Positions 1-41,482 of a stretch of 41,482 bases of DNA are shown one piece after another. Within the stretch, counting starts at the first letter, position 1; each line of letters opens with the position of its first letter. The position numbers and the translations under genes are program-made. The notes beneath the pieces are model-generated. The model made no database searches and was not told the origin of the DNA. It saw only the letters and a list, made by a program, of their open reading frames with translations. The stretch spans positions 1 through 41,482 of the forward strand of contig JBMNNN010000002.1 in the NCBI GenBank assembly GCA_050942555.1, given 5' to 3'. The stretch comes from Christensenellales bacterium. GTDB lineage: Bacteria > Bacillota > Clostridia > Christensenellales > UMGS416.

Positions 1-825
1 ATGGACGAGGAGGGATGGACGCCCGAGGAGCTCATTACGAGACGCTATCCCGATCGCCTCATCATCAAGGTCACAAACCAGTGCGGCATGTACTGCCGTT
101 TCTGCCAGAGGCGCAGGCTGATCGGCAAGCACGACACGCACGCTACCCGCGACCAGCTTGAGAGGGCTCTCGGGTATATCCGTTGGCATTCCGAGATTCG
201 GGATGTCCTTATAACGGGCGGCGATGCGTTCATGCTGCCCGACGAAGCGATCGACTGGCTGCTGGGCGAGCTGAGGCGGATACCGCATGTGGACATCGTG
301 CGCTTTGGCACGCGCACCCCTGTTACGCTGCCCCAGCGCATTACCGGCGAGCTGACGCGGATCCTTAGAAGACACCATCCCGTGTACGTAAATACCCAAT
401 TCAACAGTCCCAGGGAAATTACGCGGGAATCAAAACAGGCATGCGCCAGGCTGGCCGACGCCGGGGTGCCGCTGGGCAATCAGATGGTGCTCCTGCAGGG
501 TGTCAACAACGACGCATTTACGGTGCGCAGGCTTAACCAGGCGCTCCTGTCTCTGCGGGTAAAGCCGTACTATATATTCCATCCAAAGACCGTCCGGGGC
601 ACTTCCCATTTCTGGGTGCGCATCGAGGAGGGACTGGATATCATCGAATCCCTGCGCGGCCGCACGTCGGGCATGGCGATCCCGACATACATCGTCAACG
701 GCCCCCGCGGTCTTGGAAAGACGCCGGTACTGCCCAATTATCTCAGCTATATCGGCTCTGAAAAAGCGGTGTTCCACAACTGGGAAGGAAAGCGGTTTGA
801 AATCTCCAATGCTGTTCCAGAATAA
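1..825 (+). CDS. KamA-family radical SAM aminomutase (lysine 2,3-aminomutase-like); N-terminus probably cut by the window edge
   Basis: The CGMYCRFCQRR (CxxxCxxC) cluster lies only about 28 aa into the ORF, whereas KamA/EpmB proteins carry it about 100+ aa in. ITGGDAF and PYYIFH-type family motifs are present. The ORF starts at base 1. Confidence 0.8.
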   Translation: MDEEGWTPEELITRRYPDRLIIKVTNQCGMYCRFCQRRRLIGKHDTHATRDQLERALGYIRWHSEIRDVLITGGDAFMLPDEAIDWLLGELRRIPHVDIVRFGTRTPVTLPQRITGELTRILRRHHPVYVNTQFNSPREITRESKQACARLADAGVPLGNQMVLLQGVNNDAFTVRRLNQALLSLRVKPYYIFHPKTVRGTSHFWVRIEEGLDIIESLRGRTSGMAIPTYIVNGPRGLGKTPVLPNYLSYIGSEKAVFHNWEGKRFEISNAVPE

Positions 826-844
826 ATTGAAAGGCAGGTACGCA

Positions 845-2248
845 ATGCAAAACGGATATTCCCAATTCGACGAACAAGAGATCGCCCGGCTTGCGCGCAG
901 GGTCGAGTCGGGCGGCAGAATCGACCCGGAGCTGTACGCGTGGTATGACGTCAAGCGGGGGCTGCGCGACGTGAGCGGAAAGGGCGTATTGGCGGGGCTT
1001 ACCCGCATCGGAGAGGTGCGCGGACACATTCTCGATGAAAACGAGCTCATTCCCACGCAGGGCAAGCTCTATTACAGGGGCATCGACATCGAGGACCTGG
1101 TCAATGGATTTCTCGCCGAGGACCGGCCCGGGTATGAGGAAACATGCTATCTGCTGCTGATGGGCGAGCTGCCCGCGCGGCACGATCTTGAGCGCTTTAT
1201 GCGGATGCTCGCCAGCTGCCGTGCGCTGCCTGAGGAGTTTTTAAGCGGAATCATACTCAAATCGTCGAGTCCCGATGTGATGAACGCGCTGGCCCGCTCG
1301 GTGCTTGCGCTGTACAGCTACGACGAGCGGGCCGACGATATCAGCATACCCAATGTGCTGCGCCAGTGCCTCAAGCTCATTGCCTGCTTTCCGCAGCTGG
1401 CGGTATATGCGTATCAGGCATGCGTCCATTGCCACAGGAACCAGAGCCTTATCATACACAGCCCGTCTCCGGAGCTTGGGACGGCCGAGAATATCCTCCA
1501 CATGCTCCGTGCCGATTCGCAGTACACGAAGCTGGAGGCCCGGCTGCTGGATCTGTCGCTGGTGCTTCACGCCGAGCACGGCGGGGGCAATAATTCCTCG
1601 TTCATCATCCACGTGGCGACTTCGACGGGTACAGACACGTATTCGTCCATCGTGGCCGCGATCGGCTCGCTTAAGGGGCCGCGGCACGGAGGCGCGAATC
1701 TCAAGGTGCTGCAGATGATGGAGGACATGAAGCGCGAGGTATCCGACTGGACCAGCGAGGATGCGGTGCGCGATTATCTTTTCAGGCTGCTGGACAGGCA
1801 GGCGTTCGATCGGTCGGGTCTTATATACGGGATCGGTCATGCCGTCTATTCGCTGTCGGACCCCAGGGCGCTGCTCTTTAAAAAGTATGTCGAGGCGCTC
1901 GCCCGGGAAAAGGGCCTGGAGGAGGAGTACCGCCTGTATGAGCTGGTGGAGCGGCTCGCGCCCGAAACGATCGCCCGGAAGCGCCGCATGTACAAGGGCG
2001 TGAGCGCGAACGTCGATTTTTATTCGGGGTTCGTTTACCGGATGCTGGACATACCGCCCGAGCTCTTCACGCCGCTTTTTGCGATCTCGCGGATCGCAGG
2101 ATGGAGCGCCCACCGCATCGAGGAGCTCCTCAACGCGGGCAAGATCATCCGGCCCGCGTACAAAAGCGTTACGGCAAGACGCAAATACACGCCGATGGCT
2201 GGCCGTCACGGCGAACCTGCCGGTACGAAGGATCATACCGCGTATTAG
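845..2248 (+). CDS. citrate synthase (citrate/2-methylcitrate synthase family)
   Basis: Motifs HAEHGGGNNSSF, GPRHGGAN and GHAVY...DPR are present. I chose the ATG at 845 (MQNGYSQ...), which follows the kamA-like stop and GAAAGGCAGG. The track ORF from 713 would overlap the upstream gene. Confidence 0.85.
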   Translation: MQNGYSQFDEQEIARLARRVESGGRIDPELYAWYDVKRGLRDVSGKGVLAGLTRIGEVRGHILDENELIPTQGKLYYRGIDIEDLVNGFLAEDRPGYEETCYLLLMGELPARHDLERFMRMLASCRALPEEFLSGIILKSSSPDVMNALARSVLALYSYDERADDISIPNVLRQCLKLIACFPQLAVYAYQACVHCHRNQSLIIHSPSPELGTAENILHMLRADSQYTKLEARLLDLSLVLHAEHGGGNNSSFIIHVATSTGTDTYSSIVAAIGSLKGPRHGGANLKVLQMMEDMKREVSDWTSEDAVRDYLFRLLDRQAFDRSGLIYGIGHAVYSLSDPRALLFKKYVEALAREKGLEEEYRLYELVERLAPETIARKRRMYKGVSANVDFYSGFVYRMLDIPPELFTPLFAISRIAGWSAHRIEELLNAGKIIRPAYKSVTARRKYTPMAGRHGEPAGTKDHTAY

Positions 2249-2251
2249 CCG

Positions 2252-2284
2252 CAGGGCGGGACGATGTCCCGCCTGATTTTTATT
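2252..2284 (+). terminator. rho-independent terminator after citrate synthase
   Basis: GC-rich stem CAGGGCGGGAC/GTCCCGCCTG (one bulge) with loop GAT, followed by ATTTTTATTT. It begins 4 nt after the stop codon. Confidence 0.7.
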
Positions 2285-2370
2285 TAAAACTCTTTATATA
2301 TGAAATCCGGATACACGAGCCGGTATTCCCACGACCGTTACTGTTCGGCCCGCGGGCATCGCTCATTTTA

Positions 2371-2400
2371 TTGGATTTTTACGCCAATATGTTTTATAAT
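2371..2400 (+). promoter_or_regulatory. candidate sigma-A promoter for the rbgA-rnhB-yraN unit
   Basis: TTGGAT-N18-TATAAT in an AT-rich spacer 55 nt upstream of the rbgA start. Confidence 0.35.
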
Positions 2401-2454
2401 AAAAGGGCTGTGAGAACCGGGGCATAAGCGTCCCGGTTTTAAGGAGGCATCCGG

Positions 2455-3342
2455 TTGGACATTCATTGGTATCCGGGGCACATGACCCGCGCGCGGCGCA
2501 TGATCGAGGAGAATCTGGCGCGCATCGATCTGGTGGTCGAGGTGCTGGACGCCCGCGCTCCCCGCGCATCCCGGAACCCGGACTTCGACGACCTGTTTGC
2601 CGGAAAAAAGCGCGTCGCGGTGCTTAACAAGTCGGATCTGGCCGATAGGGCCGTCACGAAGCAGTGGATCGCGCGATTCGAGGCCGATGGTATGCCCGCT
2701 GCGGCCGTCGCGGCGGTATCGGTCGGCGCGAAAAAGAGGATACTCGCGTGCATCGACCGCGCGATCGCTCCTGATGCGCGGCGAGCGCTGGAAACCCGGG
2801 GCGTCCGCAAGACGTTCACCGTGATGGTGGCAGGGATTCCAAACGTGGGCAAATCGACGCTGATCAACTGCCTTGCGGGAAGCGGCGCGGCCCGAACCGG
2901 GGGAAAACCCGGCGTGACCCGTGGCCGCCAGCGCGTCCGCATCACGCCGTATCTGGAGCTTCTCGACACGCCGGGGCTACTGTGGCCCAAGCTTGAGGAT
3001 CCGGTAAGCGCGCGCCATCTGGCCATCACCGGCGCGGTGCGCGACGAGACCACCGATATACCGGGACTGAGCCTGTTGCTTCTCGAGGAGCTGGCCCGGA
3101 CGTACCCGGATCTCCTGGCCGGGCGGTACCGTATCGAGGCGAATTTGGTGCAGGAGCTTCCGCCGCGGGAGCTGCTGTCGGAGATATGCCGCAGGAGAGG
3201 GTTCCTTGCGGGAGGCGGCGAGCCCGACGAGGAGCGGGGCGCGGCGACGGTCCTGCATGAGTTCCGGATGGGAAAACTGGGAGCCGTGTCGCTGGAGCGG
3301 CCCGGGGAAGAGGAGACAAATGGCGCAGACGCTGACGCTTGA
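2455..3342 (+). CDS. rbgA: ribosome biogenesis GTPase YlqF/RbgA
   Basis: N-terminus (M)DIHWYPGHMTRARR is typical. The circularly permuted GTPase order is seen (LNKSDL before GIPNVGKSTLIN, then DTPG). TTG start is preceded by AAGGAGG at 2441-2447. Confidence 0.9.
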   Translation: MDIHWYPGHMTRARRMIEENLARIDLVVEVLDARAPRASRNPDFDDLFAGKKRVAVLNKSDLADRAVTKQWIARFEADGMPAAAVAAVSVGAKKRILACIDRAIAPDARRALETRGVRKTFTVMVAGIPNVGKSTLINCLAGSGAARTGGKPGVTRGRQRVRITPYLELLDTPGLLWPKLEDPVSARHLAITGAVRDETTDIPGLSLLLLEELARTYPDLLAGRYRIEANLVQELPPRELLSEICRRRGFLAGGGEPDEERGAATVLHEFRMGKLGAVSLERPGEEETNGADADA

Positions 3343-3937
3343 CGATCGGCTCGCTTATGAGCGGTCGCTGTTCGCGCAGGGATACCGGCTGCTGGCCGGT
3401 ATGGATGAGGTTGGCCGTGGCCCGCTCGCAGGTCCCGTGGTGGCTGCCTGCGTGATACTGCCCATCGACAATCCTATCGAAGGCGTGGACGATTCGAAGC
3501 GCCTTTCCGCAAAAAAGCGCGCGGAGCTGCTGCGCCATATCGAGCGCAGCGCGACGGCGATCGGCATCGGCGTGGTGGAGCGCGACGTCATCGACCGGAT
3601 CAATATATTAAAGGCCACGCGGCTGGCGATGGAGCGCGCGGTCGGAGCGATGCGGGAGCAGCCCGATTACATACTGGTCGACGCGTTGGAAAACCTAAAC
3701 ATACCGGTGCGCCACCAGGGCGTCGTCCGCGGGGACGGCCTCTGCTATCTGGTGAGCGCGGCTTCGATCGTCGCCAAACAGGCCCGGGACGCGATGATGA
3801 TCGAGTATTCGCGCCGCTTCCCCGGTTACGGGTTTGAGCGGAACATGGGCTATGGCACGCCAGAGCATATCGATGCGCTGCGAAGGCTGGGGCCCTGTGC
3901 GATACACCGCAGGAGCTTCATCCGGGGGATACTGTGA
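3320..3937 (+). CDS. rnhB: ribonuclease HII
   Basis: Motifs GMDEVGRGPLAGPVVAA, DSK, ASIVAK and GYGT are present. The ATG at 3320 follows GAGGAG, and the gene overlaps the rbgA 3' end by 23 nt. Confidence 0.9.
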   Translation: MAQTLTLDDRLAYERSLFAQGYRLLAGMDEVGRGPLAGPVVAACVILPIDNPIEGVDDSKRLSAKKRAELLRHIERSATAIGIGVVERDVIDRINILKATRLAMERAVGAMREQPDYILVDALENLNIPVRHQGVVRGDGLCYLVSAASIVAKQARDAMMIEYSRRFPGYGFERNMGYGTPEHIDALRRLGPCAIHRRSFIRGIL

Positions 3938-4299
3938 AAACCCGCGAGCTGGGAAGGAGCGGAGAGCAGGCTGCCGGGCGCTACCTCGAAAGCCTTGGCT
4001 GCCGTATCGTCGCCCGGAACTACCGCACCCGTCAGGGTGAGGTAGACCTCATCGCGCTGGACGGCGAAACCGTGGTGTTTGCCGAGGTCAAAACCCGCCG
4101 CAGCCAGAGGGCAGGGAGCGGGGCCGAGTCTGTGACTGCCCGCAAGCAGGAGCATATCATCCGGGCGGCGCTGGCATTCCTGCAGGAGCGGGGGATGGAG
4201 GAAGCGCCGGCCCGGTTCGACGTGATCGAGTTGCTTTACGCCCGCGAGGGTTTCCGGATCCGGCATATCCGGGACGCTTTCGGCAGCACGGGATTCTAA
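3934..4299 (+). CDS. YraN-family (UPF0102) endonuclease-like protein
   Basis: GEQAAGRYLESLGCRIVARNYRTRQGEVDLIALDGETVVFAEVKTR is characteristic of the family. GTGA start/stop overlap with rnhB. Confidence 0.8.
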   Translation: MKTRELGRSGEQAAGRYLESLGCRIVARNYRTRQGEVDLIALDGETVVFAEVKTRRSQRAGSGAESVTARKQEHIIRAALAFLQERGMEEAPARFDVIELLYAREGFRIRHIRDAFGSTGF

Positions 4300-4313
4300 A
4301 GATACGGGAGATC

Positions 4314-7300
4314 GTGATGGACAGCAAACGGATCGTATTCGCGCTGGCCGCGGCGCTTATGCTCATACTGGCAGCGCCCGGGGCAGCCGTGGCTGACGGT
4401 GAAAACCTTCTCGTCAATCCGGAGTTCGAGTCGGTATCCGACGGAGCGCCCGAAGGCTGGAAGCTGAAGCTTTATAATTACGAGGAAGGCTATACCGAAA
4501 CCTCCTTTACGACCGGCCGGTCGGGGCAGGCCGTGGTGCTTGTAAACGCGGAGAGCAACGACGCACGGTACCAGCAGAAGGTTTCGGTCGAGCCCGATAC
4601 GCTTTACTGCCTTTCGGGATACATAATGGCCGAGGGCGTACAGGACGGATGGGGCGCGAATCTGTCACTCGAAAACACATTTATCTATACCGACCCGGTT
4701 TTCGATACCGCAGGACAGTGGGAGCATGTCGCGCTCTACGGACGCACCGGCCCGCGGCAGACCGAGCTCATCGTATGCGTGCGGCTGGGCGGTTACGCCG
4801 GAGAGGCCATGGGACGCGCGGCTTTCGACGGCCTGTCACTCAGGAAAGCAGACGCCGTACCGGCGGGATACGAGGAGCAGTCGTTTGAGTCGATGCCCGA
4901 GACAGAAGATGATCCTGCGGGCCTGATGAACAAGTATCAGTATATCCGGCCTATCCTGCTCATCGCCGCGCTGTTCCTGGCGGCTGCCATGATTGTAATA
5001 CGCCGATTCGTGCGATTTTCGGGAGAGCCTCGCGACCACGAGGCGGCTCCGGCTGCGCTGTGGGTCCTCATGGGTCTGGCGCTGGCGCTGCGCGTGGGGA
5101 TCGGCGCTGTGATCACCGGATACCCGAACGACATCGCCTGCTGGATGGGCTGGGCCAACGACACCGCCGAAAACGGCCTGTGGGGACTGTATGCCCGGGG
5201 TAATTTCTGCGACTATCCGCCCGGGTATATGATCGTGCTGTGGGTCATCGGCAAGATCCGGCTGCTCTTGGGCATCCCGTCCAGCTCACCGATATTCCTG
5301 GTCATGGTCAAACTGCCCGCGATCGCGGCCGACCTGGCGCTCGGGTACCTGATTTATAAAGCAGCCCACAAGCGCCTTGGCAGTGTTCCGGCCGTGGCGC
5401 TCGCAGGGCTTTATCTCATGAACCCGGCTACGCTTACCAATACCGCCGCATGGGGGCAGATCGATTCGCTGCTGGCGCTGGTCGTGGTCGCGTACCTGTG
5501 GCTCCTGTACGAGCGGAAGATCGTGTGGGCGTCGGTGGCATTCGTACTGGGCGCTCTCATCAAGCCCCAGATGCTGCTGTTCGGGCCGGTCCTGCTGGTC
5601 GTGTTCATACACTTTTGGATCGAGCAGGGCTGGAAGAAGGCGCTGCGCGCATTCGCGATCAGCGTCGTTTCGGGGCTGGCGCTGGCGGCGGCGGTGGTGC
5701 TTCCCTTCCGGCAGGGACAGGACTTCTGGTGGATCATCGACAAATATACGGGGACCATGGGCTTTTACCGGTACACCTCGCTGAGCGCCTGCAATGTCTA
5801 CGGACTCATGGGACTGCTCTGGAAGCCCGATACCATCAAGCTCCTGGGGATCCCGGCAAGCATTTGGGGAACGGTGGGCATCGTGGCTGCCTGCCTCGTC
5901 TTTCTGATCGCGGCGCTTCGCGACAGGAGCCGCGAGCACATATTCTTCTACGCCGCGATGCTCGTAACCGGCATATTCGGCCTGGGAGGGCGGATGCACG
6001 AGCGGTACATGTACCCCGCGCTCATACTGCTGCTGCTCTCGTCGATACTCATACGCGATAGACATCATCTTCGCCTTTATATACTCTTCAGCCTGACCCA
6101 GTTCGTGAACATCGCGCTGACGCTGGCCAACGAACACCTCGTCAACGGGGATGGCGTGATATTCACGCTGTCGGCGCTGATGATGGGCGGATACATAGCG
6201 ATGCTGGCGATGGCGTTCGGAAGAATTGCCCCCCGGATGACTGGCCGCGTCAGGGAGCGCCTTTGCGGGCTCCTTGTACCGGAGCAGGGCGGGCGCGCGC
6301 CTGATGCCCGCGCCGGGGCAGCGCCTTCCCCGGATGAGCGTGCGGCCGCGCGCATCACGAACTGGAAATACACGCACGATATGCGCATGACGCGCAGGGA
6401 CTGGCTGGCGATGGGCGTGCTGACCGCGGTATACGCGGTGCTCGCCTTTACCTATCTGGGCGATCTTCGCGTCCCGCAGACGATGTGGAAGGCCAGCCGT
6501 ACCGGGGAATCCTTCGTAGCCGAGTTCGACGGGGAAAGAGAGATCGCGGAGATCTGGTATTACCGGGGGCTGTCTTCATCGGCTGCGAAGATGCGCTTCG
6601 AGACGCGCGACGCGTCGGGGGCGTGGACGCAGGCCGCAGTGGTAGACTTTACGCAGGAGCCCTACTCCGACTGGAGCAACGAGCTGTATAAATGGTTCAT
6701 CGCGCCCGAAGCGATGACCGGAAGCGCGGTGCGCGTCACGATCGAAAAGCCCACGCTCCGGCTGATCGAAATGGCCTTTAAGGACGCGGAGGGCAGGAAT
6801 ATACCCGTTAAAGCGGTGACCGACATAAACGCCAGGGAAGAAGGCGGGCCGCTCTTACTCTTTGACGAGCAGCAGCTTACGCCCGAATACCCCAGCCAGA
6901 TGAACGGCACCTATTTCGACGAAATCTACCACGCGCGGACGGCCTGGGAGCATCTGAACGGCATCGAGCCCTACGAGAACACGCATCCGCCTCTTGGCAA
7001 GGACATCATCAGCCTGGGCGTGGTGCTTTTCGGCATGACGCCGTTCGGTTGGCGCTTCATGGGCGCGCTCTTTGGCGTGCTGATGATACCGGTCATGTAT
7101 CTGTTGGGGAAAGCCCTGTTCCGCGACTCGCGGCTTGCGTTCATCGCCGCGTTCCTCATGACGTTCGACTTTATGCATTTCACGCAGACGCGCATCGCCA
7201 CCATCGACACGTACGGCGTGTTCTTCATACTGTGCATGTATGCCTGCATGTATATCTACTACAGGATGAGCTTTAACAATACGCCGCTCATGCGGACGCT

Positions 7301-8165
7301 CGTCCCGCTGGGTCTTTCGGGCATATTCTTCGGGCTGGGCGCAGCCAGCAAATGGATCTGCCTGTACGCCGGGGCCGGGCTGGCGGTGCTGTTCTTCTAC
7401 AGTCTGTGGATGCGCTGGCAGGAGTTTCGCGCGGCTTCCGACGCCGGGAGAGCCGGGATCGGAGAATCCGAGGCGCGGCGCATCCGTCGGCGTTTCCCGC
7501 GCAATGTGATCGTGACCCTGCTGTGGTGCGTGCTGTTCTTCATCATCATCCCGGCGGGAATATACATAGCCTCCTACATACCGTATCTTAATGTGACCGG
7601 CGCGGGCCACGATCTCCGGGATGTATGGCAGAATCAGATCAATATGTTCAACTACCACTCCAGGCTCGTGGATGACCACTTTTTCCAGTCGCCCTGGTAC
7701 CAGTGGCCTGTCATATGGAAGCCGATGTGGTTCTACCAGAACACCTACCTTGCGCCGGGCTGGATGGGCTCCATCGCGACGATGGGAAACCCCGCGGTCT
7801 GGTGGCCCGGTCTGGTCGCGATGGTGGCGCTCCTCATGCGCACGGCACGCAGGAGAGCGGCCGAACCGCTGGGCCTGTTTGTGGCGATTGGGTTCCTCGC
7901 GCAGTATCTCCCCTGGGTGCTGGTGCCCCGGTCGATGTTCATTTACCATTATTTCGCGTCGGTGCCCTTCATCATATTCGCCGTCGTCTATTATATTAGG
8001 GAGCGGTACATCGGGCGGCCTGACGGGAAAAAGAGAGTGCTCATCTATCTGGGCGTCGTGCTGTTGCTGTTCCTGTGGTTCTACCCGGTGATGTCGGGCC
8101 TTCCCATCCCGTCATGGCTGGGCAGGACGATGCGGTGGCTGCCTACCTGGTATTTTACATACTAA
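4314..8165 (+). CDS. 1283-aa envelope protein: signal peptide, CBM-like beta-sandwich, Gpi18/PIG-V-like GT-C module, discoidin-like insert and PMT/GT39-type GT-C module
   Basis: Signal peptide ends ...AAPGAAVA|DG. Module 1 shows D-x3-W-x2-W...DYPPGY within about 10 predicted TM helices. Module 2 shows FDEIYHARTAWEH...ENTHPPLGK (the DE motif of PMT-family enzymes) plus many TM helices. An internal Met at 6381 (MRMTRRDW) resembles a former gene start. The start could be the ATG at 4317 rather than the GTG at 4314. Confidence 0.7.
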   Translation: MMDSKRIVFALAAALMLILAAPGAAVADGENLLVNPEFESVSDGAPEGWKLKLYNYEEGYTETSFTTGRSGQAVVLVNAESNDARYQQKVSVEPDTLYCLSGYIMAEGVQDGWGANLSLENTFIYTDPVFDTAGQWEHVALYGRTGPRQTELIVCVRLGGYAGEAMGRAAFDGLSLRKADAVPAGYEEQSFESMPETEDDPAGLMNKYQYIRPILLIAALFLAAAMIVIRRFVRFSGEPRDHEAAPAALWVLMGLALALRVGIGAVITGYPNDIACWMGWANDTAENGLWGLYARGNFCDYPPGYMIVLWVIGKIRLLLGIPSSSPIFLVMVKLPAIAADLALGYLIYKAAHKRLGSVPAVALAGLYLMNPATLTNTAAWGQIDSLLALVVVAYLWLLYERKIVWASVAFVLGALIKPQMLLFGPVLLVVFIHFWIEQGWKKALRAFAISVVSGLALAAAVVLPFRQGQDFWWIIDKYTGTMGFYRYTSLSACNVYGLMGLLWKPDTIKLLGIPASIWGTVGIVAACLVFLIAALRDRSREHIFFYAAMLVTGIFGLGGRMHERYMYPALILLLLSSILIRDRHHLRLYILFSLTQFVNIALTLANEHLVNGDGVIFTLSALMMGGYIAMLAMAFGRIAPRMTGRVRERLCGLLVPEQGGRAPDARAGAAPSPDERAAARITNWKYTHDMRMTRRDWLAMGVLTAVYAVLAFTYLGDLRVPQTMWKASRTGESFVAEFDGEREIAEIWYYRGLSSSAAKMRFETRDASGAWTQAAVVDFTQEPYSDWSNELYKWFIAPEAMTGSAVRVTIEKPTLRLIEMAFKDAEGRNIPVKAVTDINAREEGGPLLLFDEQQLTPEYPSQMNGTYFDEIYHARTAWEHLNGIEPYENTHPPLGKDIISLGVVLFGMTPFGWRFMGALFGVLMIPVMYLLGKALFRDSRLAFIAAFLMTFDFMHFTQTRIATIDTYGVFFILCMYACMYIYYRMSFNNTPLMRTLVPLGLSGIFFGLGAASKWICLYAGAGLAVLFFYSLWMRWQEFRAASDAGRAGIGESEARRIRRRFPRNVIVTLLWCVLFFIIIPAGIYIASYIPYLNVTGAGHDLRDVWQNQINMFNYHSRLVDDHFFQSPWYQWPVIWKPMWFYQNTYLAPGWMGSIATMGNPAVWWPGLVAMVALLMRTARRRAAEPLGLFVAIGFLAQYLPWVLVPRSMFIYHYFASVPFIIFAVVYYIRERYIGRPDGKKRVLIYLGVVLLLFLWFYPVMSGLPIPSWLGRTMRWLPTWYFTY

Positions 8166-8180
8166 GGACGGAGGAATGCG

Positions 8181-9713
8181 ATGATCGCCGGCGTCATCAG
8201 CCTGGGATTGAGCGGAGTGGATGGCTACGCGGTGCGGGTCGAGGCCGATATCTCCAACGGGCTCCCGGCCTTTGAGACCGTGGGGCTTCCCGACGCGGCC
8301 GTCAAGGAATCCCGCGAGCGGGTGCGGGCGGCGCTGCGCAATACGGGACTCGAGTTCCCGACGCGGCGCATCACCGTGAATCTGGCGCCCGCCGACACGC
8401 GCAAGGAAGGTCCGATATACGACCTTCCGATCGCCGTGTGCCTGCTGGCGGCGACCGGACAAGTCCCCACCGAAGCCGTGCAGGATGCGGCATTTATCGG
8501 GGAGCTGTCTCTGGACGGCGGCGTGCGCCCGGTCAGCGGCATGCTGCCCATGGTCATCGCGGCCAGGCAGCTTGGCGTCGAGCGGATTTTCATACCCGCC
8601 GACAACGCGCCCGAAGCCGCCTGCATCGAGAACATACGCGCGATACCCGTGGGCACGCTGGGCGAACTGGCAGCGGTGCTGCGCGGAGAGCGGGCCGCCG
8701 AAGCGGTGGTGCCGGTTACGTGGCAGGCGCTGCGCGAGGCGCGGCAGGAGCAGGCCGACTTTGCGGTCATACGCGGGCAGCACATCGCCAAGCGGGCGCT
8801 GGAAGTGGCCGCGGCAGGCGGCCACAACGTGCTCATGATCGGCCCGCCCGGCTCGGGAAAGACGATGCTGGCGCGGAGCCTTCCCTCGATCCTGCCCGAC
8901 ATCACGTTCGAGGAGGCGCTCGAAGTCACCAAGATCCACAGCATCGCGGGGACGCTCCCGCCCCGGCAGGGGCTTTTAACCGCTCGGCCTTTCCGCGCGC
9001 CGCACCATACAGCGTCGGCGGTTTCGCTGACGGGCGGGGGGCAGCGCCTGCATCCAGGCGAAATCAGCCTGGCTCACTTCGGCGTGCTGTTCCTCGACGA
9101 GCTTCCGGAGTTCGAGCGCACCGTGCTGGAGGCGATGCGCCAGCCGCTCGAGGATGGCCATGTCACGATCACGCGCGCGAACGGATCGGTAGTCTTTCCA
9201 TCACGGTTTATGCTGGTCGCTTCGATGAACCCGTGCCCCTGCGGACATTTCGGCTCGCGCACCCAGCAGTGTTCCTGTACGCCCCACCAGATACAGCGGT
9301 ATCTGGGCCGCATCAGCGGGCCCATGCTGGACCGGTTCGACATACATATCGAGGTGGACGCGCTGGAGTACGCGGAGCTTACCTCTGAGCGGGACGCTGA
9401 GCCGTCCGCGACGATCCGGGAGCGGGTCAACGCCGCGCGCGAGGTGCAGAACCGGCGTTTCCGGGACGCCGGGATATTCAGCAACGCGCAGATGAATAAC
9501 CGCCATCAGAGGACGTACTGCGCCCTCAACGAGGAATCGCACGCCCTGATGGAGCGGATGTTCGTCCGGCTGAATCTGAGCGGCCGGGGATACGGACGCA
9601 TCCTCCGCGTAGCCCGCACGATCGCCGATCTGGCGGGGTCCGAGCGCATCAGATCCGAGCATCTGGCGGAGGCTGTACAGTACCGCAGCCTTGACCGGAA
9701 ATACTGGAGGTAG
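8181..9713 (+). CDS. comM: YifB/ComM-family Mg-chelatase-like AAA+ ATPase
   Basis: The N-terminal Lon-protease-like domain starts MIAGVISLGLSGVDGY. Walker A is GPPGSGKTM, followed by LFLDELPEF. The C-terminal segment RGYGRILRVARTIADL is typical. Confidence 0.9.
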   Translation: MIAGVISLGLSGVDGYAVRVEADISNGLPAFETVGLPDAAVKESRERVRAALRNTGLEFPTRRITVNLAPADTRKEGPIYDLPIAVCLLAATGQVPTEAVQDAAFIGELSLDGGVRPVSGMLPMVIAARQLGVERIFIPADNAPEAACIENIRAIPVGTLGELAAVLRGERAAEAVVPVTWQALREARQEQADFAVIRGQHIAKRALEVAAAGGHNVLMIGPPGSGKTMLARSLPSILPDITFEEALEVTKIHSIAGTLPPRQGLLTARPFRAPHHTASAVSLTGGGQRLHPGEISLAHFGVLFLDELPEFERTVLEAMRQPLEDGHVTITRANGSVVFPSRFMLVASMNPCPCGHFGSRTQQCSCTPHQIQRYLGRISGPMLDRFDIHIEVDALEYAELTSERDAEPSATIRERVNAAREVQNRRFRDAGIFSNAQMNNRHQRTYCALNEESHALMERMFVRLNLSGRGYGRILRVARTIADLAGSERIRSEHLAEAVQYRSLDRKYWR

Positions 9714-9715
9714 GC

Positions 9716-10804
9716 ATGGCAGAGGAGGGCAGGCAGTACTGGATCTGGCTTTCGCACGTAGACGGCGTAGGCCCGATGCGCTTCAAAAAGCTGATGAACG
9801 CGTTCGACGATCCGGCGGAGGTTTTTCGCCAGGCGCAGGCGGGGCGCCCCATGCCGATGCTGGACGACGCCACGGCCGCGCGCCTGCGGGAGTCCGCCAC
9901 CGCCGCGGCGATCGAGAGGATCCTTCGCGCGCTGGACGAAAAGGGAATCCGAGCGGTGTGCCAGTGCGATCCCGAGTACCCCGAGCCGCTGCTGGGCATA
10001 TACGACGCGCCTTTTGTTCTGTACGCGCACGGAAACGTGGGCCTGCTGTCGGGCAAGCGCATGATATCGATGGTCGGAACCCGGCAGCCAACGCGCTACG
10101 GCGAGCAGGTAGCCACACAGATATCGCGCGGCCTAGGCGAGAACGGAGTCACCGTCGTATCGGGTCTGGCGCGCGGCATCGATGGCATCTGCCACCGGGG
10201 GTGTCTGGAGGGAGGCGGTGATACGATCGCGGTGCTGGGCTGCGGGGTGGACATCGTCTATCCGCGGGAGCAGCAGGGGCTCTACGACCGGATCGTGGAC
10301 AGGGGACTGATCCTGTCGGAGTACAAGCCCGGAACCCCGCCCGCTCCGGGGAACTTCCCTGCCCGGAATCGGATCATCAGCGGTCTGGCCAGCGGCATCG
10401 TCGTGGTAGAGGCCGGACAGCGCAGCGGAACGCTCTTTACCGTAGACTTCGCGCTGGATCAGGGTCGGGACATATTCGCGGTGCCGGGGCCGGTCAATTC
10501 CCCGACCAGCGTGACGCCCAACAACCTCATCAAATCCGGGTGCCAGATGGCCACCTCCAGCGATGACATACTCCAGTACTACGGATGGGTGCGCAGAAGC
10601 GCCGATGCGCCGGGGACGCCGCGCATACAGCCCGCAAACCACGAGGAGGCCACGGTGCTGGAAATACTCGAGGACGGAGAGACGACGTTCGATCGGATAT
10701 TCGAGATGACCGACTTTTCGGTGCCCCAGCTCGCCGCGATCCTTTCGATGATGGAGATGAAAGGCATGATCGTACAGCTTCCCGGGAGGGTGTATTCGCT
10801 GTGA
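9716..10804 (+). CDS. dprA: DNA-processing protein DprA (Smf)
   Basis: Motifs VGTRQPTRYG, SGLARGIDG, FPARNRIISGL and VVEAG.RSG are present. A C-terminal winged-helix-like tail follows. Confidence 0.9.
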   Translation: MAEEGRQYWIWLSHVDGVGPMRFKKLMNAFDDPAEVFRQAQAGRPMPMLDDATAARLRESATAAAIERILRALDEKGIRAVCQCDPEYPEPLLGIYDAPFVLYAHGNVGLLSGKRMISMVGTRQPTRYGEQVATQISRGLGENGVTVVSGLARGIDGICHRGCLEGGGDTIAVLGCGVDIVYPREQQGLYDRIVDRGLILSEYKPGTPPAPGNFPARNRIISGLASGIVVVEAGQRSGTLFTVDFALDQGRDIFAVPGPVNSPTSVTPNNLIKSGCQMATSSDDILQYYGWVRRSADAPGTPRIQPANHEEATVLEILEDGETTFDRIFEMTDFSVPQLAAILSMMEMKGMIVQLPGRVYSL

Positions 10805-12102
10805 GAGCCACCGTAGTCGGGGCGGGGCTTGCGGGCTGCGAGGCCGCCTGGCAGCTGGCGCAGGCGGGCGTGATGGTCGAACTCATCGACATGAAGCCCG
10901 CGAAAAAGACGCCGGCGCACGCGCTGGATACCCCGGCGGAGCTCGTGTGCAGCAATTCGCTGCGCTCCGATCGGATCGAGAGCGCGGTGGGGATGCTCAA
11001 GGAGGAGATGCGCCGTCTGGGCAGCCTGATACTGGCTGCCGCCGATCAAAACAGGGTGCCTGCAGGGGAAGCGCTGGCGGTGGACAGGGAGGGCTTCTCG
11101 CGGACCGTCGGGGCCATGCTGCGCAGCCACGCGCATATTCATATGGTCTGCCGGGAGATGGACGCGATACCCGACGGCCCGTGCGTCGTCGCGACCGGGC
11201 CGCTGACGTCGGCGCCCATGGCGGGCGCGATCGCCGCGCTCATAGGAACCGACCTGCTTTATTTCCATGACGCGGTCGCGCCCATCGTAACGGCCGAGTC
11301 CATCGACATGAGCCGGGCGTTTCGCGGCTCGCGGTATGGCCGGGGAGAGGACTACATAAACTGTCCCATGACCCATGAGGAGTATGACGCATTCTACCGC
11401 GCGCTGATCGACGCCCAGCAGGCGCCGCTTCATGATTTCGAGACGATGCGGGTTTTTGAGGGATGCATGCCGATCGAGGAGATCGCGCGGCGGGGTTACC
11501 GCACGATGGCGTTCGGTCCGCTCCGGCCGACAGGCTTTCGCGACAAACTGGGCAAGCGGCCCTTTGCGGTCGTTCAGCTGCGACAGGACGACAGCGCCGC
11601 TACGCTTTATAATATCGTCGGATTCCAGACGAGGCTGAAATTCGGCGAACAGAAACGCGTATTCTCGATGATACCCGGTCTCGAGCGGGCTGAGTTCGTG
11701 CGGTACGGCGTCATGCACCGCAATACATACATCGACTCGCCGCGGTGCCTGACCGGGAATTACCGGTTCCGCGGCCGGGAGGATCTCTATTATGCGGGCC
11801 AGATCACGGGCGTGGAAGGCTACGTCGAGTCGGCGGCGTCGGGACTGCTGGCGGGGCTGTCGCTGGCGCGCAGGCTTTCGGGCCTGCCGGAACCGGACTT
11901 TGGTAGGGAAACGATGATCGGCGCGATGGCCGCATACGTAACCGATCCGGGCCTTGCCCGGCTCGACCCGATGAACGCCAATCTGGGGCTTCTAACCCCC
12001 CTGCCCGAAGAGATCCGGGGCAAGCGGGAACGGGGGAGAGCGATGGCGGCGCGCGCGCTGACCGCCGTCGAATCATGGATTCGATCAAATCGAAGGGAGT
12101 GA
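10801..12102 (+). CDS. trmFO: methylenetetrahydrofolate--tRNA-(uracil-5-)-methyltransferase TrmFO
   Basis: The GTG at 10801 gives (M)[19 protein letters not shown], an FAD-binding GxGxxG. Its 433 aa match the family length. GTGA overlap with the dprA stop. The track ORF from 10585 is an upstream read-through. Confidence 0.88.
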
Positions 12103-12107
12103 CGACG

Positions 12108-12659
12108 ATGTCTTTTCAGGGAACCACCATCGTGGCTGTTCGGAAAAACGGGCTGTGCGCCATGGCCGGGGACGGCCAGGTAACGAGCGGGCAGCATACG
12201 ATCATGAAAATGAACGCGAAAAAGGTGCGCCGTCTGTACCATGATCAGGTGATCGTGGGCTTTGCAGGCTCGGTCGCCGACGCATTTACGCTGTGCGAGC
12301 GCTTCGAGGGAAAGCTGGAGCAGTACAGCGGCAATCTCAAGCGCGCCGCGGTGGAGCTTGCGCAGGACTGGCGGGAGGACAAGATACTCCGCAAGCTCGA
12401 GGCCATGCTCATCGCGGCCGACAAGGACGAACTGCTGGTGTTGTCGGGGAGCGGGGAGGTCATCGACCCGGACGACGGTATCGCAGCCATCGGAGCGGGC
12501 GGGAATTTCGCGCTGGCTGCCGCCAAGGCGCTGAGGGAAAATACCGATCTATCGGCGATAGAAATCGTACGCAAAGCGATAGGCATTGCGGGCGATATAT
12601 GCGTATTTACAAACCATAATATCACGCTGGAAACAGTAGGGGAGGAGAGAAAACCGTGA
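12108..12659 (+). CDS. hslV: ATP-dependent protease subunit HslV (ClpQ)
   Basis: [15 protein letters not shown]... provides the N-terminal nucleophile region, and GSGG/GAGGNFA motifs are present. The ATG at 12108 follows GAAGGGAG. Confidence 0.9.
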
Positions 12660-14041
12660 GCGACATGACGCCGCATGAGATCGTCGAGGCGCTGGATAAA
12701 TACATCGTCGGACAGACCGAGGCAAAGCGGGCCGTGGCGATCGCGCTGCGCAACCGTTATCGGCGCAGCAAGCTTCCCCCTGAGATACAGGACGAGGTGA
12801 CGCCGAAGAACATCATCATGATGGGGCCTACAGGCGTCGGAAAAACCGAAATCGCCCGGCGGCTTGCCAAGCTGGTCAAGGCGCCGTTCGTCAAGGTCGA
12901 GGCAACAAAGTTCACCGAGGTGGGATATGTGGGGCGCGACTGCGAGTCGATGGTCAGGGATCTGGTGGAGGATGCCATCTGGCTTGTCAAGACGCAGGAG
13001 ATGGAAAAAGTCCGCGGGCGCGCGCGCGCAGCAGCCGAAAAAAGACTGCTGGACGCGATACTGCCGCTTAGAAGAAAATCCGAAGGAAACGCGCTGGGCT
13101 CGATCTTCGCAGGAATGCAGCGGCCAGCCGCTTCCGAAACGCCTGAGGAACAGACCGAGCGGGAGACCGTGCGCGCGCGGAGGCAGGAGATGCTCGCCCG
13201 GCTGCGGGCCGGCGAGCTTGAGAATGAATATGTCGATATCGAGATCGAGGACACCCACGAGGGAACCGAAGTGATTCCCGGCATGGGCATGGAGCTAAAT
13301 ATCAGCGAGATGCTGGGCGGGATCATCCCCCGGAAGAAGAAGCGCCGCCACGTCACGGTACAGGAAGCGCGTCGTCTTCTCGAGCAGGACGAGGCGCAGA
13401 AGCTCATCAACATGGACGAGGTGAAAGCCAAAGCCATCGAGGCCGCCGAAAAGCACGGCATCATATTCATCGACGAAATCGACAAGATCGCAGGCCGCGG
13501 TACGGGAAGCGGCCCGGACGTATCGCGCGAGGGCGTGCAGCGCGACATACTGCCCCTCGTGGAGGGCACGACCGTCGTCACCAAGCACGGCCCGGTCAAG
13601 ACAGATTATATCCTGTTTATCGCCGCGGGCGCTTTTCATATGTCCAAAATGTCGGATCTCATACCCGAGCTGCAGGGCCGGTTCCCGATCAAGGTGGAGC
13701 TCTCCAGCCTGACGGTCGAGGACTTTAAAAAGATACTCGTTCAGCCCGAGAACGCGATCACAAAGCAATACGCTGCGCTCCTGGAGGTCGATCACGTACG
13801 GGTATCCTTCACGCCCGATGCGCTGGACGCGATCGCCGAATACGCTTACCTTGCCAACGAGACCAGCGAAAATATCGGCGCGCGCCGCCTGCACACGATC
13901 ATGGAGAACCTGCTCGAGGATATATCGTTTAACGCCAGCGGCACGCACCCAATGGTGGATATGGTTCTTGACGCGGAGTATGTCCGGCGCCACCTCAGGC
14001 GTATCGCACGGGAAAAGGATCTGGGGAAATTTATATTATAG
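12656..14041 (+). CDS. hslU: ATP-dependent protease ATPase subunit HslU (ClpY)
   Basis: [16 protein letters not shown], Walker [16 protein letters not shown] and [10 protein letters not shown] are present. GTGA overlap with hslV. Confidence 0.92.
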
Positions 14042-14103
14042 TGCTTTAAGAGATGAGTATCGGTGAAAAAGCTGTGAACAGCAAAAAAATATAAGAAAAA
14101 GTA

Positions 14104-14132
14104 TTGCCTTTTTGATACATTTCTTTTACAAT
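14104..14132 (+). promoter_or_regulatory. candidate sigma-A promoter for degV
   Basis: TTGCCT-N17-TACAAT, located 40 nt upstream of the degV ATG. Confidence 0.4.
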
Positions 14133-14172
14133 GGAACCGCGCCGCAACCCGGCGAAACTGGAGGGATGGCCC

Positions 14173-15048
14173 ATGACATACAGGATTTTTACCGACAGCT
14201 GTTCCGACCTGCCCGCAGAATACATTAAGAAGCACGATGATTTAACGGTATTGCCGCTTACCTATTCGCTCGATGGGAAAGAATACAGGGACGACGGCTG
14301 GGTTTCGATATCGATGGAGGATTTCTATGGCCGGATGCGCAGGGGCTCCATTTCGACGACATCCCTCATTAACGTGCAGCGATTCCTGGAGGCATTCACG
14401 CCCTGCCTTGAGAAGGGCGAGGACATACTGTACATCGCTTTTTCCTCGGCGCTGAGCGGGACCTGCCAGAACGCGATGATCGCCGCGGGCGACCTGCGCG
14501 AGCAGTTCCCCGATCGCCGCATCACGGTCATCGACAGCCTGTGCGCCTGTATGGGCTTTGGAATGCTCGTGACGCTCGCCCAGCAGAAGAAAGAGGAGGG
14601 CATGGGTTACGACGAACTCGTAGCCTGGGTGGATGATGAGAAGCTGCGCGCGGTTCACTGGTTCACCGTAGATAATCTTAACCATCTACGCAGGGGCGGA
14701 CGGCTTTCCACGACGTCGGCGTTCTTGGGCACGATCCTGTCCATCAAGCCCGTCCTTCATGTCAGCGACGAGGGGAAGCTGGTTCCGGTCGAGAAGGTCA
14801 AGGGGCGGCGAAATGCGCTGCGCAGTCTGGTGGAACGGACAGCACAGACCATTGTGGATCCCGAACAACAGACCCTTTTTATCAATCACGGCGACGCGCT
14901 CGAGGAAGCGCGCACGGTGGCTGATATGATTCGCGAGCGGATAAATATCCGGGACATCACGATCAATCCGATCGGACCTGTCATCGGTTCCCACGCGGGG
15001 CCGGGAACGATCGCCGTATTCTTTATGGGCACCGGCCGAAGCATATAG
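14173..15048 (+). CDS. DegV-family fatty-acid-binding protein
   Basis: MTYRIFTDSCSDLP... is a typical DegV N-terminus. STTS, ISIKP and GPVIGSHAGPG motifs are present. The ATG at 14173 follows GGAGGGA. Confidence 0.88.
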   Translation: MTYRIFTDSCSDLPAEYIKKHDDLTVLPLTYSLDGKEYRDDGWVSISMEDFYGRMRRGSISTTSLINVQRFLEAFTPCLEKGEDILYIAFSSALSGTCQNAMIAAGDLREQFPDRRITVIDSLCACMGFGMLVTLAQQKKEEGMGYDELVAWVDDEKLRAVHWFTVDNLNHLRRGGRLSTTSAFLGTILSIKPVLHVSDEGKLVPVEKVKGRRNALRSLVERTAQTIVDPEQQTLFINHGDALEEARTVADMIRERINIRDITINPIGPVIGSHAGPGTIAVFFMGTGRSI

Positions 15049-15060
15049 GTTAAAATAAAA

Positions 15061-15091
15061 GAAAAAGCCAGCCTCGTCAGGCTGGCTTTTA
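15061..15091. terminator. bidirectional rho-independent terminator between convergent degV and spoIVA
   Basis: Perfect 8-bp GC-rich stem AGCCAGCC/GGCTGGCT with loop TCGTCA. An A-run lies upstream and a T-run downstream, so it is usable on both strands. Confidence 0.75.
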
Positions 15092-15103
15092 TGAGCGCTT
15101 CGA

Positions 15104-16585
15104 TCAAAGAAATACGATCAGCAGCCCGCCGCTTCCTCCATGGTTTACGATGCGGGAAAGCGTGTTCCGGAGCTTGGCCTGCGCGCCGGAGGGCATCGCG
15201 TGCAGTTTCTGGTTGAGCCCTTCGCCGACCAGATCTTGGAGGGATTTGCCGAAAAACTCGGTTTTCCAGATGCTCGCGGGATTCTCCTCGAATTCCTTCA
15301 TGAGGTAATCCACCATATCCGCGCCCTGCCGCTCGGTCCCGACGACCGGCGAAACCTCGGTATCGATATCCACCTGCATGATGTGCCAGGATGGGGCGCG
15401 CGCCCGGAGCCGTACGCCGAACTGCCCGCCCCTGCGGACGAGCTGCGGCTCCTCCAGCTCCAGGTCATCGAGGGAGGGCGGGACCACGCCGTACCCGGTG
15501 AGCTTGACCTGAGCCAGCGCGCCCGACATCCGGTCGTACTCTCTTTTCGCGTGCGTAAGTTCGCTCATTATCGCCATAAGCTGGCTCTCGTCGGATATTT
15601 CGCAGCCGCACTCCTCGCTGAGCACCCGGTAGTAAAGCCGAGTAGGCGCCTCCACCTTCGCCTCGATGGTGCCGTTCTCGGGGTGAATGGCCCATATGCG
15701 AAGACCGTCCAGCTCCTCCGCCTCGCCAAAGGCTGCCAGCACGTCCTGATAGTCGCGCAGCCGGACCATGTTCCGTCCGCCCTGCGCGAGGAGCCCGAGG
15801 AGCAGCAACCACAGCCAGTGGTTCCGGGGAAGCCTGCGTATCCACCGCGGCACGTCGATGCTCATGCGGCGGACCGGGAATTCGTAGAGTACCTGGGCCA
15901 GAAGATCCTCGATCTCGGCTTCGCGCATATGCAGCACGTCCAGCGCGAGCACCGGCACATCATATTTCTCATAGAGGGAGTCCCGCAGCGCCATCGTGGC
16001 GTCCGCGTCGGGATGCGTGGAATTGAGCACCACCGCGAAGGGCTTGCCCAGCTCCTTGAGCTCGCTGATCACCCGCTCCTCGGCGGCGCGGTAGTTTTCC
16101 CGGGGAATCTCGGTAATGCTTCCGTCGGTCGTGACGACCAGCCCGATGGTGGCATGCTCCCGGATCACCTTGCGGGTGCCGGTTTCAGCGGCAACCTCGA
16201 AGGATACTTCCTCGTCGAACCAGGGAGTGCGCACCATCCGGGGGACCCCGTCCTCGATATGGCCCATCGCGCCGTCCACCATGTAGCCCACGCAGTCAAT
16301 AAGCTGAACGCTGCAGGTCACGCCGTCCGAAAGGCTTACGTCTACAGCCTCGCTGGGCACGAACTGCACCTGGGTGGTCATGATCGTGCGTCCCGCCGCC
16401 GACTGGGGCAGCGTGTCCGTAACCCGTTGCTTATGCCAGCTCGACGCCATCCCCGGCATTACCAGGAGATCCATGAACCGTTTTATAAGCGTAGATTTAC
16501 CTGTGCGGACCGGGCCCACCACGCCGATCTGTATGTTCCCGCCGGTTCTTTGGGAAATCTGCTGGTAAACGTCATATTTCTCCAT
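15104..16585 (-). CDS. spoIVA: stage IV sporulation protein A (spore coat morphogenetic ATPase)
   Basis: MEKYDVYQQISQRTGGNIQIGVVGPVRTGKSTLIKRFMD contains the Walker A motif, and similarity to the SpoIVA family extends over the full length. The ATG at 16585 follows AGAGGAG. Confidence 0.92.
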   Translation of the reverse strand: MEKYDVYQQISQRTGGNIQIGVVGPVRTGKSTLIKRFMDLLVMPGMASSWHKQRVTDTLPQSAAGRTIMTTQVQFVPSEAVDVSLSDGVTCSVQLIDCVGYMVDGAMGHIEDGVPRMVRTPWFDEEVSFEVAAETGTRKVIREHATIGLVVTTDGSITEIPRENYRAAEERVISELKELGKPFAVVLNSTHPDADATMALRDSLYEKYDVPVLALDVLHMREAEIEDLLAQVLYEFPVRRMSIDVPRWIRRLPRNHWLWLLLLGLLAQGGRNMVRLRDYQDVLAAFGEAEELDGLRIWAIHPENGTIEAKVEAPTRLYYRVLSEECGCEISDESQLMAIMSELTHAKREYDRMSGALAQVKLTGYGVVPPSLDDLELEEPQLVRRGGQFGVRLRARAPSWHIMQVDIDTEVSPVVGTERQGADMVDYLMKEFEENPASIWKTEFFGKSLQDLVGEGLNQKLHAMPSGAQAKLRNTLSRIVNHGGSGGLLIVFL

Positions 16586-16627
16586 GATCCCACTCCTCTT
16601 TTCCGGGCATAACTTCACGTTTACTAA

Positions 16628-16655
16628 TATATATGAGAGGAAAGTGGAAATATGA
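16628..16655 (-). promoter_or_regulatory. candidate sigma-E-type (mother-cell) promoter of spoIVA
   Basis: The minus strand reads TCATATT-N13-CATATATA, compared with the approximate consensus kmATATT-N13/14-CATACAhT. It lies about 43 nt upstream of the start codon. Confidence 0.4.
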
Positions 16656-16695
16656 AAAACCGGCCGGGCATCCCGCGTGGCTTACGTGTGGTTTG

Positions 16696-17298
16696 TTATT
16701 TTTCCGGGGGCTTCAGCTTCTTTTCGGTACCGGAGAGGAGCCGCCTGATATTGCTTCGGTGCAGTATGAGCACCAGTATGCTGACTCCCAGCGCGAACCA
16801 TCCGAAGTGCGCAGGTCCGGAGACGAGAAACGCGCCGATAGGGTAGAGGATGAATATGATGATCGTCCCAAGAGAAACGATGCGGCTTGCAAACATGATC
16901 GCGAAGTCTATCGCGAGCGCGGCGAGCGTGAGCAGAGGATGGAGAACCAGCAGCACGCCGCCCGACGAGGCTACGCACTTGCCGCCCCGGAAGCGCTCGA
17001 ATACCGGAAAGGCGTGCCCGAGCAGCACCGCGCCTCCCGCTACGTATGCGCCCGTATATCCGGCCCACAAAAGGCCGGCGAGCGTGGGCAGGGCGCCCTT
17101 TGCCATGTCGATGAGCAGCGTGATCACGCCCCACTTGATGCCCATCACGCGCAGCATGTTCGTGGATCCGGCGTTGCCGCTTCCCTTTTCCCGGATATCG
17201 AATCCTCCGGCTTTCCGGCTGATGAACACCGCAACCGATACGCTCCCCATAAGATAGGAGGCGACGGCAAGTATGACATAACGGACGATCGGATGCAT
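16696..17298 (-). CDS. plsY: glycerol-3-phosphate acyltransferase PlsY
   Basis: SYLMGSVSVAVFISR...REKGSGNAGSTN is characteristic, and the protein has a multi-TM profile. Confidence 0.9.
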   Translation of the reverse strand: MHPIVRYVILAVASYLMGSVSVAVFISRKAGGFDIREKGSGNAGSTNMLRVMGIKWGVITLLIDMAKGALPTLAGLLWAGYTGAYVAGGAVLLGHAFPVFERFRGGKCVASSGGVLLVLHPLLTLAALAIDFAIMFASRIVSLGTIIIFILYPIGAFLVSGPAHFGWFALGVSILVLILHRSNIRRLLSGTEKKLKPPEK

Positions 17299-17299
17299 A

Positions 17300-18619
17300 T
17301 TATCTATCCTCTCCCCGGCTCCGGCAGCTCATGCGGATAGGTGTTCCGGTAAAATCGAATGTTTTTCTCAGATAGTTTTCGAGATACCGTATATACGAAA
17401 CAGGCATAAGCTCCGGATGGTTGACGAAAAGAACGAACGTCGGAGGTGCGACGTCAACCTGTGTCGCGTAGTAGATGCGAAGTCTCCGCCCCTTATCGGA
17501 GGGCGGCTCCACCGCCGCGGTCGCGTCTCCTATTACGTCGTTGAGCACGCCGGTCGGCACGCGGAATCTGGCCTTTCCATATACATCACAGATAAGCGGC
17601 AGCAGCCGATGGTGTCGCTGTCCGGTTTTACAGGATATAAAGAGGACAGGGGCCCATGTCATAAAGGACAGCGCCGTATATACCCTGCGGGTGAATTCCG
17701 ACGTCGTATGCTCGTCCTTCTCGATGAGATCCCATTTGTTAATGACGATCACGACGGGCTTCCCCTGGTTCGCGATATACCCGGCGATCTTTGCGTCCTG
17801 ATCGGTCACGCCTTCGGTGGCGTCGATCATCAGCAACACTACATCAGCGCGGCGCACCGCGGTCAGTGCGCGAATCACCGAGTAGCGCTCCAGCGAATCG
17901 TCCTCTACGCGGCTTTTCCGGCGCATACCGGCAGTGTCGATGATGACATAGTCCCGTCCGTCGCGCGTAAAGGCGGTATCGACGGCGTCGCGGGTCGTGC
18001 CGGGTATATCGCTGACGATCACGCGTTCTTCGCGCAGCAGCAGGTTGACGAGCGAGGACTTTCCGACGTTGGGCTTGCCTGTGACCGCGAAGCGCAGCGC
18101 CTCGTTCTGCTCTCTCGCTTCCTTCCTGGGCAGAAGCGCGACGAGCGCGTCCAGCATCTCCCCAAGACCCGTACCCTGCGCTGAAGAGACCGGATAGGGA
18201 TCGCCCATGCCCAGCTCATAGAATTCGTAGATTCCTTCATCCCGGAGCGGCGTATCCACCTTGTTGACGACGAGCAGCACGGGTTTGGCGCAGCACCGCA
18301 GGTAGTCGGCTACATCCCGGTCGTCGGAGACCAGTCCGGTTTTTCCGTCGACGAGAAAGAGGATCACGTCGGCCGATGCGGCGGCCAGATCCACCTGTCT
18401 GCGCATGTGCGAGAGCATCGTTTCCTCGCTGCTTACGTCCAACCCGCCCGTGTCGATCAGCGTGAACGTGTGATCGAGCCAGTGCGCGTCGGCATAGATC
18501 CGGTCGCGGGTCACGCCGGGGGTGTTTTCGACGATGGCGATTCTCTTTCCGACTAGCCTGTTAAACAGTGTGGACTTGCCCACATTGGGGCGGCCCACGA
18601 TAGCCACGAGCGGCTTCAT
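17300..18619 (-). CDS. der: ribosome-associated GTPase Der (EngA)
   Basis: Two tandem G domains are present (GRPNVGKSTLFN and GKPNVGKSSLVN, each with DTGG/DTAG and NKxD), followed by a KH-like C-terminus. The start is at MKPLVAIVG (18619). Confidence 0.92.
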   Translation of the reverse strand: MKPLVAIVGRPNVGKSTLFNRLVGKRIAIVENTPGVTRDRIYADAHWLDHTFTLIDTGGLDVSSEETMLSHMRRQVDLAAASADVILFLVDGKTGLVSDDRDVADYLRCCAKPVLLVVNKVDTPLRDEGIYEFYELGMGDPYPVSSAQGTGLGEMLDALVALLPRKEAREQNEALRFAVTGKPNVGKSSLVNLLLREERVIVSDIPGTTRDAVDTAFTRDGRDYVIIDTAGMRRKSRVEDDSLERYSVIRALTAVRRADVVLLMIDATEGVTDQDAKIAGYIANQGKPVVIVINKWDLIEKDEHTTSEFTRRVYTALSFMTWAPVLFISCKTGQRHHRLLPLICDVYGKARFRVPTGVLNDVIGDATAAVEPPSDKGRRLRIYYATQVDVAPPTFVLFVNHPELMPVSYIRYLENYLRKTFDFTGTPIRMSCRSRGEDR

Positions 18620-18623
18620 TTCA

Positions 18624-19943
18624 TCACTCTCTTTCGTATTCACCAACGAGAAGCCCAACAAACGTATAACCGTCCTCGCACGCGGGCACGACCGGCGCGC
18701 CCAGCTCCCGCTCCAGCCAGTCAGAGCTCGTGCCGTCCAGAAACAGCGCATCTCCCTCCCGAAGCGAGGAAGCGGGAACAAAGAGTACGTCGCCCAGATC
18801 GGTATCCCTGAGCGAATCCGCGATATCGGCTCCCGCCAGCAGTCCGGCCACCGTTACCGACGGCCCAAAGAAACGGTTCTCTATCGCCTGTACGCGGACA
18901 GACAGCCCCTGTGTGCGCTCTTCCAGCATGGCGCACAGGGAGGCGATCGTCGGGGCTGCGGACACGCCCGAGGCCACCGTGACGCGCCGCGGCGCGATAT
19001 GGCCGGGGACGCCGCTCAGGGCTTCCTCGAAGCCGGTTATAAACTCGTCCATCATCCCTACGCCGTTGCTCATCTGGTGGGCAGGACTTGCGCCCCGGTA
19101 TCTGGGCCAGGGGAGACCGGCCCTCTGGTAAAGCTCGTCGGAGGCGTAGGCGAAGCGCTCTCCGGTCTCGCGCAGGCAGCGATCTGCCAGAGCTTCGACC
19201 TGCGCGACAGCCCTTTGCGCATCCGCAGCGCCTACGGGCGTGAGCGCAGGGAGCCCGTCCCGGTGCCGCGTCAGTCCTAGCGGTACGACGGCGACCGACC
19301 GGGCGGCAGGATAGAGCGCTCTCAGGTCCGCCAGGGTCCGGTTAAGCGCCGCCCCGTCGTTGATGCCGGGGCAGAGAACCACCTGACAGTGAAAGACGAT
19401 CCCGCCGCGTGCGAGCGCGCGAAGCTGATCCATGATACGCGCAGCTGCCGGATTGCCCATCATCGCGGCGCGAAGCGCACCGTCGGTAGCATGAACCGAT
19501 ATAAAGAGCGGCGAAACGCGCCGCGATACGATCCGCGCAAGTTCCTGGTCCGAGAGATTGGTCAGCGTGACATAGTTCCCGAAAAGCATACTGTAGCGCC
19601 AGTCGTCGTCCTTTACGTACAGCGTGGAGCGCAGTCCGCGCGGCAGTTGATCGATGAAACAGAACATGCACCGATTGGCGCACTGCCGCTCGGTCGGGTA
19701 GAGTTCGGCGTCCAGCGTAAGCCCCAGCGGCTGGCCCACTTCCTTTTCGATGATGGTCATCCGTTCGTGTCTGCCCCGGCGCGTCCGGAGCGTGACGCGC
19801 TCACCGTCGGTCAGGTACCTGTAATCGATGAAATCTGTCACCGGCTGTCCATCAATGTCAAGAAGACGGTCGCCCGTCCTGATTCCCGCGCGGCAGGCGG
19901 GGCTTCCCGGCTCCACGCCCGCTATGGGTATATCCACGGGCAT
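18624..19943 (-). CDS. PDZ-domain radical-SAM-like protein (DUF512 / TIGR03279-type), function unknown
   Basis: The N-terminal PDZ-like segment reads GSPACRAGIRTGDRLLDIDG. CANRCMFC (CxxxCxxC) follows. Its position directly upstream of der is conserved. Confidence 0.75.
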   Translation of the reverse strand: MPVDIPIAGVEPGSPACRAGIRTGDRLLDIDGQPVTDFIDYRYLTDGERVTLRTRRGRHERMTIIEKEVGQPLGLTLDAELYPTERQCANRCMFCFIDQLPRGLRSTLYVKDDDWRYSMLFGNYVTLTNLSDQELARIVSRRVSPLFISVHATDGALRAAMMGNPAAARIMDQLRALARGGIVFHCQVVLCPGINDGAALNRTLADLRALYPAARSVAVVPLGLTRHRDGLPALTPVGAADAQRAVAQVEALADRCLRETGERFAYASDELYQRAGLPWPRYRGASPAHQMSNGVGMMDEFITGFEEALSGVPGHIAPRRVTVASGVSAAPTIASLCAMLEERTQGLSVRVQAIENRFFGPSVTVAGLLAGADIADSLRDTDLGDVLFVPASSLREGDALFLDGTSSDWLERELGAPVVPACEDGYTFVGLLVGEYERE

Positions 19944-19966
19944 TCCTCCGTTTTCGTTTGGTAACT

Positions 19967-19995
19967 ATTATCAGCTATCGAGCCGGTAAAGTCAA
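19967..19995 (-). promoter_or_regulatory. candidate sigma-A promoter for the DUF512-der-plsY operon
   Basis: The minus strand reads TTGACT-N17-GATAAT, about 24 nt upstream of the DUF512 ATG. Confidence 0.35.
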
Positions 19996-20274
19996 GAAGG
20001 ACATATGAAAAGTAAATCGTTATACATTCAAATGATTTTTCTGGTAATTGCCTGGACTTTCCGCAATGGGTCTCCATTATAAACATGTTAATCGTTACAC
20101 GTATTGGTGCTAATACGCTCGCATAAACCTATCGCGGGTTATGGACTGAAGTATCAAAAATATCTTGTTTCCGCTTAAATCTGTAATCCAGCTTACGCTT
20201 CCACCGGGTACTGGCGCATGTTTCACGGCGGGCGGGCGAAAGATAGAATATCATACCGATCGGAACGTGATGGA

Positions 20275-21195
20275 ATGACGCATGCGGATTGGCCGGTCCG
20301 ACCGATGGAGCCGGTTTCATCAGAAAGTGTGATCGACGAGGACGATACGCTCTACCAGGTGAAATGGGACGGCGTCCGTGTGCTGGCCTACATAGAAGAG
20401 AGCGGAGTGCGCCTTTTTAACCGGAACCTCCGCGAGAGAACCAGGCAATACCCGGAGCTTGTGGAACAGCTTTCGGCGCTGGATGGCGATACGGTGCTGG
20501 ACGGGGAGATCATCGCGCTCAACGAATACGGGAAGCCCGACTTCCCGCGGGTCCTCGAAAGGGATCTGGCGCGCGCCGTCCAGCCGGGCAGCCAATTTAT
20601 CGCCAGCCGCCCGGTTTATTATATGGTTTTTGACGTGCTGTGGTATCGCGGCGAGAACCTTTGCGATCGACCGCTGACCGAAAGGCTCGGGGTGTTGGAC
20701 AGTCTCGGTTTTGACGAGGGGTCGCTGATTCACCGGGTGGAAAGCGTCCCGGGAGCCGGGACGGCGCTTTTCGCCGCGGTGAAGAGCGAGGAGCTCGAGG
20801 GGATCGTGAGCAAGAAAAAAGACAGTCCCTACCGTATCGGGAAGAAATCCGAGCTGTGGCGCAAGGTCAAGTGTTTCCGACATATAACGGCGCTCGTAGG
20901 CGGATACCGGACGCAGGACGACCGTATCCGCTCTCTGCTTCTCGGAATTCCCCGGGAAGAAGGGTTGTTGTGCGTGGGGGCCGCTTCGACGGGAATCAGC
21001 GGCCGACAGTGGGAGTCGCTGCGCGTCTTGCTGCCAAAGATTAACGCGCCGTGTCCGTTCGTGAACCCACCGATGATGGACGGCGTCCGGTGGGTTCAGC
21101 CAGTTTTGCCGGTGCGCGTACGGTTTCTCGAGTATACGTCCAGAGGAAACATGCGCGCGCCGGTCATTACGGGATTTCCGGAGGGGATTCCATGA
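20275..21195 (+). CDS. ATP-dependent DNA ligase (LigD ligase-domain-only protein)
   Basis: The adenylation motif YQVKWDGVRV (KxDG) is present, along with EGIVSKK and WRKVK motifs. The start is uncertain because the ORF is open from 20218; I placed it at the ATG at 20275 (MTHADW). Confidence 0.8.
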   Translation: MTHADWPVRPMEPVSSESVIDEDDTLYQVKWDGVRVLAYIEESGVRLFNRNLRERTRQYPELVEQLSALDGDTVLDGEIIALNEYGKPDFPRVLERDLARAVQPGSQFIASRPVYYMVFDVLWYRGENLCDRPLTERLGVLDSLGFDEGSLIHRVESVPGAGTALFAAVKSEELEGIVSKKKDSPYRIGKKSELWRKVKCFRHITALVGGYRTQDDRIRSLLLGIPREEGLLCVGAASTGISGRQWESLRVLLPKINAPCPFVNPPMMDGVRWVQPVLPVRVRFLEYTSRGNMRAPVITGFPEGIP

Positions 21196-22070
21196 AGGAG
21201 CGGTCCGTATACGAAATCGAAGGGAAGGCCGTTACGTTTGGCAACCTCGATAAAATCTTTTTTCCGCAGATCAACGCGGCCAAGTCCGAGCTTATCGATT
21301 ATTATCTTAATATGGCCCCGTATATACTGCCGTATCTGCGGGGAAGGCCGTTTTCGATGCTGCACTATCCCGACGGTGTGGAGGGCAAATCCTTTTACCA
21401 GAAGCAGCGTCCCGACGACGCCCCCGAATGGCTTGCGGGCGTGCGTCTTCCCTCGGGAGAAAAGACAATCGACTGGTGCATCGTAAACGATCTTCCGAGC
21501 CTTCTTTATATGGTCAACCGCTCGTGCATCGAAACCCACGCGTGGTTTTCGCGCCTTCCCGATCTGGAGCGGCCCGATATCGCGGTATTTGATTTGGATC
21601 CCTCGGGCAGCGCCGGGTATGCCCAGGCGGTGTCGGCGGCGCTGCTCGTAAAGGAAGCGCTGGACGCCTGCGGGCTTTCGGGATTCCCGAAGCTGTCGGG
21701 GAAGTCGGGTATCCATGTCGTCGTTCCCATCGCGCCCGTACCCTTTGAAAGGGCGCGCAGTTTTCTGATGACGGTATGTAAGGGCATCGAGCGGATCGCG
21801 CCGGAGCGATACACGACGCAGCGCTCGATCGCCAAAAGAGGAGATCGGGTGTATCTGGATGCTGTGCAGAATGGCCGGGGAAAGACGCTGCCCTCTCCCT
21901 ACAGCGTGCGGGCGACACCCCAGGCGACGGTATCCGCACCTGTCACATGGGAGGAGCTGCGAGCGGGAGTGGGCCCGCTGGCGTTCACGATGCGCACGAT
22001 GCGGGCGCGCGTCGATTCGGCGGGCGATCTCTTCGCGCCGGTCTACACGCTCAGGCAGCCGCTGCCCTGA
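21192..22070 (+). CDS. LigD polymerase/primase-domain protein (NHEJ polymerase)
   Basis: KIFFP...K.ELIDYY...LPYLRGRPFSMLHYPDGVEGKSFYQKQ is typical of the LigD Pol domain. ATGA overlap with the ligase stop. Confidence 0.82.
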   Translation: MKERSVYEIEGKAVTFGNLDKIFFPQINAAKSELIDYYLNMAPYILPYLRGRPFSMLHYPDGVEGKSFYQKQRPDDAPEWLAGVRLPSGEKTIDWCIVNDLPSLLYMVNRSCIETHAWFSRLPDLERPDIAVFDLDPSGSAGYAQAVSAALLVKEALDACGLSGFPKLSGKSGIHVVVPIAPVPFERARSFLMTVCKGIERIAPERYTTQRSIAKRGDRVYLDAVQNGRGKTLPSPYSVRATPQATVSAPVTWEELRAGVGPLAFTMRTMRARVDSAGDLFAPVYTLRQPLP

Positions 22071-22073
22071 CGG

Positions 22074-22886
22074 TTACCGGGCTGCGGCCTGGTCGGTTTC
22101 CCGGTTTTGAGTGGCTTCGACGCTCTGGCGGAGCCGCTCCATGAGATCCACTACATTTCCGGCCGCCTGTATATCAGGCTGCTCAGCCAGCACGACCTGC
22201 TGTCCCTCGACCTTTGCGCGGATGAGGCGCAGCAGTTCCTCCCGGTAGGCGTCGTGGTATTTCCCGGGGTCAAACCGGCCGGTCAGGTTTTCCACAAGCC
22301 GTACGGCCATATCCATTTCCTCGGGACGCACCTCTACCCTTTGTGCGAGTTCCGCGATGCCCAGCTCGCCGGTATCGCGTATTTCGTCGGGGAAGAACAT
22401 CATCGACAGCGATATCGTATCGCAGATTAGCCGGATGAGGCACAGATGCTCCTTCTCCCGCAGCGTGACCTTCGCGACGGCGGCCTTGCCGGTCGCGCCC
22501 ATCGCGTCGCGCAGTATGAGATACGGCTTCTCCCCACCTTTTTCGGGCCAGAGATAGTAGGTCTTGTGAAAGAATATCGGGTCTACCTCTTTTACATCGA
22601 TGAAGTCCACGATATCGATATACTTTGCGCTCTTGACGGGAAGCGCGTCGAGCTCTTCCTCGGTGATCAGCACGAAACGGCCCGGTTCGTATTCATAGCC
22701 ACGGATGATGTCTTCATAGGGGACCTGCACGTTGCACTTGGAGCAGTAGCGTTTCTGGTTGATCGGCGTGTTGCAGGACTTGTGAAGCTGCCGGAATGAT
22801 ATGTTTTCACGGTGGGTTGCCGCACCCATTTTGACGGGCACGTTCAGCAGCCCGAAGCTGATTGCCCCTTTCCAAACAGTCTGCAT
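22074..22886 (-). CDS. ku: Ku protein (non-homologous end joining)
   Basis: MQTVWKGAISFGLLNVPVKM... is a canonical bacterial Ku N-terminus. RBS GAAGGAGGG is present. Its stop lies 3 nt from the convergent LigD-pol stop. Confidence 0.9.
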   Translation of the reverse strand: MQTVWKGAISFGLLNVPVKMGAATHRENISFRQLHKSCNTPINQKRYCSKCNVQVPYEDIIRGYEYEPGRFVLITEEELDALPVKSAKYIDIVDFIDVKEVDPIFFHKTYYLWPEKGGEKPYLILRDAMGATGKAAVAKVTLREKEHLCLIRLICDTISLSMMFFPDEIRDTGELGIAELAQRVEVRPEEMDMAVRLVENLTGRFDPGKYHDAYREELLRLIRAKVEGQQVVLAEQPDIQAAGNVVDLMERLRQSVEATQNRETDQAAAR

Positions 22887-23031
22887 GATGACCCTCCTTC
22901 TCTGCGATATAGATATATAGGCTTTTGTATTCTGCCCCGGGCCGGGGAGAATATGATGCCTGGAACTTCCAGAATGAACGGCCTATGACATGCCCAAAAT
23001 AAAGAAAACGAACGGAAAAGGAGACACGCCC

Positions 23032-23268
23032 ATGAAAAGAAATCCCGACGACCGCAGTGACAACGTGGAGCGGATACAGCACAACATCGACATGACCATC
23101 CGGAATATGCAGCTTGCGGACGAAATGATCGAAACGACTTCCGACGAAAAGATGAAGCAGGCGCTCATCGACAAGAACAGGAGAAGACGGCAGGCGCTCG
23201 AAGGCATGCGGCAGGAAATCCGGCAAGAGGCCGAGTACAGAATGCAGCAGGATCAGCAGCAGCAGTAG
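23032..23268 (+). CDS. tlp: small acid-soluble spore protein Tlp
   Basis: NPDDRSDNVERIQ... closely resembles the Bacillus Tlp N-terminal signature, followed by a charged helical remainder. The ATG at 23032 follows AAAAGGAGA. The track ORF from 22990 is probably an over-extension. Confidence 0.7.
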   Translation: MKRNPDDRSDNVERIQHNIDMTIRNMQLADEMIETTSDEKMKQALIDKNRRRRQALEGMRQEIRQEAEYRMQQDQQQQ

Positions 23269-23363
23269 CGAAATTCCGCTTCGGATCGCATGATACATAC
23301 ATGATACCACGGGCACACATGGGTTGCCGCGCGCATATGGATGAATTGAAAGGAGGGCTTCAC

Positions 23364-23546
23364 ATGAGTCCTGTGGTCATGAATCCCGAAGCGGCCAACG
23401 TTGCGCGCGCTGCGGTTCAGGGGAGCCGCCCCGACAGCGGGTGCCGGTGCTGCCTGATCATCAATATTATATTTCCGGACGACGTAACGATTAAGCAGGA
23501 GTGCGACAACGACATTCCGCTGTGTCCCCCGCAGCCGGCGAAATGA
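23364..23546 (+). CDS. hypothetical 60-aa cysteine-rich protein
   Basis: Strong RBS AAAGGAGGG lies 8 nt before the ATG at 23364. The terminator at 23593-23619 follows. The peptide is MSPVVMNPEAANVARAAVQGSRPDSGCRCCLIINIIFPDDVTIKQECDNDIPLCPPQPAK. I recognised no family. Confidence 0.5.
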   Translation: MSPVVMNPEAANVARAAVQGSRPDSGCRCCLIINIIFPDDVTIKQECDNDIPLCPPQPAK

Positions 23547-23592
23547 TGGCATTCCCGGCAGATAATCGATCCGATATCTGATACGGGGAGTC

Positions 23593-23619
23593 AAAGCCGG
23601 GTATGCGCCCGGCTTTTTC
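23593..23619 (+). terminator. rho-independent terminator
   Basis: Stem AAAGCCGGG/CCCGGCTTT with loop TATGCG, followed by a T-run. Confidence 0.75.
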
Positions 23620-23811
23620 TACACGCGGGCATGCGCACTTGCGTGTATAAACCAAATACGAAGTGCGTATCCGGGAAACGTTCCGGAATGGTTCAAACCT
23701 TGCTGCGCCCCTGGCCCGCTGAATACTTCCGAATTCATCCGCTGCATAGCCTTCCTGTGGGTAAATACCCGGAAAAACAAGCGGATCGCGCGATATAATC
23801 AAATATAAGGA

Positions 23812-23840
23812 TTGAAAACCTGAAAAAAATGTGGTATACT
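23812..23840 (+). promoter_or_regulatory. near-consensus extended -10 sigma-A promoter of the rimP-nusA-infB operon
   Basis: TTGAAA-N17-TATACT, with TGg immediately upstream of the -10 hexamer. Confidence 0.6.
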
Positions 23841-23863
23841 GTTTTTGCTGATTCACGGAGATC

Positions 23864-23887
23864 AAAGAGTGGGATAGCCCGCTCTTT
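23864..23887 (+). promoter_or_regulatory. leader hairpin (possible attenuator) upstream of rimP
   Basis: A 10-bp stem AAAGAGTGGG/CCCGCTCTTT (one G-U pair) with loop ATAG, followed by an interrupted U tract (TTTAATATTGTTG). Confidence 0.35.
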
Positions 23888-23934
23888 AATATTGTTGTCT
23901 ATGAGTGAGAATAATAGGTTTTGAGGTGAACCGC

Positions 23935-24414
23935 TTGCACCAAACGGTAGCCCGCCGGGCTATGGAAATCGCTGTCCCTGTTCTTGCGTCAATGGGTTAT
24001 GAACTGGTCGATGTTGAGTTTAAGAAGAGAGGAACGGAGTGGTTCCTCACATTTTTTATTGACAAGGAAAACGGAATCACGCTGGATGACTGCGAATCCG
24101 TAAGCTACGCGCTGGACAGCAAACTGGACGCGGATCCCGCCATCAGCGGGAAGCATGAACATCTGGTCATTTCTTCGCCTGGCCTGGACAGGCCGCTCAG
24201 GACTGATCGGGATTTCGAGCGCAAGGTCGGCTCGCAGCTGGATATCAGGCTGCGCGAGTCGGTCGAGGGCAGGAAAGCATTCACGGGGACGCTTCTCTCC
24301 TTCGAGGACGGCGTGCTCCGGTTCAGCGTCGGGAAGAAAATATATGCAATTGACAGAGACAATATCGCACTGACAAGGCTGCATCTGAACATGAACCTGG
24401 AGGGTGGAAAATGA
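23935..24414 (+). CDS. rimP: ribosome maturation factor RimP
   Basis: VPVLASMGYELVDVEFKKRGTEWFLTFFIDKENGITLDDCE is typical of RimP. The start is uncertain: the TTG at 23935 has RBS GAGGTGA 5 nt upstream, and the alternatives are GTG 23905, GTG 23926 and ATG 23962. Confidence 0.85.
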   Translation: MHQTVARRAMEIAVPVLASMGYELVDVEFKKRGTEWFLTFFIDKENGITLDDCESVSYALDSKLDADPAISGKHEHLVISSPGLDRPLRTDRDFERKVGSQLDIRLRESVEGRKAFTGTLLSFEDGVLRFSVGKKIYAIDRDNIALTRLHLNMNLEGGK

Positions 24415-25526
24415 ATGCAGAATTTATGTCCGCGCTCAATCAACTGGAGTATGAAAGAGGTATCTCGAAGGATGTAGTGCTGAGTGCCATTGAGTCGGCG
24501 CTTGCTGCCGCTTACAGACGCAACACCGGATCCACGCAGAATGTACGCGTTGAGATTAACAGGGAGACCGGGGAAACCCAGGTTTTCAGTCTTAAGCGCG
24601 TGGTGGAACATGTGACCGATCCCATCGAGGAGATCTCTCTGGAGGACGCCCGGAAAAAGAATAAGAAATTTCAGCTCAATGATCTTTTTGAGATCTGTGT
24701 AACGCCCAAGGAATTCGGCCGCATCGCGGCGCAGACCGCCAAGCAGATTGTCGTCCAGCGCATACGCGAAGCCGAGCGCAGCATGATATTCGACGAGTTC
24801 TCCCAGAAGGAAAACGAGATCGTAAACGCAGTCGTGCAGCGCGTCGAGAGGAATCATGTGTATGTGCAGATCGGCAGGACCGAAGCCGCGCTGCCCCCGT
24901 CCGAGCGGATGGACACCGAGCGCTACTACCCGAACGACCGGATTAAGGTCTATGTGGTCGAGGTCCGCAAAACCAATAAAGGCCCGCAGATCATCGTGTC
25001 GCGGTCTCATCCCGGGCTTGTGAAGCGGCTTTTTGAAAACGAGGTGCCCGAGATACAGACCGGCATCGTGCAGATATACAGCATAGCGCGGGAAGCCGGA
25101 CAGCGCACAAAAATAGCGGTATTTTCAAAGGATCCCGATGTGGACCCGATCGGGGCATGCGTGGGACAGAGGGGCGTTCGCGTAGAGCGGGTGGTAGAGG
25201 AACTTCGCGGAGAGAAAATCGATATCATAAAGTGGAGTCCTGATATGATCGAGTTCATCGCGAATTCATTGAGCCCTGCGCGCGTGGTGATGGTGCAGCT
25301 GCTGGAGAGCGAGAAGATCGCCAAGGTCATCGTTCCCGACAACCAGCTGTCTCTGGCCATCGGAAAAGAAGGACAGAACGCCCGCCTCGCGGCAAAACTC
25401 ACCGGGTGGAAGATCGATATCAAAAGCCAGAGCCAGTCGATGGATATGATCGACGAGTTGATCGACGAGATGGGTAACGACTTCGACGAGCAGGACGATC
25501 AATTCGCGGAGGAGATTGAATTCTGA
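24411..25526 (+). CDS. nusA: transcription termination/antitermination factor NusA
   Basis: The N-terminal domain, S1 domain and two KH domains are recognisable (GACVGQRGVRV and AIGKEGQNARLAAKLTGWKIDI). ATGA overlap with rimP. Confidence 0.93.
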   Translation: MNAEFMSALNQLEYERGISKDVVLSAIESALAAAYRRNTGSTQNVRVEINRETGETQVFSLKRVVEHVTDPIEEISLEDARKKNKKFQLNDLFEICVTPKEFGRIAAQTAKQIVVQRIREAERSMIFDEFSQKENEIVNAVVQRVERNHVYVQIGRTEAALPPSERMDTERYYPNDRIKVYVVEVRKTNKGPQIIVSRSHPGLVKRLFENEVPEIQTGIVQIYSIAREAGQRTKIAVFSKDPDVDPIGACVGQRGVRVERVVEELRGEKIDIIKWSPDMIEFIANSLSPARVVMVQLLESEKIAKVIVPDNQLSLAIGKEGQNARLAAKLTGWKIDIKSQSQSMDMIDELIDEMGNDFDEQDDQFAEEIEF

Positions 25527-25807
25527 TGCGGCAGAGAAAGGTGCCGATGCGGATGTGCGTGGGGTGTCGGGAGAAGATGCCCAAACGCTCGCTGATTCGC
25601 GTGGTGCGCGACACCGAGGGCGTCGTGCGCGTCGATGCCACGGGCAAGGTGTCGGGCCGGGGCGCGTACCTGTGTCCGGGGTCTGCGGCATGCCTGAAGC
25701 GCGCGATGAAATCGAAGCTGCTGGAGAAGAACCTGGGCGCTCCGGTAGACGAAGCCCTGTACAGGGATCTGGAAAGGCAGATACAGAAAACCGATGAATG
25801 CGACTGA
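25526..25807 (+). CDS. rnpM: YlxR/RnpM (DUF448) RNA-binding protein
   Basis: RMCVGCREKMPKRSLIRVV...GRGAYLC is characteristic. The start shares one base with the nusA stop (TGATG). Confidence 0.85.
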   Translation: MRQRKVPMRMCVGCREKMPKRSLIRVVRDTEGVVRVDATGKVSGRGAYLCPGSAACLKRAMKSKLLEKNLGAPVDEALYRDLERQIQKTDECD

Positions 25808-26129
25808 ATCCGCTCTGGGATTAGCCCGCAAGGCCGGAAAGTGTCTGGCGGGAACCGAAATCTGCCGCAAGGCGATCCGCGGCCGCAAAGCCTGTCTGGT
25901 TCTCCTGGACGCGACCACGGGCAAATCGACGCGCGAAAGCATTGAGGCGCTGGCGCGGACCCATGCGATTCCGCTGCGGGTTCTGGACGAATCGATCCGG
26001 CTGGAAAACGCGCTGGGCAAGCCCAACGCCAAGGTTGCAGTCATAACGGATCCCGGTTTTTTAAAGATTTTTGGCGGAGCCGATCAATCAAGCAAGGTCA
26101 AATCCCACGGGGGTGCGGAGAAGGAATGA
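25794..26129 (+). CDS. ylxQ: L7Ae-family RNA-binding protein YlxQ
   Basis: LGLARKAGKCLAGTEICRKAIRGRKACLVLLDATT is characteristic, and the position between ylxR and infB is conserved. Confidence 0.8.
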   Translation: MNATESALGLARKAGKCLAGTEICRKAIRGRKACLVLLDATTGKSTRESIEALARTHAIPLRVLDESIRLENALGKPNAKVAVITDPGFLKIFGGADQSSKVKSHGGAEKE

Positions 26130-28894
26130 GTAAAACGAACGTACACAAGATAGCCGAAGACCTCTACGCTGCTTCAGCCAGCCTGGCCGAGAAGGTTCGG
26201 GGGGACCGTCTCGCGCTGCAGAGCCATCTGAATATGTTGCGCGATCTGGAGACCCGCATCAGGGCGCATATCAGGGAGGAGCAGATCCGGCAGCGCGCCG
26301 CTGCGGAGGCGGAGGCCGCCGCAAGGGCAGCGGAGGAAGCGCTTCAGGCTGCCGCCGCGCAGGAGCAGGAGCCTGACAAGCCGGTCGAAACTGCCGCGAT
26401 ACACGATGCGCCGCAGAAAGAAGCGGAGCTCGGGCAGACCGCCGTACAGGATCCGGCTGCTCCCAAAGAGGATAAGGCGCAGCGGAAATCCGAGCAAGCA
26501 GCGGAGGCGCCCCCCACTCATGAAGCGGAAGCAAAACCCGTTCCTTCCGAGCCCCAGCAACCCGTGGCCAGAGATGAACTGAAGCTTCCAGAGAGCGAGC
26601 AGCTCTCGAAAGACGCAGAGGCGCAGCGCAAAACGGGCGCCCCACCCGCAGCGCGTACGCAGCGCCGCGAAGGAGCCCCCCGCCCGTCGAGCACGCCCGG
26701 CGCATATTCTACGGAAAGAGCGGCGCAGCCCGGAGGCGGACGCAGATCCGCGCCTTTGCCCCGCGCGGCTGGTGCCCAGGCTTCCCGCCGGGAGGGATTT
26801 GCAACACGCGCACCGGGCCAGACGCAGCCGCCCCGCGGACCGCGTACCGGCGCGGCGGCAGGTCGACCGCGACCCGGCGGATCGGGCCGTACGACCGATC
26901 CGCTTAATTTAAGGAAGCTCACAAAGGAGCTTGCGCCCGTACAGGAAAAGGAAAGGGCCAGCAACTATAATCCCAACAAAAAGGCGTACGCCCGTGATAA
27001 GGATATCACGTCGGCCAGGGCAAGGAAGAATAAAAAGCAGCTGATGCGCGAGCAGGCGCCATTCTTCAATGATGAAGAGATCCGCTTCCGCAAGAAGCGC
27101 CGCAGACAGCAGCAGATACGGGGCATCGAGAAAAAGGTGATCGAACATGCCGTCATCAGTACCGAGATGGTGTCTATTAAGGCGCTGTCCGAGAAAATCG
27201 GCGTGCCAGCCGCTGAAATCATTAAAAAGCTGCTTCTCTTGGGGACGATCGCCACTATCAACCAGGAGATCGACTTCGACACGGCGGTACTTATTGCCGG
27301 TGAGTTCAATGTGACGCTGGAACAGAAGCTCGAAAAGACATACGAAGAAGTCATGATGGACAGCTTTATCGACGAGGACGAGAGCGGGCTTGTCGAGCGG
27401 CCGCCTGTCGTGACGATCATGGGACATGTCGACCACGGAAAGACCTCGCTGCTCGACGTATTACGCCAGAGCCGCGTGGCTGAAACCGAGGCCGGTGGTA
27501 TCACGCAGCATATCGGCGCGTACATGATCAACGTGGACGGTAAGGCTATCACGTTCCTCGATACGCCGGGTCACGAGGCATTCACGGCCATGCGCTCCCG
27601 CGGGGCGCAGGTAACCGATATTGCGGTTCTTGTGGTGGCGGCCAACGATGGCGTCAAACCCCAGACCATCGAGGCGATCAACCACGCCAGGGCCGCAAAG
27701 GTTCCCATCATCGCGGCCATTAACAAGATGGATCTTCCGGCGGCCGACGCCGACCGCGTCAGGCGGGAACTGATGGAACATGGCCTCGTACCCGAGGAAT
27801 GGGGCGGCGACAACATGATGGTCGAGGTCTCCGCGCACACTGGGATGGGCATAGACAAGCTGCTGGAAAGCATACTGCTGTTGGCTGAAATCGAGGATCT
27901 GACGGCCAATCCCGATGCGCGGGCTACCGGCACCGTCATCGAAGCCAAGCTCGACCGCGGACGCGGCCCGGTAGCGACTGTGATCATAAGTAATGGCACG
28001 CTGCGTATCGGAGACACGGTCGTGGCGGGAACCACCAGCGGGCGCATCCGGGACATGCTCGACGAATCGGGCAACCATGTCGAGGAGGCCACTCCTTCGA
28101 TGCCCGTGGAAATCGTCGGATTCTCTCAGGTGCCCGAGGCTGGCGACATACTGTACACCGCGGAGGGCGACAGATTGGCCCGCCGTGTCGCGCAGGAGCG
28201 GGAGGAGAGAATCAAGGTCGAGCGCATGAAGGCGGCCTCCAAGGTCACGCTGGACGATCTGTTCTCGAAGATAGCCGAGGATGAAATAAAGACCATCAAC
28301 ATCATCGTCCGCGGCGATGTACAGGGATCGGTCGAGGCAGTCAAGCAGGCTCTGGAGAAGCTTTCCACCGATGAGGTAAAAATTCAGTGCATCCATGATG
28401 GAGTAGGCGCGATCACCGAGAATGACGTCATGCTGGCATCGGCATCCGACGCGATCATCATCGGATTCAATGTCCGTCCCGACGCGAACGGTCGGGAAGC
28501 GGCGGATCGTGAAAAGGTGGATGTCCGCCTTTACCGGATCATATACAATGCCATCGAGGATATGCAAAAAGCGATCAGGGGGATGCTGGCTCCGGAAATC
28601 ATGGAGACGGTGCTAGGTCACGCCCAGGTCCGCGATGTATTCCACATAACGGGAGTAGGTACGGTCGCGGGCGGGTATGTCACCGACGGAGTCATACGCC
28701 GGAACGCGAAAGTGCGCATACTGCGCGACAGCGTGGTCATTCACGAGGGTATGCTATCATCGCTTAAGCGATTCAAGGATGATGTGCGCGAAGTAGCATC
28801 GGGCTATGAGTGCGGAATTGGCGTGAGCGGGTTCAATGACATCAAGCAGGATGATGTCATCGAGGCCTACATCATGGAAGAAATCCAAAGATAA
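26126..28894 (+). CDS. infB: translation initiation factor IF-2
   Basis: The G domain shows [20 protein letters not shown] and NKMD. The N-terminal region is long and Ala/Glu/Pro/Arg-rich. ATGA overlap with ylxQ. Confidence 0.95.
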
Positions 28895-28909
28895 AGGGGT
28901 TGTTGCCCA

Positions 28910-29284
28910 ATGGCGGGTCACCGTACAGACCGATTGGCGGAGGAGATCAAGCGCCTGGTCAGCGCCATCCTGCGCGACGAGCTCAAGGATCCCGATATAC
29001 CGGCGATGACCAGCGTGCTCACGGTGGATGTGACCCGTGATCTGCGGTATGCAAAGGTGCGGGTCAGCGTGATGGGCAGCCAGGAAGAGCAGGAGAAGGC
29101 GATCCGGGCGCTTACGCGCTCACAGGGCTATGTCCGCCATCTGGTTTCGGATCAATTGACCGTACGCTATATTCCCGAAATCGTGTTCGAGCTGGATCAG
29201 TCCATTTCTCACAGCATTCGGGTCAGCCAGATACTCAGCGACCTGAAGAAAAGTGAAAATGAAAAGCAACCTTCCGATACCTGA
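28910..29284 (+). CDS. rbfA: ribosome-binding factor A
   Basis: RLAEEIKRLVSAILRDELKDP...TVDVTRDLRYAKV is characteristic. Confidence 0.9.
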   Translation: MAGHRTDRLAEEIKRLVSAILRDELKDPDIPAMTSVLTVDVTRDLRYAKVRVSVMGSQEEQEKAIRALTRSQGYVRHLVSDQLTVRYIPEIVFELDQSISHSIRVSQILSDLKKSENEKQPSDT

Positions 29285-30227
29285 CGCGATAGCCGCCGAG
29301 CTTGCCCGTGCCGATGCGGTGCGCATCATACTTCACAGAGCGCCCGACGGCGACACGCTGGGCTCGTGTCTGGCTCTGTATCTGGCGCTGTGCGCGCTGG
29401 GGAAGAACGTCGCACTGTATTGCGCCGATCCGGTTCCGGCGCAGTATTCGTTCTTGCCGGGAGCCAACCGGATCGAAAACCGTTTCAGCCCGTCTGCGCT
29501 GCTGGTCACGGTGGACTGCGCGGACGTATCGATGACCGGCGGGGCCGCGGAAGCTATCGAGGGCGGCGCGCCCTGTATCGTCATCGATCATCACCGGTCG
29601 AACCGGGGATACGGTACCTTAAACTGGATAGACTACGCTGCCGCCGCCGCGGCCGAGCTCGTCTACGATTTGCTCCGGCGCATGTCGCTGCCCATCACGC
29701 CCGATATCGCCGACTGCCTGTATGTGGGCCTCGTGACCGACACCGGCCGCTTCAGCTTTGACTACACGCGCTCCGCATCGATGCGCATCGCGGCCGATCT
29801 CATCGAGCGGGGAGCGCACTTCACAGAGCTGTGCCACCGAATATTCCGGCAGCGCTCACTGGCGAAAACGCGGCTCATCGGGGCGGCGCTGTCCTCACTT
29901 CGGGTCGAGTCGGAACCGCGCGTAGCCGTGATGACAATTACGCTCGACATGCTGTCCCGCTGCAGCGCGTCCCACGAAGACACCGAGGCCATCATCAACT
30001 ATGGCATTGAAATCGACGGCATCGAGGTCGCGGTATTGCTGCATCAGTTATCCGAGTCGGAGTATAAGGTGAGCTTTCGCTCCGCGGGCGATGTACGGGT
30101 GGATACGGCTGCCCAGTCTTTGGGGGGAGGGGGCCATGTCAAGGCATCCGGGTGCACACTATCAGGCTCGGCCGAGGAGATACTCGGGACGGTACTCCGG
30201 GCGATTCGGGAGCACGCATACCGCTGA
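29253..30227 (+). CDS. nrnA: DHH/DHHA1 phosphoesterase NrnA (oligoribonuclease / pAp phosphatase)
   Basis: HRAPDGDTLGS, VIDHH and GGGGH motifs are present. The start is GTG 29253 or ATG 29259, inside the rbfA 3' end. Confidence 0.85.
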   Translation: MKMKSNLPIPDAIAAELARADAVRIILHRAPDGDTLGSCLALYLALCALGKNVALYCADPVPAQYSFLPGANRIENRFSPSALLVTVDCADVSMTGGAAEAIEGGAPCIVIDHHRSNRGYGTLNWIDYAAAAAAELVYDLLRRMSLPITPDIADCLYVGLVTDTGRFSFDYTRSASMRIAADLIERGAHFTELCHRIFRQRSLAKTRLIGAALSSLRVESEPRVAVMTITLDMLSRCSASHEDTEAIINYGIEIDGIEVAVLLHQLSESEYKVSFRSAGDVRVDTAAQSLGGGGHVKASGCTLSGSAEEILGTVLRAIREHAYR

Positions 30228-31114
30228 TGGACGGGATCATCAATCTCATAAAAGCCCCCGGCATGACATCAAGCGATGCGGTGGTGTGCGCCCGCAGGAT
30301 ACTGGGTGAGCGCAGGATCGGCCACGCCGGAACGCTGGACCGCGCGGCGGCTGGCGTTTTGCCGCTGCTTGTCGGCAAAGCCACGCGGCTCTTTGACGAG
30401 GTGACGCGCAAGCGCAAGACGTACGTAGCTGAATTCACGTTCGGGATTGAAACCGATACGCTGGATGGGGAAGGGTCGGTCGTCGCGCACGGCGAGCAGG
30501 TGGGAGCGGACGCGCTTCTGGCCGTGTTGCCCGGTTTTCTGGGAGACATCGCGCAGAGACCGCCCATATACTCCGCCGTCAAGCACGAAGGCGCGCGGGC
30601 ATCCGACCATGCGCGGGCGGGGCGCGTTCCCGAGCTGGCCGAGCGACGGGTAACGATCCATGCGCTCAGGCTGCTCCGGCAAACCGCGCCGGGCGCTTAT
30701 CTCTTTGAGATTGCATGCTCAAAGGGGACCTACATACGTAGCCTGTGCCGGGACATCGCCCGCGCGGTTCACACCTGTGGCTATGTGTCCTACCTTGTTC
30801 GTACGCAGGTCGGCCCCTACCTTCTGGAGGACGCGATCACCGTCGATGAACTTGAGACGGTATGGCGGGGCAGCCCTGCTGCCATTCTGCGGCCGATGGA
30901 CGAGCCGCTTGCGCATCTGCCGTCCCTCCGGCTGGATGCGGCGCGGGAAAGAGCCATACTGAACGGGCGGGACGTAGACGTAGAATCGGACGGCGAAGGC
31001 AGGGTGCGCCTGTACGGAGCAGACGGGCTCTTTATCGGCGTGGGCGCGCTCAAGCGCGGCCGGAACCGGATGACCGTCCGGATCAAAATCAATCTGGAGC
31101 ATACGCATCGATGA
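30227..31114 (+). CDS. truB: tRNA pseudouridine(55) synthase TruB
   Basis: MDGIINLIKAPGMTSSDAV...GHAGTLDRAAAGVLPLLVGKATR includes the catalytic Asp motif. The ATG at 30227 shares one base with the nrnA stop. Confidence 0.9.
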   Translation: MDGIINLIKAPGMTSSDAVVCARRILGERRIGHAGTLDRAAAGVLPLLVGKATRLFDEVTRKRKTYVAEFTFGIETDTLDGEGSVVAHGEQVGADALLAVLPGFLGDIAQRPPIYSAVKHEGARASDHARAGRVPELAERRVTIHALRLLRQTAPGAYLFEIACSKGTYIRSLCRDIARAVHTCGYVSYLVRTQVGPYLLEDAITVDELETVWRGSPAAILRPMDEPLAHLPSLRLDAARERAILNGRDVDVESDGEGRVRLYGADGLFIGVGALKRGRNRMTVRIKINLEHTHR

Positions 31115-32061
31115 AGTATTGGACCAGGATCCCAGTTATTGCAGAGCCGGTGGTCATGACCATCGGGAATTTCGACGGAATCCATATCGGGCACAGGGCC
31201 CTTCTTGACCGCGTCGGGGAGATAGCCCGCCAAAGTAAAAGCATACCGGCGGTCGTCACATTTGCAAACCACTCGCTGGAGCTCATCGATCCGCCCAGAG
31301 CGCCCAGGCTTCTCATGGACGCCGGTGACAAGATGGCTGTCATGGCCGACGCAGGGGCCGCGCACATGATCGTGCTGCCTTTCGACACGGCGCTCGCGTC
31401 AATGGAGCCCGATGCGTTTATCGGGCTTCTATTGGAGTCCATTTGCGTGATGCATATCGTCGTCGGTTTTGATTTTCGCTTCGGCCGGGGCGGGGCAGGA
31501 GAGGGGACAACGCTGGCACGTATCGGCGCCGCCCGGGGATTCGGAGTTACGGTGATGCCGCCCGTCCTTTACGAGGACAAGCCGGTATCGAGCTCCCGCA
31601 TCCGTTCCGCGCTGCTCGCGGGAGACTGCGCGTCTGCGGCCGCGATGCTGGGCCGTCCCTATGCGCTCCGGGGAACGGTCGTATCCGGTCATGGGATCGG
31701 CAGGAAGCTCGGATATCCCACTGCCAATATCCGGTACCCCGATGGCCTGCTGGTCCCGCGCAGCGGCGTGTATGCCGCCAAGGTACAGGCCCGTGGCCGG
31801 TGGTATGCGGCGATGGTCAATATCGGGACGCGCCCCACCGCGCGCGAGTGCGGCGGAGAGATATCCATCGAGGCGCATCTCCTTCACTATGAGGGTTCGC
31901 TGTACGGCGAAAAGGTCTGCCTGATGCTGCTGGAGCGGATCCGGGACGAGCGGCCCTTCGAGAGCTGGGACGCGCTCAGAAAGCAGCTTGACGACGACCG
32001 GGAGCAGGTGCTTAACAGGCTGCGCGTATTAAAGCAATTGCCGAAGGCCTGTCACTTGTAA
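31111..32061 (+). CDS. ribF: bifunctional riboflavin kinase / FAD synthetase
   Basis: GNFDGIHIGH is followed by a C-terminal riboflavin kinase region (GYPTANI...EAHLL). ATGA overlap with truB. Confidence 0.9.
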   Translation: MKYWTRIPVIAEPVVMTIGNFDGIHIGHRALLDRVGEIARQSKSIPAVVTFANHSLELIDPPRAPRLLMDAGDKMAVMADAGAAHMIVLPFDTALASMEPDAFIGLLLESICVMHIVVGFDFRFGRGGAGEGTTLARIGAARGFGVTVMPPVLYEDKPVSSSRIRSALLAGDCASAAAMLGRPYALRGTVVSGHGIGRKLGYPTANIRYPDGLLVPRSGVYAAKVQARGRWYAAMVNIGTRPTARECGGEISIEAHLLHYEGSLYGEKVCLMLLERIRDERPFESWDALRKQLDDDREQVLNRLRVLKQLPKACHL

Positions 32062-32166
32062 GTCGGAGGTTTGGTGCATCCCTGCCCAGCCGTGTGCCGG
32101 AGCGGTATATGATTGCTATATATCGCCGCGCAAAAGCGTTTACACTGTTAATTTTCATTTCGAATC

Positions 32167-32195
32167 TGGACAGCGTCGGACCGATATGCTATAAT
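32167..32195 (+). promoter_or_regulatory. sigma-A promoter of the tRNA-Thr/tRNA-Pro pair
   Basis: TGGACA-N17-TATAAT with an extended -10 (TGc), located 25 nt upstream of tRNA-Thr. Confidence 0.55.
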
Positions 32196-32219
32196 ACGCT
32201 GGCATGGATGTGCGGATAC

Positions 32220-32295
32220 GCCAATATAGCTCAGTTGGTAGAGCAGCGGTTTCGTAAACCGCAGGTCAAGGGTTCGAGTCCCTTTATTGGCTCCA
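32220..32295 (+). tRNA. tRNA-Thr (anticodon CGT), CCA encoded
   Basis: Manual cloverleaf fold: acceptor GCCAATA/TATTGGC, D arm GCTC-AGTTGGTA-GAGC, anticodon arm GCGGT-TTCGTAA-ACCGC, T arm AAGGG-TTCGAGT-CCCTT, discriminator T plus CCA. Confidence 0.9.
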
Positions 32296-32300
32296 CTTTT

Positions 32301-32377
32301 CGAGGTGTGGCTCAGCTTGGTAGAGCGCTGCGTTCGGGACGCAGAGGTCGCTGGTTCAAATCCAGTCACCTCGACCA
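32301..32377 (+). tRNA. tRNA-Pro (anticodon CGG), CCA encoded
   Basis: Manual cloverleaf fold: acceptor CGAGGTG/CACCTCG, anticodon arm CTGCG-TTCGGGA-CGCAG, T arm GCTGG-TTCAAAT-CCAGT, discriminator A plus CCA. Confidence 0.9.
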
Positions 32378-33110
32378 TTGATACACACAATCCCGGGGCC
32401 GGGAGCAGGAAAGGACGGATCATCAATCCGGTAGTAGATGGTCACGTCCTCATCGTTTATGACCACCTTTTCAATAAACCGGAGAATGACCTTCTGCTGG
32501 GCCGCGCCGCCCTTGTCTAGTGCCGTGGACTGGTGGAGCAGGTATTCGATCAACTTTTCCCGCGTAGCCAGGTCCAGATTCGAGGATTTGCTTTCCATCT
32601 CGTCAAGCTCTTCCTTGAGCGCGTCTTTGCGATGTCGGTATCCAAGCGGCGGCACACCTCCGTTGTGCCGTGCCTTTAGTGCGTTTTCCGTCAACCCCTT
32701 CTTAACTTCCCGCGCTAGATTCCGGCTGTAGTATTCCGCCATGCCCTCCAGCATGGATGCCATTATAACGGATTCCGGGCTGTCGTCCAGGCGTTCCAGC
32801 ACGGAGATCAATGACACCTCGGCGCGCTTTAGCTTTCGCCGGTATATCGCGCTGTCGTACCGGTCGCGGCTGAACCTGTCGAGTTTGTGGACGATTATCG
32901 CGGAAAACTGCCCGTTTCCCGCGTCCTCGATCATGCGCTGGAACTCCGGGCACTCGTCTGTGCGGGCTGACTGCGCGTGATCGGTGTAAATTTAGTTATT
33001 ACATACCCGTTATCCTGCGCAAACTTATTTATCGCCCGCATTTGGGCGTCAATGCTTTCCTCCCGCTGGGCCTGTGACAAGAAACGAGCGTATGCGACGG
33101 CCTCAATCAC
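32356..33110 (-). pseudogene. large serine recombinase, frameshifted and internally deleted
   Basis: The upstream frame (GTG 33110) reads VIEAVAYARFLSQAQREESIDAQMRAINKFAQDNGYVITK, then stops. The -1 frame continues (I)YTDHAQSARTDECPEFQRMIEDAGNGQFSAIIVHKLDRFSRDRYDS...GGVPPLGY. The shift lies at the AAATTT run, about 32988-32993. After PPLGY the sequence jumps straight to a coiled-coil/C-terminal tail, so the recombinase and zinc-ribbon domains are missing. The ORF tail reads into the tRNA-Pro 3' end. Confidence 0.7.
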
Positions 33111-33205
33111 TCGTCCTTGTCCTTCTTACCTAGGAAAATCCGGCGTATCGGGATTTGGATTAACGCCGCTACTGCCACGATACATAACGCGAACAATATT
33201 TCCAT
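33107..33205 (-). CDS. hypothetical 32-aa hydrophobic peptide
   Basis: It is not in the ORF track because it is too short. The minus strand reads GGGAGGAAATAGC-ATG, giving MEILFALCIVAVAALIQIPIRRIFLGKKDKDE. Its TGA overlaps the recombinase GTG (GTGA). Confidence 0.35.
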   Translation of the reverse strand: MEILFALCIVAVAALIQIPIRRIFLGKKDKDE

Positions 33206-33206
33206 G

Positions 33207-33311
33207 CTATTTCCTCCCTTTCCAGCGCCTCCACAATTTCAAGACGTACTCATGCAGGAAAATTACCGCGACCCAAATTGCACCAAATAGAAGTGTTCCG
33301 ACGAATCCCAT
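33207..33311 (-). CDS. hypothetical 34-aa hydrophobic peptide
   Basis: An internal ATG of the 67-aa track ORF is preceded by AAAAGGGGA, giving MGFVGTLLFGAIWVAVIFLHEYVLKLWRRWKGRK. This is one TM helix plus a basic tail. Confidence 0.35.
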   Translation of the reverse strand: MGFVGTLLFGAIWVAVIFLHEYVLKLWRRWKGRK

Positions 33312-33440
33312 TCCGCTGTCCCCTTTTTGTCCCAATTTATATGTTTGAATTGTCGATTTTTGTGGTTTACTGTAAGCGTAACAAGAAACACTCGTTCGCG
33401 TTATGTGCATACTTGGGGCCGTACTGTTGATTAAGATTTG

Positions 33441-33863
33441 TTACCTTTTCTGGCCGCCATCGTCGCTTTCGGGTTCAGGTTTGGTTCTTAAAATTTTTAG
33501 TAGCCGCAGTGCTTTTGCTGCGTCCTCGAAAAACTTAATATCGTCGGAGGTAATCTCTGCCCCTTTCAGAATTTCCATTTCCGTAATCCCGAGTTTCGTA
33601 ATGGCCTCAGGTAGTTTAGTGTGGGCTTCGTATTGGGGTTTGTTTGTGCGCCCGAGTAAGTAGTCGGTTGTGCAGTGGAAGTAATCGGCGAGTTTCAAGA
33701 TAATCTCATTATTAGGTTCCAAATCGCCCCTTTCATACTTCCCAACAGTTGCAGAAGTAACGCCCAAAACCTGAGCTAATTCAGATTGGGTTAAATTTGC
33801 CCCCCTTCTTAAATTTCGTAAACGTTTATTTACCACAAAAATCTTTCCTTTATTTTGTAACAT
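33441..33863 (-). CDS. XRE-family helix-turn-helix transcriptional regulator
   Basis: NKRLRNLRRGANLTQSELAQVLGVTSATVGKYERGDLEPNNEIILKLADYFHCTTDYLLG is a classic HTH_3 domain. The ATG is at 33863. An alternative GTG at 33836 is preceded by AAAGGAAAG. Confidence 0.8.
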   Translation of the reverse strand: MLQNKGKIFVVNKRLRNLRRGANLTQSELAQVLGVTSATVGKYERGDLEPNNEIILKLADYFHCTTDYLLGRTNKPQYEAHTKLPEAITKLGITEMEILKGAEITSDDIKFFEDAAKALRLLKILRTKPEPESDDGGQKR

Positions 33864-34096
33864 ACTATAATATACATTCAGTCCATTATAGACTTTAATA
33901 ATCCATGTCGGACAGAAACGATCCAGAACGGATACAATCAATACAGCGTATCCATGACATCAACGAATTATACCATAGCTAACAAGGACGGTCAATAATT
34001 TGGAGGAAATATTATAGAATTTATTACATAAAGTTGCAGGCCGCTATAACAGCTACGAATGTTCTTCACCGCACTCTAACGACGGCAATCAATGAC

Positions 34097-34132
34097 TAAA
34101 AAACAGCGCGCTTAAAAAGTGCGCTGTTTTTG
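34097..34132. terminator. bidirectional rho-independent terminator closing the CotH/VTC operon
   Basis: AAAAACAGCGC-(11-nt loop)-GCGCTGTTTTT with A/T runs on both sides. It lies about 115 nt downstream of the CE4 stop on the minus strand. Confidence 0.7.
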
Positions 34133-34249
34133 TCGATCAACCTGTTGACGTATAGGTATAAAGCCGACGGCTTGCGCACGCAGAAATCCATGGAGCCACA
34201 ACCCACAACTACTGCTGGCCCGGAGCTTCTCAATGTATGCTTTCGTTAC

Positions 34250-35074
34250 TTAATCAAGCAGACACGAATAAGTGCACACCTGAAATTTGTCCTCGTTGGC
34301 GTGCAGATATTCGATAAGCGCCTCGAGCTTTTCAGGCGAATAGGACATCTGCGCCCCGTCGTCGGTCTCGTCTATCTTGTGCAGGTTAAGAAGCACCGCC
34401 GGCTCGCCGCCGATATAGGCCATTAGTTCCGCCTGCGCGCTCTCGACGGACTTATCGGTCAGCAAGTGTATGGTCTTTACGGGTAAATAATACGACCTGT
34501 TATTGCGAAGCATGAGTACATTGTCCGAGGTGCGGATACTACGGAAGCCTTTTTCGATGAGCAGCGGTATGAGATAGGGGTTGCACTCCCCATATGGGGT
34601 AATGACCATGTCCATGCCCGCTGTCAGGTAATGCGTATCCAGCCATTCCCTTGCCCGCATAAACTCATAGAGCATCTCCTCGCAGCGAAAGTACATGTCC
34701 TCCTTATGGGAGTATGAGTGATTCAGTATATCCCATCCCTCCAAATACAGCTCAGCCAGCTGCTCATAGGACAGGTATTCGCTCTCGCGGACCAATGCGG
34801 GAATGACGGCGATGCTGCCCCTGTACCCATAACGCTTAAGGAGCGGGTATGCGCTTGTATACACCGAGCTCCAGCCGTCGTCAAACATGAACACGACCTG
34901 CGTTCGGGTCTCATCGACGGCGCATGAGGGAATGTCCCCGTGGGAAATATTGCTGAGCCGCAGCATCGTGATTGCGGTTTTAGCGCCGCTGTACAGGCGG
35001 GTATACGTCTCTGGATACATGAGCAGCGCGAAGCAAACCGCCGCCAGCGCGAAAGCGTAGTAGAGCTTTTTCAT
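34250..35074 (-). CDS. membrane-anchored polysaccharide deacetylase (CE4 / NodB homology domain)
   Basis: N-terminal TM anchor, then NodB motifs MFDDGW and LNHSYSH. The ATG at 35074 (MKKLYY) follows AGGAG. The track ORF starts at the GTG at 35083. Confidence 0.85.
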   Translation of the reverse strand: MKKLYYAFALAAVCFALLMYPETYTRLYSGAKTAITMLRLSNISHGDIPSCAVDETRTQVVFMFDDGWSSVYTSAYPLLKRYGYRGSIAVIPALVRESEYLSYEQLAELYLEGWDILNHSYSHKEDMYFRCEEMLYEFMRAREWLDTHYLTAGMDMVITPYGECNPYLIPLLIEKGFRSIRTSDNVLMLRNNRSYYLPVKTIHLLTDKSVESAQAELMAYIGGEPAVLLNLHKIDETDDGAQMSYSPEKLEALIEYLHANEDKFQVCTYSCLLD

Positions 35075-35094
35075 TACGCACACTCCTATTTCTT

Positions 35095-37479
35095 CTATGG
35101 TATGTCGGGCTCAAAGACCGCGCGCAGCTTCAATGCTGACGTCAGATTGATGTCGAGCCTTTCGCTTTTCGAAGTAACCGCGCCCATCCATCCGGCAAAA
35201 CGATAGCCCTGCGCCGGAATCGCTTCCAGCGATACGGCTATGTCCGGGAAGTACAGGCCCGAAAACGGCAGGTCTTCGTCCTCCAGCAGAAGCGTATTGA
35301 GACGGACGGAGCCTTTTCCGGTAACGGAAACTTCGAGCCTCTGCATGTCTGAGAGCTTGAAATACTCCTTTATATAGCCGCGCATGACGTCGGTTCGTTT
35401 CTGCGCATACAGCCGCACCCGGTCGATTTCGGAGAGATATCTGTCCATACTCCCGCGGTGCAGATTCCATCTTGCCAGATGCTGCGGCACGTAGGGCAGA
35501 TATATGCTGAGCAGCGAATCAAGCTTCGCCTGGGCGGTTTCGGCGCTGTAGGAGGTATTCAGAAGGTCTGCAAATCTGGTTATGAACCAGGTCCTGAAAT
35601 CTTCGTTTGTCAGCATCGTTCGCAGCATCATGGTAAATTCATCGGTGTTGTACCACTGGTCGCTTCCTATCGCAGTCGCGTCGGCCAGCGAGTTTTCCTC
35701 ATAGCTTTTATAAAAGAGGCCGAACCCGGTATCCAGATCATACACCAGCCAACGCCACCTTCCGTCCTGTCCGTAAGGCGCCTGCGGCTCGTACATTTGC
35801 GTGCGCTTCCTCCATATGCGCACGTTGTTCGCGAGCCAATCGCGGTTGCCGCAATAGATCTGCAAAATGTTGTATTCGATGTAGTTATCAATATCGATCT
35901 GCGTTTTTACATACTCGTAGTTCTCCGGCTTGCGCATATCCACGTTTTTTATGAAAGTGAATAGTTTATTGAATGGGAACTCGTCTCCGGCAAAGCCTTC
36001 CTGCACCTCGTCGCCGATACTGCCCGTCGGGTTTTTTATGATCACCACGTCAGCGGCGTCAAAACCGTATTTGCGCGCGAGATAGTCGGCGCTGTACTGC
36101 GGACGGATGTTATAGATGCCGTAGTATTCGCCATTGATAAAGGCGATGCAGGGACAGGAGGACTGCAGATCGAGCTTTCCGGGATCGGCCAGGCTCTGGA
36201 TATAGGCGTCGCGAAACAGGGAATAATGCGCATCGGTAGCCGAATTCCTGAGTATCAGGCGGCTTAATGGGAAACGATCGGCCTCTGAGGGAAAGAAGTC
36301 GTACTCGAATACGTCGCGATCGTCATAGTCGGTATTCGCCCGGAGGCTCAGGCATTTATTGGGATGGTCGAGCGAATAGCCGCCATGGGTACGGATACCG
36401 ATATCCTGGGATATCCACAGCCTTCCTTCGGGATCAAACAGCTCCATATGCGCGGGGCGCTCCCACAGTTTGCCTTCCTGATTGTAGTTCGCGGGTAGTC
36501 CCATCATGCCCGCGGTCTCGGGGTGTAGTGTAAGCCAGTCATCCCGTACCTTTCCGGCTACATATATTCCGGTTTCGTAATCAAACAGGTTGGCTGGAGA
36601 GGTCGAAAGAGAAACGACGGGGATATCGTACCGCCCGGATATGCCCTGGTCTACAAAATAGGTTTTCGTAACGGTCTTGCTCGCGGGATAGCCGGATTTA
36701 AAGGTACGGGCGCGGACGACATAGGGCGCCGCGCGCTTATTGAGGAGCAATGGTCTCTTGTAACGCGCGGAATCCTTATTGGGCTCGGAACCGTCGAGGG
36801 TATAGCGGATTTCCGCGCCTTCCTCACAGAAAAGCTCCAGCGCCAGATCGCTCTCATAGAATCCGGCAGGCAGGCTGAATCCGGGCCCGGATAGACGCTG
36901 CCCCTGCCTGCCGTCGTTCAGCGGATCGCCTTTATTGCTGCTGCCCGCTGTGCAGCCGTCGAACCAATACAGGCTGTCGCTCCCGTCGGGCATCCGGCCG
37001 TACGATATATTTTCGTGCATGTTCCGGAAAGGCAGCACCGTGCGCCACGCGCGGGCGGGCGAGGTCAGCAGCACCACATTGTCGTTTTTGCTCAGCCTGA
37101 AATTCGCGTGCGCGCTTTTTTCGTCTATCAGCCTGTCCTTGCCCGATGTCCACACCGTTATATAGCCGTATGGCTCGATCTTAATATCGGGGAACACCCA
37201 CCGGAAAGGTTTCTGCGCGTCGTCCGACAGACCGAATCCCCTGAGATTCACCGTTTTGTCCGAGGCATTATATAGCTCCACAAAACCCGAAAACCCGCCG
37301 TCGCTCGACTGTATCAGGCCCCTGTTGAGCGGCATGACCTCGTTTATCACGATACCGAAGTGTTCGCGCGACGCTGCGGCCGAATGGACAGCAAAAAGAT
37401 CGTCGGCTAATCCGGTGGAAAGAGCTATCCCCAAACAGACCGCCACAAAGAGCACGCGCTTTAAACGCTTCCTCAACAT
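35095..37479 (-). CDS. secreted CotH-family kinase with N-terminal lamin-tail (LTD) domain and accessory beta-rich domains
   Basis: A signal peptide is present (MLRKRLKRVLFVAVCLGIALSTG). The LTD-like segment is IVINEVMP...GFVELYNASDKTVNLRGFGLSDD. A chitobiase-C-like segment is GAEIRYTLDGSEPNKDS. A long CotH-like core includes LRNSATDAHYSLFRDAY. The C-terminal segment GYRFAGW resembles an InlB B-repeat. Confidence 0.75.
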   Translation of the reverse strand: MLRKRLKRVLFVAVCLGIALSTGLADDLFAVHSAAASREHFGIVINEVMPLNRGLIQSSDGGFSGFVELYNASDKTVNLRGFGLSDDAQKPFRWVFPDIKIEPYGYITVWTSGKDRLIDEKSAHANFRLSKNDNVVLLTSPARAWRTVLPFRNMHENISYGRMPDGSDSLYWFDGCTAGSSNKGDPLNDGRQGQRLSGPGFSLPAGFYESDLALELFCEEGAEIRYTLDGSEPNKDSARYKRPLLLNKRAAPYVVRARTFKSGYPASKTVTKTYFVDQGISGRYDIPVVSLSTSPANLFDYETGIYVAGKVRDDWLTLHPETAGMMGLPANYNQEGKLWERPAHMELFDPEGRLWISQDIGIRTHGGYSLDHPNKCLSLRANTDYDDRDVFEYDFFPSEADRFPLSRLILRNSATDAHYSLFRDAYIQSLADPGKLDLQSSCPCIAFINGEYYGIYNIRPQYSADYLARKYGFDAADVVIIKNPTGSIGDEVQEGFAGDEFPFNKLFTFIKNVDMRKPENYEYVKTQIDIDNYIEYNILQIYCGNRDWLANNVRIWRKRTQMYEPQAPYGQDGRWRWLVYDLDTGFGLFYKSYEENSLADATAIGSDQWYNTDEFTMMLRTMLTNEDFRTWFITRFADLLNTSYSAETAQAKLDSLLSIYLPYVPQHLARWNLHRGSMDRYLSEIDRVRLYAQKRTDVMRGYIKEYFKLSDMQRLEVSVTGKGSVRLNTLLLEDEDLPFSGLYFPDIAVSLEAIPAQGYRFAGWMGAVTSKSERLDINLTSALKLRAVFEPDIP

Positions 37480-37491
37480 CGATACCCCCGC

Positions 37492-38165
37492 CTAGCCGGT
37501 TACCTCGCCCGAGAAGGAAACTATGTTCACTTCGCTGACGCCTATCTCGCTGTTGCCCGAAAAGAACTCTACCAGTACGTACGGGCGGTGCTTTTTCAGG
37601 TAGACCTCGTATGTCATCTCCATCGAGTCGAAGCTGCTGCTGTGCATGCGTAGCTTGTGTTTTATGCCGAACTTCCTGAGCGCGTCCTCGGCGGCCTGCT
37701 GGCGTATGCTGCCGCCCCTGAGCACCAGAAGGTAGCAGCAGTCGGAAAAGACCGCCTTGCTGAACAGGAACAGGAAAACGGCGATGAATATACTGCCCAC
37801 GACTGCGATCAGGAAAGCGCCCGTTCCCGCCGAAAGCCCCACGCTGATCGCCCAAAAAAGGAAGGTGAGATCACGGGGTTCCTTGATCGCGCTGCGGAAG
37901 CGTACGATGGAAGCGCGCCGACCATGCCCAGAGAAATGGCCAGATTGCTTCCTATCAGCATGATAACCATGGCGGTGATCATCGCGACGGCTACGATGGA
38001 GACATTAAAGCCCAGCGAATACAGCACCCCGGTGAATGTCTTTTTGTATACGAAAAAGATAAACATACCAAGGAGCGTGGTGACAGCCATATTAAGCGCG
38101 ATGGTTTCCAGCGTATATACGCTTGCGCCGTCTACGAGATAACGAAAAAGATCGACATCGTTCAT
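37492..38165 (-). pseudogene. DUF4956-family polytopic membrane protein, split by a 1-nt frameshift
   Basis: Track ORFs 37809-38165 and 37492-37842 are the two halves. Shifting frame at about 37909-37913 (plus-strand GGAAG, where GGAAAG would restore the frame) gives a continuous ...NLAISLGMVGAL-SIVRFRSAIKEPRDLTFLFWAISVGLSAGTGAFLIAVV..., which matches the family core. RBS AGGAGG precedes the ATG at 38165. Confidence 0.7.
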
Positions 38166-38178
38166 CCTTCTTATCCTC

Positions 38179-38889
38179 CTAAATATGTATTGACTGCCGG
38201 CATATACTGTATTTGCTGATCGAAGTAACCGGCAGGCTCACTACGGAAAGAATCCTGCTTATGAAAACAGGGATTGCGTTGCGGTACTTTACCTCCAGAA
38301 TACAGCGGGCATCGCGCATCGCGTTTATGGAGGGTACGCTTTTATCAAAAAGGCGCGCGGTATCCGCGGATGCCCGCAAATCCCTGTCGATCGTGATGCG
38401 TATATTTTCAAAGGGCAGCTCGAAGGCCTGCCGCTTATAGTCGATGAGAAGGATCGGCCTTAGCTGCTCCAGATGGAAGAGAGTATAGAATTTACCGGCC
38501 GCGCCGTGCGAAACCGGCGGGAGAAAGGCGCAGTCGTTCCTGCTGAGCCTGATGGCGTCCTGTCTGCCCAGCGGCATGCTCTCCTTGCACACGTACGCGC
38601 CCCGTTTGCACTTGTGCTCGAGCATCGCGACATCTGTGTCGGTATCGTAGATGCGCAGGCGAATCTTCCTGCGCTCGGAATAGCCGTTCAGCTTGTCGTA
38701 ATAGTCGCGGTTGCCGGGCGTATCGAAATACAGGCTTCGGATCCAGTACTGTCCGTCCGGCCCGGCATGCCTGTCCACGCGCATTACCCGCCGGAAATAC
38801 TGTGCGAGCATATATGCCTCGCGCTCGCTTATATAGCATTTGCATTCATGCCGGTATACCTCAGATCCCTTCTTTGTACGCTCAAGCAT
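38179..38889 (-). CDS. VTC-domain protein (polyphosphate polymerase / triphosphate-tunnel fold)
   Basis: YRHECKCYI, IRSLYFDT, RRKIRLRIY, LEHKCK, IDYKRQAF, IRITIDRDL and ILEVKY are present. This is the alternating charged beta-strand pattern of the CYTH/VTC tunnel. RBS AGGGAG is present. Confidence 0.7.
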   Translation of the reverse strand: MLERTKKGSEVYRHECKCYISEREAYMLAQYFRRVMRVDRHAGPDGQYWIRSLYFDTPGNRDYYDKLNGYSERRKIRLRIYDTDTDVAMLEHKCKRGAYVCKESMPLGRQDAIRLSRNDCAFLPPVSHGAAGKFYTLFHLEQLRPILLIDYKRQAFELPFENIRITIDRDLRASADTARLFDKSVPSINAMRDARCILEVKYRNAIPVFISRILSVVSLPVTSISKYSICRQSIHI

Positions 38890-38907
38890 AACCGGTACTC
38901 CCTGCCT

Positions 38908-40251
38908 TCATGACAGTGTATATTCATTGTTAGTCCTGCTCAGCTTATCCCAGTGCGTTCTTTTCATCAGGTATGAGGCGGTGCCCTTAATAAAATAGCT
39001 GATCCGCAGAAAGCTGAATACGACAAGGTCCATGAACGCACCCAGATATAGCGGACTCGTTTTGCTCCTCAGGCGGTATCGATCCGCGGCATCCTGCGTC
39101 ACGCGAAAGAAATGCGGACCCCGTTCAGCGGCTCTGTGTATCGCCACCAGCGAATTTATGATATTAAACAGCACCGCAAGCCCGGAAAATACGATGAAAA
39201 GCGGCGCGATGCCGACATATAAGCGTATGGCGAGCAGCAGGCAGTTGGTAAGGAAAATCATGACGGCCATGGTGCTGCTGAAACTCGCATCTGCAATCAT
39301 GAGAAAGCATACGCTGGTTCGGAAGAATTGCTTCAATAGAAAATGCCTGTTGTGCACGACCGCATCCCAAAATGCTTTCTGCCACCGAACGCGCTGCCGT
39401 CTGAGATCCTTCCAGGTCTGCGGGCACTCGGTATAGCATATCGCGTCCATCGTATAGGAAATTACCTTCTTGTGTTTTTTCGCGTATGCCTGCAGGCGTA
39501 TCGTGATATCGATATCCTCGCCAAGACCGTTCCTGAACCCGCCCACTTCGATCAGCGCGGTTTTTCTGAATACGCCGAACGCGCCTGAAATAATATTGAG
39601 CGCATTGTTCACCGACAGCGAGGGCTTGTATATATAAAACCCCTTGATATAGTCGAGCGCCTGCAGCGCGATGATCGGGGACATCCCCCTATCCATCAGG
39701 AAATACTGCATCACATGGATTGCGCCGCCCGAGGCTATGACTTCCTCGTCCTGAAAAACGCAGTTCATAATGTGCAGCGCGTTTTTTTCCAGTACGCTGT
39801 CTCCGTCGAGCGTTACGATAATTTCACCGCGACTCAGCGCGATTCCCGCGTTCAGGCTGTCTGCCTTGCCGGTGTTGGGCTTATCTATCACATATATGTT
39901 CGAGTACTTTGCCGAGCGGTACGTCTGACCGTTCTCAGCGCTGTGAAAGTCCCCCCGCTTCCTGATAAAGGGCTTAAGCCTGAGCAACCGCTTAAGAATT
40001 GTCATGGTGTTGTCGGTGGAGCCATCGTTCACGAATATCGTTTCAAAGCTCTCATAATCGAGGCGCAAGACGCCCTTTAGCGTGTTCCTGAGTATCGGAG
40101 CCTCATTAAAGCAGGGTATGACGAGCGTAAAGCGCAGCATTTTTCGCGGTGTACGTTCCGGCTCCTTTCGATAATAAAAGGAGCATATGAAATGGAGTAT
40201 CGCAAAAAACGTGCTCAGAAACGTACATGCGGTAACAAAGGCAATGATCAT
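38908..40251 (-). CDS. processive family-2 glycosyltransferase (PgaC/IcaA/chitin-cellulose-synthase-like)
   Basis: VIPCFNE, VNDGSTD, TLDGDS, GEDIDIT and QRVRWQ (QxxRW) are present, with N- and C-terminal TM helices. The start is placed at the ATG at 40251 (MIIAFV), forming an ATGA overlap with the GH16 stop. The track ORF is open from 40284. Confidence 0.85.
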   Translation of the reverse strand: MIIAFVTACTFLSTFFAILHFICSFYYRKEPERTPRKMLRFTLVIPCFNEAPILRNTLKGVLRLDYESFETIFVNDGSTDNTMTILKRLLRLKPFIRKRGDFHSAENGQTYRSAKYSNIYVIDKPNTGKADSLNAGIALSRGEIIVTLDGDSVLEKNALHIMNCVFQDEEVIASGGAIHVMQYFLMDRGMSPIIALQALDYIKGFYIYKPSLSVNNALNIISGAFGVFRKTALIEVGGFRNGLGEDIDITIRLQAYAKKHKKVISYTMDAICYTECPQTWKDLRRQRVRWQKAFWDAVVHNRHFLLKQFFRTSVCFLMIADASFSSTMAVMIFLTNCLLLAIRLYVGIAPLFIVFSGLAVLFNIINSLVAIHRAAERGPHFFRVTQDAADRYRLRSKTSPLYLGAFMDLVVFSFLRISYFIKGTASYLMKRTHWDKLSRTNNEYTLS

Positions 40252-41123
40252 CGCAGCTGGCTCCATTCCGGCTCGATGGTCCATGACTCTATCGTAAAGG
40301 TCGCGGGAAATACTGTAGTTTTATCGGGAAGTCCAGGCCATGTGCCTCCCAGCGCCTGGTTGACGATGAGATACATCGGTTCGCTGGGAACGTATTTGGA
40401 GCTCTCAAGCATGCACTTTCCGTCAATGAACCAGCGCAGGCATTCCCGGGTCCATTCGAGTTCGATCAAATATGTATCCTTCTTTTCTACCTTCGTTTTG
40501 AAGTAATCGCGCTTCTGCACCGGGCCGTCCATATAGTGCACTACGCCATAGAACACGTCGGGCGCGCGGCCTATCATCTCGTATATATCAATTTCGGGTA
40601 AGGCTTTGTTCTCCACAGGCAGGAGCCAGATGGCGGGGAAGAGGCCCTTTCCCTTCGAAACGCTTATGACAAAGGAAAACCTGCCATACAGGAAAGCGCT
40701 CTCGCTTTCCACCATCCCCGAGGTGTAGCGCTTATCGCCCATTATTTCTTCTCTTGTCGTTATGACGATGCGCCCTTCATCAAGCGCAACGTTGCCCGGA
40801 CTATAATACTGAAGCTGACCGTCGAAGCTGTCGCTGCGCTCGATGATCCGCCATTGCGAAGCGATGGAAGGCGCTGAGGCGGACGGCTGGGCGCTGCTTG
40901 CTTTGCTTTGAGCCGGAGCGGGCCTGCCGGGCGGCCTGGTTACAGCGGTGTGCAGCCCGCCGCTTCGTGCAGTTGACGGGGAGTGGGCCTGTGCAGAGCT
41001 GTTCTGGTGCGCGGCGCGCTCCGATTTGATCGCGCCGATGCTTTCAATAATATAAAAGTAAAACACGCCGCAAAAAGCAAGCGCGCATATAGATATCATC
41101 AGGCATCTTAAGAATCTTTTCAT
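40248..41123 (-). CDS. membrane-anchored glycoside hydrolase family 16 protein
   Basis: N-terminal TM helix and a Ser/Ala/Pro-rich linker. The catalytic motif is PEIDIYE (ExDxxE), and the GH16 jelly-roll segment includes FPAIWLLP. Confidence 0.8.
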   Translation of the reverse strand: MKRFLRCLMISICALAFCGVFYFYIIESIGAIKSERAAHQNSSAQAHSPSTARSGGLHTAVTRPPGRPAPAQSKASSAQPSASAPSIASQWRIIERSDSFDGQLQYYSPGNVALDEGRIVITTREEIMGDKRYTSGMVESESAFLYGRFSFVISVSKGKGLFPAIWLLPVENKALPEIDIYEMIGRAPDVFYGVVHYMDGPVQKRDYFKTKVEKKDTYLIELEWTRECLRWFIDGKCMLESSKYVPSEPMYLIVNQALGGTWPGLPDKTTVFPATFTIESWTIEPEWSQLR

Positions 41124-41158
41124 AGTTAACGTCCCGCTTCAGTCTAATCATACTTATG

Positions 41159-41186
41159 ATTATTCATAGCGGAATATTCTTGTGAA
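41159..41186 (-). promoter_or_regulatory. weak candidate sigma-A promoter for the GH16-led operon
   Basis: The minus strand reads TTCACA-N16-AATAAT, about 35 nt upstream of the GH16 ATG. Confidence 0.25.
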
Positions 41187-41439
41187 TCGGAGCCGGATCT
41201 GTCCGGGTTGCGGGGTGCGCCGGTATATGCAGGAAACGTGTATATCCGCTATAATATAAGCCGCCGGTTACGTAGAAGAACGGATTGCACCGGAGCGCGA
41301 ATAAAATATACAGGGGCGGATTTCTGCGCAACCTATGCTTGACGCCCGTACAAAACGATTCGCAAACAGGGCGGTCTGAACGGTGTTAGTGTAAAATAGT
41401 TCTGGGTAAATAAGCAGGCATGACTACAGGTCCCGAAGG

Positions 41440-41471
41440 GAGCCTCCCGCCCCCGCGGGGGCGGGAGGCTC
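41440..41471. repeat. perfect GC-rich inverted repeat at the window edge
   Basis: GAGCCTCCCGCCCCC-GC-GGGGGCGGGAGGCTC, with 13-15 bp arms, followed by GAAAAAAGG. There is no U tract 3' of the stem on either strand. Confidence 0.6.
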
Positions 41472-41482
41472 GAAAAAAGGTG

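Follow-up and report, generated by a model that had tools for sequence, protein, structure and literature searches.

A six-gene polysaccharide cassette with an internal VTC-DUF4956-CotH trio, probably in decay in a Christensenellales bacterium

Introduction

An accessory gene set comprising CotH, polyphosphate polymerase and DUF4956 (/DUF4832) genes has been described beside the Gram-positive Pel locus, an exopolysaccharide locus for a deacetylated HexNAc polymer (Whitfield et al. 2020, PMC7112168). In Streptococcus intermedius, where genes of the set (SIR_1591-1594) were later deleted, loss of the DUF4956 homologue raises Pel and loss of the CotH homologue lowers it; each of these deletions lowers aggregation without abolishing it, and no phenotype was reported for deletion of VTC (2025, PMC12345266). 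Nearly the same gene set occurs in NELoc-2 of Clostridium perfringens (Lepp et al. 2010, PMC2879425; PMC11677781). These reports overtake the statement, made in a sequence-only reading of the locus described below, that no such bacterial system had been characterised. The authors of the Pel-locus work did not find the trio outside Pel loci, whereas the present census finds it to be widespread.

Results and discussion

Organization of the locus

The window, meaning the whole stretch of DNA analysed, comprises 41,482 nt of a Christensenellales bacterium (GCA_050942555.1, contig JBMNNN010000002.1, positions 1-41,482, forward strand). The ORF list places six cassette genes on the minus strand in the order GH16-GT2-VTC-DUF4956-CotH-CE4 (Table 1), with successive gaps of -4, 18, 13, 12 and 11-20 nt; the first is an ATGA shared by the GT2 start and the GH16 stop. 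On inspection, a purine-rich, RBS-like stretch precedes each gene, and the CE4 start is likely the ATG at 35074, which has AGGAG before it. The common strand, short gaps, overlap, RBS-like stretches and bidirectional terminator of the sequence-only reading were thus all found.

The promoter candidate lies about 35 nt upstream of the GH16 start, and no Rfam riboswitch was found in the leader of about 300 nt. The terminator is located about 118 nt beyond the CE4 stop, with minimum free energies of -22.7 kcal/mol (minus strand) and -28.3 kcal/mol (plus strand). Neighbouring features include tRNA-Thr/tRNA-Pro, a truncated serine recombinase and an XRE regulator, and the stretch has a lower GC content. 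GC3 is 0.65-0.70 in the cassette genes and 0.705 in infB; with values so similar, base composition offers modest evidence of an island.

Table 1. Features of the cassette and its flanking signals in the window
Feature	Position	Strand	Basis
Bidirectional intrinsic terminator, A5 + GC-rich stem + T6	34098..34131	.	Sequence and MFE folds
CE4-fold polysaccharide deacetylase-like protein, N-terminal anchor	34250..35074 (or ..35083)	-	Pfam PF01522 (Polysacc_deac_1), 57 bits
CotH kinase-like protein, secreted or anchored, multidomain, 794 aa	35095..37479	-	Pfam CotH, 135 bits
DUF4956 pseudogene, MgtC-like membrane domain + ACT-like domain	37492..38165	-	Two ORFs in different frames
VTC-type triphosphate tunnel protein, 236 aa, soluble	38179..38889	-	Pfam PF09359, 130 bits
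GT2 processive glycosyltransferase, membrane-embedded synthase type	38908..40251	-	Pfam Glycos_transf_2, 85 bits
GH16 glycoside hydrolase	40248..41123	-	Pfam PF00722, 62 bits
Sigma-70-like promoter candidate, TTCACA-16-AATAAT	41159..41186	-	Consensus scan, 10/12 matches; pattern match only

Protein families of the cassette

The six family assignments originally made by eye hold in Pfam, in the case of DUF4956 after a one-base repair, and the scores of the other five proteins are all far above the gathering thresholds. The motifs named at that time (EIDIYE; DGD, GED and QRVRW; FDDG and HSYSH) are also present.

The GH16 protein consists of an N-terminal membrane anchor (a single hydrophobic segment, aa 8-26), a Ser/Ala/Pro-rich linker and a catalytic domain with EIDIYE at aa 177-182, which is kept in the GH16 orthologues of the cassette. 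Its closest solved structures are laminarinases/beta-1,3-glucanases (3azx, E 3e-22). In the GT2 protein, NDGS, DGD, GED and QRVRW are invariant across 12 relatives, and one N-terminal and about three or four C-terminal hydrophobic segments are present. Its top NCBIfam match is PgaC_IcaA, at 141 bits against an equivalog cut-off of 422; sequence identity is 35% (E 4e-50) with the GT2 from the VTC-DUF4956-CotH cassette of a Planococcus plasmid and 27.5% with Escherichia coli PgaC. The CE4 protein, with a single N-terminal hydrophobic segment, contains FDDG, HSYSH and LNLH, lacks the motif-3 Arg, and scores 29 for the PNAG deacetylase equivalog (cut-off 322).

The sequence-only assignments of VTC and CotH are borne out by profile and structure comparisons. 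The VTC profile matches yeast Vtc4 (3g3q, E 5e-9), and the top 13 Foldseek matches of its AF2 model (pLDDT 90) are all Vtc4/3/2 tunnel domains (E 5e-14). Thirteen residues are invariant in 28 homologues (R13, K17, R77, R79, E91, K93, K102, Y151, R153, R164, E199, K201 and K226), and the residues that are catalytic in yeast Vtc4 are conserved. The protein is annotated as a putative polyphosphate polymerase domain. CotH, whose profile matches Bacillus cereus CotH (5jd9, E 1.4e-9), has one N-terminal hydrophobic segment and comprises a signal/anchor followed by LTD, Fn3_assoc/CHB_HEX_C_1, CotH and InlB-B-repeat-like (Flg_new_2) domains in Pfam. N545, D547, N552 and D581 are invariant among 20 homologues; D547 and D581 correspond to D228 and D251 of Bacillus subtilis CotH, mutation of either of which is reported to inactivate the kinase.

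A structural model of a DUF4956 orthologue shows 5-6 helices, together with a beta-alpha-beta-beta-alpha-beta domain for which ACT domains were matches. Pfam MgtC is weakly matched by 24 of 35 family members, and no structural match between the membrane domain and the yeast VTC channel was found.

A fixed frameshift in DUF4956

The six genes had been read as intact ORFs. This is correct for GH16, GT2, VTC, CotH and CE4, but a 1-nt deletion divides DUF4956 into two overlapping ORFs, 37809-38165 (118 aa) and 37492-37842 (116 aa), neither of which gave a match in a Pfam search. Comparison with four orthologues places the deletion between 37912 and 37911, in the Leu85 codon. With one base put back, the product is 224 aa long and matches PF16316 (39 bits, cut-off 30.6); through the deletion, the invariant family motif SIVRFR..K.P.D is absent from both halves.

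One base is missing from a short T run (CTTTCC to CTTCC), as might be expected if DUF4956 were really intact and the frameshift were an assembly or sequencing artefact, or were bypassed by programmed frameshifting. This is highly improbable, given that every one of 12 independent metagenome contigs of the lineage, drawn from 12 sequencing runs or samples (Logan, JGI), carries the identical deletion, that among 5.8 billion clusters no intact protein is 100% identical and the best intact relative reaches 83%, and that the site contains neither an X XXY YYZ slippery heptamer nor a long homopolymer. The inactivating frameshift in DUF4956 has become fixed in the lineage.

Six more distinct frameshift alleles are found in sister strains, in GT2 (39788 and 39135) and in CotH (36109, 36836, 35814 and 36870), on contigs with 99.6-99.97% nucleotide identity. 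Of these six, four were each seen once, in a short metagenome contig, and one falls within an A7 run. The 20 strain SNPs divide into 13 synonymous and 7 non-synonymous changes, a ratio that alone gives no sign of relaxed selection.

Because the DUF4956 frameshift is fixed and GT2 and CotH carry frameshifts in sister strains, the cassette is most likely non-functional and decaying in the window organism, and the proposal of an intact operon in the window fails, with DUF4956 disrupted in every sampled population. Since the remaining five genes are full length with intact catalytic motifs, the cassette may keep partial function.

Distribution and modular composition

The complete six-gene order was detected in 17 species genomes, four of them cultured isolates, with DUF4956 intact. 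Carriers range from Pelethousia to Alkaliphilus, Anaeromonas, Dethiothermospora and Clostridium malenominatum, with VTC identities down to 37%, and the flanking genes vary from genome to genome. The recurrence of the order in 17 genomes indicates a grouping beyond chance, and the adjacency first noticed in the window is conserved and no one-off.

Each half of the cassette also occurs without the other. Six loci have GH16-GT2-CE4 without the trio, with GT2 proteins 36-38% identical to that of the window, and the trio has been lost independently in two loci (L123 and L125). The VTC scan places the VTC family in at least 594 locations in species genomes; among the best 80 of these loci, DUF4956 is present in 75 and CotH in 70, and the neighbours are mostly unrelated and mostly devoid of polysaccharide genes. 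The trio accompanies a GT2 in other layouts in the Planococcus plasmid, whose GT2 is related to that of the window, and in NELoc-2, and overall it is found in Pel, NELoc-2-type, GH16-GT2-CE4 and ABC-type polysaccharide loci. The cassette is a fusion of two autonomous modules, a GH16-GT2-CE4 operon and a VTC-DUF4956-CotH trio. In 9 of 16 six-gene cassettes, CE4 has degenerate canonical catalytic residues; all five of the trio-less GH16-GT2-CE4 operons compared retain them.

These observations favor the interpretation (probability about 0.6) that the locus is a copy of a six-gene cassette of Clostridia and related Bacillota, with the trio inserted between GT2 and CE4, that is decaying in this organism.

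A spore-surface system, in which CotH acts in coat or exosporium assembly as in Bacillus and the glycan module decorates spores, is very unlikely. CotH was originally defined as a spore-coat kinase, and several carriers belong to groups that include endospore formers, but the N-terminal signal/anchor of the window CotH is unlike the mother-cell coat CotH, and the trio works in non-sporulating streptococci too. In Alkaliphilus hydrothermalis, spoVA genes are found about 4 kb away from the cassette; however, a transposase intervenes, flanks vary among genomes, and inspection by eye revealed no evident sporulation-sigma promoter upstream.

Possible functions of intact cassettes

In intact members of the decaying cassette's family, family knowledge suggests that GT2 would polymerise a beta-linked glycan and extrude it through the membrane, that the anchored GH16 would trim or remodel it outside the cell, and that the CE4-fold protein would de-acetylate it or, in many lineages, may only bind it. 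Soluble VTC would sit at the cytoplasmic face, partnered with the MgtC-like/ACT membrane protein DUF4956, and would most likely make polyphosphate out of ATP. Secreted CotH may phosphorylate the polymer, or a protein associated with it, at the cell surface and could thereby tune the amount of polymer made or retained; physical hand-over of polyphosphate to the outside would be the least secure step. To our knowledge, biochemical activity has been demonstrated for no bacterial VTC, DUF4956 or secreted CotH protein, so the functional steps of the trio are all matters of inference.

A natural fusion joins a signal-CotH, a TM helix and VTC, and is followed by a DUF4956-like gene; this one case may support coupling across the membrane. 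The fusion is a single example, and its scaffold has a 10-N gap within the gene.

The sequence-only reading envisaged a working operon in the window organism whose products would be a cationic, partly de-N-acetylated HexNAc polymer and, along with it, exported polyphosphate, a phosphorylated matrix, or both. This is unlikely. PgaC/IcaA is the nearest named family for GT2, and the window CE4 keeps FDDG, HSYSH and LxH, but both proteins fall far under the PNAG equivalog cut-offs, the solved relatives of GH16 are beta-1,3-glucanases and not PNAG or chitosan hydrolases, and CE4 catalytic residues are lost in more than half of the cassettes; such a polymer is only one option. Similarly, the conserved catalytic residues of VTC and CotH and the operon-like layout closed by a terminator must be set against the DUF4956 frameshift in 12 of 12 sampled populations, with loss of its invariant motif, the further frameshifts in GT2 and CotH, and the fact that polyphosphate export is without evidence anywhere.

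It is possible, if rather doubtful, that the trio does not modify the polymer chemically but is a regulatory or signalling device that sets synthase output or polymer retention. DUF4956, with its ligand-binding ACT domain, and VTC would then sense or adjust the cellular phosphate and energy state, CotH would phosphorylate proteins, for example the CE4-like protein or GH16 in its Ser-rich linker, and polyphosphate, if made, would be intracellular. In S. intermedius, the opposite Pel effects and the lack of a reported phenotype for the VTC deletion look more like the workings of a regulatory circuit than of a simple supply line. The ACT-like C-terminal domain of DUF4956, the distant similarity of its family to MgtC, the occurrence of most trios alone with no dedicated glycan synthase adjoining, and the protein Ser kinase activity of characterised CotH point the same way. 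However, the trio has been recruited repeatedly to differing polysaccharide loci, CotH bears the carbohydrate-enzyme-associated CHB_HEX_C_1/Fn3_assoc domains, and the model supplies no extracellular phosphoryl donor for a secreted kinase.

Comparison with known systems

Pel loci are among the closest known counterparts of the window cassette, read as a decaying copy. In both, genes for a soluble VTC domain, a secreted CotH and an ACT-domain membrane protein of the MgtC-like type directly adjoin a synthase-dependent EPS locus, which includes genes for a CE4 deacetylase and for a glycoside hydrolase of its own; the trio is accessory and non-essential in Pel loci and would be so here. In contrast to the PelF (GT4)/PelG/PelD/PelE and DUF4832/TIM-barrel hydrolase of Pel loci, the synthase here is a GT2 and the hydrolase a GH16; the trio also lies within the operon (GT2-trio-CE4), and the window copy is frameshifted.

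NELoc-2 and the Planococcus maritimus plasmid NZ_CP059541 likewise group VTC, DUF4956 (annotated as a tubulin/FtsZ GTPase), CotH, a polysaccharide deacetylase and a GT2 (about 470 aa, "chitin synthase") at a single locus, near a recombinase. They differ in their order, VTC-DUF4956-CotH-hypothetical (about 685 aa)-HEAT-GT2, and in lacking GH16, and only they have HEAT-repeat and sigma/anti-sigma genes and a duplicated VTC-DUF4956 pair.

With PgaABCD/IcaADBC, the cassette shares a processive GT2 (D, DxD, (G/T)ED, QxxRW), for which PgaC_IcaA is the top named family, and an extracytoplasmic CE4. Unlike those systems, it scores far under the equivalog cut-offs (GT2 141/422, CE4 29/322), has no small PgaD/IcaD-like partner, carries the inserted trio, and encodes a laminarinase-like GH16 where the PgaB C-terminal domain is PNAG-specific.

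Besides the tunnel fold, for which Vtc4 is the best structural match, the yeast VTC complex (3g3q, 7ytj, 8i6v) has the basic, acidic and tyrosine residues of the tunnel in common with the bacterial protein. The latter consists of the tunnel domain alone (236 aa); it lacks an SPX domain and has no Vtc1-type transmembrane channel fused to it, and its membrane neighbour is the MgtC-like DUF4956, which does not match the VTC channel. Bacillus CotH (5jd9) shares the kinase domain with its catalytic Asp (D228 equivalent), Asn and metal-binding Asp (D251 equivalent). The window CotH differs in its 794-aa length and its signal/anchor, LTD, CHB_HEX_C/Fn3_assoc and InlB-B-like domains, on which its predicted extracytoplasmic location is based, and CotB/CotG-type substrates are absent nearby. 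The trio itself was known before from Pel loci and NELoc-2; the GH16-GT2-trio-CE4 arrangement is a new variant.

Organization of the cassette and its surroundings

The six genes lie in the order GH16-GT2-VTC-DUF4956-CotH-CE4, and their coordinates are listed with those of neighboring features in the table below. The sequence-only reading had described six same-strand ORFs; five are indeed full-length genes, but DUF4956 occupies two frames and is frameshifted. The close spacing, ATGA overlap, RBS-like stretches and bidirectional hairpin pointed out in that reading are borne out, with intergenic distances of -4 (the overlap), 18, 13, 12 and 11-20 nt and a purine-rich stretch upstream of each gene start. 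Its quoted motifs (EIDIYE in GH16; NDGS, DGD, GED and QRVRW in GT2; FDDG and HSYSH in CE4) are all present, and its family assignments hold, with Pfam scores well over threshold for every family, although for DUF4956 only once the gene is repaired. A lone hydrophobic segment, at the N-terminus, is found in each of GH16, CotH and CE4. No riboswitch for c-di-GMP or any other ligand was detected: an Rfam search of the whole window returned two tRNAs only, and a permissive Rfam search of the GH16 leader was likewise negative for riboswitches.

Features of the cassette and the adjacent region (window coordinates)
Feature	Position	Strand	Remarks
GH16	40248-41123	minus	
GT2	38908-40251	minus	start ATG overlaps GH16 stop as ATGA
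VTC	38179-38889	minus	
DUF4956	37809-38165 and 37492-37842	minus	two overlapping ORFs in different frames
CotH	35095-37479	minus	
CE4	34250-35074	minus	ATG with AGGAG upstream; mechanical ORF start is the upstream GTG at 35083
Hairpin (A5/GC-stem/T6)	34098-34131	both	folds on both strands, -22.7 and -28.3 kcal/mol; ~118 nt past CE4 stop
Sigma-70-like match	41159-41186		pattern match
tRNA-Thr(CGT)	32220-32295		
tRNA-Pro(CGG)	32301-32377		
Truncated serine-recombinase ORF	32356-32934		Resolvase domain positions 55-143 only; overlaps tRNA-Pro 3' end
XRE-family HTH gene	33441-33941	minus	
Near-consensus promoter of XRE gene	33967-33995		TTGACC-17-TATAAT with TG

The stretch from 32220 to 33995, with its two tRNA genes, truncated recombinase ORF and XRE-family gene, resembles a relic of an integrated element next to the cassette. 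Its GC content is 0.43-0.48, and GC goes from ~0.60 to 0.43-0.55 across the region. GC falls from 0.60 to 0.535, yet the GC3 value resembles that of a housekeeping gene, so that composition is weak support for transfer. No att-type direct repeats of the tRNA-Pro end were found within the window, which stops 359 nt past GH16. A perfect 16+16 GC-rich palindrome (GAGCCTCCCGCCCCCG/CGGGGGCGGGAGGCTC, -41 kcal/mol) is present at the window end, at 41440-41471; its T run is on the wrong side for a terminator on the cassette strand; on the plus strand an A run comes next. Upstream, a housekeeping block (24411-32061) probably contains nusA, infB, a DHH-family gene, truB and ribF, judging from size and order. 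Its RibF has Pfam FAD_syn and Flavokinase domains, and its InfB shares 82% identity with InfB of an anaerobic-digester MAG; the host organism is an uncultured member of the Clostridia.

Conservation and modular origin of the cassette

At E <= 1e-10, the VTC family has 7,170 members in a set of 1.84 billion representatives of 50%-identity clusters. When one genome per GTDB species was scanned, at least 594 places with a VTC relative were detected, and the best 80 of these were taken with 10-kb flanks. Together with the window's own Logan contig this gave 81 loci, 76 with DUF4956 and 71 with CotH (75/80 and 70/80 when the window's contig is removed); in nearly all such loci they are contiguous with VTC. 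The loci with the VTC sequences most similar to that of the window preserve the exact order of all six genes. A second census, conducted from the GT2 side, yielded additional cassettes. The adjacency is conserved and not a one-off: the complete cassette is found in 17 species genomes, with six more copies cut by contig ends and two degraded (L123 and L125). Each of the 17 complete copies encodes DUF4956 in one ORF of ~220-236 codons.

The carriers belong to Pelethousia, Oscillospiraceae, Tissierellales and Lutisporaceae, and include the cultured species Alkaliphilus hydrothermalis, Anaeromonas frigoriresistens, Dethiothermospora halolimnae (in which CotH is split) and Clostridium malenominatum. 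The genes flanking the cassette vary among genomes. A plasmid search with VTC detected two plasmids only, and the cassette is thus not typically plasmid-borne.

Both parts of the cassette also occur alone. Six sister loci (L127-L131 and L134; e.g. L128, 7089-10171) contain GH16-GT2-CE4 without the VTC, DUF4956 and CotH trio, with GT2 proteins that are 36-38% identical, and one of the six is in a Burkholderiales MAG. A literature search found no paper describing a GH16-GT2-CE4 operon. Outside the cassette clade, the 67 genes adjoining the trio are heterogeneous, including seven ABC transporters, three GT2, three GT1 and two DUF4832 genes, and one Lachnospiraceae trio lies within a large GT/aminotransferase/ABC glycan locus. 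The simplest reading is that there are two autonomous modules, and that the trio was inserted once between GT2 and CE4.

Some genomes feature a cassette together with a separate, stand-alone CotH-VTC-DUF4956 trio, such as Pelethousia CA_100 (L077 and L002) and the MAG SRR1562007_bin.12 (L058 and L108). A further variant, in the MAG locus L082, has the order VTC-DUF4956-CotH-CE4-GGDEF and lacks GH16 and GT2; the GGDEF diguanylate cyclase gene (14811-16001) hints at c-di-GMP control in that variant.

The DUF4956 break and probable decay of the window copy

The two DUF4956 ORFs in the window encode proteins of 118 and 116 aa, neither of which matches Pfam. A DNA alignment against four orthologues places the break in the Leu85 codon, where one base is missing between 37912 and 37911. 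Restoring this base yields a 224-aa DUF4956 protein that matches PF16316 at 39.1 bits (cut-off 30.6) and has 83% identity to intact 224-aa relatives. Through the frameshift, an invariant S-I-x-R-F-R-x-A-x-K-x-P-x-D segment is lost from both halves. The same deletion is present in all 12 contigs recovered from twelve different runs or samples, which are 99.6-99.97% identical to the window, and it is therefore not an assembly error. No intact identical DUF4956 protein was found in a collection of 5.8 billion clusters. Programmed frameshifting or slippage was considered as an alternative and rejected: the site has neither a slippery heptamer nor a long homopolymer, which makes recoding unlikely. 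DUF4956 has thus been inactivated in the lineage of the window.

Six further distinct frameshifting indels were detected in the sister contigs (L085-L096), at 39788 and 39135 in GT2 and at 36870, 36836, 36109 and 35814 in CotH (1, 1, 1, 7, 4 and 2 nt, respectively). Two of them recur, that at 39135 in three samples and that at 36109 in two. The 12 strain contigs differ by 20 SNPs, 13 synonymous and 7 non-synonymous, a ratio that was discarded as a test of relaxed selection because it says little, or even points to past constraint; the argument for decay is drawn from the fixed DUF4956 break and the excess of frameshift alleles, and not from the SNPs. The window is a natural example of a cassette in decay, which is its main use.

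The trio has been damaged independently in other lineages. In the Lutisporaceae MAG locus L123 (9291-10068), a deletion joins VTC at aa ~162 to CE4 at aa ~167; in the MAG locus L125 (9512-9862) only a VTC fragment is left; and in the isolate Dethiothermospora halolimnae SD1 (L014, 11414-13834) CotH is split into two ORFs.

Across these lineages, the window included, the trio is repeatedly lost or broken.

The trio proteins

The VTC protein matches PF09359 at 129.6 bits (cut-off 23, E 1.8e-37) over profile positions 2-234 of 235, and a 28-sequence profile detects yeast Vtc4 (3g3q) with an expectation value of 5e-9. In a Foldseek search with the AF2 model (pLDDT 90.3), ranks 1-13 are Vtc4, Vtc3 and Vtc2 (E 5e-14 to 2e-9, TMq ~0.7), with ygiF and CYTH proteins well behind, from E 3e-8. 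The modeled fold, a closed beta-barrel tunnel, is closer to Vtc4 than to other TTM/CYTH enzymes, and the proposed resemblance to the yeast polymerase is thereby upheld by profile and modeled structure alike. The tunnel residues of Vtc4 are reportedly K200, R264, R266, K281, Y359, R361, R373, E426 and K458 (Hothorn et al., 2009). A HMMER alignment to 3g3q/5iiq pairs them with K17, R77, R79, K93, Y151, R153, R164, E199 and K226 of the window protein, so that the expected catalytic residues are in place, and all nine are invariant in 28 homologues. The eukaryotic VTC complex, in which polyP synthesis from ATP is coupled to translocation, combines an SPX domain with a fused or partner Vtc1-type TM channel, whereas the window VTC has neither: at 236 aa it consists of the tunnel domain only, with no SPX domain by Pfam and no convincing TM segment by hydrophobicity.

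Some VTC relatives are longer, with 80-390 residues preceding the VTC match in 31 of the best 150 representative matches (P0250-P0362). These N-terminal extensions, absent from the window protein, are hydrophilic and Lys/Glu/Pro/Ala-rich, without a Pfam domain or TM segment. They were rejected as informative domains, 31 of 32 being hydrophilic and of low complexity.

CotH matches PF08757 at 135.4 bits (cut-off 23.8). As a single sequence it has no match in the PDB, but a profile of 20 homologues detects Bacillus cereus CotH (5jd9) with E 1.4e-9, which agrees with its earlier identification as a CotH kinase. N545 and D547 (in GNRDWLANN), N552 and D581 (in YDLD) are invariant in all 20 homologues. 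D547 and D581 are the equivalents of D228 and D251 in Bacillus subtilis CotH, the pairing of D581 with D251 being based on motif spacing; these are the catalytic and metal-binding aspartates, mutation of which inactivates the kinase (PMC7821199), and the kinase Asp residues are therefore present. Bacillus CotH is a spore-coat protein of the mother-cell cytoplasm, whereas the window protein begins with a hydrophobic signal or anchor (aa 6-24) followed by extracellular-type domains (LTD, Fn3_assoc/CHB_HEX_C_1 and an InlB-B-repeat-like domain), and is thus extracytoplasmic.

A single metagenomic fusion protein, P0372 (L137, 2438-5145), encoded on a scaffold with a 10-N gap inside the gene, combines a signal-bearing CotH, a hydrophobic helix (FWVLIIILGMVITPLILIVIYG), basic residues and VTC, and is followed by a DUF4956-like start. 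Judged from its sequence, this arrangement fits a CotH outside and a VTC inside at one membrane site. None of the 58 other CotH proteins in the census loci has a C-terminal TM helix or anchor, so a CotH-TM-VTC fusion is not a common architecture.

For DUF4956, the model of an intact orthologue (P0125, pLDDT 76) shows five to six helices plus a C-terminal beta-alpha-beta-beta-alpha-beta domain, for which a fold search returned ACT domains (TMt 0.70-0.74). The membrane part has no solved match in that search, VTC channel chains included. Weak matches to Pfam MgtC were detected for 24 of 35 family members (best E 6e-5), and the description of the Streptococcus intermedius homologue agrees with this MgtC-like/ACT picture (PMC12345266).

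The GH16-GT2-CE4 module

In GT2, the NDGS, DGD, GED and QRVRW motifs are invariant in 12 relatives, and hydrophobic segments are found at the N-terminus (one) and the C-terminus (about three or four). Its sequence thus has the D, DxD, (G/T)ED and QxxRW motifs and the predicted flanking TM helices of a processive membrane GT2. The best named family is PgaC_IcaA (TIGR03937), although at 141 bits against an equivalog cut-off of 422, and identity to Escherichia coli PgaC is 27.5%. Its best plasmid match is an unannotated Paenibacillus record. The unit differs from PNAG systems in its deacetylase, which scores 28.7 bits against PgaB (cut-off 321.9) and 16.7 against IcaB (cut-off 248), and in the small membrane partner PgaD/IcaD, which the window unit lacks; no extra small ORF is present within the six genes, where gaps are <=20 nt.

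GH16 scores 62.3 bits in Pfam (cut-off 22), and EIDIYE, its ExDxxE catalytic motif, is kept in the orthologues. The nearest solved enzymes are laminarinases/beta-1,3-glucanases (E 3e-22).

CE4 enzymes are characterized by five motifs: TFDDG, H(S/T)xxH, RxPY, DxxDW and LxH. The window protein keeps FDDG, HSYSH and LNLH, but it lacks the motif-3 Arg (TPYG), and a conserved RTSDN stands in place of motif 4; RTSDN and PYGE.NPY are new motifs conserved in the cassettes. Of 16 six-gene cassettes compared, seven have lost the metal-binding Asp and nine the catalytic His, so de-acetylation is not shared by all six-gene systems. Each of the five trio-less operons examined retains the canonical residues, and in this comparison CE4 catalytic residues are lost only where the trio is present.

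Proposed functions

With these family identities, conserved catalytic residues, predicted topology and cassette conservation, the overall account is that of a two-module cassette with an accessory trio, of which the window holds a decaying copy; we assign this account a probability of roughly 60%. From what is known of the families, GT2 would polymerize and extrude a beta-glycan, GH16 would cleave or remodel it, and CE4 would either de-acetylate or bind it. More tentatively than any of these, VTC might make polyP at the cytoplasmic face together with DUF4956, and CotH might phosphorylate an external substrate, the activities of VTC and CotH being linked. Literature searches found no report that a bacterial VTC or DUF4956 has a demonstrated biochemical activity.

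In S. intermedius, deletion of the DUF4956 homologue raised Pel and deletion of the CotH homologue lowered it, each reduced aggregation to under half in one medium, and deletion of VTC had no reported effect (2025, PMC12345266). As these phenotypes show, a synthase-made polymer is modulated by the trio but does not require it. A regulatory version of the trio is a minority possibility. Distinctly unlikely is a trans-membrane phosphoryl supply line, in which polyphosphate made by cytoplasmic VTC would be carried across the membrane by DUF4956 and used by secreted CotH, replacing ATP, on a glycan or wall component outside the cell. The CHB_HEX_C/Fn3_assoc domains of CotH hint at a carbohydrate substrate, as such a line would have, and if phosphorylation partly replaced de-acetylation for charging the polymer in the cassette, CE4 erosion only where the trio is present would follow; however, the S. 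intermedius phenotypes argue against a simple linear form.

Many Clostridial genomes contain a eukaryote-type polyP-polymerase domain, an MgtC-like membrane protein and a secreted CotH kinase as a set. Intact six-gene cassettes are available in cultured, presumably tractable carriers: Alkaliphilus hydrothermalis DSM 25890, Anaeromonas frigoriresistens D2Q-11 and Clostridium malenominatum JCM 1405. Whether a bacterial VTC makes polyP, what the phosphoryl donor of a secreted kinase is, and whether the matrix polymer is phosphorylated are thereby made testable questions.

Comparison with known systems

The sequence-only reading proposed that a CotH kinase and a VTC-type polymerase are coupled to exopolysaccharide synthesis and may build a cationic de-acetylated HexNAc polymer together with exported polyP and/or a phosphorylated matrix; no such bacterial system was known to it as characterized. 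The coupling is real and conserved, but the window copy is not intact, and the product chemistry and novelty were overstated. The trio had already been reported at Pel loci and in NELoc-2, a Clostridium perfringens locus, and partly tested by genetics in S. intermedius. Accessory genes for CotH, a poly-phosphate polymerase, DUF4956 and DUF4832 were listed as adjoining Gram-positive pel operons (Whitfield et al. 2020, PMC7112168). The authors of the S. intermedius study reported no instance of the three-gene synteny other than at Pel loci (PMC12345266), which the present census contradicts.

NELoc-2 is associated with necrotic enteritis and contains two VTC and two DUF4956 genes (annotated tubulin/FtsZ), along with CotH, a HEAT protein, a GT2 'chitin synthase' and a deacetylase (PMC2879425, PMC11677781). 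Because NELoc-2 is linked to necrotic-enteritis strains, and persistence of S. intermedius infection was affected by Pel, answers to the questions above could be relevant to virulence and to the biology of biofilms.

The window has in common with the Pel accessory set the contiguous CotH, VTC and DUF4956 genes, in the order VTC-DUF4956-CotH. The Pel locus itself consists of pelDEA(DA)FG and a DUF4832 hydrolase, whereas none of the six window proteins has a Pfam match to GT4/PelF, PelG, PelD or DUF4832. In NELoc-2-type cassettes the trio is followed by a ~685-aa protein, a HEAT-repeat protein and GT2; the window lacks the 685-aa and HEAT genes, and shares only the trio and a related GT2, which is 35% identical (E 4e-50) to that of the matching cassette on a Planococcus plasmid (NZ_CP059541). 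As an autonomous module, the trio has been combined with at least four different polysaccharide systems, namely Pel, the NELoc-2 type, ABC-type loci and GH16-GT2-CE4.

Follow-up and report, generated by a model that had tools for sequence, protein, structure and literature searches.

The DNA analysed here (the window, 41,482 nucleotides) carries genes for a VTC-domain protein, a DUF4956 membrane protein and a CotH-family kinase on the minus strand between 35095 and 38889, at the positions given by the original prediction. The three genes are part of a tight six-gene operon in the order GH16, PgaC-like GT2, VTC, DUF4956, CotH and CE4 deacetylase (Table 1). The gaps at the trio measure 11-18 nt, and a Shine-Dalgarno-like sequence lies ahead of each of its genes. 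An Rfam search found no riboswitch in the operon leader.

Table 1 Features of the operon in window coordinates
Feature	Coordinates	Strand	Basis
Promoter-like site, upstream of the operon in a ~360-nt non-coding leader	41159..41186	-	TTCACA-16-AATAAT, 10/12 matches, consensus match only
GH16 glycoside hydrolase or transglycosylase, N-terminal membrane anchor or signal, operon gene 1	40248..41123	-	PF00722 5e-17
Processive membrane GT2 synthase, PgaC/IcaA/NodC-like	38908..40284	-	PF00535 7e-24, PF13641
Soluble VTC-domain protein, Vtc4-like triphosphate tunnel metalloenzyme	38179..38889	-	PF09359 1.8e-37
DUF4956 gene, MgtC-like five-TM plus C-terminal ACT-like domain, 1-nt deletion	37492..38165	-	PF16316 after frame correction
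Exported multidomain CotH-family kinase (predicted)	35095..37479	-	Pfam, catalytic residues, N-terminal hydrophobic segment
CE4 polysaccharide deacetylase, N-terminal anchor, last operon gene	34250..35083	-	PF01522 2e-15

The genes flanking the trio are those of a surface-polysaccharide operon of the synthase-dependent exopolysaccharide type. The GH16 protein has a hydrophobic segment at residues 8-26, and a GH16 gene occupies the same operon position in at least 12 related loci and in L086. The GT2 synthase carries TM segments at its N- and C-termini and matches TIGR03937 (PgaC_IcaA) at 3.5e-41, which is under that family's cut-off. The CE4 deacetylase, which also holds its position in related loci, shows weak similarity to PgaB, IcaB, NodB and PdaB. 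From the promoter-like site to the CE4 stop codon the region holds only the six operon genes, and pelDEADAFG genes are absent from it. At least 13 distant Clostridia carry the identical six-gene operon.

The VTC protein (236 aa) has PF09359 as its sole Pfam match, at 129.6 bits (cut-off 23) over profile positions 2-234 of 235, and contains no SPX domain. It has no signal peptide and no TM segment, the sole mildly hydrophobic stretch (residues 206-224, KD 1.77) lying within the globular fold; hydropathy and an AF2 model with a pLDDT of 91.3 thus agree with its earlier description as a soluble protein. A Foldseek search with this model returned Vtc4 as the best match (3g3r, E 6.8e-15, TM 0.73). 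The top 12 matches were all VTC-complex chains, and Vtc4 entries ranked above Vtc2/3 and the TTM hydrolases (E 7e-15 vs 6e-9 or worse). As judged from the model, the protein has a closed β-barrel tunnel fold that is nearest to Vtc4.

The profile of the VTC family matches Vtc4 (3g3q) at E 1.7e-8 with every catalytic residue aligned. Using Vtc4 numbers derived from the 3g3q chain by an offset of +185, the window residues K17, R77/R79, K93 and K102 correspond to K200, R264/R266, K281 and K294, and Y151, R153, R164, E199 and S225/K226 correspond to Y359, R361, R373, E426 and S457/K458. These mapped catalytic and tunnel residues are invariant in 33 VTC homologues. By alignment, none of the residues required by Vtc4 for polyP synthesis is missing from the VTC protein. 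According to its title, entry 3g3q shows a crystal of the Vtc4 tunnel domain on its own together with a phosphate polymer. Judging from residues and modelled fold, we give polyP synthesis by the window protein an even chance.

Two ORFs (38165-37809 and 37842-37492) make up the interrupted DUF4956 gene, and Pfam searches with each half alone yielded no match. Restoring one base between 37912 and 37911 results in a 224-aa protein that matches PF16316 at 8e-10 (39.1 bits, cut-off 30.6). The corrected protein displays three hydrophobic peaks by hydropathy, and a homologue with 82% identity has five helices in its AF2 model, which fits the polytopic membrane protein that had been proposed to lie next to VTC. 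In NCBI, JGI and Logan data, 9-10 contigs show both frameshifted fragments unchanged in sequence, so the frameshift is no assembly accident, and the 1-nt deletion is real in the window strain. An intact 224-aa allele is present in the 99.7%-identical strain L001. The most conserved motif of the family, SLGMVGALSIVRFRxxIKxPxD, includes a loop (RFRxxIKxPxD) that is invariant across the DUF4956 alignment, and the positive-inside rule places the motif and the ACT-like domain on the cytoplasmic side. Since the deletion takes out this motif and the allele recurs on these contigs, the membrane gene, and with it the trio module, is probably defective in the window strain.

With respect to ancestry, 31 of 35 DUF4956 homologues match PF02308 (MgtC), weakly (best 6.2e-5) and below the curated thresholds, and the window protein itself gave no match to PF02308. 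The matches listed by a fold search with the homologue model were ACT domains only, among them the C-terminal domain of MgtC (2lqj, TM 0.59, E 0.095), and several DUF4956 members are named YhiD-like by JGI. From these profile and model matches, DUF4956 appears to be a distant MgtC-like membrane protein with five predicted TM helices and an ACT-like domain, the link being weak but consistent. Like MgtC/SapB/YhiD proteins, it combines an N-terminal polytopic domain with a small C-terminal ACT-like domain, but it forms a separate Pfam family (PF16316) and its pairing with VTC is obligate. The known role of MgtC is that of a regulator rather than a channel, and it is described as acting on ATP synthase and PhoR (PMC12345266).

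A relationship between DUF4956 and the yeast VTC membrane domain was considered and ruled out by the lack of both profile and fold similarity: with E values up to 10 allowed, a DUF4956 profile search of the PDB identified none of the VTC chains, and no VTC structure was among the 50 matches listed by Foldseek for the DUF4956 model. The original prediction had regarded VTC and DUF4956 as a split analogue of the yeast VTC synthase-translocase. The conserved unit, the Vtc4 residue set and the topology are supported parts of that interpretation; as DUF4956 is unrelated to the yeast channel, however, the term can denote a functional analogy only. The yeast VTC complex (Vtc4 as polymerase, Vtc1/2/3 as membrane channel; 3g3q, 7ytj, 8i6v) resembles the window in its tunnel fold and full set of catalytic residues, and the window's tunnel domain is likewise coupled, here genetically, to a polytopic membrane protein. 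In yeast, polyP is made on one side and delivered to the other, as would be the case in our proposal for the window. Unlike in yeast, the window's tunnel domain lacks SPX, is separate and soluble and carries an additional invariant Glu in strand 1; its membrane partner is an MgtC-like five-TM plus ACT protein instead of a three-TM VTC/DUF202-type domain, and the destination would be the cell exterior. Overall, the earlier interpretation is partly supported, its link to the yeast translocase being one of analogy. Export of polyP by DUF4956 and its use by CotH are proposals: that DUF4956 conducts polyP seems somewhat unlikely, and that CotH takes polyP as its phosphoryl donor seems less likely still.

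The CotH protein (794 aa) comprises LTD, CHB_HEX_C/Fn3_assoc, CotH (4e-39) and InlB B-repeat domains (Pfam), with the CotH domain reaching 135.4 bits (cut-off 23.8) against PF08757 over profile positions 1-321 of 322. Its N-terminus, MLRKRLKRVLFVAVCLGIALSTGLA (KD 1.81), looks like a signal peptide as predicted from hydropathy, and an N-terminal hydrophobic segment is found in 56 of 68 trio-linked CotH proteins, in agreement with the signal peptide claimed previously. The kinase residues D547, N552 and D581 are all present and align with D224, N229 and D247 of B. cereus CotH, the first and last of which correspond to D228 and D251 in B. subtilis; according to PMC7821199, mutation of the corresponding catalytic residues inactivates the B. 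subtilis protein. These residues are kept in 70-71 of 71 aligned CotH domains. From its sequence, CotH is predicted to be a Sec-type exported kinase that has its catalytic residues intact and carries accessory domains of the glycan-binding type. The class is extracellular, since homologues carry T9SS tails or dockerins; at the two loci inspected, T9SS-secreted CotH genes had neither a VTC nor a DUF4956 neighbour.

The Bacillus spore-coat kinase CotH (5jd9; Nguyen et al. 2016, as cited in PMC7821199) shares the catalytic Asp, the Asn and the metal-binding Asp with the window protein. It spans ~360 aa (the 5jd9 chain has 359 residues), compared with 794 aa for the predicted exported protein of the window. 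The latter adds the LTD, CHB_HEX_C and InlB-repeat modules. Bacillus CotH resides in the mother-cell cytoplasm and has access to ATP there.

To assess the linkage of the three genes, we counted 59 related VTC loci with enough flank. DUF4956 lies beside VTC on the same strand in 58 of them and the full trio is found in 54, which marks the three genes as a strongly conserved unit. The genes occur in four orders, CVD (27), VDC (19), DCV (7) and CDV (1), where C, V and D denote CotH, VTC and DUF4956, and the trio was also recovered when searching from DUF4956 queries. It is carried on two plasmids and is present in Planococcus, Coriobacteriaceae and Spirochaetales. Where no GT2 gene is present, the flanks of the trio have no common theme and unrelated housekeeping genes adjoin; the trio is therefore self-contained. 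Moreover, one metagenomic gene fuses a signal peptide, CotH, a TM helix and VTC and is followed by the start of DUF4956, which supports a module with parts inside, within and outside the membrane. In this sole CotH-VTC fusion, Glu and Ser replace the catalytic Asp and Asn. No fusion of VTC to DUF4956 was found among 80 loci or the best 150 family representatives. By sequence-based prediction, VTC is cytoplasmic, DUF4956 resides in the membrane and CotH is exported, and we consider it very probable that the trio acts as one functional unit with this topology.

Co-occurrence of the three families is already in print (PMC7112168, PMC2879425). Genes for cotH, a poly-phosphate polymerase and DUF4956 were described as accessory genes of Gram-positive pel loci, and the trio was recorded in Streptococcus and Bifidobacterium, with streptococci called non-spore-forming (Whitfield et al. 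2020, PMC7112168). As in the window, the families are contiguous and co-oriented at pel loci, beside a synthase-dependent system for a deacetylated exopolysaccharide; CotH is predicted to be secreted, and DUF4956 is described as combining an MgtC-like TM domain with an ACT domain. The window differs in having neither pel genes nor DUF4832, its partners being the PgaC/IcaA-like GT2, GH16 and CE4. In S. intermedius (SIR_1592-1594), deletion of VTC was without phenotype, deletion of DUF4956 led to more and deletion of CotH to less Pel polysaccharide, and the latter two deletions changed Pel level and aggregation (PMC12345266). This 2025 paper reports that the trio was not found outside pel loci (PMC12345266); we saw it in at least five contexts besides pel loci, where it mostly stands alone. 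Clostridium perfringens NELoc-2 (Lepp et al. 2010, PMC2879425) shares with the window the VTC gene, CotH and a 'chitin synthase' GT2; its 222-226-aa membrane protein, annotated 'tubulin/FtsZ', is presumably DUF4956 as judged by size and position. In NELoc-2, unlike in the window, the VTC and membrane genes are present as a duplicated pair, genes for a HEAT-repeat protein and an unknown protein of 685 aa are added, and GH16 and CE4 are missing. A plasmid-borne trio locus of Planococcus is of the NELoc-2 type. The window locus is thus a new operon setting for a trio known from earlier papers but uncharacterised.

How might the three proteins work together? Our favoured reading, held tentatively at somewhat less than even chances, is that the trio forms a membrane-spanning module. 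At the membrane, VTC would convert cytoplasmic NTP into a phosphoanhydride that is most probably polyP, and DUF4956, as its membrane partner, would pass on to the cell exterior either this product or the ability to use it. There, the exported CotH would phosphorylate either a surface protein or the growing glycan in its partly deacetylated state. Several observations were counted against this mechanism, namely the silent VTC deletion and the Pel rise upon loss of DUF4956 in S. intermedius, the T9SS CotH loci without trio partners, the lack of sequence or fold similarity between DUF4956 and the VTC channel, the role of MgtC as a regulator and the altered catalytic residues of the fusion. The same holds for E15 and the RxExK motif, with which a triphosphatase is possible, for the lack of a VTC-DUF4956 fusion and for the DUF4956 frameshift in the window.

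A more far-reaching version, which we consider clearly unlikely, sees the trio as a PPK-independent polyP system with Vtc4-like synthesis, delivery by a DUF4956 oligomer and a CotH that would use polyP instead of ATP on the exopolysaccharide. The CotH-fold enzyme would phosphorylate the exopolysaccharide or attach polyP chains to it. Free polyP would also cross-link the exopolysaccharide ionically, as the latter would be partly deacetylated and therefore cationic. In a similar way, tripolyphosphate gels chitosan, and DNA cross-links Pel. If true, such a system would explain both how an extracytoplasmic kinase is supplied with a phosphoryl donor and why the trio is recruited to deacetylase loci such as pel loci and loci of the window type.

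Alternatively, the trio might be regulatory and translocate nothing. DUF4956 would then be an MgtC-like membrane regulator of phosphate/ATP homeostasis with its ACT domain as ligand sensor, VTC would make or hydrolyse polyP or triphosphate in the cytoplasm to provide a local signal or buffer, the two would jointly tune polysaccharide output, and CotH would work independently outside, either with released ATP or in a binding role. The MgtC, ACT (2lqj) and YhiD-like matches of DUF4956 are in line with this idea, as are the described action of MgtC on ATP synthase and PhoR (PMC12345266) and the S. intermedius deletions, where Pel rose as expected on loss of a negative regulator and VTC loss was silent. 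It leaves unexplained, however, the near-obligatory exported kinase (54 of 59 loci), the stand-alone trios beside unrelated housekeeping genes with nothing obvious to regulate, and the CotH-VTC fusion across a TM helix. We regard it as rather unlikely. A further alternative concerns VTC itself, which could be a tunnel-fold hydrolase or another NTP- or triphosphate-using enzyme without polymerase activity, whose product or energy would serve DUF4956 and CotH otherwise; the name 'polyphosphate polymerase domain' would then have been transferred from the yeast annotation. Where Vtc4 has T198, E15 is invariant throughout the bacterial family, whose first-strand motif RxExK resembles the ExExK of TTM hydrolases more than the RQTTK of Vtc4. 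The VTC model has further, lower-scoring matches to YgiF, ThTPase and CYTH enzymes, and the literature searched contained no published assay or biochemistry of a bacterial VTC protein. Against this reading, all residues aligned to the Vtc4 catalytic and tunnel set are kept, including the equivalent of K200, Vtc4 precedes Vtc2/3 and all hydrolases in the fold search, and the Pfam match spans the whole model. K200 is lost in the inactive paralogues Vtc2/3. A VTC without polymerase activity hence appears distinctly improbable.

A role in sporulation, in which CotH would phosphorylate spore-surface proteins as in Bacillus subtilis and the operon would build a spore-surface glycan layer, is scarcely credible to us. 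The organism is a spore former (SpoIVA at 15104-16618), the CE4 deacetylase is faintly PdaB-like and B. subtilis CotH is a coat kinase (PMC7821199). However, the window CotH combines a predicted signal peptide with glycan-binding-type modules, and Bacillus CotH has neither. Bifidobacterium, Planococcus, Coriobacteriaceae and Spirochaetales are non-spore-formers. The trio occurs in Streptococcus and Bifidobacterium (PMC7112168) as well as in the other three groups.

The original prediction placed a VTC-domain gene, a DUF4956 gene and a CotH gene between 38889 and 35095, and both the open reading frames and the Pfam matches locate them there. All three belong to a compact six-gene operon on the minus strand of the window (41186-34250) with an intergenic spacing of -37 to +18 nt. 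A promoter-like site resides within the ~360-nt leader ahead of the operon, for which an Rfam search returned neither a riboswitch nor any other match; promoter and terminator scans of the window region yielded signals at or below shuffle expectation. NCBIfam contains no model for VTC, DUF4956 or CotH. As PADLOC gave no meaningful match, a known defence system was ruled out for the locus. Ahead of the operon leader, the window closes with a long, GC-rich perfect hairpin (GAGCCTCCCGCCCCCGCGGGGGCGGGAGGCTC) with a T-run at its 5' side when read on the minus strand, which is probably the terminator of a neighbouring gene beyond the window.

Features of the operon and of its surroundings in the window
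Feature	Position	Strand	Remark
GT87-PMT ORF	4314-8165	+	1283 aa
SpoIVA gene	15104-16618	-	
tRNA-Thr(CGT), tRNA-Pro(CGG), serine recombinase	32220-32934		recombinase N-terminally truncated
CE4 polysaccharide deacetylase	35083-34250	-	
CotH protein	37479-35095	-	794 aa
DUF4956 gene	38165-37492	-	read as two overlapping ORFs
VTC-domain protein	38889-38179	-	PF09359
Processive GT2 synthase	40284-38908	-	PgaC/IcaA/NodC most similar, below those families' cut-offs
Membrane-anchored GH16	41123-40248	-	
GC-rich hairpin	41430-41482		

The VTC protein is soluble, as had been proposed from its lack of a transmembrane segment: its sole mildly hydrophobic stretch is a helix within the globular fold, as judged from an AF2 model and hydropathy, and the PF09359 match spans the protein end to end. 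Searching the PDB with single sequences gave too weak a match for VTC (E 0.02) and none for CotH, so that profiles were needed. A profile of 33 VTC homologues retrieved yeast Vtc4 with an E-value of 1.7e-8. Using Vtc4 numbering derived from the 3g3q chain (offset +185), we could pair K17 with K200, R77/R79 with R264/R266, K93 with K281, K102 with K294, Y151 with Y359, R153 with R361, R164 with R373, E199 with E426 and S225/K226 with S457/K458, and every one of these residues is invariant in the bacterial VTC family. The AF2 model (pLDDT 91.3) is likewise nearest to the Vtc4 polyP polymerase (E 6.8e-15, TM 0.73), followed by Vtc2/3 and then by triphosphate tunnel metalloenzyme (TTM) hydrolases. 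Unlike Vtc4, however, the bacterial family carries an invariant glutamate (E15) at the position of Thr198, and the resulting RxExK is closer to the ExExK motif of the TTM hydrolases. A Vtc4-like polymerase is thus plausible and credible from sequence and model, but hydrolase activity would also be possible. Our literature search returned no published assay of any bacterial VTC family member, and in two recent reviews the polyP polymerase of eukaryotes is VTC and that of bacteria PPK (PMC10657179, PMC12526157). In public data, the bacterial VTC profile nevertheless matches 12,848 cluster representatives, whose weaker matches may include eukaryotic VTC proteins; for 1,729 of them the E-value is 1e-30 or lower.

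At 70% identity, the closest relative of the window's VTC protein belongs to a Candidatus Pelethousia MAG. A disordered, highly basic N-terminal extension of 70-390 aa, rich in R, K, P and E, precedes the domain in 31 of the top 150 family representatives (e.g. L038:7140-8678, L044:7098-8678 and L070:6136-7623 on relatives' contigs, and representatives P0369-P0483). Many of these extensions begin with a conserved motif like DDDIFKKLKKEKPLVKR, and their composition is reminiscent of the Ser/Lys/Arg-rich substrates of Bacillus CotH.

For DUF4956, we employed the model of an intact homologue with 82% identity (pLDDT 74), which shows five membrane helices and a C-terminal domain of the order beta-alpha-beta-beta-alpha-beta. 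In a Foldseek search, this C-terminal domain alone was matched, namely to ACT domains and to the C-terminal domain of MgtC (2lqj). Weak matches to the MgtC family were also obtained for 31 of 35 DUF4956 members (best 6e-5), several members are labelled YhiD-like by JGI, and the DUF4956 profile gave only a marginal YbeD-like match in the PDB. No chain of the yeast VTC complex was found, either by the profile in the PDB or by the model in Foldseek; thus, DUF4956 is not homologous to the yeast channel, and the original prediction's 'translocase' resembles the membrane part of the yeast machine by analogy only. Its nearest relatives are instead the MgtC family, known as regulators. A channel role would be possible but is unsupported. 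According to the positive-inside rule, DUF4956 would adopt an N-out, C-in topology, in which both the ACT-like domain and the invariant motif SLGMVGALSIVRFRxxIKxPxD would face the cytoplasm, on the same side as VTC.

A profile search with CotH identified B. cereus CotH (5jd9), whose D224, N229 and D247 align with D547, N552 and D581 of the window protein. Mutation of the equivalents of these aspartates in B. subtilis CotH, D228 and D251, abolishes activity (PMC7821199). The three positions are kept in 70, 70 and 71 of 71 aligned CotH domains, respectively; a loss of the kinase residues, which would have spoken against the proposal, is thus not seen, and the class appears catalytically competent. 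Its predicted export also held: the N-terminus resembles a Sec signal by hydropathy, and 56 of 68 trio-linked CotH proteins possess an N-terminal hydrophobic segment, while a C-terminal anchor is present in 0/68. Three of the segment-less ORFs are truncated ORF calls and therefore uninformative on export. As relatives also carry T9SS tails or dockerins, the class is, judging from its sequences, extracytoplasmic. Its LTD, CHB_HEX_C and InlB-repeat modules would point to a target that is a glycan or is associated with the wall.

At D583 of the window protein, the second aspartate of a D-x-D motif, the 71-domain alignment contains Asp in 39 and Cys in 30 cases, a clear-cut division that could correspond to two functional subclasses. 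In Rhodohalobacter, two paralogous LTD-CotH proteins with T9SS tails (L082:7001-10438 and 14525-17438) lie ~4 kb apart among Tricorn-like beta-propeller and glycoside hydrolase genes, with no VTC or DUF4956 nearby. A T9SS LTD-CotH gene of Flavobacterium (L083:7001-10354) resides within a polysaccharide biosynthesis locus next to flippase, GT2, aminotransferase and dTDP-sugar genes, representing another association of CotH with glycans without VTC or DUF4956.

The co-occurrence of the three families was investigated in species-representative genomes, where one peptide pattern had at least 598 matches, the best of which gave 80 VTC loci, mostly from Clostridia. In 59 of these loci, each flank extends over at least 3 kb; among them, DUF4956 is encoded on the same strand in 58 and CotH additionally in 54, in the orders CotH-VTC-DUF4956 (27), VTC-DUF4956-CotH (19), DUF4956-CotH-VTC (7) and CotH-DUF4956-VTC (1). 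VTC and CotH were also adjacent in two look-ups anchored on DUF4956, and neither VTC nor DUF4956 lies near two T9SS-type CotH genes that we inspected. A GT2 like that of the window is found in only 18 of the 59 loci. The two genes on each side of the GT2-less trios (130 ORFs) share no theme and include gyrase, ABC transporters and HD proteins; thus, the trio forms a unit of its own, which glycan loci have recruited in some cases. The window's operon type is present in at least 13 distant Clostridia, and the trio also occurs on plasmids, in a NELoc-2-like locus of Planococcus and in a polysaccharide cluster of Pseudobutyrivibrio. Contiguous cotH, 'poly-phosphate polymerase' and DUF4956 genes have been described beside Gram-positive pel operons (PMC7112168) and are visible in C. 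perfringens NELoc-2 (PMC2879425). According to the authors of a study on S. intermedius, no trio was encountered away from pel loci (PMC12345266), which our non-pel loci contradict.

A natural fusion was found in P0480, one of the top 150 VTC-family representatives, in which a CotH domain is followed by a single, strong transmembrane helix (317-338), basic residues and a complete VTC domain. On its contig, L087, an upstream ORF across a scaffold gap supplies the signal peptide and the CotH N-terminus, and the start of DUF4956 lies downstream. P0480 thus places, by its predicted topology, CotH outside and VTC inside in one polypeptide, and is the best in-silico support for the proposed topology and physical coupling at the membrane, albeit as a single case in which the catalytic Asp and Asn positions of CotH are occupied by Glu and Ser. 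No VTC-DUF4956 fusion was present among the 80 loci or the top 150 representatives.

The main rival to a synthase-translocase is a regulatory, MgtC-like role of DUF4956. Such a role fits the published S. intermedius phenotypes better: deletion of DUF4956 increased Pel and lowered aggregation, deletion of CotH lowered both and deletion of VTC had no detectable effect, with a role in phosphate metabolism suggested by the authors (PMC12345266). It explains poorly, however, both the linkage to CotH and the CotH-VTC fusion. Of the split VTC synthase-translocase, the unit with its topology (54/59 loci and the P0480 fusion) and a plausible Vtc4-like polymerase stand, whereas the membrane part is not yeast-like. 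Taken together, a functional unit with an inside/membrane/outside topology is well supported, whereas translocation by DUF4956 and the use of polyP by CotH are putative. An export of polyP to an extracellular CotH was not proposed in any paper of our literature search. For exported CotH-fold kinases whose catalytic residues are intact, the question arises of where their phosphoryl donor comes from outside the cell, which the near-obligatory linkage of a Vtc4-like protein, a membrane protein and an exported kinase, together with the fusion across a transmembrane helix, makes directly testable with three small proteins. Since the trio belongs to loci for biofilm and virulence, namely Pel of streptococci and NELoc-2 of C. 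perfringens, what it does chemically may influence the properties of the matrix and the interaction with the host.

The message of the window itself is more modest. Neither of the two overlapping ORFs of its DUF4956 gene matches any family, and restoring one base between 37912 and 37911 yields a 224-aa protein matching PF16316. This base is present in L001 (Logan ERR10905742; at L001:1687), a contig with 99.7% identity to the window over 5.6 kb, which encodes an intact DUF4956. In NCBI, JGI and Logan, both window fragments recur sequence-identical on 9-10 contigs, some of which are possibly re-assemblies of the same reads; an assembly error was therefore rejected, and the 1-nt deletion is a real and apparently common allele. 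Programmed -1 frameshifting, in which reading one T twice would recover the native sequence, was rejected as well, because intact alleles are known from L001 and the break shows neither a slippery heptamer nor a homopolymer. Since the break takes out the family's most conserved motif, this strain probably lacks a functional membrane component. In L001, CotH is split by a 4-nt TATA insertion (L001:3650-3653, between window positions 35950 and 35949), so that two near-identical strains carry different frameshifts in the trio, which suggests that it is dispensable or counter-selected in this lineage. The window adds one further instance of a known, uncharacterised module, in a new operon variant and probably inactivated.

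Beyond the operon, the tRNA pair is directly followed by the truncated serine recombinase, which covers only positions 55-143 of the resolvase profile, together with an XRE-type HTH gene that has a strong promoter-like site. The GC content falls from ~0.63 to 0.43-0.55 from the tRNA region onward to 41482, and an island integrated at the tRNA may carry the polysaccharide/trio operon as a whole, the far end of this island being beyond the window. Elsewhere, one ORF joins GT87 and PMT (protein O-mannosyltransferase-like) domains, a GT-C fusion that to our knowledge is not known from other Clostridia-like genomes. The presence of a SpoIVA gene shows the organism to be an endospore former.
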